Positions 1-32,000 of a stretch of DNA of 32,000 nt are shown piece by piece. This stretch comes from Promethearchaeum syntrophicum (GTDB taxonomy: Archaea; Asgardarchaeota; Lokiarchaeia; Sigyniarchaeales; Promethearchaeaceae). The stretch is taken from positions 3,720,001-3,752,000 of the forward strand of contig NZ_CP042905.2 of the NCBI RefSeq assembly GCF_008000775.2, given 5' to 3'. How positions within the stretch are numbered: the stretch's first letter is position 1; each line of letters opens with the position of its first letter. Under the pieces are notes generated by a model. That model worked only from the letters and a program-made list of their open reading frames with translations. It made no database searches and was not told where the DNA came from. The translations under genes and the position numbers were made by a program.

Positions 1-267
1 ATTGGGATGATCTCAAATAGTGGTTTAAAAATCCGCAAGAAATTTGAAGAATTTGATGCTGTGGTAAAATTTAATGTTAAAATTGAAGAAAAAATTGAGA
101 TGCCAAAGGGATGTTCGTGTGATAAAGTCTTAATCGGAAACATACCTCCACAAAAATGTCCCCTTTTTGGTAAATCATGCACTCCTAGACATCCAATAGG
201 CCCGTGTATGGTATCTCATGAAGGGGCATGCAAAATTGCTTTTAGCTTTCGGGAAATTATCGATTAA
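1..267 (+). CDS. hypD: HypD hydrogenase maturation protein, C-terminal fragment (gene begins upstream of the window)
   Basis: The frame is open from base 1. The tail GCSCDKVLIG...CPLFGKSCTPRHPIGPCMVSHEGAC matches the conserved Cys-rich Fe-S C-terminus of HypD, and the gene lies in a hyp context. Confidence 0.9.
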   Translation: MGMISNSGLKIRKKFEEFDAVVKFNVKIEEKIEMPKGCSCDKVLIGNIPPQKCPLFGKSCTPRHPIGPCMVSHEGACKIAFSFREIID

Positions 268-270
268 TGT

Positions 271-867
271 TTAATAATATAATTTAAGGATCTCATTTAG
301 CACAAATATTAACTCCTTACACACTTCTTCCATTTCCTTTGTTAAATTGAAGGAATAAAACGGAATATTTGGATTATTCTCTTTCATATCCAAATCCCAT
401 AAATCTTCTCGATATAATTGATAAGTCTCTAAAAATTTTAATGAGTAGGGACAAATTCCAACTAATTTTATATCAACACCAGAGACACCCCTTTGAATTC
501 GATCAATAAATACAGGTAAAGGTAAACTATGACTTGAAATGGGTAAATAATTGAGTATTTTATCTTCTTCGAAAATTCCGATAGTTCCGGAGGGTTTTTT
601 TAAATCAATAACATCAACTATTAACACTAATTCAGGTTGAAAATCGATTATTTCGGGGAGTCGCTCTTCGGGCGTAATACCACCATTGATAATACTTATT
701 TTAGTTTTATTTTTCCATTTTTGCCATAGTTCCCACGTGATATAAACTCCAGCTCCATCATCACCCATTCTATTCTCACCAATTCCTAAAATTAGTAGTT
801 TTGGAGATGATTTTAAGAGATTGGTTAAGGAAAGATTAAGATTTTTGTATTTTTCCTTTAAATCCAT
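271..867 (-). CDS. [NiFe]-hydrogenase maturation endopeptidase (HycI/HybD/FrhD family)
   Basis: It has LILGIGENRMGDDGAGV (the GIGNxxxGDDGxG-type motif), a later acidic LIVDVID segment and SSHSLP. These match the Glu/Asp-Asp-His metal ligands of this protease family. It sits between hypD and hypE. Confidence 0.8.
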   Translation of the reverse strand: MDLKEKYKNLNLSLTNLLKSSPKLLILGIGENRMGDDGAGVYITWELWQKWKNKTKISIINGGITPEERLPEIIDFQPELVLIVDVIDLKKPSGTIGIFEEDKILNYLPISSHSLPLPVFIDRIQRGVSGVDIKLVGICPYSLKFLETYQLYREDLWDLDMKENNPNIPFYSFNLTKEMEEVCKELIFVLNEILKLYY

Positions 868-925
868 AATAACATTATTTTAGTAAAATTGTTAAAATTT
901 CGGAATTTATTCTATAATTGGAATA

Positions 926-1957
926 ATGTCAGAGAAAAAAATAATTCAATTAGGTCATGGTGGGGGAGGGATTTTACAAGGAGAATTAATTAAATTTATT
1001 ACGGAAAATATCCCTATTAAGAAAATTGGCAAGGGAATTGGAGTTGATGCTTATGATGATGGAGCTACTGTACCTTTAGATAATTACGATTATGAAATTG
1101 TAGTTACTGCCGATGGACATACAATACATCCATTATTTTTTCCGGGGGGAGATTTGGGAAAATTATCAGTTTGCGGAACAGTGAACGATTTAATTATGAT
1201 GGGAGCAAAACCACTTGCTTTAACATCAGTAGTTCTGATAGAGGAAGGTACCGCATTCGATTTTCTGGGAAAAATTATGGATTCCTTTAACAAAACCGCT
1301 GGAGAGGGTGAAATTGCAATATTAGCGGGAGATACAAAGGTAATGCCTCGCGGATCGTTGAAAGAAATTATTATTACTACTTCCGGGATTGGAATTAAAT
1401 CAAAAAAATGTCAAATATTAGATTCTAATTGCAAACCAGGAGCAAAAATCATTCTTACGGGATCTATTGGAGATCATGGAGCCGCCCTTATTGCCAGAAG
1501 AGAAGGAATTGACTTAGAAACAGAATTAAAATCAGATGTGGCAATGTTGACACCCCTTTATACAGTAATAAAAGACCAACCAGGGATATTAGCAATGAAG
1601 GATCCAACTCGTGGTGGCTTAGCCGCAGCATTAAATGAGTGGGCAGAGAAATCTAATATTAGTATTTGGGTGGAAGAGTCACAATTATTAATCAAACGAG
1701 AAGTTAAAGCAATTTCAGAAATATTAGGATTAGATCCTCTAGAAATAGCAAATGAAGGGAAAGCGATAATCTGCGTTGAATCAGAATATGCTTCTCAACT
1801 GTTAGAAAAAATCAAAAAAACATCAATAGGAAAAGAAGCCCGAATAATTGCCGAGGTTAAAGAATCAAATCCAAAGTTAGTTATAATGAAAACTCCATTA
1901 GGAAGTAAAAGAATTATTGAAAAACCTATGGGAGAATTAATTCCTCGTATTTGTTAA
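926..1957 (+). CDS. hypE: HypE hydrogenase maturation protein (carbamoyl dehydratase)
   Basis: It has the PurM-like fold signature GHGGGG near the N-terminus and the diagnostic C-terminal PRIC. Confidence 0.95.
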   Translation: MSEKKIIQLGHGGGGILQGELIKFITENIPIKKIGKGIGVDAYDDGATVPLDNYDYEIVVTADGHTIHPLFFPGGDLGKLSVCGTVNDLIMMGAKPLALTSVVLIEEGTAFDFLGKIMDSFNKTAGEGEIAILAGDTKVMPRGSLKEIIITTSGIGIKSKKCQILDSNCKPGAKIILTGSIGDHGAALIARREGIDLETELKSDVAMLTPLYTVIKDQPGILAMKDPTRGGLAAALNEWAEKSNISIWVEESQLLIKREVKAISEILGLDPLEIANEGKAIICVESEYASQLLEKIKKTSIGKEARIIAEVKESNPKLVIMKTPLGSKRIIEKPMGELIPRIC

Positions 1958-1981
1958 AATTCTCATGTAATTTTACTCTTT

Positions 1982-4408
1982 GTGATTGAAATGAAGCAAC
2001 AGAAAATAATTATCACAGGAATTGTGCAAGGTGTTGGTTTTCGACCTTTTCTTTATAATTTTCTTCGTTCATATCATTTAAAGGGAAAGATTCAAAATAC
2101 GGGTAATTTGGGGGTTTCTCTCGAATTACAATCCTCTGATGATGATTTTAATTTTCAAAATTTGATTCAAGATCTAAAAAAGAAGGTTCCAAAAATGGCA
2201 TTTATCGAAGACATCCGATTATTGCCTTTTTCAAACATTCAACAGCAAGTAAAATTTGACCAACTTCAGATAATCCCAAGCAATGAAGGGATAGGAGCCG
2301 GGCTCACTTTACCTCCCGATATTGCAATGTGTGACAAATGTTTACATGATTTTAATAACAAATCCAATTCATCTTTTTTTCACTATCCATTTATCAGTTG
2401 CGCTCAATGTGGTCCCAGATTCACAATTATGGAGTCACTTCCTTACGATCGGGAATATAGCATGATGGACGAATTTCCATTTTGTGAAGATTGTAAAAAA
2501 ATCTTTTCTAATATAGATAATCGACGTTTTCATGCCCAAACTTTTGGATGTAATTCTTGTGGTCCTCATTATTTTGATGAAATAAGTCAAAGAGAACCTA
2601 GTCAGAAAGATCTTCCCAAAATTATAGAAAAAATGGTTGAAGCGATAAAAATCGGAAAAATTATTGCACTAAAAGGAATCGGAGGTGTCAATTTAGTTTG
2701 TAGAGCTGATAAAGAACAATCAATTCAAACACTCCGAAACAGAAAAAAGGAAAGAAAATTCAAACCTTTTGCAGTTATGATGCCTAATTTAGAGACAGCA
2801 AGGAAATACTGCGAAATCCCAAAAGAATTTGAAACCATATTGACTTCTTTTCGAAGACCGATCATTTTATTTAAAAAGAAAGAAGGAACTTTACCTGAAA
2901 ATCTTTCACCAGGATTACCCAATATAGGAATAATTCTTCCGTATATGGGATTACATTACTTATTGTTCGAAAAACTTGGAAAAATTCCTTTGGTATTTAC
3001 TAGTGGGAATGTTTCTTCACTACCAATGGCCATCGAAAACACAATGATAAAAAAACATATGGTAAATTTAGCAGATGAAATATATCTTCATAATCGCAAG
3101 ATTTACCAACGTTGCGATGATTCAGTAATCCGCCCTGTGTTAAATTCTCCAATTTTAATCCGCCGTTCAAGAGGATATGTCCCAGAATATTATAAACTTC
3201 CTTTTAAAACTAATACTAAAAGTATTATTGCAACAGGTGCAGAATTGAATAGTACCGGAGCCATAAGCAGAGGAGAAAGGATTTTTCCAACACAACATAT
3301 CGGAAATGTCCGAAATCTTGATACTTATGAATTTCTTGAAAACGCAATCCTTCATATGCAGCATCTTTTAAAAATTACTGATTCAGAAATTAATGCAATA
3401 GGAAGGGATATGCACCCATTATTTCAATCTTCAAGACTTGCTTCCAAATTATTAGAAAACCTCAATAAATCTAAAAATGGTAAAGGAAAGGAGATTTCTA
3501 TTTGGTCTGTTCAACATCATCATGCTCACCTTGCTTCTCTAATGGTTGACAATAAAATGCCCATGGATAGTGAAATGATTGCAATTACTATAGATGGGGT
3601 CGGTTATGGAAGTGATAAACAACCTTGGGGGGGAGAAATATTAAGAGGAGGATATTCATCTTTTGAACGACTGGGACATTTGGAACCAATTCCTATGGTG
3701 GGAGGAGATTTGTGTGCGAAATATCCACCTCGCATGTTATTATGTACTTTAATGAATTCGGTTGGATATAAAGAAAATCCAGAGATCATTGAAGAATTAA
3801 CCAGTAAATTAAATTTAGCTCAATATTTTCCACAAGGATTTCAAGAAATAAAGTACATAACCAATAAATTCAACCAACTTGATGAAATAACTCCTCAAAA
3901 ACATCCACGTACCTCAAGTTTTGGGAGGTATTTAGATGCCATCTCTTCTTTATTTGGTGTTTCACAATTGAGAACATACCGCGGAGAACCTGCAATGAGG
4001 CTTGAAGGGTTCATTTGGAATGGCACTCCGAAAACATATTTTAATTTAGATCAATATCTCCATGGAAATGTGATATTGAGTGATCAACTTCTTTGGGATT
4101 ATACTAATCTATTATTAACAGAACCAAAATTTAAAAAGAAGAAAGAACAAAAAGACCTTGCACGATCGCTAGTGACCGATACTAGTAAATTGTTTGCCCA
4201 AATTGCAATAAGAAATTCAGAAGAGGTAGGGATTAAAGATATTGGAGTCTCGGGTGGAGTAGCTTACAATGAAATTATTATGCAAGTAATAAAATCAGAA
4301 GTTGAGAAGAGGGGATTTAGGTTTTTACAGCATAAGAATATAGCACCAGGTGATGCGGGTGTTTCTATTGGACAAATTGCCAGTATTATTGCGAGATTAA
4401 AATTGTAA
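1982..4408 (+). CDS. hypF: HypF carbamoyltransferase
   Basis: It has an N-terminal acylphosphatase motif (GIVQGVGFRPF) and two zinc-finger pairs (CDKC..CAQCGPRF and CEDC..CNSCGPHY). YrdC-like and Kae1-like regions follow, with HHHAH and a C-terminal GDAGVSIGQ. GTG at 1982 or ATG at 1991 could be the start. Confidence 0.95.
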   Translation: MIEMKQQKIIITGIVQGVGFRPFLYNFLRSYHLKGKIQNTGNLGVSLELQSSDDDFNFQNLIQDLKKKVPKMAFIEDIRLLPFSNIQQQVKFDQLQIIPSNEGIGAGLTLPPDIAMCDKCLHDFNNKSNSSFFHYPFISCAQCGPRFTIMESLPYDREYSMMDEFPFCEDCKKIFSNIDNRRFHAQTFGCNSCGPHYFDEISQREPSQKDLPKIIEKMVEAIKIGKIIALKGIGGVNLVCRADKEQSIQTLRNRKKERKFKPFAVMMPNLETARKYCEIPKEFETILTSFRRPIILFKKKEGTLPENLSPGLPNIGIILPYMGLHYLLFEKLGKIPLVFTSGNVSSLPMAIENTMIKKHMVNLADEIYLHNRKIYQRCDDSVIRPVLNSPILIRRSRGYVPEYYKLPFKTNTKSIIATGAELNSTGAISRGERIFPTQHIGNVRNLDTYEFLENAILHMQHLLKITDSEINAIGRDMHPLFQSSRLASKLLENLNKSKNGKGKEISIWSVQHHHAHLASLMVDNKMPMDSEMIAITIDGVGYGSDKQPWGGEILRGGYSSFERLGHLEPIPMVGGDLCAKYPPRMLLCTLMNSVGYKENPEIIEELTSKLNLAQYFPQGFQEIKYITNKFNQLDEITPQKHPRTSSFGRYLDAISSLFGVSQLRTYRGEPAMRLEGFIWNGTPKTYFNLDQYLHGNVILSDQLLWDYTNLLLTEPKFKKKKEQKDLARSLVTDTSKLFAQIAIRNSEEVGIKDIGVSGGVAYNEIIMQVIKSEVEKRGFRFLQHKNIAPGDAGVSIGQIASIIARLKL

Positions 4409-4455
4409 AAAAAATTTTGAATAATTATTTATAAGAATTCAACGAAATTCTTACC

Positions 4456-5364
4456 ATGGAAAAATTTACTTTTACAGATCACTTGGGAATTGAGATTCAT
4501 GCATATAAATGGGTCCCAGATTCGGGTGAATCAAAAGCCGTTGTACAAATTGCACACGGAATGGCTGAACATGCACTAAGATTTTCCCATGTAGCAGAAG
4601 CTCTCGTAAAGAGAGGATATATTGTATATGGAAATGATCATACAGGTCACGGGAAAACGGGGAAACAGAACTTGGGGCTCTTAGGACCAGAAGGTTGGAA
4701 TGGATGCGTTAAAGATCTCAAACAACTCAATGATATAATTAAAAAAGAACATCCAACATTGCCAATTTTTTATATTGGACACTCATGGGGATCATTGATG
4801 GGACAAGATTATATTCAACAATGGGGGACTGATTTTAAAGGTGTTATATTCTCAGGAACTTACGGAAGAAAAGCGAAATTGAAACTTTTATTGTCAGTGG
4901 GTAAAGCTATTATGAAAATTCAAGGTTTAAAAAGTGAAGCGTCACTGATTTATAAAATTGCTGTTGGACCTTTCAGTAAACCATTTAAACCTGTTAAAAC
5001 ACCCCATGATTGGCGAAGTAGTGATGAAAAAGTTATTCAAGATTTTATTGATGATCCATTAGCCGGATTTAAAGTAACAAATGGATGGTTTTTAGAATTT
5101 GGATTAGCAATAAAACGTATTTGGCAACAGGAAAATGAAGCAAAAATTCCAAAAAATATTGGGGTTTTGTTATTAAATGGTGGATTAGACTCAACTTGTT
5201 CAATGCCCGCGGATTTTTTACTTCTTAAAGATCGATACGAAGATTTAGGGATAAAAAATATCCAATACAAAATCTACAAAGACAGCAGACATTCAGTGTT
5301 CGATGATGTTCAGAGAAATGAAGTAATTGATGATGCTATCAACTGGTTAGATAGCCATATCTAA
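4456..5364 (+). CDS. alpha/beta-fold hydrolase (lysophospholipase / monoacylglycerol-lipase-like)
   Basis: It has the HG oxyanion motif (IAHGMAEH), the nucleophile elbow GHSWGS and a late D...H (DSRHSV). Confidence 0.75.
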   Translation: MEKFTFTDHLGIEIHAYKWVPDSGESKAVVQIAHGMAEHALRFSHVAEALVKRGYIVYGNDHTGHGKTGKQNLGLLGPEGWNGCVKDLKQLNDIIKKEHPTLPIFYIGHSWGSLMGQDYIQQWGTDFKGVIFSGTYGRKAKLKLLLSVGKAIMKIQGLKSEASLIYKIAVGPFSKPFKPVKTPHDWRSSDEKVIQDFIDDPLAGFKVTNGWFLEFGLAIKRIWQQENEAKIPKNIGVLLLNGGLDSTCSMPADFLLLKDRYEDLGIKNIQYKIYKDSRHSVFDDVQRNEVIDDAINWLDSHI

Positions 5365-5374
5365 TAGAATATTT

Positions 5375-6109
5375 TTATCCACATTTTTTCATAATTAATT
5401 CCATGTTATCAGGAATTTGGGAAATATCAGTAAGAAGTAGGTCGGGATTAACTTTTTCCATCATCTCCTTCGAATAGAATCCAGAAGTAACTCCAATTGT
5501 AATTGCACCAGCAGATTTTCCTGCAACTATATCAGATTTCATATCACCAACCATTATTATTCGATTCATTGGGATATTCCATTTTTTGCTCAGTATTTTT
5601 ATCCCTTCAGGAGAAGGTTTAATATATTTCACTTTATCTCTAGAAATTATATTATCTGAAAATTGCACTAAAAATTCCATTCTACCTTTAAATCGATCGA
5701 AAACTTCAGCATAACTACCCGTTGTATTAATTCCAAAGATAACATTATAATTTTCTGAAAGTTTAACCAGAGTATTTTCTACACCTTCTATCAAAGGAAT
5801 ATTAGAAATACCTTGACGATACATATCTTGAGTAATTCTTAAGAAATTAATCCTTTTAAACCATGGAACACCAAATTTTTTCGCAACTTTCCACATTACC
5901 TTTAACACAAGAAATTTTCCTCCACCTTTCTGACCACCAAAAACCTCAAAAAGTAATGCTGCAATTTTCTCTTGCTTCAACTGTGAAAATTCTACTCCAT
6001 AGTGATCTGCTATTTTTTGTGGAATATCATGTAAGAAGAAATCTCTGCTATCCAAAAGGGTTCCATCTAAATCAAAAATAATTCCTATTTGTTCGTGATT
6101 TTGACTCAT
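5375..6109 (-). CDS. HAD-superfamily hydrolase (phosphatase-like)
   Basis: HAD motif I is IIFDLDGTLLDS, and there is a late GDMKSD motif. The track starts the ORF at TTG 6127; ATG 6109, preceded by AGGA, is the more likely start. Confidence 0.8.
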   Translation of the reverse strand: MSQNHEQIGIIFDLDGTLLDSRDFFLHDIPQKIADHYGVEFSQLKQEKIAALLFEVFGGQKGGGKFLVLKVMWKVAKKFGVPWFKRINFLRITQDMYRQGISNIPLIEGVENTLVKLSENYNVIFGINTTGSYAEVFDRFKGRMEFLVQFSDNIISRDKVKYIKPSPEGIKILSKKWNIPMNRIIMVGDMKSDIVAGKSAGAITIGVTSGFYSKEMMEKVNPDLLLTDISQIPDNMELIMKKCG

Positions 6110-6135
6110 TTTTAATCCTTCTTGCAAATATGAGA

Positions 6136-6597
6136 TTACTGCACAATTTTGTAAACCTTACTCATTTTTACATCCCCTTTTTGATCGATTCTAAAATGAA
6201 CTACATGTTTCGAATCTTTATCCCCATGGAGATGAAAACATTGGTAAAATTTTACTAAGCTTGGAATCCCAAATTCATCTATTTCCTTCGACTCTTGAGA
6301 TTTTAATTTGTCTGGGCGAAATTCATAGGATTTATTGCATTCAGGACAAGAAAATTTTATTAGAATTCCTTTTGAAGATGGTTGGTCATTATTATACAAA
6401 TCAAACTGTTCATTATTTCTTGCTACCCTTTGAGAATCAATCCGTAATAGGTGTGCATGATTACCATGAAGAAAAACTCGGCGAATTATTGGGTTCTTAT
6501 CTGTGATTTCTTTCTTATATTCTTCCAAAAAAGGAATTTCTATCACCTTAGAATCACAAAGAAAATTTATTGTATTTTTTCTAGACATTTGAATCAC
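6136..6597 (-). CDS. hypothetical Cys/His-rich protein, apparently co-transcribed downstream of hypC
   Basis: The ORF is 153 aa and I recognise no family. It contains HGNHAH, CPEC and CFHLHG...H.VH clusters. It is 17 nt downstream of hypC on the same strand. Confidence 0.5.
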   Translation of the reverse strand: MIQMSRKNTINFLCDSKVIEIPFLEEYKKEITDKNPIIRRVFLHGNHAHLLRIDSQRVARNNEQFDLYNNDQPSSKGILIKFSCPECNKSYEFRPDKLKSQESKEIDEFGIPSLVKFYQCFHLHGDKDSKHVVHFRIDQKGDVKMSKVYKIVQ

Positions 6598-6614
6598 TCT
6601 ACTTAGGAATTTAG

Positions 6615-6857
6615 TTAAACATAATCATTTTTATCGATTAAATCCTTTTCTAAAAGGTCACGCCAAAGCTTTAAAGATTCTTTTGCTGCAACTTCATTTA
6701 TTTCTTCAATTGCATATCCCGCATGGACAATAACAAATTTTCCAACTTCAATATCTGGTAATAATGCAATCACAATACTTTTCTTCGTCCCATCAAAATC
6801 TGCAATTGCCTTGTGGCCATCTATCGATAATATCTTCGCGGGAATCGCTAAGCACAT
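6615..6857 (-). CDS. hypC: HypC/HupF hydrogenase assembly chaperone
   Basis: It has the N-terminal MCLAIP motif with the essential Cys2. The 80-aa size and VHAGYAI segment are typical of the family. Confidence 0.9.
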   Translation of the reverse strand: MCLAIPAKILSIDGHKAIADFDGTKKSIVIALLPDIEVGKFVIVHAGYAIEEINEVAAKESLKLWRDLLEKDLIDKNDYV

Positions 6858-6973
6858 AATTAGTTAGATAAATTATATGGTAGATAATAAACTTTCGATA
6901 ATATTCCAATAGGAAAAAAACAAATAAAAAATAAGGCAAATATTTAAGTTTAGTTAAAATATTTTTTAACCAT

Positions 6974-7315
6974 ATGTTATCAGCGAAAATTGCTAACTTC
7001 TTTTCGGCGTTAGGCGATGAAACGAGAATAAAAATTTTAGCATTGTTATATGACCAAAATCCCATTTCCGTTAGTGATATTATGAATAGACTAGGAAATA
7101 TTACGAAGCATGCATTATCTTATCAACTTAAAATTTTGAAATCAAAGGATATTATCCGATATCATAAAGTTGGGAAAAAAAGATTATATTATTTATCGGA
7201 TGAGCATGTTTCCCATATTCTAAATGATGTGATTGTTCACTTATCCCCTGAAGGTCCTTGTAATGGAGAATTGAATTGTTCGGATGATTTAAATCTACAT
7301 ATGGTGATTGAATGA
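6974..7315 (+). CDS. ArsR/SmtB-family metal-responsive transcriptional regulator
   Basis: It has the winged-helix signature FSALGDETRIKILALL...ISVSDI...LSYQLKILK. Its stop overlaps the ATPase start (ATGA at 7312-7315). Confidence 0.8.
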   Translation: MLSAKIANFFSALGDETRIKILALLYDQNPISVSDIMNRLGNITKHALSYQLKILKSKDIIRYHKVGKKRLYYLSDEHVSHILNDVIVHLSPEGPCNGELNCSDDLNLHMVIE

Positions 7316-9345
7316 ATCAAAATGGAAAAGAAAACAATCTAGATGTTCAAATTTTACCTTCGGAATTATTAGAACTCGAAGAATCTACAGAATCCAATAC
7401 TTGCGGTTGTGGAGATTGCGCTGATCTTACTGTGAATATTGCAGAAGAGAAATTTAATTGGTTGAATCAAGCAATACCTTATGTAATTTCTTTAGTACTT
7501 GCAATCATCGCTGCAATTATTGGGTTAAAAGAAAATAATCAAGAATTTATAGCCAATATTTATTTCTATGTTTTTCTTCTAGCGAGTTATGGGTTTTCTT
7601 CTTTTAATGTGATATTTGGGTTTTTAAAGAACTTGCGTCCCAAAACAATTTTTGACGAACGTTTTTTGATGATAGTAGCGACAATTGGAGCGTTTTTTAT
7701 AGGTGAATTCTTTGAAGCAATCGGAGTTATGTTATTCTACAATATTGGTTCCATTTTAGAAAAATTTTCAGTATTTAAGTCCAAGAGATCTATTAAAAAA
7801 TTATTAGAAAATCAGCCAAAATATGCAAATATCAAAAGAACTGATGGATCCATTAATAGAATTGACCCAAGTGAAGTAAAAATTGGAGATCTAGTTGTAG
7901 TTAGACCGGGGGAAAAAGTACCTGTGGATGGAAAAATGGTCTCAGAAAATTCGATTTTTAACACTTCTGCCCTAACAGGTGAGTCACTACCACGTAAAAT
8001 TATTCAAAATGAGAAAGTATTAGCAGGAATGATAAATTTAACTAATTTCTGTGAAATTTCCGTCATAAATATATATGAAAATTCAGCAATAGCCCGGATC
8101 CTTTATCTTGTTCAACATGCAGATACTAATAAATCGAAAACAGAGAAGATTTCAAATCGGTTTGCAAAATATTATACTCCCATTATTTTAGGTTCTGCAA
8201 TCTTTCTTGCAATAATTCCACCAATATTACTACCAGGTTCAAGTTTTTCAGACTGGTTATATAGAGCCATGGTATTTTTAGTAATTTCTTGCCCTTGTGC
8301 ATTAGTATTATCTATTCCTTTAACATATTTCATTGGAATTGGTGAATCTGCGCGTAATGGTATAATTGTAAAAGGAACGAAGAATTTAGAAACATTAGCA
8401 AAGGTAAATACTGTAGTTTTTGATAAAACGGGGACAATTACTAAGGGAAACTTTACCGTTTCTAAAATAATGGCATTAAACGGACATTCTGAAATAGAAT
8501 TATTAGAAATGACAGCTTCTCTTGAAAAATATTCTACACATCCGATTGGAGTATCAATCGTTGAAGCTTTCAAAGAAAAAGGTTTAGAAGATTCACATCA
8601 ATCAATTGAAAATTTTAGAGAAATATCTGCTTTGGGAATTAGTGCGGAATTAGATGGCTCAGATATCCTTATTGGAAATGATAAAATTCTTCATGAATTT
8701 AAAATACCACACCTCCATAAATATTGTTCAATTTCTGGAACGGTAGTACATATTGCTTTAAATAAAATTTACATTGGTTATATTTTAATATCGGATGAAA
8801 TTAGGGAAGAAGCCAAAGAATCAATTACAGACTTACGTAAATTAGGGATTAATGATTTCATGATTCTATCTGGGGATGAGAAATCTATTGTTTCAGATAT
8901 TGCACAAAAGTTAGGGATTAAAAATTATTATCACAGTTTATTGCCCGAAGACAAAGTTACAAAGCTTAAAGATATCAAAACCCACTCAAATATTGTTGCA
9001 TTTATAGGGGATGGAATTAATGATGCTCCAATAATTGCCCATTCAGATGTTGGTATAGCGCTTGCAGGAATAGGCTCAGATATTGCAATTGAAACGGCAG
9101 ATGTAGTAATTAACTCAACAAATCTCCTTAAAGTCGAAAAAATGATACAAATTTCTCGGAAAACCCGCATGATTAATCGAGAAAATATCGCATTAATTGT
9201 TTTAATTAAATCTCTTTTCTTATTATTGGGAGCAATAGGAATAGCATCAATGTGGGGGGCAGTATTTGCTGATGTAGGAGTTACAATCTTGACTGTTGTA
9301 AATGCTCAAAGAGTGGCAAGTAAAAATAATAAAAAAAAAGTATGA
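7312..9345 (+). CDS. P1B-type heavy-metal translocating ATPase (CPC type, Zn/Cd/Pb-like)
   Basis: It has TGES, the transmembrane CPC (SCPCALVLS), DKTGTIT, the HP motif (STHPIG) and GDGINDAP. The N-terminus carries CGCGDC rather than a recognisable HMA domain. Confidence 0.9.
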   Translation: MNQNGKENNLDVQILPSELLELEESTESNTCGCGDCADLTVNIAEEKFNWLNQAIPYVISLVLAIIAAIIGLKENNQEFIANIYFYVFLLASYGFSSFNVIFGFLKNLRPKTIFDERFLMIVATIGAFFIGEFFEAIGVMLFYNIGSILEKFSVFKSKRSIKKLLENQPKYANIKRTDGSINRIDPSEVKIGDLVVVRPGEKVPVDGKMVSENSIFNTSALTGESLPRKIIQNEKVLAGMINLTNFCEISVINIYENSAIARILYLVQHADTNKSKTEKISNRFAKYYTPIILGSAIFLAIIPPILLPGSSFSDWLYRAMVFLVISCPCALVLSIPLTYFIGIGESARNGIIVKGTKNLETLAKVNTVVFDKTGTITKGNFTVSKIMALNGHSEIELLEMTASLEKYSTHPIGVSIVEAFKEKGLEDSHQSIENFREISALGISAELDGSDILIGNDKILHEFKIPHLHKYCSISGTVVHIALNKIYIGYILISDEIREEAKESITDLRKLGINDFMILSGDEKSIVSDIAQKLGIKNYYHSLLPEDKVTKLKDIKTHSNIVAFIGDGINDAPIIAHSDVGIALAGIGSDIAIETADVVINSTNLLKVEKMIQISRKTRMINRENIALIVLIKSLFLLLGAIGIASMWGAVFADVGVTILTVVNAQRVASKNNKKKV

Positions 9346-9366
9346 TAAAAATTAATATTGGCAGAA

Positions 9367-10200
9367 TTATTCAAATTTTAAACCGCAATATTCGCAATAT
9401 TCATGGTTAGAAGAACTTTCCTCACCACATCTTGGACAATATCTCTTATCCGAGGGAGTATTATTAATTCTTCTTTCCACTACTACTTCTTCTCTAATAT
9501 CTTGTGAAAAAGCAGGATTAGAATTTACGTTGATATTCAAATTTTGGCGTTCGCGTCGTTCATGATATCTCGTTCTTAGATTTTCTTGGTGTCGAGTTAT
9601 GCTATCGATGATTACAAATGAAACAAGCATAATCGGTACACAAGGCCACCAAAACCAATTAGGACGACCATTACTAAAAATATCTACAAATATTAAGAAG
9701 AAACAAACTACCGCAGGATACCATAATGCATGTAATCTAGCTACGGGTTGACCTAATTCAATTTTTTTGATTCTCATATAAGCAACAAAATGTTCTCCAA
9801 CACCTATACCCATTGCAGCAACTGGCCATGCAAACCATGGATAGCCCATTCCTGTAATTACATTTAGGAGGAAAAGAAACATACTTACGGTTAATATGAC
9901 CGCAAAATGAATATAAAAACCACGATCTGATTTATAGGGATATCGATGAATAATAAAAATTACGGAACTATGAATTGATATCCCGATACCCCACGATATT
10001 AGCGGATATAAGAACCAGAAATTACCACCACTAACTCCTGTTAAAAAATTTAGTACCATTAAAAAGCAATTTACTGCAATATAAGTTATCCAATGTGCCC
10101 TTAAACCTGTTCTTGCACCTACTCGATTAAAATTGGGATTATTCCCATGAAATCTGGAATAATTCGAATTATTTTCCGAATTTCTTTGATTGTCCACCAT
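9367..10200 (-). CDS. membrane protein with three 2TM-type hairpin repeats and a C-terminal zinc ribbon
   Basis: A hydrophobic-hairpin pattern with WF..P...WGIG..H-like spacing occurs three times. The C-terminus is CPRCG...CEYCG. Confidence 0.6.
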   Translation of the reverse strand: MVDNQRNSENNSNYSRFHGNNPNFNRVGARTGLRAHWITYIAVNCFLMVLNFLTGVSGGNFWFLYPLISWGIGISIHSSVIFIIHRYPYKSDRGFYIHFAVILTVSMFLFLLNVITGMGYPWFAWPVAAMGIGVGEHFVAYMRIKKIELGQPVARLHALWYPAVVCFFLIFVDIFSNGRPNWFWWPCVPIMLVSFVIIDSITRHQENLRTRYHERRERQNLNINVNSNPAFSQDIREEVVVERRINNTPSDKRYCPRCGEESSSNHEYCEYCGLKFE

Positions 10201-10402
10201 TTATTTCAACTCAATTTTAGCTATATGATGTTAACATATAGCATCTGTTTTAATTTATTATGAGACCAATCTTTAGCAAGAAGGTATTTTTATATTGTGA
10301 AAATATTTAAGAATCGTGTCTCCCACGATATTCACTAATCTTAACAGTATTTTAAAAGTTAATTGGATGCAATTTAAAATTAAGAATAAAATAAAAAAAA
10401 AA

Positions 10403-10481
10403 GAACAATCCCCGGGCAGGGGTCTCCCATATCTCCATAGTTTTCAAGATATGATCATTGAATTCATCCTTTCACGAATGA
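10403..10481 (-). promoter_or_regulatory. 3' UTR of the selenopeptide gene with candidate SECIS-type stem-loops, ending in a T10 termination tract
   Basis: On the minus-strand RNA, UCAUAUCU/AGAUAUGG forms an 8-bp hairpin (+10427..10454). It is followed by GAGA-CCCC-UGCCC-GGGG-A (+10409..10426), then U10 (+10393..10402). This is the only GC-rich structured patch between the stop codon and the T tract. Confidence 0.3.
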
Positions 10482-10640
10482 TTATCCGCAGTCAACTTCC
10501 AACTTGCGAATGACTCGCTCAGTACCGTCTGGCTCAACAATGGTAATGTGAGCTGCACACGAGAGTCAGCAGTCATAACAGCGAATAACCATTTCCAATA
10601 GGTTCAAAATGTTATCATTTACTTCTACTACCATTTTCAT
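10482..10640 (-). CDS. vhuU: VhuU-like selenopeptide: the separately encoded C-terminal segment of the [NiFeSe]-hydrogenase large subunit, with an in-frame TGA read as Sec
   Basis: I translated it manually as MKMVVEVNDNILNLLEMVIRCYDC-TGA-LSCAAHITIVEPDGTERVIRKLEVDCG-TAA. The TGA is at 10566..10568. U-x-x-C-x-x-H sits exactly where the DPCxxCxxH motif is missing from the upstream large subunit. A GGAG lies 6 nt before the ATG, and the gene starts 10 nt after the large-subunit stop. Confidence 0.75.
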
Positions 10641-10650
10641 TTCATCTCCA

Positions 10651-11988
10651 TTATTTCACCATAGGGTCAGGTAATTTTACTTTATCTAAAATTCCTTGTT
10701 CAAATATTTGCTGGGCTGCGTGTTTCACGCTTTTTTCAATACCCGCAATATTGTGGTTTGTTGCAACTAAAAGATTCAGCTTTCGGCAAATACCTTCTGC
10801 ATCCGTGGTCATATCATATATAAGATTTCCTCTAGGAGCATCAACCATTCCGACACCGCGCCCTGCTATAGGTTTGATATCAAGAGTTTTGATATCCGTG
10901 CTTATAATTTCGGGATCTTTTAAGTACTTGATAATTAATTCAAAAGCAGCAACGGTTTCAATGATTCGAGCCCAATGATAAGCAAATGTATGATGAAAAA
11001 CTCCATTATCTTTTCCAAGAATCTTTTGAAACATTTCTTTTCGAGCAGCTTCAGCCAACGGAGTTTCCATTTCATCGCAAGCGTTTATCATTGCCAGTGA
11101 ATTAGTTCGATATATTCCATCTGGATAACCTACTGGACGGTAATAGGTGTGTGTTGCATAAGAATGATTAGGAATATGCTCACCAATTGCTTCCAAGTAA
11201 TCTGCAGGTTTGTAAACCGTTTTCTTACCTTCAGGTGAAACGAATACAATATCCCCATCATAGATTTCATGAACGAGTTTTCCATTGACTTGTTTGGCTA
11301 CACCACAGTAATATGTTGGGGTAACTGCAAGGTTAGCAACAACATCCCAATAATCAAACACGACTTTTTTAGCTAAATCGACTGTAGCTTTTACGTATTC
11401 TAATTGTTCAGGTATTTGAGCAATAAAGGAATCTCGCATTTCTGATGTTAAAGGATTTCGCATTCCCCCAACAATTCCAGCAATTGAACCAACGGATTTT
11501 CCACCAATGAAAGCGCTAATATTCTGCCCAAAATCCATCATTTTCAAAGCCATTGCTCCGACATCGGGTAAATCTTTGATAATTTGAACTACATTTCTCT
11601 TTGCAGGATCTGCAAAAGGACCATAAACAAAATCGGGTGCAGCTAATGCAAAGAAATGCAATAAATGCGAGCTATACTGTTTTGCATTCATGAATAGCTG
11701 ACGCAATTTATAAGCTGCAGTAGGAATTTCTACATTCCATGCAGCTTCTACCGATTTTGTGGCTGCAATGTGATGAGGAACAGGACAAATACCACAAATT
11801 CGATTAGTTATTCTTGGAACATGTTCAGCATATCGGCCAATACAAAGTTTCTCAAAGAAACGGGTTGACGTTATGTTAAATTGCACATCTTTTACAGTTT
11901 TACCATCTTCTGCTAAAACTAGTCTTAAACCACCGTGACCTTCTAAACGGGTTACGGGTTCAACTTCATATACTTTATCTGGAGACAT
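10651..11988 (-). CDS. vhuA: [NiFe(Se)]-hydrogenase large subunit, group-3 Mvh/Vhu type, lacking its C-terminal metal-binding segment
   Basis: It has N-terminal PVTRLEGHG and the RICGICPVPH (RxCGxCxxxH) Ni-Fe ligand motif. The ORF ends ...KLPDPMVK with no DPCxxCxxH. Confidence 0.9.
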   Translation of the reverse strand: MSPDKVYEVEPVTRLEGHGGLRLVLAEDGKTVKDVQFNITSTRFFEKLCIGRYAEHVPRITNRICGICPVPHHIAATKSVEAAWNVEIPTAAYKLRQLFMNAKQYSSHLLHFFALAAPDFVYGPFADPAKRNVVQIIKDLPDVGAMALKMMDFGQNISAFIGGKSVGSIAGIVGGMRNPLTSEMRDSFIAQIPEQLEYVKATVDLAKKVVFDYWDVVANLAVTPTYYCGVAKQVNGKLVHEIYDGDIVFVSPEGKKTVYKPADYLEAIGEHIPNHSYATHTYYRPVGYPDGIYRTNSLAMINACDEMETPLAEAARKEMFQKILGKDNGVFHHTFAYHWARIIETVAAFELIIKYLKDPEIISTDIKTLDIKPIAGRGVGMVDAPRGNLIYDMTTDAEGICRKLNLLVATNHNIAGIEKSVKHAAQQIFEQGILDKVKLPDPMVK

Positions 11989-11989
11989 T

Positions 11990-12880
11990 TTAGAGATTCA
12001 CCTTCGCTAACGCTTCTTTTCCTTTGTTTCTATGGAATTTTATTCCAAGAGTAGCAGGATCTTTACCCATGGCTAAAGCAATCAATTCCGTAATGTAAAA
12101 TGTTGGAAACTTATATACTTCACCTTCTTCAGCCATAGCTTTTAATTTCGGTTGTTCGCTATCGAATTGTTGAAAACATGAAGGGCAGTTTGCAACTAAG
12201 CAATCAGCACCAGCGCGTTTTGCACCATCAATTTTCGATTTCAACATTGTATTTGCAGTGTAAGGATCGGTATTTCTAACTACATTTCCACAACACAGGT
12301 TTTCTTCTTCATATTTGACAGCAGTAGCACCCGTAGCTTCAACCAGCTTTCTTAAATATTGAAGATTCATTACATCTTCTTCTACTTTCAAGATATGCGA
12401 TGGTCGAGCATAGTGGCATCCCGGATGCAGAGCAACTTTTAATCCTGTTAATGGATGTTTTACACTTGCTTTGATCCTTTCGATGCCTACTTCTTCATAT
12501 AACACTTTGACGAAATGAACTACGTTCGTGGTTCCCTTATATTCTTTACCCACTTTTTTGAGGATTTCGTTTACCTCATTCTTTAAATTAGGATCGTGTT
12601 TCATTTGATGGTCAGCAATAATCAAGGATTGAGCACAACCATTGCATAATGACATTATGTTCTTGTTTTCATTTTCAGCTACAACTAAATTTCTGGCAGC
12701 CAAAGTACACCACGTCTTATTATCTACAAATTTTAGACCAACTGGATTAGGACAACACGCAAATTCGGCAGAGCTATAACCAACACCAAGTTCATCAAAA
12801 ACAACTTTTGCTGATGCTTCAAGGAATGGTAATCGATTTGTCATTAAACATCCAGGAAACAATTTATATTCGGTTGTCAT
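11990..12880 (-). CDS. hdrB: heterodisulfide-reductase subunit B-like protein (two CCG domains)
   Basis: It has two Cys-rich CCG-type modules: ACCPNP...CNGC and LCCGN...CPSC. Its start overlaps the HdrC stop by 1 nt. Confidence 0.85.
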   Translation of the reverse strand: MTTEYKLFPGCLMTNRLPFLEASAKVVFDELGVGYSSAEFACCPNPVGLKFVDNKTWCTLAARNLVVAENENKNIMSLCNGCAQSLIIADHQMKHDPNLKNEVNEILKKVGKEYKGTTNVVHFVKVLYEEVGIERIKASVKHPLTGLKVALHPGCHYARPSHILKVEEDVMNLQYLRKLVEATGATAVKYEEENLCCGNVVRNTDPYTANTMLKSKIDGAKRAGADCLVANCPSCFQQFDSEQPKLKAMAEEGEVYKFPTFYITELIALAMGKDPATLGIKFHRNKGKEALAKVNL

Positions 12881-13407
12881 TATGCAGTCCCCTCCTCTTC
12901 TTTCTTTCCGAGTACTTTATTTATCCCAGTTGCTTCCATTATAATTTTGACTTCATCGACCGGAATTTTAGGTGGTAAACCAATACCCAATTTTTCACGA
13001 CGTTTATTAATTGCATCTTGAACTGGAATAGCCATTCCGTTGTCTCTAATAGTTCGAGCGGATTCCGGATAAAATTCGGGTGTTGCACCTGCAGCTACTG
13101 CAGCGTTCTTCAGATAACAAATAATATCTGTAATAGGTATTTCACTTGGACAGTACTCGTCGCATGTTTCACAAGCAGTACATCCCCACAAAGCAAATGG
13201 ATCACGTCCTACCGCTGCAAATAAGGCATCTTTGTATCCCAAAGCAGAGAATAAAACAAGATCTCGTGGATTGTATCGTGATCCCCATCGGTGGTGAACT
13301 GGGCATACCTCATTGCATTTGCCACATTGGAAACAGTAAGAGATTTTTTCTCCACCGATCATAAGGTCAAGAACATCTCTTTTCACATGTAAATCTATAT
13401 TAACCAT
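12880..13407 (-). CDS. hdrC: heterodisulfide-reductase subunit C-like 2x[4Fe-4S] ferredoxin
   Basis: The cluster motifs are CFQCGKCNEVCP and CTACETCDEYCP. There is 1 nt between the small-subunit stop and its ATG. Confidence 0.8.
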   Translation of the reverse strand: MVNIDLHVKRDVLDLMIGGEKISYCFQCGKCNEVCPVHHRWGSRYNPRDLVLFSALGYKDALFAAVGRDPFALWGCTACETCDEYCPSEIPITDIICYLKNAAVAAGATPEFYPESARTIRDNGMAIPVQDAINKRREKLGIGLPPKIPVDEVKIIMEATGINKVLGKKEEEGTA

Positions 13408-13408
13408 A

Positions 13409-14770
13409 TTAATTCTCCTCCACTTTTCTTCCTAAAGAACTTGTAGGAACACAAAACCGGGCAAATAACCCAGCAGGATCGCTGAAGAATTTTTTAATAT
13501 TCTCAGGATCATCTCTACAAATTGATGGGAAAAGACTCATCGCTTTAGATGGGAAGTCATCAACATTCAAAGCGGGACCATAACACCCTAAACATGGACT
13601 ATTTGCATTACAACATGTAGCTCCGCAACCAGCTTTTGTTATGGGTCCCATACATACGTAGCCTTGAACTAATAAACATTTTTCTTGATCTGGAAAACCT
13701 TCATAATCACGTATGTAACGAATTACTTCTTTGTCAACAACATTCCTTTCACATTGTGAGCATACAGTTTGTGCAGAATCATCATAATCGGGATTATCCT
13801 TAAGATTTCCCATAGCCGCTCCTACAATATTATTCAATATCTCAGGATATCCTTCAACAGTAAAATCAACAATTTCTTTTTCATTTACCAGTTTTGTTCT
13901 TAAATTATCTGGATCTAGTTTAACAGCGCGAATTGGATCGGCTTTTCCTACTAAATATCCCAATGGAACCGTGTTCAATGTCATGAGGAGTGTTTCCACA
14001 GTTTGTTGAACTTCCTTTCGAGATAATGGTTGTGCAGTTATTTTCTTAAACAATTTTTCCGCGTTTATGTTATGAACTTTTTTAGTTAATCCAAATTCCC
14101 CTAATACCGGATATCCCGACTCTATTCTTCCAAGTGGCACTGCAGAGGCAGTTATAGGTCCATAACATAATCTATCTTGATCAAGTAAACAAGTTTCCAA
14201 TGGACATACATCGCACATGGATTTCTCAGCATTGACTACTGTCTTTACTTGACCCAGTACAGTCGCAATTAAGCCAATAATATTACCTGTTTTTGGTGGA
14301 CACCCTGGTAAATCAACATCAATTTTTGTAACGGTGTGAAGATCCGGAATAAAATCCAAAAATTTTGAAACGTGTTGATCGGGAACAGTAGAACCCGGAT
14401 CTACAAATTCAGGGTCGGTAAACTTCCTTTCAGTAAGTTCTTCGATTGAAAATAAGTTTGCAAGTCCAGGACACCCTCCTAAAACAGCACAAGCCCCTAT
14501 CGCTACAATAACTTTGCATTTTCTCCGCATTAAATGAACATGTTCAAGATCGGCTTCAGTTCGACAAAAACCTTCAAGAAAACCAACATCTACACTATTA
14601 TCCTCGTAATTTTCCAAGTGTTTCAATTTAAAATCGACAACAGCAGGCCAATAAACGATTTCAATTTCCGGTATTACATGCAAGAGCGTTAAATGAGCAT
14701 CTAAAAGAGACTGGTGGCAACCCCAACACGAAGCTAATTGCATAAAAGCTACTTTTGCCATATTTTTCAA
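13409..14770 (-). CDS. [NiFe]-hydrogenase small subunit, group-3 (MvhG/VhuG-like), extended (453 aa)
   Basis: The proximal-cluster motifs are ASCWGC, GACAVLGGCPG and LPGCPP. The medial and distal motifs are CDVCPLETC...C and CMGPITKAGCGATCCNANSPCLGCYGP. A Cys-free segment of roughly 130 aa lies between them. Confidence 0.85.
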   Translation of the reverse strand: MKNMAKVAFMQLASCWGCHQSLLDAHLTLLHVIPEIEIVYWPAVVDFKLKHLENYEDNSVDVGFLEGFCRTEADLEHVHLMRRKCKVIVAIGACAVLGGCPGLANLFSIEELTERKFTDPEFVDPGSTVPDQHVSKFLDFIPDLHTVTKIDVDLPGCPPKTGNIIGLIATVLGQVKTVVNAEKSMCDVCPLETCLLDQDRLCYGPITASAVPLGRIESGYPVLGEFGLTKKVHNINAEKLFKKITAQPLSRKEVQQTVETLLMTLNTVPLGYLVGKADPIRAVKLDPDNLRTKLVNEKEIVDFTVEGYPEILNNIVGAAMGNLKDNPDYDDSAQTVCSQCERNVVDKEVIRYIRDYEGFPDQEKCLLVQGYVCMGPITKAGCGATCCNANSPCLGCYGPALNVDDFPSKAMSLFPSICRDDPENIKKFFSDPAGLFARFCVPTSSLGRKVEEN

Positions 14771-14964
14771 CTCTATTTTTAATTAATAAGATAAACCTAA
14801 ATATTAAATTAATTCGGAATTTTAGATTTTATCGTATTTATTAGTATGTAGTTTAAAGCTTTTAAGTTTTTAAAATTTACAAAATCATCATTTCTAGCGA
14901 TAATTTTGAATTCTATTTCGATTTTCATCGTTATTTAATGATTTAATGTTCGATATTCTTTATA

Positions 14965-15007
14965 ATATTACTAGTTTAGAAATTAGTAATATGAATCATG
15001 ATTCATA
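14965..15007. promoter_or_regulatory. candidate operator: 18-bp perfect palindrome TATGAATCATGATTCATA plus an overlapping 9-bp inverted repeat
   Basis: The palindrome at 14990..15007 is exactly self-complementary. ATATTACTA (14965..14973) and TAGTAATAT (14984..14992) are inverted copies. The site lies in the 396-bp gap between dsrH and the hydrogenase operon. Confidence 0.3.
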
Positions 15008-15166
15008 ATCTCCGAAAGCCTACAGTTTTTCCAATTCAATTTATATATATTTTAAAATGATTCAAAAACTCTAAATTAAATCCAATTCTGAATGATAATG
15101 GGTTATTGATTCATTTAAGGGAGTTTATAAAAGAATAAGATATAAAAAAAAATATGAATTGGAAAT

Positions 15167-15466
15167 TTAAAAATTTAATATTGAATCATTTTCAAAAATC
15201 AAATCTACTACTTCATCTGTTGTAACTAATTTAATTTTATCAGAAATGAATTTTACTAATCCCCTTTTCATAATATCCTCTTTACATGCAATAACTATCT
15301 TATTTTGATTAATTGCTTGTGAAACGGTATTATTGAATTTATTTGCAAAATACACTGCATTTTGAAGTAGAAGAATTGTTACTTCGTCTTCAATAGAATG
15401 TTCCATCGCAGTTTCTACTCCAGTGATATCTTGACTGGAAATAAAATATAACACTTTTTTTGCCAT
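15167..15466 (-). CDS. DsrH/TusB-family sulfur-relay protein
   Basis: It is 99 aa with an ILLLQNAVYFA segment typical of DsrH/TusB. It is the third of three consecutive small DsrE-fold genes. Confidence 0.7.
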   Translation of the reverse strand: MAKKVLYFISSQDITGVETAMEHSIEDEVTILLLQNAVYFANKFNNTVSQAINQNKIVIACKEDIMKRGLVKFISDKIKLVTTDEVVDLIFENDSILNF

Positions 15467-15479
15467 TTTTTCATGCCTC

Positions 15480-15824
15480 CTAAAATGGGATGGTTACGGA
15501 TGATTCCGCAATCATTTTTACTATATCACAATGATCTACAATTTTCACATGATCAACTAAATCCTCTTTGACTAATCCCCTCTCATCAATGGATTTCTTA
15601 TCAACAAAGATATCTAAATCAATACTTTTCAAGAAATTCATATGTACTAAATACATAGTTTTATCTACATCCTTAGTAAAGGTGTATACTGCATCATTAA
15701 TGGCAATGGTAATCGGATCAAAATCGGCACTAACTGCTACTGCCATTCGTAACCCCTCAACAGGATAAAGTGTTCCGTGTGGGGGTTGTCGCAAAAGAAT
15801 AACTACATTTTTTTCTTCAGTCAT
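15480..15824 (-). CDS. DsrF/TusC-family sulfur-relay protein
   Basis: It is 114 aa with a PPHGTLYPVEGLRMAVAV segment typical of DsrF/TusC. It lies between the DsrE-like and DsrH-like genes. Confidence 0.7.
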   Translation of the reverse strand: MTEEKNVVILLRQPPHGTLYPVEGLRMAVAVSADFDPITIAINDAVYTFTKDVDKTMYLVHMNFLKSIDLDIFVDKKSIDERGLVKEDLVDHVKIVDHCDIVKMIAESSVTIPF

Positions 15825-15835
15825 TTTTCATCACC

Positions 15836-16198
15836 TTAACAGATTACAATAAGTCTATCAGTTTCGTCAATAATTCTAGCAAGATCAGGTGTTCCAGCTT
15901 TTTTAATATCTCCGCTTTCCTTTGTGATACAATTTTTCATTGTACCTCTTACTAAAAGACAAATATTACAGAGTCTGATTGTCGCCCCTTTACTTAATAT
16001 TTCTTTAAAACCTTCTTCAATATTCATAATACCTTCTATTTTTTTTTGTTTTTCTAAGACCGCATTCACTGCATCCATATAACAAAAAATGCGGACACTG
16101 TGTCCTTTATCTAGTGCAGCGTTTGCGATTTTGCATACAGATTCACTAGCCTGTTTTTGATAAGGTCCATCAAAGAAAAGGATTCCTAATTTGGGCAT
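15836..16198 (-). CDS. DsrE/TusD-family sulfurtransferase
   Basis: It is 120 aa with an N-terminal GILFFDGPY. A conserved Cys context, LCNICLLVRG, sits near the position of the TusD/DsrE active-site Cys. Confidence 0.75.
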   Translation of the reverse strand: MPKLGILFFDGPYQKQASESVCKIANAALDKGHSVRIFCYMDAVNAVLEKQKKIEGIMNIEEGFKEILSKGATIRLCNICLLVRGTMKNCITKESGDIKKAGTPDLARIIDETDRLIVIC

Positions 16199-16224
16199 TT
16201 TTTAATTTCAACTCCCATCCTAAG

Positions 16225-17265
16225 TTAATCGTCTTTTTCTCTGAATAGTAAAAATGCCAAAAACCAACACCCTAATACTATTCCAACTGATGAAACTATA
16301 CTACCAACAGATAACTGAGGGATCCCGCTTAAAAGATTTCCAACATTACAACCTGAGGCAACAACTGCTCCAAAACCCATTATAAATCCACCTAAAAATT
16401 GTAACAATATTGTTTTACCTTCCTTTGGAGTTCTAAGCTTAAATTCACCAGCAATCAATGAAGCAATCAATGCACCAACAATAACGCCCAATACTAACCA
16501 TGAAATCCAGGATAATGCAGCTACATCTCCAGTAACTAAATATTTTAAGTTTCCTATCCAACCCGCAGTAATTCCTAAAGGATAATTTCTACCGGCTGCA
16601 GCAGATAAAGGCCATGCAATAATATTTATAATACCAATTAAATAGCCAGTTGAATACCAAGACCATCCTTTCTTGAATATATTTTCTCCTAAATTACTGA
16701 AATCAAAGAATTTCTCTCTCTTTGCTTTAATTTCTTTAAATACCCAGAAGTAGAAAGTTACTACAAGACCAATTACACCAATAATTAAACAGAATAATGG
16801 TGTTAAATCTCCAAAAACAGTGATTCCACCAGTAGATACTGATTGTAAAGCTGTAGTGACTCCTGAAAGAGCACCAGATTTTGTGGTAAACGCCCCAATT
16901 GCTAACCCAACTAAGGCTACCAATGATCCCATCATACCTTCTCCAACTCGATAGGTCGTTCCACTAGCACATCCTGCAGCAAGAACCATTCCTAATCCAA
17001 AAACAAATCCGCCGATAATAGACCCATATGCGAATAATGGTTTTGGATTCCAGGTAACCCATCCTGCAAGACCCATAATTCCAAATCCGGCCATGCATGT
17101 TAATAATGCAAGAGCTACAGATTTTATTAGTTTATATTCCTTTAATAAGATAATATCTCTAAAAGCGGAGTTCATACAAAATCGACCGCGTTGTAGGATT
17201 ATACCAAATAACATCCCAATCAAAAGTCCTGATATTAAGACTGCATAAAATTCTGCCATTTTCAT
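16225..17265 (-). CDS. YeeE/YedE-family sulfur (thiosulfate) or selenium transporter
   Basis: It is a polytopic membrane protein with two GRFCMNS/ASGC-type half-repeats (RGRFCMNSAF, AAGCASG, ASGCNVG). I chose the ATG at 17265, preceded by AAGGAG, over the track start at 17301, which overlaps tusA. Confidence 0.8.
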   Translation of the reverse strand: MKMAEFYAVLISGLLIGMLFGIILQRGRFCMNSAFRDIILLKEYKLIKSVALALLTCMAGFGIMGLAGWVTWNPKPLFAYGSIIGGFVFGLGMVLAAGCASGTTYRVGEGMMGSLVALVGLAIGAFTTKSGALSGVTTALQSVSTGGITVFGDLTPLFCLIIGVIGLVVTFYFWVFKEIKAKREKFFDFSNLGENIFKKGWSWYSTGYLIGIINIIAWPLSAAAGRNYPLGITAGWIGNLKYLVTGDVAALSWISWLVLGVIVGALIASLIAGEFKLRTPKEGKTILLQFLGGFIMGFGAVVASGCNVGNLLSGIPQLSVGSIVSSVGIVLGCWFLAFLLFREKDD

Positions 17266-17273
17266 TTTGCTCC

Positions 17274-17507
17274 TTATTTTATACGGACCAAGATTTGCCA
17301 TGAAGATTTATCTTTTTTCTCTACTGAGATTACTTCATGTCCGAGTTTTTTCATTGTTTCAGGAATTCTTTCAGCTGAAAGCGGATAATCAATTAAAATT
17401 TCTAAAATATTTCCTGAATTCATCTTCTTAACTTTCCTTTTAGATTTTACATCGGGATATGGACATACTTCACCCATGCAATCCAGTGTTTCTGTAATTT
17501 CTACCAT
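17274..17507 (-). CDS. tusA: TusA-family sulfur carrier
   Basis: It is 77 aa with DCMGEVCPYP, which matches the D.xG..CP.P active-site motif. Confidence 0.85.
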   Translation of the reverse strand: MVEITETLDCMGEVCPYPDVKSKRKVKKMNSGNILEILIDYPLSAERIPETMKKLGHEVISVEKKDKSSWQILVRIK

Positions 17508-17817
17508 TTTTTTTTAACCCAATTTTTTCATATAATTTATAAATAATTATCGATAAATCGACAATTGTAATTTATCTTACTTTCTATTAAAATAATTAGC
17601 TATTTAATTATCGAATTTCGTAAAAATGAGAATAATCACATACAAAACTTTTAATATAATATATTGAATATTTGAATTCTAATTTTATATTATTGATTAT
17701 GATCATTGAAAGTAAAAACTATGACAAATTCTTACATCTAAGATCAAAAAAATTTGATGTTTTGAAACTATAATTATTAGATCTAAATTTGCACTAACAA
17801 ATTAATAATAGAGAATC

Positions 17818-18234
17818 ATGGAAAATGATAAGGAATATATTCCCAGAAAAAAGGATTTCAAGTCGAGGAACTTTCAACCTATAAAAAAACGTCGATTGAA
17901 TGAGGATTTTGAAAAAAATAATGATGAATCTGGACCAAGACTGGAAAATATCCTTGAAAATGGTAAGATAAATGAAACTCAGATAAAAGAAGAAGAAATT
18001 CCAGAACTTACTTTTGAAAACTTTCCAATTGAAGCAGCAGTGCATTCAGAACCACCAGATATGATGGACATTCTACTTCAAGCTGCCGTACATCGAGAAC
18101 CAGAGAATATTCCTATGCCAAGTTCAATGCCATTACTAAAGAAGTTTAAAAAAAACATAAGAAGGTTGATATCTTTAAATGTGAATGTTCTGGAGTTATA
18201 TCACCAAATATCATTGAATATGGAGAATCTGTGA
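17818..18234 (+). CDS. hypothetical acidic low-complexity ORF, possibly non-functional and linked to the Sir2 remnant
   Basis: I recognise no motif. It has an internal short duplication (AAVHSEPPD / AAVHREPEN). It ends where the Sir2-like frame takes over. Confidence 0.3.
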   Translation: MENDKEYIPRKKDFKSRNFQPIKKRRLNEDFEKNNDESGPRLENILENGKINETQIKEEEIPELTFENFPIEAAVHSEPPDMMDILLQAAVHREPENIPMPSSMPLLKKFKKNIRRLISLNVNVLELYHQISLNMENL

Positions 18235-18530
18235 GAAATTATGATATTTGTGAAGATAAAGCTCGAAAAACTATTGTTATGTTAGTTATGGGTACTTCTA
18301 TTCGAGTTACTCCTGCTAGTGACCTTGTTGATATTGTTGAAAAGCAAGGTGGAAAAGTTATATTATTTACAAGATCCGATACACCCAAAGACGATTTAGC
18401 TTCTCTTCACATTCGCGGGGATCTTTCAGATATTCTTCTAATGATTCCAAAAGAATTGAAGAAATATCTTCAAACCCAAGATAATATACCGAAATCAGTA
18501 AGAAAATTAATTAGGAAATATAAAATATGA
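18150..18530 (+). pseudogene. Sir2-family (sirtuin) deacylase, C-terminal half only
   Basis: The frame is open from 18150: KCECSGVISPNIIEYGES...VMGTSIRVTPASDLV...GGKVILFTRSDTP.DD.A...IRGD. This matches the sirtuin zinc-ribbon and C-terminal Rossmann half (CxxCGG.L.P.VV.FGE / GTSL.V.PA). No GAGxS, QNID or catalytic-His region is found upstream. Confidence 0.5.
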
Positions 18531-18597
18531 AAATTTTGGAGTTTAAAAAATCAAAGCCCTATTTCCTTTTAAATATCTTTTTTAATCTCTTTTTCCT

Positions 18598-18876
18598 ATG
18601 TCAAAGAGTGCAATAATACCTCAAGCCCAGTTATCCAACACAGAAATATCTGAATTTTATGAAATTATGGAATTGGCTAGATATAATTTAGGTTCATTTT
18701 GTCAAAAACCGAACTCTAATATCAAGATTTCTGATGAAATCACATTTTCAAATTTCGAGGATTTCCTATATCTGCTTAATGAAAAATGTAAAAAAAATTG
18801 TAAATTTTACCATAATTGTGGTTTAATAGACTGGTCAAATGAAATTCTCAAAATTTATGATAGATATGTGTTCTAA
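18598..18876 (+). CDS. hypothetical small protein
   Basis: It is a 92-aa ORF with a CKKNCKFYHNC cluster. I recognise no family. Confidence 0.35.
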   Translation: MSKSAIIPQAQLSNTEISEFYEIMELARYNLGSFCQKPNSNIKISDEITFSNFEDFLYLLNEKCKKNCKFYHNCGLIDWSNEILKIYDRYVF

Positions 18877-18902
18877 ATCAAAATTCAAGATTTGTAAGAA
18901 TA

Positions 18903-20309
18903 TTAAATTTGACTTGGAATTTCCCGTAATTTACGTAGATGGTGGTATTCTTCTCTTATCCATTTGCGATTAAGAAAATGTGCATATAGTCCAATTATAA
19001 AAGCTCGAAACCTACCATGAAAAAGCCGTAGGATAATCCATTTCCATGCATAGAATTTTGCATGAGCATGATATTGAGCCATTTGTAATTGCCAAGGATT
19101 ATAATTTTTTGGTTTGAATTTCACATGATGAGCATCGTATTCATCCCAATTTGTGTCAATTAACCTTCCTTCTCGCTTCATTTTATAGTAAAAATCGGTA
19201 CCAGGTAACGGAGTGAGGATTAAAAATTGAGTCGTATCAATTTTATGGCGAATAGCAAATTTAACCGAAGCTCGTGCTTTCTTTGGATTGTCCTTATCAA
19301 ACCCAAACACAAACATTCCGTGTACAAAAATTTTACGCTTACGGATCTCTTGAATTGCAGTCTTTATATCTTCTACGGATTGATTTTTGTTCATTTCTTT
19401 TAATGAATCTGGATCCACTGATTCAAATCCGATATAAAGAGTATCACAACCTGCTTTAGCCATCAAATCTAGAAGTTCTGGATCTTTATATATATCCACT
19501 CGAACCTGTGTAGAAAATTTAAAAATTAACCCTAATCTAATCATTTCTCTAAGCAATTTTTTTGTCCGTTTCCGATTTGCGGTAAAATTATCATCATAAA
19601 AGAAAATCGCATGTTCTTTCGGATTATATTGCTGTAATTCAGCAATAATATCTGCTGTTGAACGAAAACGAAATTTCCTGCCAAACATTGCGGTTACTGA
19701 GCAAAAATTGCACGCAAAAGGGCATCCCCTTGAAGTTTGGATGGGGATCGTTGGTTTTTGACCTACAGCGCCCATATGATCCTTTTCTAATTCTAATAAT
19801 TTAAAATCAGGAAAAGGATTGTTATCAAGATTTTGAATATGAACTACATGAGAATTTTTAACAATTTCACCATCAAGATTTCGCCAAACAAGACCTTGAA
19901 TTGTTTTAAAATCTCCTTGAGTATTTAATGTATTTATTAACTGTGGGAGAGAAATTTCACCTTCACCACAAATACAATAATCTGAGTGTTCCATAGCTTC
20001 CTCTGGCATAGCAGAAATATGAGGCCCTCCCATTACAACAATTTTTCCCTTACTTCGGAAATAATCACCCAATCGATAGGCGATAAATGCAGTTGAGGAT
20101 ATTGAGGATATGCCAATTATATCTGCAGTTATATTTTTTTCCAAAATATTACGTTCGCTTAAGAAATAAGCTCGGGCTTCAAAACCTAAATTCTTCATAA
20201 TCGTAGCTAATAAAACACATCCCAATCTTGGAAGTTCAAATTTTGAATATATGTGCAGATTTTCGTTTTTTGGCTCTAACATTGCTATTGAGCTTATCTG
20301 TTTTATCAT
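18903..20309 (-). CDS. B12-binding-domain radical SAM enzyme (class B, DUF4070-like C-terminus)
   Basis: It has an N-terminal cobalamin-binding-type domain (VVMGGPHIS) and the radical SAM CxxxCxxC motif in RGCPFACNFCSV. Confidence 0.9.
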   Translation of the reverse strand: MIKQISSIAMLEPKNENLHIYSKFELPRLGCVLLATIMKNLGFEARAYFLSERNILEKNITADIIGISSISSTAFIAYRLGDYFRSKGKIVVMGGPHISAMPEEAMEHSDYCICGEGEISLPQLINTLNTQGDFKTIQGLVWRNLDGEIVKNSHVVHIQNLDNNPFPDFKLLELEKDHMGAVGQKPTIPIQTSRGCPFACNFCSVTAMFGRKFRFRSTADIIAELQQYNPKEHAIFFYDDNFTANRKRTKKLLREMIRLGLIFKFSTQVRVDIYKDPELLDLMAKAGCDTLYIGFESVDPDSLKEMNKNQSVEDIKTAIQEIRKRKIFVHGMFVFGFDKDNPKKARASVKFAIRHKIDTTQFLILTPLPGTDFYYKMKREGRLIDTNWDEYDAHHVKFKPKNYNPWQLQMAQYHAHAKFYAWKWIILRLFHGRFRAFIIGLYAHFLNRKWIREEYHHLRKLREIPSQI

Positions 20310-20492
20310 ATTATCACTTTTATTTTAAGTTAATAAAAATTTAACAAGTTGGATATTATTAACTCAATTTTCAGATGTGACTTGTTAAATCTACATATTG
20401 TTAAAACAACATAGTATTTAATATCATTGGTTGTCTTTGATCTTCGTTCTAAATATTGAGATAAAACATAAAAATTGAAAAAAATATGATTT

Positions 20493-21245
20493 TTATCTTT
20501 TCTTACTGAAAATAACCCCAATCCCAAGAATTAAACAAAATCCAAAAATTTCGAGTGGAAAACTAGGAATAAACTTTGCATCTGCATCTTCTATTTTCCA
20601 TTCATATTCTATACCCTCCACCCAACTATATGAATTTTCATAAATTTGGAGAATACCATTTTCTGAATATTTTATTTCATAAGAACGACTCCCCGCAGGA
20701 AGAGTTTCAAAATCATCCCATGATGCAGTTATTTTATAACCATACGCATCAGAAGAACTTGAGTAATCTATACCCGTGATTTCGTCAACACTATAAGTAG
20801 TAAACGTGTAAGTATCAACCCAAAAAAAATTCTTTGAAAAGTTTATTCGTTCTACCCAATAGCTTTCCATATCCGCAAAAGCAGATGCTTCATAAATTAT
20901 TTTTACGAATACTGTCAAAGCTTCTTCTGTACTAATTAAATTTGTACCTTCCACATTTTTTTTCATATTAGTACCCCAAGTACCAACATCATTATCCACA
21001 TCACAATTTACATCATATGTGAGATTATCATCTACATTTTTTATGATTACAGAGATTTCTGCTGAAGTTTTTTCAGTAAGAATTTTATCATTATCACTAT
21101 ATTCATAGGATAAAGAGTAGTTTAATTCATCATCCTTTTGCACTGGCCATGATGAAACTGCTATAACATTTATCGTTGGCATGATGAGCAAAATAAAAAT
21201 CATGCCCAAAATTCCACATCTTTTTGTTCGATTCATTTTAATCAT
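20493..21245 (-). CDS. exported hypothetical protein with an N-terminal signal/anchor and a C-terminal TM plus basic tail
   Basis: The N-terminus is RTKRCGILGMIFILLIMPTINVIA. The C-terminus is PSFPLEIFGFCLILGIGVIFSKKR. Confidence 0.55.
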   Translation of the reverse strand: MIKMNRTKRCGILGMIFILLIMPTINVIAVSSWPVQKDDELNYSLSYEYSDNDKILTEKTSAEISVIIKNVDDNLTYDVNCDVDNDVGTWGTNMKKNVEGTNLISTEEALTVFVKIIYEASAFADMESYWVERINFSKNFFWVDTYTFTTYSVDEITGIDYSSSSDAYGYKITASWDDFETLPAGSRSYEIKYSENGILQIYENSYSWVEGIEYEWKIEDADAKFIPSFPLEIFGFCLILGIGVIFSKKR

Positions 21246-21410
21246 CTTAATATATTCCTCTTTAATTATCTAAAAACAAACTTAATTCTACAATTTAGTC
21301 AATATTACAAATATTTTTTTGCAATTTAAATGTATATGCTTATTCGCTGTAAACGTAAAAAAAAGCAAAATTGAGAAGATTTTTAAACAAAATTCCCTAA
21401 AAATAATGCA

Positions 21411-22409
21411 ATGAGAGTTGGAATTACGGGAATATCATCTACTTTAGGTAGTTGTTTAATTCCAAAACTAATCGAAGACCAAAATATTGAACAAATAATT
21501 GGATTAGATCTTAAAGTCTTAAATAGGGATAACTATAACAAAATTCATTTTATTAAAGGAGATGTTCGAAACTTATCACATTTAAGAAATGCTTTTAAAA
21601 ATATAGATGTATTAATCCATTTGGCCTTCGTTGTAATTGGATCCATTCCAGATCCTAAAAAAATTTATGATATCAATGTTAACGGAACGAAAAATGTTTT
21701 TAATGTCGCTGCAGAATTGGGAATTAAGAAGGTAATATATTCGAGTTCTGTTGCAGCATATGGAAAAAATATTTCAAATTCCGCTTTTCTTACAGAAAAA
21801 TCCCCCTTATTAGGTCAAGAGATGAGTTCCTTTTATTACCCTTATACAAAAGCTCTTGTTGAAATCTTTATAGAGGATTTTAAGGAACAACATCCAGAGA
21901 TCAAGATTACAATTTTTCGACCTCATTTGATTGTTGGACCTCACTTTCTTTCCTATACAGATAATTTTAAATTTAGTTTTGGGCAATTAAAATCCAATAG
22001 AAAAATTTATTGGAAGATTGGTCATAAAAATTCCATTGGTAATTTAGTGCAATATACGGATGAACATGATTTAATTAGCGCGATGCATTTTGCAGTTTCA
22101 CATGTTTTTCCCGGAATTTATAATATTGCAGGAGAACCATATGAAATTACGAATATCATGAATGAATTAGGGAAAGAAGAGAAATATATTCCTTTTTGGT
22201 TGGTTAAGGGTTTTTTGACCTTATGCGGAATTTTTTCAAAGAAAGCAAGATGCAATAAAAAATGGATTGAATTCACGAATAATGAACTAATTATGGATTG
22301 TAGCAAGCTATTAAACTCCAGTTATCCCGACAAACTTATATCTTCTAAAAATATCATGTTAAACTCAATTTCTTATCTTAAAAAAATTGAAAAATCTTCG
22401 TACTTTTAA
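21411..22409 (+). CDS. NAD-dependent epimerase/dehydratase (extended SDR)
   Basis: It has an N-terminal GITGISSTLG (GxxGxxG-like), an SSS segment and YPYTK (the YxxxK catalytic motif). Confidence 0.8.
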   Translation: MRVGITGISSTLGSCLIPKLIEDQNIEQIIGLDLKVLNRDNYNKIHFIKGDVRNLSHLRNAFKNIDVLIHLAFVVIGSIPDPKKIYDINVNGTKNVFNVAAELGIKKVIYSSSVAAYGKNISNSAFLTEKSPLLGQEMSSFYYPYTKALVEIFIEDFKEQHPEIKITIFRPHLIVGPHFLSYTDNFKFSFGQLKSNRKIYWKIGHKNSIGNLVQYTDEHDLISAMHFAVSHVFPGIYNIAGEPYEITNIMNELGKEEKYIPFWLVKGFLTLCGIFSKKARCNKKWIEFTNNELIMDCSKLLNSSYPDKLISSKNIMLNSISYLKKIEKSSYF

Positions 22410-22415
22410 TTTATC

Positions 22416-23258
22416 ATGGATCATTGGAAAAAAGAAGGTTTAATCGTTAGAAATACCGAAAAACCAAATACTATAAATACTCTAATATCAGATTTTGAAC
22501 GAATAGGATTAAAACCAGGAGATGTTATTTTAGTTCATAGCTCCCTCAGTAAACTTGGTTGGACAGTTGGAGGACCTGTTGCTGTTATTAAAGCCCTTCA
22601 AACTGTTATAACCAAAGAAGGCACACTAATTATGCCTTCATTTACCACTGAAAACAGTAATCCCGTAATATGGCATTTTCCTCCTGTCCCTAAAGAATGG
22701 TGGCAGATAATTAAAGATAATCAACCTGCATATAATCCCCGGTATAGCTCAACTCGTGCAATGGGAAGAATTGCCGAAACATTTCGAACTTTTCCGGGTG
22801 TTTTAAGATCGGCGCATCCACAGGAATCATTTTGTGCATGGGGAAAACTTGCAGAATTCATCACAAGAAATCATGTGGTATCTCCCGTTTTTGGAAATGA
22901 TTGTCCTCTTTCCAAAATTTACGGATTAAAAGGTAAAGTTGTTTTACTGGGAGTAAATCATGGAAACAATACTTCACTTCATTTAGCTGAATTCCGAGCA
23001 CAACTTCCAAATCAACCTAAAGAAATTCAAGGCGCTGCAATGTCTGTTGACGGAGTTCGAAAATGGATCGAATGGGAAGATTTAGTATATGATGATGATG
23101 ATTTTGTTACTGTTGGTGAAGCTTTTGAAAACACAATTAAATATAATCCGGCCAAAGTTGGTCAAGCAACTTGTAAAATCTTACCCCAACATGAAATAAT
23201 CGATTTTGCTATTGAATGGTTTAAAAGGAACAGAAAATATGAAAAAAAAACTGTTTAA
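22416..23258 (+). CDS. AAC(3)-family aminoglycoside N3-acetyltransferase-like protein
   Basis: GDVILVHSSLSKLGWTVGG...GTLIMPSFT...RMG.I.E and a late NTSLHLAE match the Antibiotic_NAT-type family pattern. Confidence 0.75.
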   Translation: MDHWKKEGLIVRNTEKPNTINTLISDFERIGLKPGDVILVHSSLSKLGWTVGGPVAVIKALQTVITKEGTLIMPSFTTENSNPVIWHFPPVPKEWWQIIKDNQPAYNPRYSSTRAMGRIAETFRTFPGVLRSAHPQESFCAWGKLAEFITRNHVVSPVFGNDCPLSKIYGLKGKVVLLGVNHGNNTSLHLAEFRAQLPNQPKEIQGAAMSVDGVRKWIEWEDLVYDDDDFVTVGEAFENTIKYNPAKVGQATCKILPQHEIIDFAIEWFKRNRKYEKKTV

Positions 23259-23878
23259 GATTGAATTTTAGCGAGATGAGTCATCTCAGGTTCTTGAATA
23301 GTTATTTTCTTTCGTTTAGGAATATTAAATCGTTTCTGCGCTTGAAAAGCATAATGTTTTGCATAACTATAGTAAATACAATCCTCGATCACTGGCATAT
23401 AACTTACAACCCAAGCCCTAGATGAGATATATTCAATATCCTCAAACGAAACATCCCATAATACCGCATATAGAGGTCTAATCTCAATCATTTTACTAAT
23501 AAAATCTTCAAGAGCAATTTCTTCAGGTTGCTCAGTAATATCAGGGGAGTAAAATCGTATCGGTTTAAACATTTCTCCCACTGGTAAAAATTCATCCCAT
23601 TGTTCCTCCGATTCGATATGAACTATATTCTTCAAATTATACAGTACTTGGGCACGAGTAGCATAATGTTTTGACTGGGAATAGTAAACGACTTTTTCCT
23701 TATCATTAATTATAACGTATTGAGTTACCCACACTTTTTTATGAAATTCTCGTACATCTTTTCCAGTAACATCCCAGACTATGGCATATTCAGGTCTTTT
23801 TTTAAGCATTAAAGCCAAAAAGGTCTTGTTGTCTGTTTCCTCGGGGTGATCTTGGTAATTTGGGCAAAAAAATCGCAT
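23255..23878 (-). CDS. hypothetical protein made of two tandem copies of an unrecognised ~100-aa domain
   Basis: RFFCPNY..PEYAIVWDVTGKDV...VWVTQYV...VVYYSQSKHYATRAQ aligns with RFYSPDI..PLYAVLWDVSFEDI...AWVVSYM...CIYYSYAKHYAFQAQ. Confidence 0.5.
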   Translation of the reverse strand: MRFFCPNYQDHPEETDNKTFLALMLKKRPEYAIVWDVTGKDVREFHKKVWVTQYVIINDKEKVVYYSQSKHYATRAQVLYNLKNIVHIESEEQWDEFLPVGEMFKPIRFYSPDITEQPEEIALEDFISKMIEIRPLYAVLWDVSFEDIEYISSRAWVVSYMPVIEDCIYYSYAKHYAFQAQKRFNIPKRKKITIQEPEMTHLAKIQS

Positions 23879-23929
23879 GATTTATTTCATTATTGTTCAT
23901 TATTATTTTTATTGATTCTATGAGTATAT

Positions 23930-24471
23930 TAAAAGACTATTTGAAAAAAGCTATTGATGGAGAATTTTCAGCGACCCAAAAATATACGGAATTTGCTGAT
24001 ATTGCACAGAACGAAGGTTTTAGTAATATTGCTTATCTGTTCAAAGCCTTGACTGCAGCAGAAAACATTCATATTAAAAATCATACCAATGCATTGAAAG
24101 AAGAATATCAACCAGAGGTTGAAGAATTTACCAGAGGAACAACCATTGAAAATGTTAAAGATGCGATGGAAGCGGAATTTTGGGAAAGCAAAACGATGTA
24201 CAAAAATTACCTTAAAGAAATTAAGAAAGATAAAAAAAATCCTCTGTTAAAAGTCGCTCAACTCTCGTTTGAATGGGCACGCGATGTTGAATATACGCAC
24301 TATCAAGCTTTGAAACTTGCTTTAAAATATATTGAAAAAGGAAAAGATTTAGATTACTCAGAGATCTATGTTTGTAAAGTGTGCGGGGATATTATTTTCA
24401 CAAAACCTACTGAAATTTGCCCGATTTGTGGACATGATCCCGCTTTTTATTTTAAAGTAAAAAGAAATTAA
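23930..24471 (+). CDS. rubrerythrin
   Basis: It has ferritin-like di-iron motifs (E...ExxH twice: AENIHIKNH and VEYTHYQ). It also has a C-terminal rubredoxin-type CKVCG...CPICG. I prefer the ATG at 23930 over the TTG at 23893. Confidence 0.85.
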
Positions 24472-24492
24472 AGAACTTAGGAGAAAAAAAAA

Positions 24493-25203
24493 ATGTCAAA
24501 ACCATATATTGATAAATTTCACTTGGAAGGGGGAGAACTCATACGGCAAGTCACCTTTGGGATGAATGATGGAATTGTCTCGATATTTGCTTTACTTGCA
24601 GGAATCGCAGGGGCGGGTCAATCCCCAAAAATTATCCTAATATCACTACTTGCTGCAACAATTGCAGGTGCAATAAGTATGGCGGCAGGAGAGTTTATTA
24701 GTGGAAAGGGGGAGCACGAATATTACAAGCACGAAATTAATCAAGAACGTCTTGAAATTAAGCTCTGTCCCGACATCGAGAAGGAAGAAATTCGGATGAT
24801 TTATCGAAAAAAGGGTTTTGAAGGAGAAATATTAGAAAAGATTGTTGATAAAATTTCCCAAAATGAAGACCTTTGGGTTAGGGAGATGATTATTGAAGAG
24901 TTAGGAGTTACGGAAATTGAACAAGCCCCCGGATTTAAAACTTCAATCGTTATTTTCTTTTCGTTTATTTTAGGAGCAATATTTCCTGTATTACCATATT
25001 TAATATTATTTCAAACAAGTATCTTGGACATGACGCTATTTTGGATTGCTACAAGTGTAACTTTTGGAGGGTTATTCTTCGCAGGAGCAATAAAGACCTT
25101 CGTAACTGGCGTTAATTGGCTGAAATCTGGAATTGAAATGCTTCTGGTGGGATTATTTGCTTTCGGAATTTCTTATATTATTGGCTATTGGATACCTATT
25201 TAA
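24493..25203 (+). CDS. VIT1/CCC1-family Fe/Mn transporter
   Basis: It has FGMNDGIVSIFALLAGIAGA, a cytosolic acidic helical insert and C-terminal TM helices typical of VIT1. Confidence 0.85.
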   Translation: MSKPYIDKFHLEGGELIRQVTFGMNDGIVSIFALLAGIAGAGQSPKIILISLLAATIAGAISMAAGEFISGKGEHEYYKHEINQERLEIKLCPDIEKEEIRMIYRKKGFEGEILEKIVDKISQNEDLWVREMIIEELGVTEIEQAPGFKTSIVIFFSFILGAIFPVLPYLILFQTSILDMTLFWIATSVTFGGLFFAGAIKTFVTGVNWLKSGIEMLLVGLFAFGISYIIGYWIPI

Positions 25204-25261
25204 ATTTTAAATGTTGATGTTCCAAATTTAGATAATCAGGAAAGAAAATAAGAAAATGGTT

Positions 25262-25314
25262 GGAGGCTATATTTGGAACGGTTAACTAATAACCTATAGC
25301 CTCCAAAAAAAAAA
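25262..25314. terminator. hairpin plus A10/T10 tract between convergent genes
   Basis: GGAGGCTATA (25262..25271) and TATAGCCTCC (25295..25304) form a perfect 10-bp stem. A10 at 25305..25314 reads as T10 on the minus strand, downstream of the protease gene. Confidence 0.45.
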
Positions 25315-25362
25315 TTTCGTGTGATTTGTTGATTTCTTTTTGGATTATTATATTGTGTTTCC

Positions 25363-27345
25363 TTAGAAGAAATTCAATTCATAGTCAGCCATGCCTACGG
25401 TAGCACTGACAATCAATAATATATTTTCATCTCCAAAGGAAGTAAGATCCCAAGTACCTTCATTTAGATCGTTCAAATCCAGATCTTGTAAAATTGAACC
25501 ATCTTCAGTTGTCAAAGTCACCATGAAATCAGCCTCCGGGATTATTGAATAAAATGCTTCCATATTCAAAGGTATATCATTGACCTTAACATTTTCTACC
25601 CACCATCCTGCTTCTTCGGTTGCCCAATCAGTCATATAACGGAATTGAAGGATAACTTCTTGATCAATAAATGCACCTAAATCGAAAGTCATAGTTCCAT
25701 CAAAAGAACCACATAATCCAGGTAAATTATCGATGATTGCGGGATAAGCGGCAGGATCGTATTCATCATTTGTATACTCATTTTCTAGAGATGTCCATGT
25801 ATTACCATCATCATTAGAGATTTGCACAAACCCAAAGTCCCAAAGGTCCTCAATTTCATATTCTGTATCAAAGGTAAGTTTTGGTTCTGTGATGCCGGTT
25901 AAATCTAGATCATAAAGAATTCGTAAATCCATCTCTGGAGCCGCGGGGGTAGAATACAAGGTGTTTCCATCGTTTTCCCAATGGGGAACAGTTGCCAAAT
26001 CATCTCCATTGAAAGACAAAGTTTTGTAATTTAACCCATTCAAGGCGATATAATCGGTTGAATAATCTCCTAATAGATAAACATCTGTTTCATAACCCAA
26101 AATTGACACAGTTTGTCCGAAATCACTACCTTTATATGGAAAAGCTGTAGTTGCATCAAGGTTATAAACTCTTGCGGAGTCAAAATCGGCGAGATCCATA
26201 TATAAATAATTATAATCCCCGGAATGAATAAGGTTCGCAATTCTCCAATTGTGGAAGGCATCCTCGAAGCGATCTTCAGATCCGATAGATTCTAAAACCG
26301 CATTAATACCGGGAATTCCACCAATTCCTGATTGAACAAAATCTCTGATAAATGTTTCTCCATATGTATCACCTAAATAAATCGCCCATAACAAAGCTGA
26401 TCCGTAATCTGCTAAGATATTAGTTCCTCCTTGATCTTCCCAATCGACTAATGAATTGTCAGGAGTAGCCATATAACTATTAATATCTCCCTCAGCAAGA
26501 GGATACCCACATAGTGGTTCAGCATACATAGAACACCCTTCGTTCATAAAAATATCATCGTAGGTGTTCAAATCATCATGGATTAGATGTTGGTATTCAT
26601 GTGCAATAACTCCTTCATAGAGGTTTGGCCGTTTAGCATCATCTCCAACTCGATTCACCCAATCATAACAATCAATCGAGATAATATTTCTGTCAAAGTA
26701 ATTTTCTAGAGAAGGTGAATAAAACCCTGCGTAATAATAGGGATAATCATGGTCATAGTAGTTGGTATCTCGGATATTAGAGACTAAAATAACCGATTTT
26801 CCAGATTCTTCAAAATATTCCCCAGTGGTAGACAAGATTGCCTTTGATCCGTTATGGAAATCTTCATTTCCAAAATAGCCAGTATCTATTGGATAAATAT
26901 TATTTTCAAATTCGTCTAAAAGGTAATCAACTTGCCAATCTTCTACTATTGGTGTGTCGCGATGATCTCCTTTTTTACCATCAAAATCGAGTTCGAGCTG
27001 CACCCAAATTTCGCTCATATTTCCACTCGCACGAAGAATATAGTAGGACCATACATACCCTGCGGCAGCATTTTCATCTAAAACTAACCAATATTTAATT
27101 GCACCCACTTCTGGATAAGTAGGGTAGCCAGAAATGTCGAGGGCTATCCCCTCTTTCTCCATATATTTTTCCGCATATTTTAATGGACCATCATTTCTTA
27201 ACTTCCAACCAATATCAATTGGCGTAGGGTCAACGTAATCTTGTGCAGTAACTGAGATTATTGAGGTAAGCCCACTAATAACAAAAACTGATAAAATAAA
27301 TACAGATATAGTTGTTTTTTTTTTCATTTTAATCACATAATTCAT
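25363..27345 (-). CDS. secreted zinc metalloprotease (HExxH)
   Basis: It has an N-terminal signal/anchor (KKKTTISVFILSVFVISGLTSIISVTA). It also has HEYQHLIH with a downstream NEG. A beta-rich C-terminal region (DFGFVQISNDDGNTWTSL) follows. Confidence 0.75.
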   Translation of the reverse strand: MNYVIKMKKKTTISVFILSVFVISGLTSIISVTAQDYVDPTPIDIGWKLRNDGPLKYAEKYMEKEGIALDISGYPTYPEVGAIKYWLVLDENAAAGYVWSYYILRASGNMSEIWVQLELDFDGKKGDHRDTPIVEDWQVDYLLDEFENNIYPIDTGYFGNEDFHNGSKAILSTTGEYFEESGKSVILVSNIRDTNYYDHDYPYYYAGFYSPSLENYFDRNIISIDCYDWVNRVGDDAKRPNLYEGVIAHEYQHLIHDDLNTYDDIFMNEGCSMYAEPLCGYPLAEGDINSYMATPDNSLVDWEDQGGTNILADYGSALLWAIYLGDTYGETFIRDFVQSGIGGIPGINAVLESIGSEDRFEDAFHNWRIANLIHSGDYNYLYMDLADFDSARVYNLDATTAFPYKGSDFGQTVSILGYETDVYLLGDYSTDYIALNGLNYKTLSFNGDDLATVPHWENDGNTLYSTPAAPEMDLRILYDLDLTGITEPKLTFDTEYEIEDLWDFGFVQISNDDGNTWTSLENEYTNDEYDPAAYPAIIDNLPGLCGSFDGTMTFDLGAFIDQEVILQFRYMTDWATEEAGWWVENVKVNDIPLNMEAFYSIIPEADFMVTLTTEDGSILQDLDLNDLNEGTWDLTSFGDENILLIVSATVGMADYELNFF

Positions 27346-27790
27346 TTCTACCGAATTAACCCATGTTCCATCCCCCAGGAAGAATTTTCAAAACTTCCTT
27401 TAACATTTTTTTCTATTTTTTTTTATGATATGAAACGAAGAGATCAATCAATATGAAATGATAATTAGTTCTTGCGTGGGGAGTGGTTATAAAAAATCAC
27501 GCACACTTCTCCCCTTTCGAATTTAAGATAGTTTCCTACGAAGGCCACAATTTATATATCTCCACCTCTTTGCTCGTAAATCTATATTAATATAAAATTT
27601 TCATACGATAGGGTAGTTTATATAAAATTATTGAATAAAAAGACAATTTTGATTAATTTAATTTTCATTTATTCATATCCTTAGATTAATTACATTTTTA
27701 GTTTATTTGAATAAAATAAAAAGAGATGAGTAAAAATGCATATTTTTTATAAAATATACAATTAAAATGGATATTTTCTTAATTTATCTT

Positions 27791-28213
27791 ATGAGTGATC
27801 TTAAAACCAAACAAACTGATAAAAGTGTGAATGAGTTTTTAAGCAAAATCGAAGATCCTATAAAACAAAAAGCCAGCAGACAAATTTTGAAAATTATGAA
27901 AGAGGTTTCAAAAACTGATCCAAAAATGTGGGGAGAATCAATAATTGGTTTTGGAAATTATCATTATAAATATGCAACCGGACGAGAAGGCGACTGGATG
28001 CGAATTGGATTTTCTCCGCGTAAACAATATTTAACTCTCTATATAATGGATGGTTTTGATAAGTATAATGAATTAATGGAAAAACTAGGGAAATATAAAA
28101 CTGGAAAATCTTGTTTGTATATAAAAAAAATGCAAGATATAGATATCAACATTTTGAAAGAGTTAATGAAAGAATCTCTACTCAATATGGATAAATTATT
28201 TCCGGGGCAGTAA
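27791..28213 (+). CDS. DUF1801 (YdhG-like) domain protein
   Basis: VNEFLSKI...PKMWGESIIGFGNYHYKYATGREGDWMRIGFSPRKQYLTLYI matches the DUF1801 pattern. I prefer the ATG at 27791 over 27767. Confidence 0.7.
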   Translation: MSDLKTKQTDKSVNEFLSKIEDPIKQKASRQILKIMKEVSKTDPKMWGESIIGFGNYHYKYATGREGDWMRIGFSPRKQYLTLYIMDGFDKYNELMEKLGKYKTGKSCLYIKKMQDIDINILKELMKESLLNMDKLFPGQ

Positions 28214-28642
28214 AATAATGATTTTTTTTTTCTAATAGATTTTACAACTTTCGAGATGATTCTAAAACCTTAGACAATCATTTTCATGAATAATGGCAGT
28301 ATAAATCCTCATTTCTCTTAAACATTGGATAAATTATTCACGATTGGTTAAGTGGTTTTCATGAACTTATAAGAAACTCAAGAATGAAGAGATGGGCTTT
28401 ATTAAGTTGAATGAGAATTATTAAAATTTCCGAATTCATTTTCCGAAAGATATCTTAGCCCAATTCAATATGAGGGCAATAATTAACAACATTTGACAAT
28501 ATTTCAAAAGGGAAGTAGAAAAATCAGGAATTAAAGATTCAAAAAAGAATATAGCTGTTTTTTTAGAGATAATTCAGCAAGAGAATGTATAATCTAATTA
28601 AGAAATTAAAGGTTATAATTTAAAATTTTTACAATAAAAAAG

Positions 28643-28683
28643 GAGGTGTTTATTTAAAGTTTATTTATCAACTTTAAAACCTC
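28643..28683 (-). terminator. hairpin followed by a T6 tract downstream of the giant surface-protein gene
   Basis: GAGGT..TTTAAAGTT / AACTTTAAA ACCTC gives 14 bp with a 5-nt bulge and an 8-nt loop. On the minus strand it is followed by CTTTTTTATT. It lies 22 nt after the stop codon. Confidence 0.4.
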
Positions 28684-28704
28684 AAAAAAAACCTAAAATT
28701 AAAT

Positions 28705-31700
28705 TTACAATCTCCTTTTTCTAGATCTAATTACTAAAAGTAATGCAATACTGCTTCCTATTGCAACACTGCTTCCAGCAATAATATATATTGTCATATT
28801 ATCTGCAGGTATCTCAACTGTAAAGGTCCAAGTTTCGGATGTTCTATTTAAATACCCATCATCAACAACTACATACCATTCATAAGTTTCACCATCGACT
28901 AATCCCACCCATTCAACTAATACAGTAGTATTACTTTCGACATTTTCCTGAATACCAATAATATCTCCTGTGATAGCATTATAGAATGTGACAGTTAATT
29001 GATCACCATCTGGATCTGATACATATACTGATAAATTAGCTCCTAAAGCTTCAATAATTTCTTCATTTTCTGGACTTGGATTTATTGGATTATTTGGGGC
29101 ACGATTAGTGTCTGGAAATGTTGTAACACTCACTTCATCACATAATGGCCCTTCTCCTTCAGTATTATTAGCAGATATTTGATAATAATAAGTTTGACCA
29201 TCATTTAATCCCGTATCAGTGTAGGTTAATACATCTCCAACTGAAGCGAATAATGATAAATTCCCTGAACTGGTTCCTCTATAAATGTTATATCCCGTTA
29301 TAACAGATGCACCATCACTTAAAGGTGCACCCCAAGTTAATTCTACTTGTGCATCTCCAGGAATTGCTTGAAGATTTAGCGGCGTACTTGGAAAAACACT
29401 AGGAAGTGCACTCACTTCATCACATAATGGCCCCTCTCCTTCAGCATTTATAGCAGAGATTTGATAATAATAGATCTGTTCATTCGTCAACCCAAGATCA
29501 GTATAGGTTAAAACATCTCCAACTGAAGTGAATAATGATAAACTCCCAGAACTGGTTCCTCTATAAATATTATAGCCAGAAATAGCAGACCCACCATCAC
29601 TTAAGGGTGCACTCCAAGTTAGTTCTACTTGTGCATCATCTGGAATTGCTTGAAGATTTAGCGGCGTACTTGGAAAAACACTAGGAAATGCACTCACTTC
29701 ATCACATAATGGCCCCTCTCCTTCAGCATTTATAGCAGAGATTTGATAATAATAGATCTGTTCATTCGTCAACCCAAGATCAGTATAGGTTAAAACATCT
29801 CCAACTGAAGTGAATAATGATAAACTCCCAGAACTGGTTCCTCTATAAATATTATAGCCCGTAATAACAGACCCACCATCACTGAAAGGTGCATCCCAAG
29901 TCAAATCTACCTGTGCATCATCTGGAATTGCTTGAAGATTTTGAGGTACGGTTGGAGCACCCAATGGAGAAGCACTCACTTCATCACATAATGATCCTTC
30001 TCCTTCAGCATTTATAGCAGAAATTTGATAATAATAGATTTGACCATTAGTTAAACCTAGATCAGTATAAGTTAAAACATCTCCAACTGAAGTGAAAAAT
30101 GATAAACTCCCAGAACTGGTTCCTCTATAAATATTATAGCCCGTAATAGCAGACCCACCATCACTTAAAGGTGCACCCCAAGTTAATTCTATCTGTGCAT
30201 CTCCTGGAAATGTTTGAAGATTTTGAGGTGCACTCGGAAAGGGACTATCTGGAATCCAGCGAATATAGTCTATCCAGGCACAATCACTTCCACTAGATAC
30301 ACTGCCATCTTTACTATAAGTCCATCGAATAGTATGTTCACCTTCAGATATATCTTGGGTAAATTCAGTAAAGGGAACTGTTCCTGATACAGATAAGCCA
30401 CTTAAAACTCCATCAATATATAATCTTAAATAATCGTAATATTGCTCTGATGAAATTCCATACCAAAATTGAAGAGAGCCCGCTCCATTAACTGTTGTTT
30501 CAATCCATGTACTTTGACTATCGACAATATCTCCACTTTCAACCGCATCTCCTCCATAATAAGTCGTCGTCGTTTGAGAAAACCAATCTGAGTCCCCTCC
30601 AGTGCTGAAGGATAACTCGTAATTATCGACACCTTCATCTAACTGTTCATAAATAAGAGTAACACTCACTTCATCGCATAAGGGCCCTTCTCCTTCAGTA
30701 TTATTAGCAGAAATTTGATAATAATAAATTTGTCCATTGGTTAAACCAGTATCAGTATAGGTCAAAACATTTCCAATTGAGGTGAATAATGATAAACTCC
30801 CAGAACTGGTTCCTCTATAAATATTATAACCTGTAATAACAGACCCACCATCACTTAAAGGTGTACCCCAAGTTAATTCTACCTGTTCATCTCCTGGAAT
30901 TGCTTGAAGATTTTGAGGTACGGTTGGAGCACCCAATGGAGTAGTACTCACTTCATCACATAATGGCCCTTCTCCTTCAGTATTATTAGCAGAAATTTGA
31001 TAATAATAAATTTGTCCATTGGTTAAACCAGTATCAGTATAGGTCAAAACATCTCCAATTGAAGTGAATAATGATAAACTCCCAGAACTGGTTCCTCTAT
31101 AAATATTATAGCCCGTAATAGCAGAGTCACCAACACTTAAAGGTGCATCCCAAGTTAATTCTACCTGTTCATCTCCTGGAATTGCTTGAAGATTTTGAGG
31201 GGCACTTGGAACACCCAATGGAGTAGCACTCACTTCATCACATAAGGGCCCTTCTCCTTCAGTATTATTAGCAGAAATTTGATAATAATAGATTTGTCCA
31301 TTGGTTAAACCAGTATCAGTATAGCTCAAAACATCTCCAATTGAAGTGAATAATGATAAACTCCCAGAACTGGTTCCTCTATAAATATTATAACCTGTAA
31401 TAACAGACCCACCATCACTTAAAGGTGCACCCCAAGTTAATTCTACCTGTTCATCTCCTGGAATTGCTTGAAGATTTTGAGGTACGGTTGGAGCACCCAA
31501 TGGAGTAGTACTCACTTCATCACATAATGGCCCTTCTCCTTCAGTATTTTTCGCAGAAATTTGATAATAATAAATTTGCCCATTGGTTAAACCAGTATCA
31601 GTATAGCTCAAAACATCTCCAATTGAAGTGAATAATGATAAACTCCCAGAACTGGTCCCTCTATAAATATTATAGCCCGTAATAGCAGAGTCACCAGCAC

Positions 31701-32000
31701 TTAAAGGTGCATCCCAAGTTAATTCTACCTGTTCATCTCCTGGAATTGCTTGAAGATTTTGAGGGGCACTTGGAACACCCAATGGAGTAGCACTCACTTC
31801 ATCACATAATGGCCCTTCTCCTTCAGTATTATTAGCAGAAATTTGATAATAATAAATTTGTCCATTGGTTAAACCAGTATCAGTATAGGTCAAAACATCT
31901 CCAATTGAGGTGAATAATGATAAACTCCCAGAACTGGTCCCTCTATAAATATTATAGCCCGTAATAGCAGAGTCACCAGCACTTAAAGGTGCATCCCAAG
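28705..32000 (-). CDS. giant membrane-anchored surface protein with at least 9 FN3-like modules, a central jelly-roll-like domain and a C-terminal TM anchor (N-terminus outside the window)
   Basis: The frame stays open to base 32000; the track start at 31893 is an internal TTG inside a repeat. The repeated unit is P.NLQA.PGD.QVELTW..P...G..I.GYNIYRGTSSG.L........LTYTD.GLTNGQIYYYQISA.N.EGEG. The tail is IIAGSSVAIGSSIALLLVIRSRKRRL. Confidence 0.9.
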   Translation of the reverse strand, partial: WDAPLSAGDSAITGYNIYRGTSSGSLSLFTSIGDVLTYTDTGLTNGQIYYYQISANNTEGEGPLCDEVSATPLGVPSAPQNLQAIPGDEQVELTWDAPLSAGDSAITGYNIYRGTSSGSLSLFTSIGDVLSYTDTGLTNGQIYYYQISAKNTEGEGPLCDEVSTTPLGAPTVPQNLQAIPGDEQVELTWGAPLSDGGSVITGYNIYRGTSSGSLSLFTSIGDVLSYTDTGLTNGQIYYYQISANNTEGEGPLCDEVSATPLGVPSAPQNLQAIPGDEQVELTWDAPLSVGDSAITGYNIYRGTSSGSLSLFTSIGDVLTYTDTGLTNGQIYYYQISANNTEGEGPLCDEVSTTPLGAPTVPQNLQAIPGDEQVELTWGTPLSDGGSVITGYNIYRGTSSGSLSLFTSIGNVLTYTDTGLTNGQIYYYQISANNTEGEGPLCDEVSVTLIYEQLDEGVDNYELSFSTGGDSDWFSQTTTTYYGGDAVESGDIVDSQSTWIETTVNGAGSLQFWYGISSEQYYDYLRLYIDGVLSGLSVSGTVPFTEFTQDISEGEHTIRWTYSKDGSVSSGSDCAWIDYIRWIPDSPFPSAPQNLQTFPGDAQIELTWGAPLSDGGSAITGYNIYRGTSSGSLSFFTSVGDVLTYTDLGLTNGQIYYYQISAINAEGEGSLCDEVSASPLGAPTVPQNLQAIPDDAQVDLTWDAPFSDGGSVITGYNIYRGTSSGSLSLFTSVGDVLTYTDLGLTNEQIYYYQISAINAEGEGPLCDEVSAFPSVFPSTPLNLQAIPDDAQVELTWSAPLSDGGSAISGYNIYRGTSSGSLSLFTSVGDVLTYTDLGLTNEQIYYYQISAINAEGEGPLCDEVSALPSVFPSTPLNLQAIPGDAQVELTWGAPLSDGASVITGYNIYRGTSSGNLSLFASVGDVLTYTDTGLNDGQTYYYQISANNTEGEGPLCDEVSVTTFPDTNRAPNNPINPSPENEEIIEALGANLSVYVSDPDGDQLTVTFYNAITGDIIGIQENVESNTTVLVEWVGLVDGETYEWYVVVDDGYLNRTSETWTFTVEIPADNMTIYIIAGSSVAIGSSIALLLVIRSRKRRL
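29112..30240 (-). repeat. tandem 282-bp coding repeats, 4 copies (membrane-proximal FN3 block)
   Basis: The anchor string CACTCACTTCATCAC recurs at 29127, 29409, 29691 and 29973, exactly 282 bp apart. Copies 2 and 3 are identical over about 190 bp and then diverge. Confidence 0.9.
30656..32000 (-). repeat. tandem 282-bp coding repeats, at least 4.7 copies, alternating A/B subtypes (564-bp super-repeat), running off the window
   Basis: The anchor string recurs at 30663, 30945, 31227, 31509 and 31791, 282 bp apart. Units alternate between SAPQNLQ..WDAPLS.GDSAITGYN and TVPQNLQ..WG.PLSDGGSVITGYN. Confidence 0.9.

Follow-up and report, generated by a model that had tools for sequence, protein, structure and literature searches.

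VhuU selenoproteins and the lokiSECIS element have been described in Lokiarchaeota (Mariotti et al. 2016, PMC4989117), and among Asgard genomes that use Sec, 68% were found to carry the FrhA/MvhA/VhuU selenoprotein family (Huang et al. 2024, PMC11227280). In Methanococcus and Methanocaldococcus, VhuU (NF041786; PDB 9sfi_M and 9t1s) has a small gene of its own, immediately following that of a VhuA truncated at its C terminus, places selenocysteine (Sec) at the first Cys of the C-terminal CxxCxxH motif and continues into a C-terminal extension after the His; the locus of Promethearchaeum syntrophicum MK-D1 described here resembles it in all three respects.

MK-D1 is the first cultured Asgard archaeon, and its syntrophic H2 transfer underlies models of the origin of eukaryotes. 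The organism encodes only one hydrogenase, MvhADG-HdrABC (Imachi et al. 2020), and the word selenium is absent from the paper that reports it. We analyzed a 32,000-nucleotide stretch of DNA from this organism (the window, with positions counted from its first letter), in which a 159-nt frame with an in-frame TGA directly follows a truncated hydrogenase large subunit on the minus strand. Taken as a whole, the evidence makes it very probable that this frame is vhuU, a real selenoprotein gene of P. syntrophicum MK-D1, which would make its product the catalytic-site peptide of the only hydrogenase in this organism.

A TGA-containing frame follows a truncated large subunit

The elements of the split large subunit are the following.

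10651..11988, minus strand: vhuA, group 3c large subunit, 445 aa; RICGICPVPH at residues 63-72, C-terminal ligand motif absent
10646..10649, minus strand: GGAG, putative ribosome-binding site by its sequence, 5 nt upstream of the ATG at 10640
10482..10640, minus strand: vhuU, 52 codons, 159 nt (translation, NCBIfam VhuU, PDB alignment, conservation over 79 loci)
10569-10580, minus strand: Cys-containing residues 21-24 of VhuU (sequence comparison)
10566..10568, minus strand: in-frame TGA (residue 25), aligned with the first Cys of the C-terminal CxxCxxH Ni-ligand motif
10485..10547, minus strand: 21-codon C-terminal extension after His31 (ITIVEPDGTERVIRKLEVDCG), read from the sequence and under purifying selection

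Direct translation of positions 10640..10482 gives MKMVVEVNDNILNLLEMVIRCYDC*LSCAAHITIVEPDGTERVIRKLEVDCG*, in which the internal stop is the TGA at 10568..10566 and the terminal stop is a TAA at 10484..10482. The ATG at 10634 could serve as the start just as well; it would yield a 50-aa product and is the sole start in some relatives. The spacer between vhuA and vhuU measures 10 nt and reads TAA-TGGAGATGAA-ATG, with the GGAG at 10649..10646. With the TGA read as Sec, the motif becomes D-C-U-L-S-C-A-A-H, so that a Cys directly precedes Sec at a position where the canonical residue is Pro. The ORF lister returns only the 24-aa first half of this gene (10566..10640) and a 65-aa antisense ORF at 10316..10513. 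The proteins that flank vhuU, QEE18112 and QEE18113, have consecutive accessions, from which we infer that no VhuU protein was deposited in GenBank; the gene thus appears to be missing from the deposited MK-D1 protein set.

The initial annotation is confirmed, each feature lying where it placed it. It had described a 445-aa large subunit carrying RICGICPVPH, ending in ...KLPDPMVK and devoid of a C-terminal DPCxxCxxH; a 10-nt spacer with a GGAG, followed by an ATG frame with an in-frame TGA and a TAA end; a tail of 21 residues after the His; and an ORF track that misses the gene and shows only a spurious antisense ORF.

The short peptide carries the missing ligand motif

The 445-aa protein matches the NCBIfam VhuA profile with an E value of 2.7e-132 over profile positions 6-417 of 418, and the short peptide, searched with Cys written at the TGA position, matches NCBIfam VhuU (NF041786) with an E value of 1.1e-14. 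Both scores fall below the curated NCBI equivalog cut-offs (441 bits versus 800 for VhuA; 53.9 bits versus 70 for VhuU), which marks the two proteins as distant relatives of the methanogen ones; Pfam does not recognize the 52-aa peptide. In the PDB, the best match of VhuA is likewise the large chain of a split enzyme, VhuA chain 9sfi_g (418 aa, E 1.5e-116), and the alignment of the VhuA plus VhuU concatenate to the unsplit large subunits 7t2r_D, 5odc_F and 9sw2_F runs across the junction as far as their CxxCxxH motif. The short peptide itself matches the solved VhuU chain 9sfi_M (27 residues) position by position, as LNLLEMVIRCYDC(U)LSCAAHI, with the TGA on the X (Sec) of that chain, and it also aligns to 9sw2_F and 5odc_F, with the TGA opposite the Cys of MvhA. 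From the alignment of the TGA with the Sec of 9sfi_M it follows that the peptide brings the two C-terminal Ni ligands, Sec first.

The proposal that the peptide is the VhuU-like C terminus of a split large subunit is therefore borne out by the NF041786 match, by the 9sfi_M alignment and by colinearity with MvhA, the alignments to VhuU and to MvhA C termini being those that had been suggested as a check. A rival complete large subunit with a C-terminal motif of its own, the finding that would have spoken against a split enzyme, is absent from the window, and the genome holds one hydrogenase according to Imachi et al. 2020.

Operon context and maturation genes

Upstream of vhuA in the direction of transcription lie three further subunit genes, and a maturation cluster is found near the start of the window.

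11990..12880, minus strand: HdrB-like protein with two CCG domains (Pfam CCG; a match below cut-off, E 5.6e-81, to NCBIfam CoB-CoM heterodisulfide reductase B)
12880..13407, minus strand: HdrC-like 4Fe-4S dicluster subunit (Pfam Fer4_8; NCBIfam HdrC, E 1.7e-23, below cut-off)
13409..14770, minus strand: VhuG-like small subunit of 453 aa (matched by NCBIfam VhuG over two separate stretches, E 4e-64)
271..867, minus strand: HycI-family maturation endopeptidase (Pfam HycI, E 7e-12; TIGR00072, 71 bits, above the cut-off of 47)
926-1957, plus strand: HypE, hydrogenase maturation
1982-4408, plus strand: HypF, hydrogenase maturation

Five closely spaced genes form the operon, in the order vhuG, hdrC, hdrB, vhuA and, at its end, vhuU; no hdrA or vhuD homologue is among them. 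VhuA, the HdrB-like and HdrC-like proteins and the 2TM protein encoded downstream are identical to QEE18113.1, QEE18114.1, QEE18115.1 and QEE18112.1, respectively, of MK-D1. The RICGICPVPH motif and a VhuG-like subunit in the same operon place the enzyme in group 3c. The VhuG-like protein is longer than its solved counterparts, at 453 aa versus 288-308 aa in the solved VhuG and MvhG: PDB 9sfi_I matches its residues 3-191 and 336-450, the insert of ≈145 residues between them (about 192-335) is without a match, and the long form is conserved across Lokiarchaeial loci.

Three gene orders are found among the loci compared. The order G-hdrC-hdrB-A-U is shared by the window and the eight loci L001-L008 (Promethearchaeum, Lokiarchaeum and Harpocratesius); most Lokiarchaeia have G-A-U-hdrC-hdrB; and about ten loci have G-A-hdrC-hdrB-U, with vhuU and its SECIS 1.5 kb away from vhuA.

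The maturation cluster of HycI-family, HypE and HypF genes (271-4408) lies about 6-10 kb from the vhu operon. The endopeptidase that had been assigned at 271..867 is indeed of the HycI family by both Pfam and TIGR00072, and it is a candidate for removal of the VhuU tail, a role that presumes its pairing with this hydrogenase.

On its other side, the hydrogenase-HdrBC operon is directly adjoined by a cluster of TusA, YeeE (sulfur transport), DsrE, DsrF and DsrH genes (15167-17507, minus strand). The same sulfur cluster stands beside the operon, usually divergently, in about 20 of 80 related loci, among them L001, L011, L013, L017-L020, L041, L046, L055, L068, L069, L073 and L078. This arrangement suggests that the Hdr-type module may be linked to a sulfur-relay system.

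The TGA and the sequence beyond it are conserved

Of 120 VhuA homologues listed, most are 433-446 aa long and three are shorter fragments; among these homologues, every VhuA that is not such a fragment is truncated at the same place, and every taxon-named one is from an Asgard archaeon, mostly of the Loki lineage. A scan of species-representative genomes gave 80 loci, two of which lie on contigs that end too early to include the small ORF. A small vhuU-type ORF is present in the other 78 scanned loci and in the window, 79 in all; in this set, Lokiarchaeum ossiferum and Harpocratesius repetitus are represented by complete genomes. At the Sec position, 79/79 of the loci that carry the small ORF have TGA, and the LSCAAH that follows is nearly invariant in spite of varying codons. 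The pN/pS ratio is 0.108 in the close clade and 0.178 over all loci for the 18 codons before the TGA, and 0.145 and 0.24, respectively, for the 27 codons after it, where synonymous variation is high (pS 0.57-0.76). Coding constraint extends past the TGA: the downstream codons are under purifying selection, with values similar to those before it.

Natural Cys homologues also exist. Three protein database entries read DCCLSCAAH (P0124-P0126), and the codon is TGT in the two for which encoding contigs were read (L081-L083). On one of these, metagenome contig JBFONC010032710.1 (L082, 699-4030), a VhuA with a Cys-containing U subunit (TGT) is followed in tandem by a VhuA with a Sec-containing one (TGA). 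The Cys/TGT homologues and this tandem pair are the classical Sec/Cys signature; the pair can be likened to the Vhc/Vhu isoenzymes of Methanococcus but, unlike these, has both copies split. Three further database entries (P0121-P0123) show W at the TGA position, which we attribute to gene calling with a genetic code in which TGA stands for Trp.

The reading of the TGA as the first residue of a U-x-x-C-x-x-H at the first C-terminal Cys ligand is thus upheld by its fixation in all 79 loci and by its alignment with the Sec of 9sfi_M. The initial annotation had also named conservation of the TGA, or its replacement by a Cys codon, and conservation downstream of it as points to examine in homologous loci; the results were a TGA in every locus with the small ORF, TGT in some homologues, and pN/pS values of 0.145-0.24 beyond it.

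Typical Lokiarchaeial vhuA-vhuU pairs also turn up in metagenome-assembled genomes labelled 'Candidatus Nanopelagicaceae bacterium' (L075) and 'Thermoplasmata archaeon' (L049), which are probably mis-binned contigs.

A Loki-type SECIS element in the 3′ UTR

The region downstream of the vhuU stop codon contains the following elements.

10425..10458, minus strand: SECIS, Loki-type, eukaryote-like type I, in the 3′ UTR (motif, position, covariation)
10458-10455, minus strand: AUGA of the SECIS, starting 26 nt after the TAA stop
10454-10446, minus strand: 5′ arm of the SECIS, UCAUAUCUU, pairing with the 3′ arm
10445-10436, minus strand: SECIS loop, GAAAACUAUG, 10 nt, with G first, then AAAA, and G as the last nucleotide
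10435-10427, minus strand: 3′ arm of the SECIS, GAGAUAUGG, 9/9 pairs including two G-U
10426-10425, minus strand: GA tail after the stem
10393..10422, minus strand: GC hairpin CCCC-UGCCC-GGGG and a run of 10 U (sequence and fold)

This SECIS is the only 9/9-paired match to the search pattern on either strand of the window (64 kb), where 0.055 matches per window are expected from Markov-simulated sequence. In an alignment of the window with its eight closest relatives (9 loci), 91% of the stem cells pair and 6 of the 9 pairs are changed on both sides; the covariation score was reached by 0/500 shuffles, and slid registers scored far lower. In the lokiSECIS of Mariotti et al. 2016 (PMC4989117), AUGA precedes a stem of 9 bp, the loop is rich in A with G as its last nucleotide, and GA or AA follows the stem; Huang et al. 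2024 (PMC11227280) give a more general type I eSECIS-like model, which allows a stem of 7-15 bp and a loop of 8-20 nt. The MK-D1 element fits the stem, AUGA and GA of the former as well as the latter model. Its loop of 10 nt with G first lies within the 8-20 nt range but departs from the strict 2016 consensus of 11 nt, in which the first five nucleotides are mostly A and the last is G (PMC4989117).

The folding energy is like that of shuffled sequences, with z scores of -0.46 for the 3′ UTR and -0.61 for the SECIS alone. Searches with Rfam, of the whole window at gathering thresholds and of 10200-10700 at permissive E values, returned no SECIS family, and weak matches to RT-17 and snoRNAs were dismissed as chance. 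Given this unremarkable energy and the lack of an Rfam family, the SECIS assignment draws on motif, position and covariation. The initial annotation had proposed a SECIS covariance search of 10390..10481; this region contains the 9/9-paired, covarying pattern match at 10458..10425 and matches no Rfam SECIS family.

Our strict pattern, in which ATGA is directly followed by the 9-nt arm, missed the SECIS in 26 of 79 relatives; inspected by eye, the missed elements either have the stem displaced by one base from AUGA or carry UUGA or AUGC as the core. An AUGC...AA form occurs in an uncultured archaeon MAG (L003, 7539-7580) and in H. repetitus (L004, 7542-7583), a UUGA core that overlaps the stop occurs in L012 and L016 (about 7480-7525), and in many other loci a single additional base separates AUGA from the stem. 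In 44 loci the AUGA overlaps the UGA stop of vhuU, most of these having an AA tail and an 11-nt loop; the same overlap was described for Loki VhuU.1 (Mariotti et al. 2016, PMC4989117). In the Promethearchaeum/Lokiarchaeum clade, vhuU ends with TAA or TAG and the SECIS begins 8-33 nt later, with a GA tail in 7/9 loci and a loop that is usually 10 nt long.

The GC hairpin and U-run beyond the SECIS likely mark the end of the operon transcript, judging from sequence and fold; a similar hairpin follows the SECIS in relatives, and a simple terminator scan did not list the one in the window.

Alternative explanations for the in-frame TGA

Standard gene callers stop at this TGA, the ORF lister gives a 24-aa ORF only, and the consecutive accessions QEE18112 and QEE18113 imply that no protein was deposited, all as expected if translation really ended at the TGA, with the large subunit no more than a truncated relic and the downstream sequence untranslated; yet the 27 codons after the TGA evolve under purifying selection against a high synonymous background and encode exactly the missing CxxH ligands, the TGA is fixed in 79/79 loci with TGT in natural homologues, and this is the only hydrogenase of an organism that produces H2 (Imachi et al. 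2020). We consider such a pseudogene extremely unlikely, the coding constraint beyond the TGA and the recovery of the missing ligands effectively refuting it. A sequencing or assembly error, whether one that turned TGC or TGT into TGA or a frameshift or stop that split a normal full-length MvhA, has general possibility in its favor, but the same split and the same TGA recur in 79 independent assemblies, two complete genomes included, and the listed large-subunit homologues, apart from those that are shorter fragments, all stop at one common point. These comparative data refute an error, to which we assign a vanishingly small probability.

Also very unlikely is a read-through that inserts Trp, Cys or Gly instead of Sec, whether the decoding is genome-wide or near-cognate. 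The W in three database entries (P0121-P0123) and the rarity of TGA as a stop in this AT-rich window (1/27 ORFs) would be in keeping with this explanation, but a covarying SECIS-type element lies directly after the gene, the codon falls on the Ni-ligand Cys/Sec site, at which Trp or Gly could not bind metal, and several other UGA-containing selenoprotein genes, including that for SelD, are found in the same genome. Moreover, none of the other long ORFs in the window depends on passing a TGA, and the sole ORF ending in TGA (7312..9345) has another stop immediately after it. Genome-wide reassignment of TGA in particular is rejected on the SECIS, the metal-ligand position and the lack of another read-through gene in the window.

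Sec decoding and a proposed mechanism

For vhuU to be a selenoprotein gene, MK-D1 must decode Sec. No tRNA-Sec, SelB/EFSec, PSTK, SepSecS or SelD is encoded within the 32-kb window, in which ARAGORN finds no tRNA, and a search of the window for further selenoprotein genes, by in-frame TGA codons that join long ORF halves and by SECIS matches, found none; the presence of the Sec machinery in MK-D1 thus rests on the literature. The supplementary alignments of Huang et al. 2024 (PMC11227280) contain Sec-containing HdrA, VhuD/FrhD, SelD and three Prx-like genes from the same genome, which would agree with an HdrA-VhuD that lies elsewhere in the genome, as in Loki (Mariotti et al. 2016, PMC4989117).

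In the proposed mechanism, VhuA would supply the two N-terminal Cys ligands (RICGIC) and VhuU the two C-terminal Ni ligands, Sec25 and Cys28, with the UGA recoded to Sec via the eukaryote-like lokiSECIS hairpin by an archaeal/eukaryotic-type Sec machinery that would be encoded outside the window. After Ni-Fe insertion, a HycI-type endopeptidase probably cuts off the 21-residue tail following His31, and the cleaved VhuU, about 31 residues long, would stay bound to VhuA. Together with HdrABC and VhuD, the enzyme may then form a complex that confurcates electrons and evolves H2. The ligand roles, the tail cleavage and the confurcating complex are taken from what is known of Vhu enzymes and of how [NiFe] hydrogenases mature; for MK-D1 Vhu, Sec insertion itself, the cleavage of the tail, the composition of the complex and the direction of catalysis are inferred.

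Prior descriptions and significance

We take GCA_008000775 to be the MK-D1 genome. Supplement file 74 of Huang et al. 2024 (PMC11227280) contains an entry headed Lokiarchaeia_GCA_008000775_U, written with X at the Sec position, and its peptide is identical to the 52-residue peptide of the window. The vhuU finding is correct but already known, and the novelty implied in the initial annotation was overrated: the family was published in 2016 and the exact peptide in 2024. What is left as value is the missing GenBank annotation and a reminder that the only hydrogenase of MK-D1 would need selenium. That this sole hydrogenase is, by its predicted Sec ligand, selenium-dependent is a little-noted fact. 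A split [NiFeSe] enzyme bears on the cultivation of MK-D1, through the supply of selenium, on the annotation of its genome, and on how MvhADG-HdrABC is interpreted in Asgard metabolic reconstructions.

Comparison with known systems

The MK-D1 protein is a member of the Lokiarchaeota VhuU described by Mariotti et al. 2016 and of the Asgard FrhA/MvhA/VhuU family of Huang et al. 2024. Its core, running from LNLLEM to SCAAHI, is nearly identical to that of 9sfi_M but has D-C-U and R-C-Y where methanogen VhuU has D-P-U and R-A-Y. The sequence R-C-[YF]-D-C-U is found in all 79 loci, so that Cys21 and Cys24 take the places of the Ala and Pro of methanogen VhuU and MvhA (R-A-Y-D-P-U/C). Nearly all other [NiFe] and [NiFeSe] large subunits have D-P-C/U, whereas D-C-U is fixed in the 79 Lokiarchaeial loci examined; some Lokiarchaeial VhuU in the supplement of Huang et al. 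2024 (PMC11227280) keep D-P-X. One could speculate, although we think it improbable, that Cys24 and Sec25 form a reversible vicinal selenenylsulfide, as in thioredoxin reductase, that acts as a redox switch or protects the Ni site of the sole hydrogenase of these syntrophic archaea from oxygen; if true, a Cys-Sec selenenylsulfide would give an active site of a kind as yet undescribed among hydrogenases.

Further differences from the methanogen enzymes lie in the SECIS, which in MK-D1 is of the Loki- and eukaryote-like AUGA...GA kink-turn type and in methanogen VhuU of a different type, and in the small subunit, with its insert of ≈145 aa relative to solved VhuG. Furthermore, the MK-D1 operon vhuG-hdrC-hdrB-vhuA-vhuU differs from the order in Methanococcus, which is vhuD-G-A-U-B. 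The unsplit MvhA of the Mvh-Hdr complex (5odc_F, 9sw2_F) belongs to the same fold family, has the same ligand motifs and is colinear with VhuA plus VhuU, but is a single polypeptide with Cys at the ligand position where the MK-D1 subunit is split and has Sec. Finally, the periplasmic [NiFeSe] hydrogenase HysA (PDB 5jsu_B) has Sec at the same ligand position in a single polypeptide, and the SECIS of bacterial HysA lies inside the coding sequence, just after the UGA.

Follow-up and report, generated by a model that had tools for sequence, protein, structure and literature searches.

How do electrons pass between H2 and the disulfide-reductase subunits HdrC and HdrB when these are encoded among the subunits of a hydrogenase and neither HdrA nor MvhD lies nearby? 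This question is raised by an operon of Promethearchaeum syntrophicum MK-D1, a cultured Asgard archaeon, within the 32,000-nt stretch of DNA analysed here (the window). The operon holds the only nickel-iron hydrogenase of this organism, previously read as a confurcating MvhADG-HdrABC system (Imachi et al. 2020), and syntrophy models of how eukaryotes arose depend on whether this enzyme makes or consumes H2. Our preferred reading, put forward tentatively and with slightly less than even confidence, is an Asgard-specific group 3c (Vhu/Mvh-type) [NiFeSe] hydrogenase with a disulfide-reductase module in its operon and a direct, HdrA-free electron path.

Organization of the hydrogenase-Hdr operon

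The five hydrogenase and Hdr genes all lie on the minus strand (profile matches and direct reading) and run from 14770 to 10482 in the order VhuG-like small subunit, HdrC, HdrB, VhuA-like large subunit and VhuU-like selenopeptide, as the first-pass annotation had proposed and Pfam/NCBIfam matches confirm. The junctions that it had reported were likewise found on reading the sequence: the small-subunit gene and hdrC are 1 nt apart (TAA-T-ATG), hdrC and hdrB overlap by 1 nt (TAATG), hdrB and the large-subunit gene are again separated by 1 nt (TAA-A-ATG), and 10 nt precede the selenopeptide gene (TAA-TGGAGATGAA-ATG), with a Shine-Dalgarno-like GGAGG or GGTGA at the end of each upstream gene. Between dsrH and the operon lies an AT-rich gap of 396 nt (14771..15166; 20% GC; 405 nt if the small subunit begins at 14761) that is indeed non-coding, as had been claimed, with 8 to 20 stops in each of six frames, a longest open stretch of 41 codons and no ORF of at least 40 aa. 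It contains a T-run after the dsrH stop and, about 40 nt before the small-subunit ATG, a box resembling TTTAATAT; to judge from its sequence, it is probably a terminator and promoter region. At the other end, the transcript of the operon likely stops at a GC hairpin, CCCCUGCCCGGGG, and the T-run behind it (10392..10422, minus strand; from sequence and fold). Hydrogenase maturation is represented in the window by a HycI-like endopeptidase (271..867, minus strand; Pfam HycI), HypE (926..1957, plus strand; Pfam AIRS/AIRS_C) and HypF (1982..4408, plus strand; HypF Pfam domains).

The VhuA-like [NiFe] large subunit (445 aa; 10651..11988, minus strand) scores 441 bits with NCBIfam VhuA, below the cut-off of 800, and among PDB sequences it matches M. 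maripaludis 9sfi_g best (393 bits). It has the N-terminal RICGICPVPH motif, and its ORF ends without the C-terminal Ni-binding motif DPCxxCxxH. A C-terminal motif, D-C-U-L-S-C-A-A-H, is provided by the selenopeptide (52 codons; 10482..10640, minus strand; NCBIfam VhuU 53.9 bits, below the cut-off of 70), the Sec codon of which is an in-frame TGA at 10568..10566 (reading ..YDC-U-LSCAAH..); the 28 other complete loci with a selenopeptide all have this TGA at the identical position. Folding predicts a SECIS-like hairpin in the 3′ UTR (10423..10459, minus strand) composed of AAUGAU, an 8-bp stem, a loop with AAAC and then GGAGA; no Rfam family matches it. An alignment of eight loci shows compensatory changes in 4 of the 8 stem pairs and invariance of the 5′ GAUG and the loop AAAC, and the GC hairpin at 10392..10422 is conserved as a second helix with compensatory changes of its own. 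The selenopeptide completes the Ni site and is decoded via the SECIS-like hairpin.

HdrC (175 aa; 12880..13407, minus strand) is a two-[4Fe-4S] subunit with two CxxCxxCxxxCP motifs that scores 83 bits with TIGR03290 (under the 160 cut-off) and 85 bits with methanogen HdrC 8rvv_C. The HdrB-like catalytic subunit (296 aa; 11990..12880, minus strand) carries two CCG domains (Pfam CCG), reaches 272 bits with TIGR03288 (under the 345 cut-off) and matches methanogen HdrB 8rvu_b/5odc_B over its full length (218 bits).

The small subunit (G; 13409..14770, minus strand; Pfam Oxidored_q6) has VhuG as its best NCBIfam match, at 217 bits against a cut-off of 450, and bears no Tat-type leader. It is long, as had been noted, but the length of 453 aa given then requires a start at TTG 14770; translation probably begins at ATG 14761, for 450 aa as in NCBI protein DSAG12_03954. 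PDB sequence matches to VhuG/MvhG fall into two blocks (residues 3-191 and 336-450), and the AF2 model (pLDDT 87) has 5odc_E as its best Foldseek match (TMt 0.88). Relative to VhuG/MvhG of 288-308 aa, about 145 aa are inserted between residues ~191 and ~336. The insert had been called Cys-free; it is real, but the Cys-free stretch covers residues 203-336 only, and the insert region as a whole (residues ~186-336; 13763..14215, minus strand) opens with C186, C189, C194 and C202 (95-100% conserved) before a Cys-free helical/beta domain. These four cysteines duplicate the motif C337xxC340..C365..C373, and the full 8-Cys duplicate is kept by most Asgard homologues (duplication z-score ~10), so that small subunits of the window clade have 4 extra conserved cysteines and those elsewhere in the family 8; the window clade has 16 conserved cysteines in total versus 12 in the aligned MvhG/VhuG blocks. 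By this comparison, the four extra cysteines appear to be the remnant of a decayed internal duplication of a two-cluster domain, and as Fe-S-type cysteines they could lengthen the path for electrons. Nearly all of the extra cysteines are gone from a Helarchaeota-like subgroup of long-G proteins, which implies that extra clusters are not universally required. Modelled alone, the insert folds confidently (pLDDT 81, pTM 0.78) and is unlike MvhD or any PDB fold (best E 2.7), and its sequence has no match outside its own family among 1.8 billion representatives.

HdrA, MvhD and the hdrCB linkage in Asgard archaea

In methanogens, mvhD usually lies within the mvh/vhu operon, and hdrA is often unlinked from hdrBC even where Mvh and Hdr form a tight complex. 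For MK-D1, the reported absence of both from the window stands across all 32 kb, in which neither Pfam scans of all ORFs of at least 90 aa nor tblastn with Asgard HdrA and MvhD queries found either of them. A proposed check for copies elsewhere in the genome is answered by several that are already listed (DSAG12_01147/48, 02804/05, 03220 and 03720-24; Imachi et al. 2020, Suppl. Table 4). These copies argue for a serious rival, the published MK-D1 reading, that we consider possible if rather doubtful: G, the large subunit, the selenopeptide and HdrCB would be joined by MvhD and HdrA encoded elsewhere into a canonical bifurcating or confurcating Mvh-Hdr complex coupling H2 to ferredoxin and an unknown heterodisulfide, and nothing but the gene order would be unusual. 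Methanogen Vhu/Mvh-Hdr subunits are indeed closest to the large subunit, HdrB and HdrC, and H2 production by a fermenter would suit confurcation.

We surveyed 80 Asgard loci plus the window. All of the ~30 loci with a large subunit carry hdrC-hdrB within the hydrogenase operon, and mvhD is found in none of these operons, which argues against the rival just described. HdrA lies within 10 kb at only 2 of the ~30 loci, each time with its own HdrCB, and the HdrB and HdrC linked to G or the hydrogenase form one clade distinct from those beside HdrA. Wherever HdrA occurs among the surveyed loci, it is accompanied by an HdrCB pair of that other clade. Furthermore, a canonical complex gives no role to the extra Fe-S motif and novel domain of G, and a ferredoxin-interacting module is absent from the window. 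On the other side, an hdrCBA-mvhD cluster lies within 10 kb at 2 of the 12 loci that share the gene order of the window; a full hdrCBA-mvhD-polyferredoxin cluster immediately follows vhuU on the same strand in L065, a cluster of this type lies upstream in L006, and in gene-order type 2a mvhD is found ~7 kb upstream beside polyferredoxin and fwd genes. Paralogous long-G genes also lie in or beside hdrCBA-mvhD-polyferredoxin clusters, suggesting that long-G can partner HdrA-containing modules.

The first-pass annotation had proposed a neighbourhood survey for the order of the window (G-C-B-A-U), which turns out to recur in 12 Asgard loci, including Lokiarchaeum ossiferum and Harpocratesius, as one of three orders besides G-A-C-B-U (~11 loci) and G-A-U-C-B (5-6 loci). 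These three permutations of hdrCB, A and U among lineages, in which hdrCB can part U from A, indicate that order as such is not constrained. They would fit a scenario in which hydrogenase and HdrCB are co-regulated without forming one complex, their interleaving being a neutral rearrangement among redox genes of related function in one operon and a soluble carrier (ferredoxin or a thiol protein) shuttling the electrons, and so would those relatives that encode G with HdrB or HdrCB and have no large subunit within 10 kb. We nevertheless consider this scenario quite improbable, given three junctions of at most 1 nt with embedded Shine-Dalgarno-like motifs, a G-HdrC or G-HdrB linkage that is kept in nearly every architecture at only 35-45% small-subunit identity, and a separate HdrCB clade that has diversified together with G and A. 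In six related loci hdrB directly follows the long-G gene and hdrC is absent, which suggests that G can serve HdrB directly.

A possible path from H2 to sulfur

In our preferred reading, the NiFeSe site would split H2, and G would conduct the electrons over its three usual Fe-S clusters and at least one more, bound by C186/C189/C194/C202. HdrC, with two [4Fe-4S] clusters, would then pass them to HdrB, whose two CCG (non-cubane) clusters would reduce a disulfide or persulfide. Such a path needs neither the [2Fe-2S] cluster of MvhD nor the flavin of HdrA and therefore would not bifurcate. We regard this flavin-free H2:disulfide or persulfide route as plausible, if marginally short of an even chance. 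A direct, non-bifurcating oxidoreductase had already been proposed from the sequence, and the part of this claim that holds is a dedicated hydrogenase-HdrCB unit without cis HdrA or MvhD, supported by the conserved hdrCB linkage, the separate HdrCB clade and the extra cysteines of G; its non-bifurcating character is a proposal against which the HdrA/MvhD copies elsewhere in MK-D1, the L065 cluster and the type 2a mvhD all count. H2-to-disulfide transfer, if direct, also wastes energy, and MK-D1 is known as a producer of H2, not a consumer (Imachi et al. 2020), which is a further point against the direct route. Similar expression of four genes of the operon (296-371 RPKM in a table of the same study) counts in its favour. 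H2 uptake is the more likely direction of the enzyme and is close to reversible thermodynamically where H2 pressures are very low, as in syntrophic growth.

Upstream of G, on the same strand, lies a cassette encoding a TusA-family sulfurtransferase (77 aa, CPYP motif; 17274..17507; Pfam TusA 75.9 bits), a YeeE/TsuA-type thiosulfate or sulfur transporter (358 aa; 16225..17301; Pfam Sulf_transp 274 bits; NCBIfam TsuA 292 bits, under the 400 cut-off) and the sulfur-relay trio DsrE (15836..16198; Pfam DsrE), DsrF-like (15480..15824; Pfam DsrE) and DsrH (15167..15466; Pfam DsrH), with sub-threshold NCBIfam TusD/TusC/TusB matches across the trio. The substrate is likely to be a carrier protein bearing sulfane sulfur or a mixed disulfide, which this cassette would feed, e.g., from imported thiosulfate, with sulfide as product. 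Passages of an independent 2025 preprint (bioRxiv 10.1101/2025.07.22.663070) propose that an Asgard group 3c hydrogenase with Hdr reduces TusA/DsrE-bound persulfides, and this link and the position of the cassette both count for the direct route.

An alternative that covers the substrate only, and can be combined with our preferred reading or any rival, is that HdrB reduces some low-molecular-weight heterodisulfide, the cassette being an adjacent operon for sulfur assimilation or tRNA thiolation with a transcript of its own. We see this as a substantial possibility, somewhat short of likely: the 396-nt AT-rich gap and the T-run after dsrH separate the two units, the window showed no acceptor of the DsrC/TusE type, and the cassette adjoins only 5 of the ~30 hydrogenase loci; in L. 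ossiferum, Harpocratesius and most others it does not precede G. With this distribution and the gap, it could serve general sulfur trafficking. Against the alternative, the cassette directly precedes G in the window, L003, L067 and L076 (it is inverted nearby in L005; TusA orthologues lie before YeeE in L005 and L076), and this position is shared by two gene-order types in which DsrE is 78-80% identical (window versus L067/L076) and G only ~40%. In L067 the cassette is inserted upstream of G relative to the close relatives L066, L068 and L070, and it stands beside none of ~50 long-G loci without a large subunit.

Comparison with known systems

The closest relatives are the methanogen group 3c [NiFe]/[NiFeSe] systems MvhAGD-HdrABC and VhuAGDU-HdrABC (PDB 5ODC, 9SFI and 8RVU), with 393 bits for the large subunit, 175 for the small-subunit core, 218 for HdrB and 85 for HdrC. 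The core of the small subunit folds like MvhG (TMt 0.88), and in Methanococcus the large subunit is likewise split into VhuA and a Sec-containing VhuU. Unlike these systems, the MK-D1 operon contains hdrCB and no cis mvhD or hdrA, its small subunit exceeds theirs by ~150 aa and carries a duplicated Fe-S motif as well as a novel domain, and its subunits miss all NCBIfam equivalog cut-offs. Since MK-D1 is not a methanogen, CoM-S-S-CoB is unlikely as substrate.

Isp-type [NiFe] hydrogenases (bacterial 1e and crenarchaeal 1g; hynS-isp1-isp2-hynL), in which Isp2 is HdrD-like and which have been linked to sulfur reduction, also have as their hallmark Hdr-like genes placed between those for the small and large subunits. 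However, Isp-type enzymes belong to group 1, are membrane-associated, lie in the periplasm or outside the cell and include a cytochrome b (Isp1), whereas the MK-D1 enzyme is a cytosolic group 3c hydrogenase in which HdrC and HdrB are separate proteins and both a membrane subunit and a Tat-type leader are lacking. Sulfur-trafficking sHdr (TusA/DsrE) and DsrK/DsrC systems resemble it in that a CCG-domain catalytic subunit is encoded beside TusA/DsrE-family carriers, but HdrA, LbpA and DsrC are absent from the MK-D1 window. The sHdr systems oxidise sulfur, DsrMK draws electrons from quinol or membrane complexes, and we know of no sHdr or DsrK system with a hydrogenase as built-in electron donor.

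The 2025 preprint's model for Nerearchaeum marumarumayae is, in its passages on this subject, a metabolic-map hypothesis, and these passages are silent on how the operon is built, on the long small subunit and on the missing HdrA and MvhD. The first-pass annotation had regarded the architecture as undescribed, and this has to be narrowed: four of the genes had been tabulated as the NiFe hydrogenase of MK-D1 and read as MvhADG-HdrABC, the Isp-type interleaving of Hdr genes was known, and the sulfur link had been proposed in passages of the preprint, so that the claim is right in part only.

A Vhu-type [NiFeSe] hydrogenase operon with HdrC and HdrB

The small-subunit ORF of the operon is 100% identical to DSAG12_03954 of Promethearchaeum (Prometheoarchaeum) syntrophicum MK-D1, the Asgard archaeon that was cultured first. 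It is one of 5 co-directional ORFs on the minus strand (14770..10482) that encode, in this order, a VhuG-like small subunit (G), HdrC, HdrB, a VhuA-like large subunit (A), and a VhuU-like peptide (U), with families assigned via Pfam, NCBIfam, and PDB sequence matches to methanogen Vhu/Mvh-Hdr subunits. Successive junctions read TAA-T-ATG, TAATG, TAA-A-ATG, and TAA-N10-ATG, each with a GGAGG- or GGTGA-like motif ahead of it, so that the gene order and tight spacing described in the first-pass annotation are borne out by the family identities and by direct reading. The small subunit likely starts at the ATG at 14761, which gives a protein of 450 aa; its N-terminus, M(KNM)AKVAFMQL, has no twin-arginine leader, and no membrane protein is encoded in the operon. 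The 396-nt gap upstream (20% GC) is closed in all six frames and thus noncoding, as had been proposed.

The large subunit carries the N-terminal Ni-binding motif RxCGxCxxxH (as RICGICPVPH) and matches best to VhuA both in NCBIfam (441 bits) and among PDB sequences (9sfi_g, 393 bits), but its ORF lacks the C-terminal Ni motif. The latter is found, as a Sec variant, on the separate 52-codon VhuU-like peptide (..YDC-U-LSCAAH.., TGA at 10568..10566), and this in-frame TGA lies at the identical position in 29 of 29 loci that have the peptide. Judged by its sequence, the selenopeptide is genuine. HdrB contains two Pfam CCG domains with all cysteines of both motifs in place (ten Cys, for two non-cubane [4Fe-4S] clusters) and aligns over its full length to 8rvu_b, while HdrC has both CxxCxxCxxxCP [4Fe-4S] motifs (CFQCGKCNEVCP and CTACETCDEYCP) and aligns to 8rvv_C. 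All these proteins score below the NCBIfam equivalog cut-offs, with 441 versus 800 bits for VhuA, 217 versus 450 for VhuG, and 53.9 versus 70 for VhuU, as well as 272 versus 345 (TIGR03288) and 83 versus 160 (TIGR03290) for the equivalogs of heterodisulfide reductase, whose substrate is CoM-S-S-CoB.

Neither HdrA nor MvhD was found anywhere in the 32 kb by Pfam scans or by tblastn with Asgard HdrA and MvhD queries, in agreement with what had been noted before. This includes FlpD/MvhD, the [2Fe-2S] subunit (MvhD or VhuD) that group 3c hydrogenases encode together with G and A. Copies concealed as Sec-interrupted ORFs were also considered and set aside, as tblastn, which reads through stops, gave no match.

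The 3' UTR of the operon folds into a hairpin (10459..10423) whose 8-bp stem closes a loop containing AAAC and is flanked on the 5' side by an invariant GAUG, and a comparison of 8 loci revealed compensatory changes at 4 pairs of this SECIS-like stem. A conserved GC hairpin and a T-run follow directly. Neither SECIS nor any other family emerged from Rfam searches, run over the entire window with gathering thresholds and over 10300-10700 with permissive ones; the matches were at chance level only, so support for the SECIS-like element comes from covariation in place of an Rfam match. The first hairpin of this region (10392-10459 with the GC hairpin and T-run, minus strand) and its counterparts in the vhuU 3' UTRs of eight surveyed loci (L002-L009) are of the eukaryote-like SECIS type (AUGA...GA). 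Loci with the type 2 gene orders described below have a different, likewise conserved hairpin, AUAUCCAAU-AAAAA-AGAUUGGAUAU.

Around the operon, maturation genes for a HycI-like endopeptidase, HypE, and HypF lie at 271-4408, 6 to 10 kb from the structural genes, and are separated from them by unrelated genes for an alpha/beta hydrolase, a HAD hydrolase, an ArsR regulator, and a P-type ATPase. Shortly past the 3' end of the operon (9367-10200, minus strand), a gene encodes a protein of 277 aa that combines two 2TM domains with a zinc ribbon at its C-terminus and was not seen beside the operon in other loci. Two further minus-strand genes probably encode surface proteins that have nothing to do with the hydrogenase: one of 1062 aa with around eight fibronectin type III repeats (28705-31893) and one of 660 aa with an InhA-like MAM domain (25363-27345).

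The long small subunit and its insert

Compared to VhuG/MvhG (288 to 308 aa), the small subunit is extended by an insert of ca. 145 aa that runs from about residue 191 to about residue 336. At its start stands the motif C186xxC189-x4-C194-x7-C202, which is 95% to 100% conserved across 117 homologues; the insert seen in the first-pass annotation is therefore present, but with these four opening cysteines its description as Cys-free holds only in part. The 12 core cysteines of three [4Fe-4S] clusters are conserved as well, and the 4 extra ones are additional conserved Fe-S-type ligands. The C186-C202 motif is a duplicate of C337xxC340...C365-x7-C373 in the C-terminal two-cluster domain. In ca. 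70% of the homologues this duplicate is complete, with 8 extra and altogether 20 conserved cysteines, and the internal repeat is then highly significant, with scores of 107 to 112 (shuffles, 33±7). The clade of MK-D1, Lokiarchaeum, and Harpocratesius has kept the first four extra cysteines and lost the rest, and hardly any of the extra cysteines are left in a Helarchaeota-like subgroup. The small subunit of the Asgard enzyme is predicted to be of a five- or four-cluster type.

An AF2 model of the whole small subunit (pLDDT 87.3) has a core that resembles MvhG (Foldseek top match 5odc_E, TMt 0.88), and the insert modeled alone is also confident (pLDDT 81, pTM 0.78). With the isolated insert, Foldseek found no fold match in the PDB (best E = 2.7), which led us to reject a built-in adaptor of MvhD-like or HdrA-like fold, and phmmer against 1.8 billion representatives returned 4 matches, all from its own family, which rules out that it was borrowed from another known protein family. 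The lack of both a PDB fold match and sequence relatives outside the family indicates that the insert is not an MvhD-like module.

Recurrence of the operon among Asgard archaea

Scanning one genome per GTDB species with a long-G profile yielded 80 loci with a long small subunit (numbered with L below), essentially all of them from Asgard archaea and one binned as Bathyarchaeota. Their architectures were resolved by ORF calling, BLASTP, and tblastn with queries from the window as well as Asgard HdrA, MvhD, and Fwd. The order G-HdrC-HdrB-A-U (type 1) recurs in 12 loci, comprising the window, L002-L009 (including L. ossiferum and Harpocratesius), L017, L036, and L065, so the neighborhood survey called for in the first-pass annotation shows the arrangement to be a recurrent one. 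Around 11 loci have the order G-A-HdrC-HdrB-U with U apart from A (type 2a), and 5 to 6 have G-A-U-HdrC-HdrB (type 2b). In L014, L019, L021-L023, L027, L028, L030, L033, L034, and L037, the two hdr genes thus stand between the large-subunit gene and the one for the selenopeptide, which completes the Ni site. L036 (3755-5602) and L032 (from 1403 onward) encode, immediately upstream of the small subunit, a protein of 615 to 629 aa in which N-terminal TPR repeats are fused to a double-CCG HdrB-like domain.

All hydrogenase operons surveyed (ca. 30) contain hdrCB, and none of them contains mvhD or hdrA. HdrA occurs within 10 kb of only two of these loci (L006 and L065), both times with its own HdrCB, and four type 2a loci have MvhD without HdrA ~7 kb upstream. 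In neighbor-joining trees, the HdrB and HdrC linked to G or the hydrogenase form one clade apart from those linked to HdrA. The operon is therefore a real and conserved feature: across Asgard archaea, a Vhu-type [NiFeSe] hydrogenase with an extended small subunit is coupled to a dedicated HdrCB pair, with MvhD and HdrA absent in cis.

Other loci have the long small subunit without its partner, and tblastn showed that the large subunit is truly absent within ±10 kb where ORF calling had found none. Around 12 loci have G'-(HdrC)-HdrB and no large subunit within 10 kb (type 3); they are syntenic with type 2a and lie beside mvhD-ferredoxin-polyferredoxin-fwdDBC-fdhD. In L024, L038, L041, L042, L045, and L069 (each at ~10000-12400), a full-length long G with 20 conserved cysteines is directly followed by hdrB; hdrC is missing, and neither a large subunit nor vhuU lies within 10 kb. 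The synteny of these six loci with type 2a points to a loss of A, U, and HdrC. A conserved block of mvhD, an 85-aa ferredoxin, a polyferredoxin, fwdD, fwdB, a fwdC-like gene, and fdhD lies 1 to 9 kb upstream of the G(-A)-hdrCB operon in L016, L019-L022, L024, L037, L038, L041, L042, L044, L045, L047, and L048. It is reminiscent of the methanogen Hdr-Vhu-Fwd super-assembly, yet the flavoprotein is missing at the Asgard loci, with no hdrA near the block.

These observations bear on how electrons leave the hydrogenase. We tentatively favor, at a little short of even confidence, that they pass from G via HdrC to HdrB with neither MvhD nor HdrA in between; the small subunit would then wire the NiFeSe site straight to the two Hdr subunits. 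The alternative is a conventional MvhADG-HdrABC complex with HdrA and MvhD supplied in trans, which we rate as only somewhat less likely. It is favored by several hdrA and mvhD copies in MK-D1, where Imachi et al. list them at 01145-01150, 02804-02808, 03218-03223, and 03717-03726 (Supplementary Table 4), so that their absence from the window does not extend to the genome. It is also favored by L065, where alone among the surveyed loci an HdrA module adjoins the hydrogenase-HdrCB operon: a second cluster, hdrC-hdrB-hdrA-mvhD-polyferredoxin (14428-18520), starts on the same strand ~130 nt past vhuU. Long-G paralogues located in hdrCBA-mvhD clusters point the same way. In ca. 16 loci (type 4), such a paralogue either is transcribed divergently from hdrC-hdrB-hdrA-mvhD-polyferredoxin or lies downstream of it, in many cases with hypE/hypF alongside. 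In L055-L064, L072, L073, and L077 and also in L043, L050, and L052, the paralogue gene is divergent from these clusters or the last one in them; hypE, a hypD-like gene, and hypF often come next, and the large subunit is absent within 10 kb.

The sulfur cassette and relation to known systems

Directly upstream of the operon, the minus strand encodes a complete TusA-YeeE/TsuA-DsrE-DsrF-DsrH cassette for sulfur import and relay (15167-17507). It consists of TusA (17507..17274; Pfam TusA, 75.9 bits), YeeE/TsuA (17301..16225), and DsrE, DsrF-like, and DsrH proteins (16198..15167; DsrE, DsrE, and DsrH matches, respectively). The tusA ORF overlaps the start of yeeE by 28 nt. The small-subunit genes of L003 (type 1) and of the distant loci L067 and L076 (both type 2b) likewise have the cassette immediately upstream, and in L005 it lies nearby in inverted orientation, but it was never seen beside the ca. 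50 long-G loci without a large subunit. The synteny of L067 with L066, L068, and L070 is broken only by the cassette, which is inserted in L067, and DsrE of MK-D1 is 78% to 80% identical to that of L067 and L076 while G is only ~40% identical.

Imachi et al. (Supplementary Table 4, "NiFe Hydrogenase") list precisely the genes of this operon, as MvhA (03951), HdrB (03952), HdrC (03953), and MvhG (03954), and the published annotation interprets the locus as a confurcating MvhADG-HdrABC complex that releases H2. A later paper noted that characterized group 3c enzymes oxidize H2 and that MK-D1 additionally has an [FeFe] hydrogenase as a possible H2 maker. For another cultured Asgard archaeon, a 2025 preprint (bioRxiv 10.1101/2025.07.22.663070, on Nerearchaeum marumarumayae) independently proposes that a group 3c hydrogenase oxidizes H2, coupled to Hdr-dependent reduction of TusA- and DsrE-bound persulfides with import via TsuA. 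In the literature that we searched, neither the G-HdrC-HdrB-A order nor an HdrA-less Asgard hydrogenase is explicitly described, and we found no account of the operon as one without HdrA and MvhD, of its long small subunit, or of the duplicated cluster domain in the latter. The present analysis contributes the dedicated HdrCB, the extended small subunit, the absence of MvhD and HdrA in cis, and the recurrent adjacency of TusA-TsuA-DsrEFH.

Together, the dedicated HdrCB, the small subunit, the absence of MvhD and HdrA in cis, and the sulfur cassette provide a testable alternative to a vague annotation, namely H2-driven reduction of carrier-bound sulfur. The substrate would be carrier-bound sulfane sulfur or a disulfide out of the TusA-DsrEFH relay. 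It is a speculative possibility, which we rate as somewhat improbable, that Asgard archaea have a self-contained, flavin-free H2:protein-persulfide (or disulfide) oxidoreductase in which the duplicated Fe-S domain of the small subunit serves as the wire to HdrCB in place of both MvhD and HdrA. On that reading, the only [NiFe] hydrogenase that MK-D1 has and its highly abundant counterpart in L. ossiferum would consume H2, or work reversibly at very low H2 pressure, and would make sulfide instead of acting as the confurcating H2 producer of current syntrophy models, leaving H2 production to the [FeFe] enzyme. Few relatives of the archaeal ancestor of eukaryotes have been cultured; MK-D1 and Lokiarchaeum ossiferum are two of them, and hydrogen- and sulfur-based syntrophy models depend on the function of their hydrogenases. 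Concrete targets are the four additional cysteines, the new domain formed by the insert, and the make-up of the complex.

Among known systems, the operon shares with group 3c Mvh/Vhu hydrogenases the Ni motifs and a 12-Cys small subunit of MvhG fold but diverges from them in having no MvhD in cis and in falling below all NCBIfam equivalog cut-offs. As in Isp-type hydrogenases (group 1e/1g), Hdr-like genes separate those for the small and large subunits, in the order G-HdrC-HdrB-A in MK-D1; however, the Isp-type enzymes are exported, membrane-bound group 1 hydrogenases with a cytochrome b (Isp1), whereas the MK-D1 operon has no membrane subunit and its large subunit is nearest to group 3c. As in sHdr-type systems, TusA and DsrE-family carriers are encoded beside CCG-domain proteins in the MK-D1 window, but sHdr-type clusters contain an HdrA-like flavoprotein and the lipoate-binding protein LbpA, neither of which was found there.

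Follow-up and report, generated by a model that had tools for sequence, protein, structure and literature searches.

We propose that five genes of the Asgard archaeon Promethearchaeum syntrophicum MK-D1 make up a movable and self-contained cassette for sulfur import and relay, about 2.8 kb long, which has an upstream region of its own and ends in an oligo-T stretch, next to the operon of a [NiFeSe] hydrogenase and the heterodisulfide reductase-type proteins HdrC and HdrB. The analysis concerns a window of 32,000 nucleotides (GCF_008000775.2 NZ_CP042905.2:3720001-3752000). A sulfur relay feeding H2-driven reduction by HdrBC is the overall explanation we prefer, and we give it about an even chance. 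The earlier note on this DNA had made a similar interpretation conditional on a non-methanogenic host, which MK-D1 is. MK-D1 evolves H2 and has only one hydrogenase, the one in this window, to which H2 production and not H2 uptake has been attributed (Imachi et al.), a point against our preferred explanation.

The five co-oriented ORFs described in the earlier note were all recovered on the minus strand (Table 1). The spacers measured 8, 26, 11, and 13 nt, within its range of 8 to 26 nt, although the 8-nt value requires that YeeE begin with the ATG at 17265; with the start of its longest ORF, at 17301, YeeE would share 28 nt with TusA. The downstream genes for an MvhG-like small subunit, HdrC, HdrB, and VhuA were likewise as it described.

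Table 1. Features of the sulfur cassette and the adjoining hydrogenase-Hdr operon (window coordinates).
Feature	Coordinates	Strand	Evidence and remarks
Cassette upstream (promoter) region, putative	17508..17798	-	5' end of the 2.8-kb cassette missing in L123 and L067
TusA-family sulfur carrier, YeeD/TsuB type, 77 aa	17274..17507	-	CPYP, predicted catalytic Cys15; Pfam PF01206, 75.9 bits
YeeE/TsuA-family membrane channel, 346 aa from ATG 17265 (alternative start 17301)	16225..17265	-	Pfam PF04143 Sulf_transp
DsrE-like protein, 120 aa	15836..16198	-	Pfam PF02635, 63 bits; Cys77-x-x-Cys80-x3-Arg-Gly
DsrF/TusC-like subunit, 114 aa	15480..15824	-	Pfam PF02635 (DsrE family), 33 bits
DsrH/TusB-like subunit, 99 aa	15167..15466	-	Pfam PF04077 DsrH, 42 bits
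T9 run, resembles archaeal oligo-T terminator	15144..15152	-	15 nt after DsrH stop codon
Conserved hydrogenase-operon upstream region	14762..15003	-	Conserved in five sequences, including module-less L123 and L067
MvhG/VhuG-like [NiFe]-hydrogenase small subunit, long, 450 aa	13409..14761	-	Pfam Oxidored_q6; NCBIfam VhuG, 217 bits
HdrC (13407-12880) and HdrB (12880-11990)	11990..13407	-	Pfam Fer4_8 and CCG (two stretches); HdrB with two CCG domains
VhuA large subunit (11988-10651) and separate VhuU ORF (10640-10482)	10482..11988	-	VhuA 441 bits (NCBIfam); VhuU Sec TGA

The reading of the module as a sulfur import and relay unit, also made earlier, was sustained by the homology searches, in which the nearest solved relatives were the StYeeE/StYeeD thiosulfate system and T. 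maritima TM0983. The TusA protein matched TM0983 (E=5e-26), S. thermophila YeeD (1.3e-20), E. coli YedF (1.5e-7), and E. coli TusA (4e-5) in the PDB, and its best NCBIfam match was YedF with 57.8 bits (cut-off 79), the YeeD model giving 33.6 (cut-off 147.5). YeeE covered the whole Pfam Sulf_transp model (274 bits, positions 1-310 of 310) and matched StYeeE (6LEO) over its full length (residues 11-344, E=2.8e-61), with three Cys motifs (GRFC, GCASG, and GCNVG) aligned. It reached 292 and 198 bits on the two NCBIfam TsuA models, both below the cut-offs (400 and 645), and 118 and 61 bits on the selenium-type YedE models (cut-offs 350 and 200). The DsrF-like subunit matched A. vinosum DsrF (E=1.2e-6), whereas the PDB matches of the DsrH-like subunit, E. 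coli TusB and T. maritima TM0979, were weak. The DsrE-DsrF-DsrH gene order was kept in all complete loci, and the DsrE proteins of Asgard archaea and Bathyarchaeia formed a tight, separate group, with only 6 representatives at E<1e-30 among 1.84 billion proteins.

In the YeeE(TsuA)-YeeD(TsuB) pair of S. thermophila and E. coli (PDB 6LEO and 8J4C), the TusA-family partner with its CPxP Cys is likewise encoded next to the channel. StYeeE/StYeeD take up thiosulfate and break it down at the CPxP Cys, a reductant is needed, and the in-cell acceptors are described as unidentified (PMC11073785). The MK-D1 proteins differ in falling below the TsuA and YeeD cut-offs, and their transport specificity is a prediction from sequence; moreover, the pair is here always followed by the DsrEFH-like set, and often then by a hydrogenase-Hdr cluster. 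The same five-gene content is found in T. maritima TM0979-TM0983, in Mesotoga, where the gene order is also identical, and in the 'YTD' or DsrEFH type II clusters of Desulfobacterota. The MK-D1 module has the synteny that defines YTD clusters, namely yeeE, tusA, one dsrE-like gene, plus two small genes (PMC13293266). TM0983 and TM0979, the matches of TusA and DsrH, belong to the T. maritima yeeE/dsrE/tusA cluster, which is induced 42.6-fold by thiosulfate (PMC9431562). The partner in the bacterial clusters is a pyridine-nucleotide disulfide reductase, or DsrAB/DsrC with sHdr-like proteins, whereas here it is hydrogenase-HdrBC; archaeal members make up just 7% of one DsrEFH type II subtype, linked to dsrMK/qmoAB (PMC13293266).

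The cysteines that such a relay would use are conserved. In the homologue comparison, Cys15 of the TusA CPYP motif was invariant (49/49), as were Cys77 and Cys80 of the DsrE LCNIC motif (57/57), the two sites singled out earlier for checking, and Cys30, Cys99, and Cys306 of YeeE were each kept in all 54 homologues. Cys39 of DsrE was kept in 56 of 57. The same comparison revealed no conserved Cys in the DsrF-like subunit or in the DsrH-like subunit, whose sole Cys (61) was kept in 31 of 53 homologues. The CxxCxxxRG motif of DsrE was also invariant in the Mesotoga, Desulfacyla, and Anaerolineae relatives. An AF2 model of the DsrE monomer (pLDDT 90) places Cys77 at the junction of strand 73-77 and helix 78-84. 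Its best solved folds were DsrE 2HY5_A (26% identity, TM 0.77), YchN 1JX7 (TM 0.82), and TusD 2D1P_A (16% identity), and the Cys77 motif was aligned with the CxxC of YchN. Judged from the fold match, and not from an alignment at residue level, Cys77 may be the counterpart of A. vinosum Cys78. DsrE-like proteins also have a selenoprotein form, with UxxC at such a motif (PMC13188914). With the DsrEFH heterohexamer of Allochromatium vinosum and the TusBCD heterohexamer of E. coli, the module shares three consecutive DsrE, DsrF, and DsrH genes, a likeness at the level of genes, as well as the DsrE fold and active-site Cys confined to the E subunit. It differs in its low identity (16-26%), in missing the equivalog cut-offs, in having a CxxC as in YchN and not a single Cys, and in lacking a DsrH Cys. 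No DsrC/TusE was seen among the Pfam-annotated neighbours, and neither a DsrC/TusE-type acceptor nor a lipoate-binding protein was seen in the window.

The cassette had been described as lying directly upstream of the hydrogenase-HdrBC operon and co-oriented with it. The two do adjoin in the same orientation, but a gap of 405 nt (15166-14762) separates DsrH from the small-subunit gene. This gap holds the T9 run, also kept in L002 and L003, and about 240 nt conserved with module-less relatives. Oligo-T is a termination signal in archaea, and the T9 run probably acts as a terminator in this window. Because of the 405-nt spacer with its T9 run and the hydrogenase's own conserved upstream region, the module and the hydrogenase operon of this window look, at the sequence level, like two distinct transcription units. 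Two close relatives, L123 and L067, with 84-88% identity in MvhG, lack the 2.8-kb cassette at precisely this position; with L123, blastn homology ends at 17799 of the window and restarts at 14980. L143 and L145 likewise have no cassette between hypE and MvhG.

The hydrogenase upstream region contains palindromes at 14992-15005 (TGAATCATGATTCA) and at 14965-14992. The palindrome TGAAT-N4-ATTCA, located upstream of MvhG, is unique in the window, and none occurs upstream of TusA (17508..17798) in this window. Across the sequence examined, 36 of its 47 copies fell within 4% of the length. It was found upstream of 19 of 21 clade-1 modules and of 17-18 of the 33 cluster-1/4 hydrogenases, but of none of the 54 other paralogues. 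In Lokiarchaeia, this rare motif marks the upstream regions of both MvhG and TusA, and it is kept when the partner unit is absent or apart.

The linkage of the two units was followed in both directions, with 60 species-level loci found through DsrE and, starting from the small subunit MvhG, 46 loci that were informative. The module was kept in all the DsrE-found loci except two degenerate copies. A group-3c-type hydrogenase (MvhG/VhuA) with HdrCB or HdrABC lay within 6.5 kb of the module in 29 of the 60 loci, and within 1.5 kb in 27. The linked loci span Lokiarchaeia, Hod/Heimdall-type archaea, and Bathyarchaeia, represent 5 of the 7 module clades with readable context, and show at least five arrangements, in which orientation and gene order vary and HdrA-MvhD may be present or not. 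Ten fully informative module loci had no nearby hydrogenase, some of them with unrelated neighbours. In the reverse direction, the module was present at only 1 of the 46 loci, and at 1 of 4 within hydrogenase cluster 4. Linked hydrogenases belonged to clusters 1 and 4 only, the large paralogous cluster 6 being unlinked. The association is thus not an obligate one and concerns particular hydrogenase paralogues. Other partners of the module were a DGC/GcvH cluster, a molybdopterin oxidoreductase, and a pyridine-nucleotide disulfide reductase, and in Mesotoga, Desulfacyla, and Bathyarchaeia the cassette adjoins other redox enzymes of disulfide or sulfur chemistry.

Several further neighbourhoods were recorded. 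In many loci the module sits between the hydrogenase and hypE-hypD-hypF, or beside hyp genes only, and SufBD/SufC lie near it in one Bathyarchaeia locus. The nearest bacterial DsrE relative is found in an Hdr-like/GcvH/lipoate-ligase cluster, and a paralogous module in Loki- and Bathyarchaeia adjoins GcvH-like proteins.

The MK-D1 small-subunit gene is annotated as DSAG12_03954 (Imachi 2020 supplement). HdrB reached 272 bits on the CoB-CoM model (cut-off 345) and HdrC 83 bits (cut-off 160). VhuU has an in-frame selenocysteine TGA at 10568-10566, and the equivalent position is TGA in all 17 Lokiarchaeial loci scored. Like MvhADG-HdrABC of methanogens, the operon encodes a group-3c-type hydrogenase with HdrB and HdrC. 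It differs in that HdrB and HdrC are below equivalog level and that neither HdrA nor MvhD was found in the MK-D1 hydrogenase operon, although the Hod and Bathy versions of the cluster do include HdrA-MvhD; the order here is G-HdrC-HdrB-A-U, with a split large subunit carrying Sec. The window also resembles the sulfur-oxidizing, heterodisulfide-reductase-like sHdr-LbpA system with its TusA/DsrE3 sulfur-transferase cascade, in which the genes for a CCG enzyme of HdrB/HdrC type are linked to those for TusA, DsrE-family proteins, and a YeeE-like importer (PMC11094781; PMC13293266, citing SoxT). That system is defined by shdrC1B1AHC2B2 with a lipoate-binding protein, whereas the window has one HdrC and one HdrB, and no sHdrA, HdrC2/B2, or GcvH-like gene, the last occurring only beside paralogous modules elsewhere. 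The electron partner here is a [NiFeSe] hydrogenase, and since the host is a strict anaerobe, reduction is the probable direction of the sulfur reaction.

In the mechanism we favor, YeeE/TsuA would pass thiosulfate or a related sulfane-sulfur species across the membrane along its three invariant cysteines, and the YeeD/TsuB-type TusA would accept the sulfur on Cys15. TusA would then hand a persulfide to Cys77 of DsrE, a subunit within a DsrEFH-like complex; in a yeeE-tusA-dsrEFH cluster, transfer from TusA to DsrE needs the DsrE active-site Cys (PMC13293266). Beyond this step, Cys80 may resolve the persulfide, releasing H2S and leaving either a disulfide between Cys77 and Cys80 or a persulfide bound to the protein, which the Se-containing group-3c-type hydrogenase wired to HdrC/HdrB may re-reduce with electrons from H2. 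Overall, thiosulfate or sulfane sulfur would be reduced in the cytoplasm, in dependence on H2, to yield sulfide plus sulfite, and the route could be used for assimilating sulfur or for disposing of electrons.

A clearly less probable but serious alternative is that the cassette acquires sulfur independently for biosynthesis (cysteine, Fe-S clusters, thio-cofactors), for example, for the Fe-S clusters of the hydrogenase-Hdr enzyme, and came into the hydrogenase/hyp island through co-regulation or hitch-hiking without supplying an HdrBC substrate. The cassette's own upstream region and oligo-T end, its clean 2.8-kb indel relative to close relatives, the hydrogenase operons that commonly lack it, and its frequent position amid or beside hyp genes, with SufBD/SufC in one locus, all agree with this, as does the assimilatory thiosulfate uptake by YeeE/YeeD in E. 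coli (PMC11073785). However, pure assimilation needs only YeeE and YeeD, which leaves a DsrEFH set with an invariant CxxC as an extra; a disulfide-reductase-type neighbor (HdrBC, HdrABC, Pyr_redox_2, or sHdr-like) recurs in unrelated lineages and arrangements; and the linkage is confined to particular hydrogenase paralogues. The reaction might also run in reverse, with HdrBC oxidizing sulfide or sulfane sulfur on TusA/DsrE, electrons leaving as H2 at the very low H2 of syntrophy, and YeeE exporting or exchanging oxidized sulfur. We consider this unlikely, given that the window lacks a lipoate-binding protein, HdrA, and a second HdrBC pair and that the closest characterized YeeE proteins are importers. 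The energetics point the same way: oxidation of sulfide to persulfide (about -270 mV) coupled to proton reduction (-414 mV standard) is favorable only at very low H2. H2 evolution by the only hydrogenase of MK-D1 nevertheless fits this direction, together with the GcvH-associated settings of the nearest bacterial DsrE relative and of the paralogous modules, the feeding of sHdr by TusA/DsrE in sulfur oxidizers (PMC11094781), and TusA-DsrE transfer that works both ways in vitro (PMC13293266).

The earlier note had offered selenium supply as its alternative, in which a YedE/YedF-like pair with the DsrE proteins would import and traffic Se for the adjacent Sec hydrogenase. This reading is weakened because the module stays adjacent to hydrogenases of the Cys type: six module-adjacent hydrogenases, from two Hod/Heimdall-type and four Bathyarchaeia loci, have Cys in place of Sec, with uninterrupted hydrogenase and HdrA genes. 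Additionally, YeeE scores far higher on TsuA than on the selenium YedE models, all curated selenium cut-offs are missed, TusA resembles StYeeD and TM0983 far more than it does E. coli YedF, and thiosulfate induces the homologous cluster of T. maritima. When M. maripaludis is starved of selenium, yedE (+5.3 log2) and tusA/tusD (+4.5) are induced, but deletion of yedE gave no clear selenium phenotype (PMC11097638). Even with the Sec of VhuU in the window and in the Lokiarchaeial loci, and with YedF as the best NCBIfam match of TusA, we regard selenium supply as improbable. Least probable is a TusA-TusBCD relay for tRNA 2-thiouridine, which the automatic annotation of homologues as 'tRNA 2-thiouridine synthesizing protein D' and weak matches to the TusB, TusC, and TusD models might suggest. 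This reading does not pass the family models, all scores being below the cut-offs: 31 (31.2) and 26 bits for TusD (89 and 92), 42 (42.2) for TusC (94), and 48.8 for TusB (49.2). The DsrE fold is closer to DsrE and YchN than to TusD, the DsrEFH-like genes are always joined to a membrane transporter gene, and no TusE/DsrC or MnmA family member was found in any Pfam-annotated module neighborhood. Archaea make s2U34 by an Ncs6/Urm1-type route.

The earlier interpretation is thus partly supported: the sulfur import and relay identity of the module, its recurrent hydrogenase-HdrCB neighborhood, and the palindrome common to both units in Lokiarchaeia speak for it. Against it stand the apparently separate transcription of the two units here, the lack of the palindrome upstream of TusA in this window, the missing cassette in L123 and L067, and the single module among the 46 loci of the reverse search. 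The idea that H2 and Hdr reduce TusA/DsrE persulfides is not new, as it is a hypothesis in a 2025 preprint on another Asgard archaeon, Nerearchaeum marumarumayae, for which a group 3c hydrogenase-Hdr/TusA/DsrE scheme was proposed in a text that makes no mention of a gene cluster or operon (bioRxiv 10.1101/2025.07.22.663070). No report of the comparative linkage, the cassette indel, or the palindrome common to both units was found in the literature searched. Recurring as it does across many related archaea, the pairing makes carrier-bound sulfur a testable candidate substrate, not a proven one, for the hydrogenase.

The five ORFs of the module were recovered on the minus strand at the positions claimed in the earlier note (see table), and the identities proposed there were confirmed by Pfam matches to TusA, Sulf_transp (YeeE), DsrE, a second and weaker DsrE match of DsrF-like character, and DsrH. 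The intergenic spacers comprise 8, 26, 11, and 13 nt; the 8-nt spacer presupposes the YeeE start at 17265, as the longest YeeE ORF (start 17301) would overlap TusA. The crystallised Spirochaeta thermophila thiosulfate channel could be aligned along the whole of YeeE (E=2.8e-61), with a match at all three channel cysteine motifs. The best match of TusA was T. maritima TM0983 (E=5e-26), followed by S. thermophila YeeD/TsuB (E=1.3e-20), and it was far more distant from E. coli YedF (1.5e-7) and E. coli TusA (4e-5). The model of the DsrE-like protein displayed a DsrE fold (pLDDT 90), with A. vinosum DsrE (26% identity) and E. coli YchN (TM 0.82) as the best solved folds.

Features of the window (local coordinates)
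Feature	Position	Strand
HypD C-terminus	7-267	
Endopeptidase-like gene	271-867	-
HypE	926-1957	
HypF	1982-4408	
HypC	6615-6857	-
VhuU	10482-10640	-
In-frame TGA of VhuU	10566-10568	-
G-HdrC-HdrB-A-U order	10651-14761	-
MvhG-like small subunit	13409-14761	-
Palindrome TGAATCATGATTCA	14992-15005	
TusA-YeeE-DsrE-DsrF-DsrH module	15167-17507	-
Repeat-built ORF	28705-31893	-

Cysteine conservation was scored over 49-57 homologues, depending on the protein. The word-indexed protein search returned only Asgard and Bathyarchaeia homologues, and the bacterial relatives were reached by profile search. The invariant cysteines were Cys15 of TusA, Cys30, Cys99, and Cys306 of YeeE, and Cys77 and Cys80 of DsrE, while no conserved cysteine was found in the homologue alignments of DsrF or DsrH. 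The DsrE pair lies at a strand-to-helix junction of the model, within a C-x-x-C-x3-R-G signature from which the closest bacterial relatives (Mesotoga, Desulfacyla, and Anaerolineae) do not deviate either. According to a selenoprotein review, UxxC forms of DsrE-like proteins and GUxSG forms of YeeE proteins exist (PMC13188914), which fits redox-active roles of the DsrE and YeeE cysteines.

Downstream of the module, the same strand encodes a 450-aa MvhG-like small subunit, HdrC, an HdrB with two CCG domains, VhuA, and VhuU. VhuU is a separate 52-codon ORF corresponding to the C-terminal portion of the large subunit of the hydrogenase, and its in-frame TGA stands in the selenocysteine context YDC-U-LSCAAH. 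TGA occupied the same site in 17 of the 17 Lokiarchaeial loci scored, and the Hod-type and Bathyarchaeia loci carried a fused Cys version. The supplement of Imachi et al. (2020) gives exactly these genes, DSAG12_03951-03954, as the NiFe hydrogenase of the organism, and Imachi et al. report a single hydrogenase in the MK-D1 genome. Their paper names the enzyme MvhADG-HdrABC, unlike the operon read here, which has neither HdrA nor MvhD; without HdrA, electron bifurcation would not be expected of the enzyme as encoded. The small subunit extends roughly 160 aa beyond the length of VhuG and contains a second iron-sulfur motif, GPxTxxGCGxxCxxxNxPCxGCYG, while the cysteines of the first copy are gone in the Promethearchaeum clade and kept in other Lokiarchaeia. 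The maturation set between 7 and 6857 makes the window part of a hydrogenase island. At its other end, a 1062-aa ORF consists of about ten near-identical repeats of ~95 aa (…YTDTGLTNGQIYYYQISA.N.EGEGPLCDEVS…) and a C-terminal hydrophobic anchor, and its sequence probably represents a repetitive surface protein.

The module had been described as lying directly upstream of the hydrogenase operon. Its co-orientation was borne out, but 405 nt separate the DsrH stop from the MvhG start, and a T9 run stands 15 nt past DsrH. The ~240 nt before MvhG were kept in two module-bearing Promethearchaeum MAGs (L002 and L003) and also in two module-less contigs from different metagenomes (L123 and L067), which share the window's flanks, with homologues of orf92, orf99, and orf138 plus MvhG. 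By blastn, L123 matched the window up to 17799, towards orf138, and from 14980, towards MvhG, so that about 120 nt (2718-2836) stand where the window has the 2.8-kb module (14981-17798); the breakpoint of L067 (stretch 619-878) fell near window position 15003. The MvhG of these close relatives was 84-88% identical to that of the window. Since the module has an upstream region and a T-rich end of its own and is absent in close relatives, it behaves as a present/absent cassette at this site. No target-site duplication longer than 8 nt was found at the cassette borders. From this layout, we infer that the module and the hydrogenase operon form two transcription units, with read-through possible. 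An Rfam search of 10000-18500 at a permissive threshold gave only a chance snoRNA-like match (E=0.79), leaving the spacers without a riboswitch or known RNA, and a scan for sigma-70 promoters and intrinsic terminators, which is not applicable to archaea, found sites no commoner than in shuffled sequence. A 39-codon ORF in the DsrH-MvhG spacer was treated as spurious, as the region is conserved in relatives as DNA, with indels.

In the forward survey, the DsrE alignment was scanned against one genome per GTDB species, resulting in 60 loci. The MAGs behind them bore the labels Promethearchaeota/Lokiarchaeia, Hodarchaeota, Heimdallarchaeota, Thorarchaeota, Odinarchaeota (one MAG), and Bathyarchaeia. 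All five genes kept their order wherever the contig permitted, and two copies, L047 and L061, were degenerate. A hydrogenase small or large subunit lay within 1.5 kb in 27 loci and farther off (3.0 and 6.5 kb) in 2 more, whereas 10 loci had none despite at least 2.5 kb readable on both sides. Clustering of YeeE gave eight module clades; the context was readable in seven, and five of these were linked to a hydrogenase, each with its own arrangement. Many Lokiarchaeia had HdrB<HdrC<U<A<G< >module> hypE>D>F, and Promethearchaeum had module>G>HdrC>HdrB>A>U; module>G>A>U>HdrC>HdrB was also seen, as was the divergent arrangement with a 3-kb spacer. Hod-type loci were divergent, with an HdrA-MvhD fusion and a large subunit of the Cys type, and in Bathyarchaeia a tandem arrangement combined HdrA-MvhD and a Cys-type subunit. 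In Loki_b31 (L047, 6206-7128), the degenerate module beside MvhG lacks TusA and YeeE and has a 5'-truncated DsrE, and DsrF, DsrH, and hypEDF are retained.

Other neighbours included hypE-hypD-hypF alone at some loci, a molybdopterin oxidoreductase, and, beside a paralogous module, a DUF166/DGC/DGC/DGC-GcvH/ferredoxin cluster. The hypE-like gene beside many modules was considered as selD and identified as HypE, since its product terminates in PRIC and shares 61% identity with the HypE of the window. The cluster encodes DUF166, two DGC-domain proteins, a DGC-GcvH fusion, a small ferredoxin, and a 128-aa protein without known family; it adjoins the YeeE clade 7 paralogue in Lokiarchaeia (L017, L019, L030, and L040) and the module in Bathyarchaeia (L053/L065, L052, and L054). 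It recalls the lipoate-binding proteins of sHdr systems and may provide an alternative redox partner. In the hydrogenase-less loci, no consistent substitute neighbour was found beyond hypEDF and the DGC/GcvH cluster; the remaining neighbours were unrelated (e.g., aldolase, peptidases, and URO-D). Among bacteria, the neighbour in Desulfacyla is an Hdr-like/GcvH/lipoate-ligase cluster, and Mesotoga, a genus dependent on sulfur as electron acceptor, has the identical five-gene order with a pyridine-nucleotide disulfide oxidoreductase. In Mesotoga (L147, 10073-11999), an HTH-TusA fusion protein, possibly a sulfur-sensing regulator, is encoded after the cassette along with that oxidoreductase.

In the reverse survey, metagenomes were scanned for the long small subunit, which yielded 80 loci, 46 of them with at least 1.2 kb upstream of the small subunit, and only one of these 46 (L137) carried the module. 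Co-occurrence, which the earlier note had set as a check, was common from the side of the module and rare from that of the hydrogenase. Distance clustering placed most reverse matches in a large paralogous cluster 6, never linked to the module, whose dominance partly explains the low count; the linked small-subunit clades were cluster 1, that of the window, and cluster 4 (Lokiarchaeial G-A-U-HdrCB). Even so, three of the four informative cluster 4 loci found through the small subunit were without the module, and in L143 and L145 MvhG is directly faced by hypE with no module between. Taken together, the two counts and the clustering show an association that is asymmetric, paralogue-specific, and not obligate. 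On one metagenome contig (L136, 1244-8931), the whole HdrC-HdrB-VhuA-VhuU unit is tandemly duplicated around one MvhG.

Just upstream of the hydrogenase operon lies the palindrome TGAATCATGATTCA, which has no second copy in the window. Its motif, TGAAT-N4-ATTCA, occurred 47 times in the 1.47 Mb of fetched sequence, counting related, non-independent loci, and 36 copies fell no more than 450 nt ahead of MvhG or TusA, a span totalling 61 kb (4% of the sequence). It preceded MvhG in 17-18 of 33 cluster 1 and 4 loci, mostly 165-245 nt from the start, and the small subunit of other hydrogenase paralogues in 0 of 54 loci. Among the 21 clade-1 modules, 19 had it upstream of TusA, usually 37-52 nt before the start; no copy precedes TusA in the window or in module clades 2, 4, 5, and 7. 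The arms were conserved and the spacer variable, and a few additional copies stood beside hypE or hypC. The motif was kept before TusA without an adjacent hydrogenase (L007, L011, L026, L027, and L037) and before MvhG without an adjacent module (L141 and L143). Control palindromes of equal base composition were rare, and all but one were absent from these upstream stretches. The motif-bearing Lokiarchaeial loci comprise the window, L007-L039, L141, and L143, and the distribution suggests a regulon common to module and hydrogenase in Lokiarchaeia, in which TGAAT-N4-ATTCA may be the operator. No HTH-family regulator gene was found in two fully annotated Lokiarchaeial loci.

That carrier-bound sulfur is the substrate of the neighbouring H2-HdrBC enzyme, as first proposed, is partly supported by this comparative evidence. 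In related systems, YeeE hands thiosulfate over to YeeD, at its CPxP cysteine, and YeeD requires a reductant to decompose it (PMC11073785); in a yeeE-tusA-dsrEFH cluster, the TusA persulfide moves to DsrE's active-site cysteine (PMC13293266); and the homologous T. maritima cluster was induced 42.6-fold by thiosulfate (PMC9431562). In the proposed route, Cys80 would resolve the Cys77 persulfide to a disulfide with release of sulfide, and the two-CCG-domain HdrB would re-reduce the DsrE species, the electrons coming from the Sec-containing hydrogenase. H2 is a sensible donor, given the very low potential of the thiosulfate/sulfide+sulfite couple (about -400 mV). We regard as rather improbable the full proposal that the Cys77/Cys80 DsrE-TusA persulfide/disulfide couple is the long-sought physiological "heterodisulfide" of the Asgard/Bathyarchaeia HdrBC-hydrogenases, including that of MK-D1, with one TGAAT-N4-ATTCA-binding regulator controlling both.

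The main rival is an independent assimilatory cassette: the module is self-contained, can be dispensed with at this site, and is frequently placed in a hydrogenase-maturation neighbourhood. The module might instead supply selenium to the adjacent selenoenzyme, as TGA is used by each of the 17 Lokiarchaeial hydrogenases scored; however, six module-adjacent hydrogenases (two Hod-type and four Bathyarchaeia) use TGC or TGT in uninterrupted genes, and YeeE and TusA resemble thiosulfate proteins more than selenium-linked ones. This alternative, also raised in the earlier note, is therefore weakened, yet it still stands because yedE and tusAD are induced on selenium starvation in M. maripaludis (PMC11097638). 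A role in tRNA thiolation fails on genomic context and on the TusD, TusC, and TusB equivalog models, for which every score was under the cut-off; TusD was a more remote fold match of the DsrE-like protein (16% identity). The reverse, oxidative direction is a variant of the hydrogenase-to-sulfur route, favoured by the H2-evolving lifestyle of MK-D1 (Imachi et al.) and by what adjoins related modules, namely GcvH and sHdr-like neighbours.

For another Asgard archaeon, Nerearchaeum marumarumayae, a 2025 preprint (bioRxiv 10.1101/2025.07.22.663070) has put forward the hypothesis that TusA/DsrE persulfides are reduced through H2 and Hdr. A 2024 paper speculated on Hdr and DsrE in Bathyarchaeia, and the bacterial cassette is treated in the YTD/DsrEFH type II literature (PMC13293266); in the open-access literature, we found no report of the conserved Asgard and Bathyarchaeia neighbourhood, the cassette indel, the CxxC signature, or the palindrome. 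Compared with the known TusA/DsrE relays coupled to Hdr-type enzymes, a hydrogenase is added here. The question at stake is the substrate of Hdr-type enzymes in organisms without coenzyme M and coenzyme B, and the MK-D1 hydrogenase is central to syntrophy models of eukaryogenesis (Imachi et al.). Should the proposal prove wrong, the cassette would be an ordinary unit for thiosulfate uptake and sulfur trafficking. If it is true, an adjoining, recurrent protein-bound sulfur carrier that shares a cis-element with the hydrogenase would be a concrete substrate, expressible and assayable, and the acceptor and reductant for YeeD-bound thiosulfate, a point left open by PMC11073785, would be supplied. 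H2 and sulfur cycling would then be linked in anoxic sediments, and in the closest relatives of eukaryotes in culture H2 metabolism would be mechanistically bound to inorganic sulfur.
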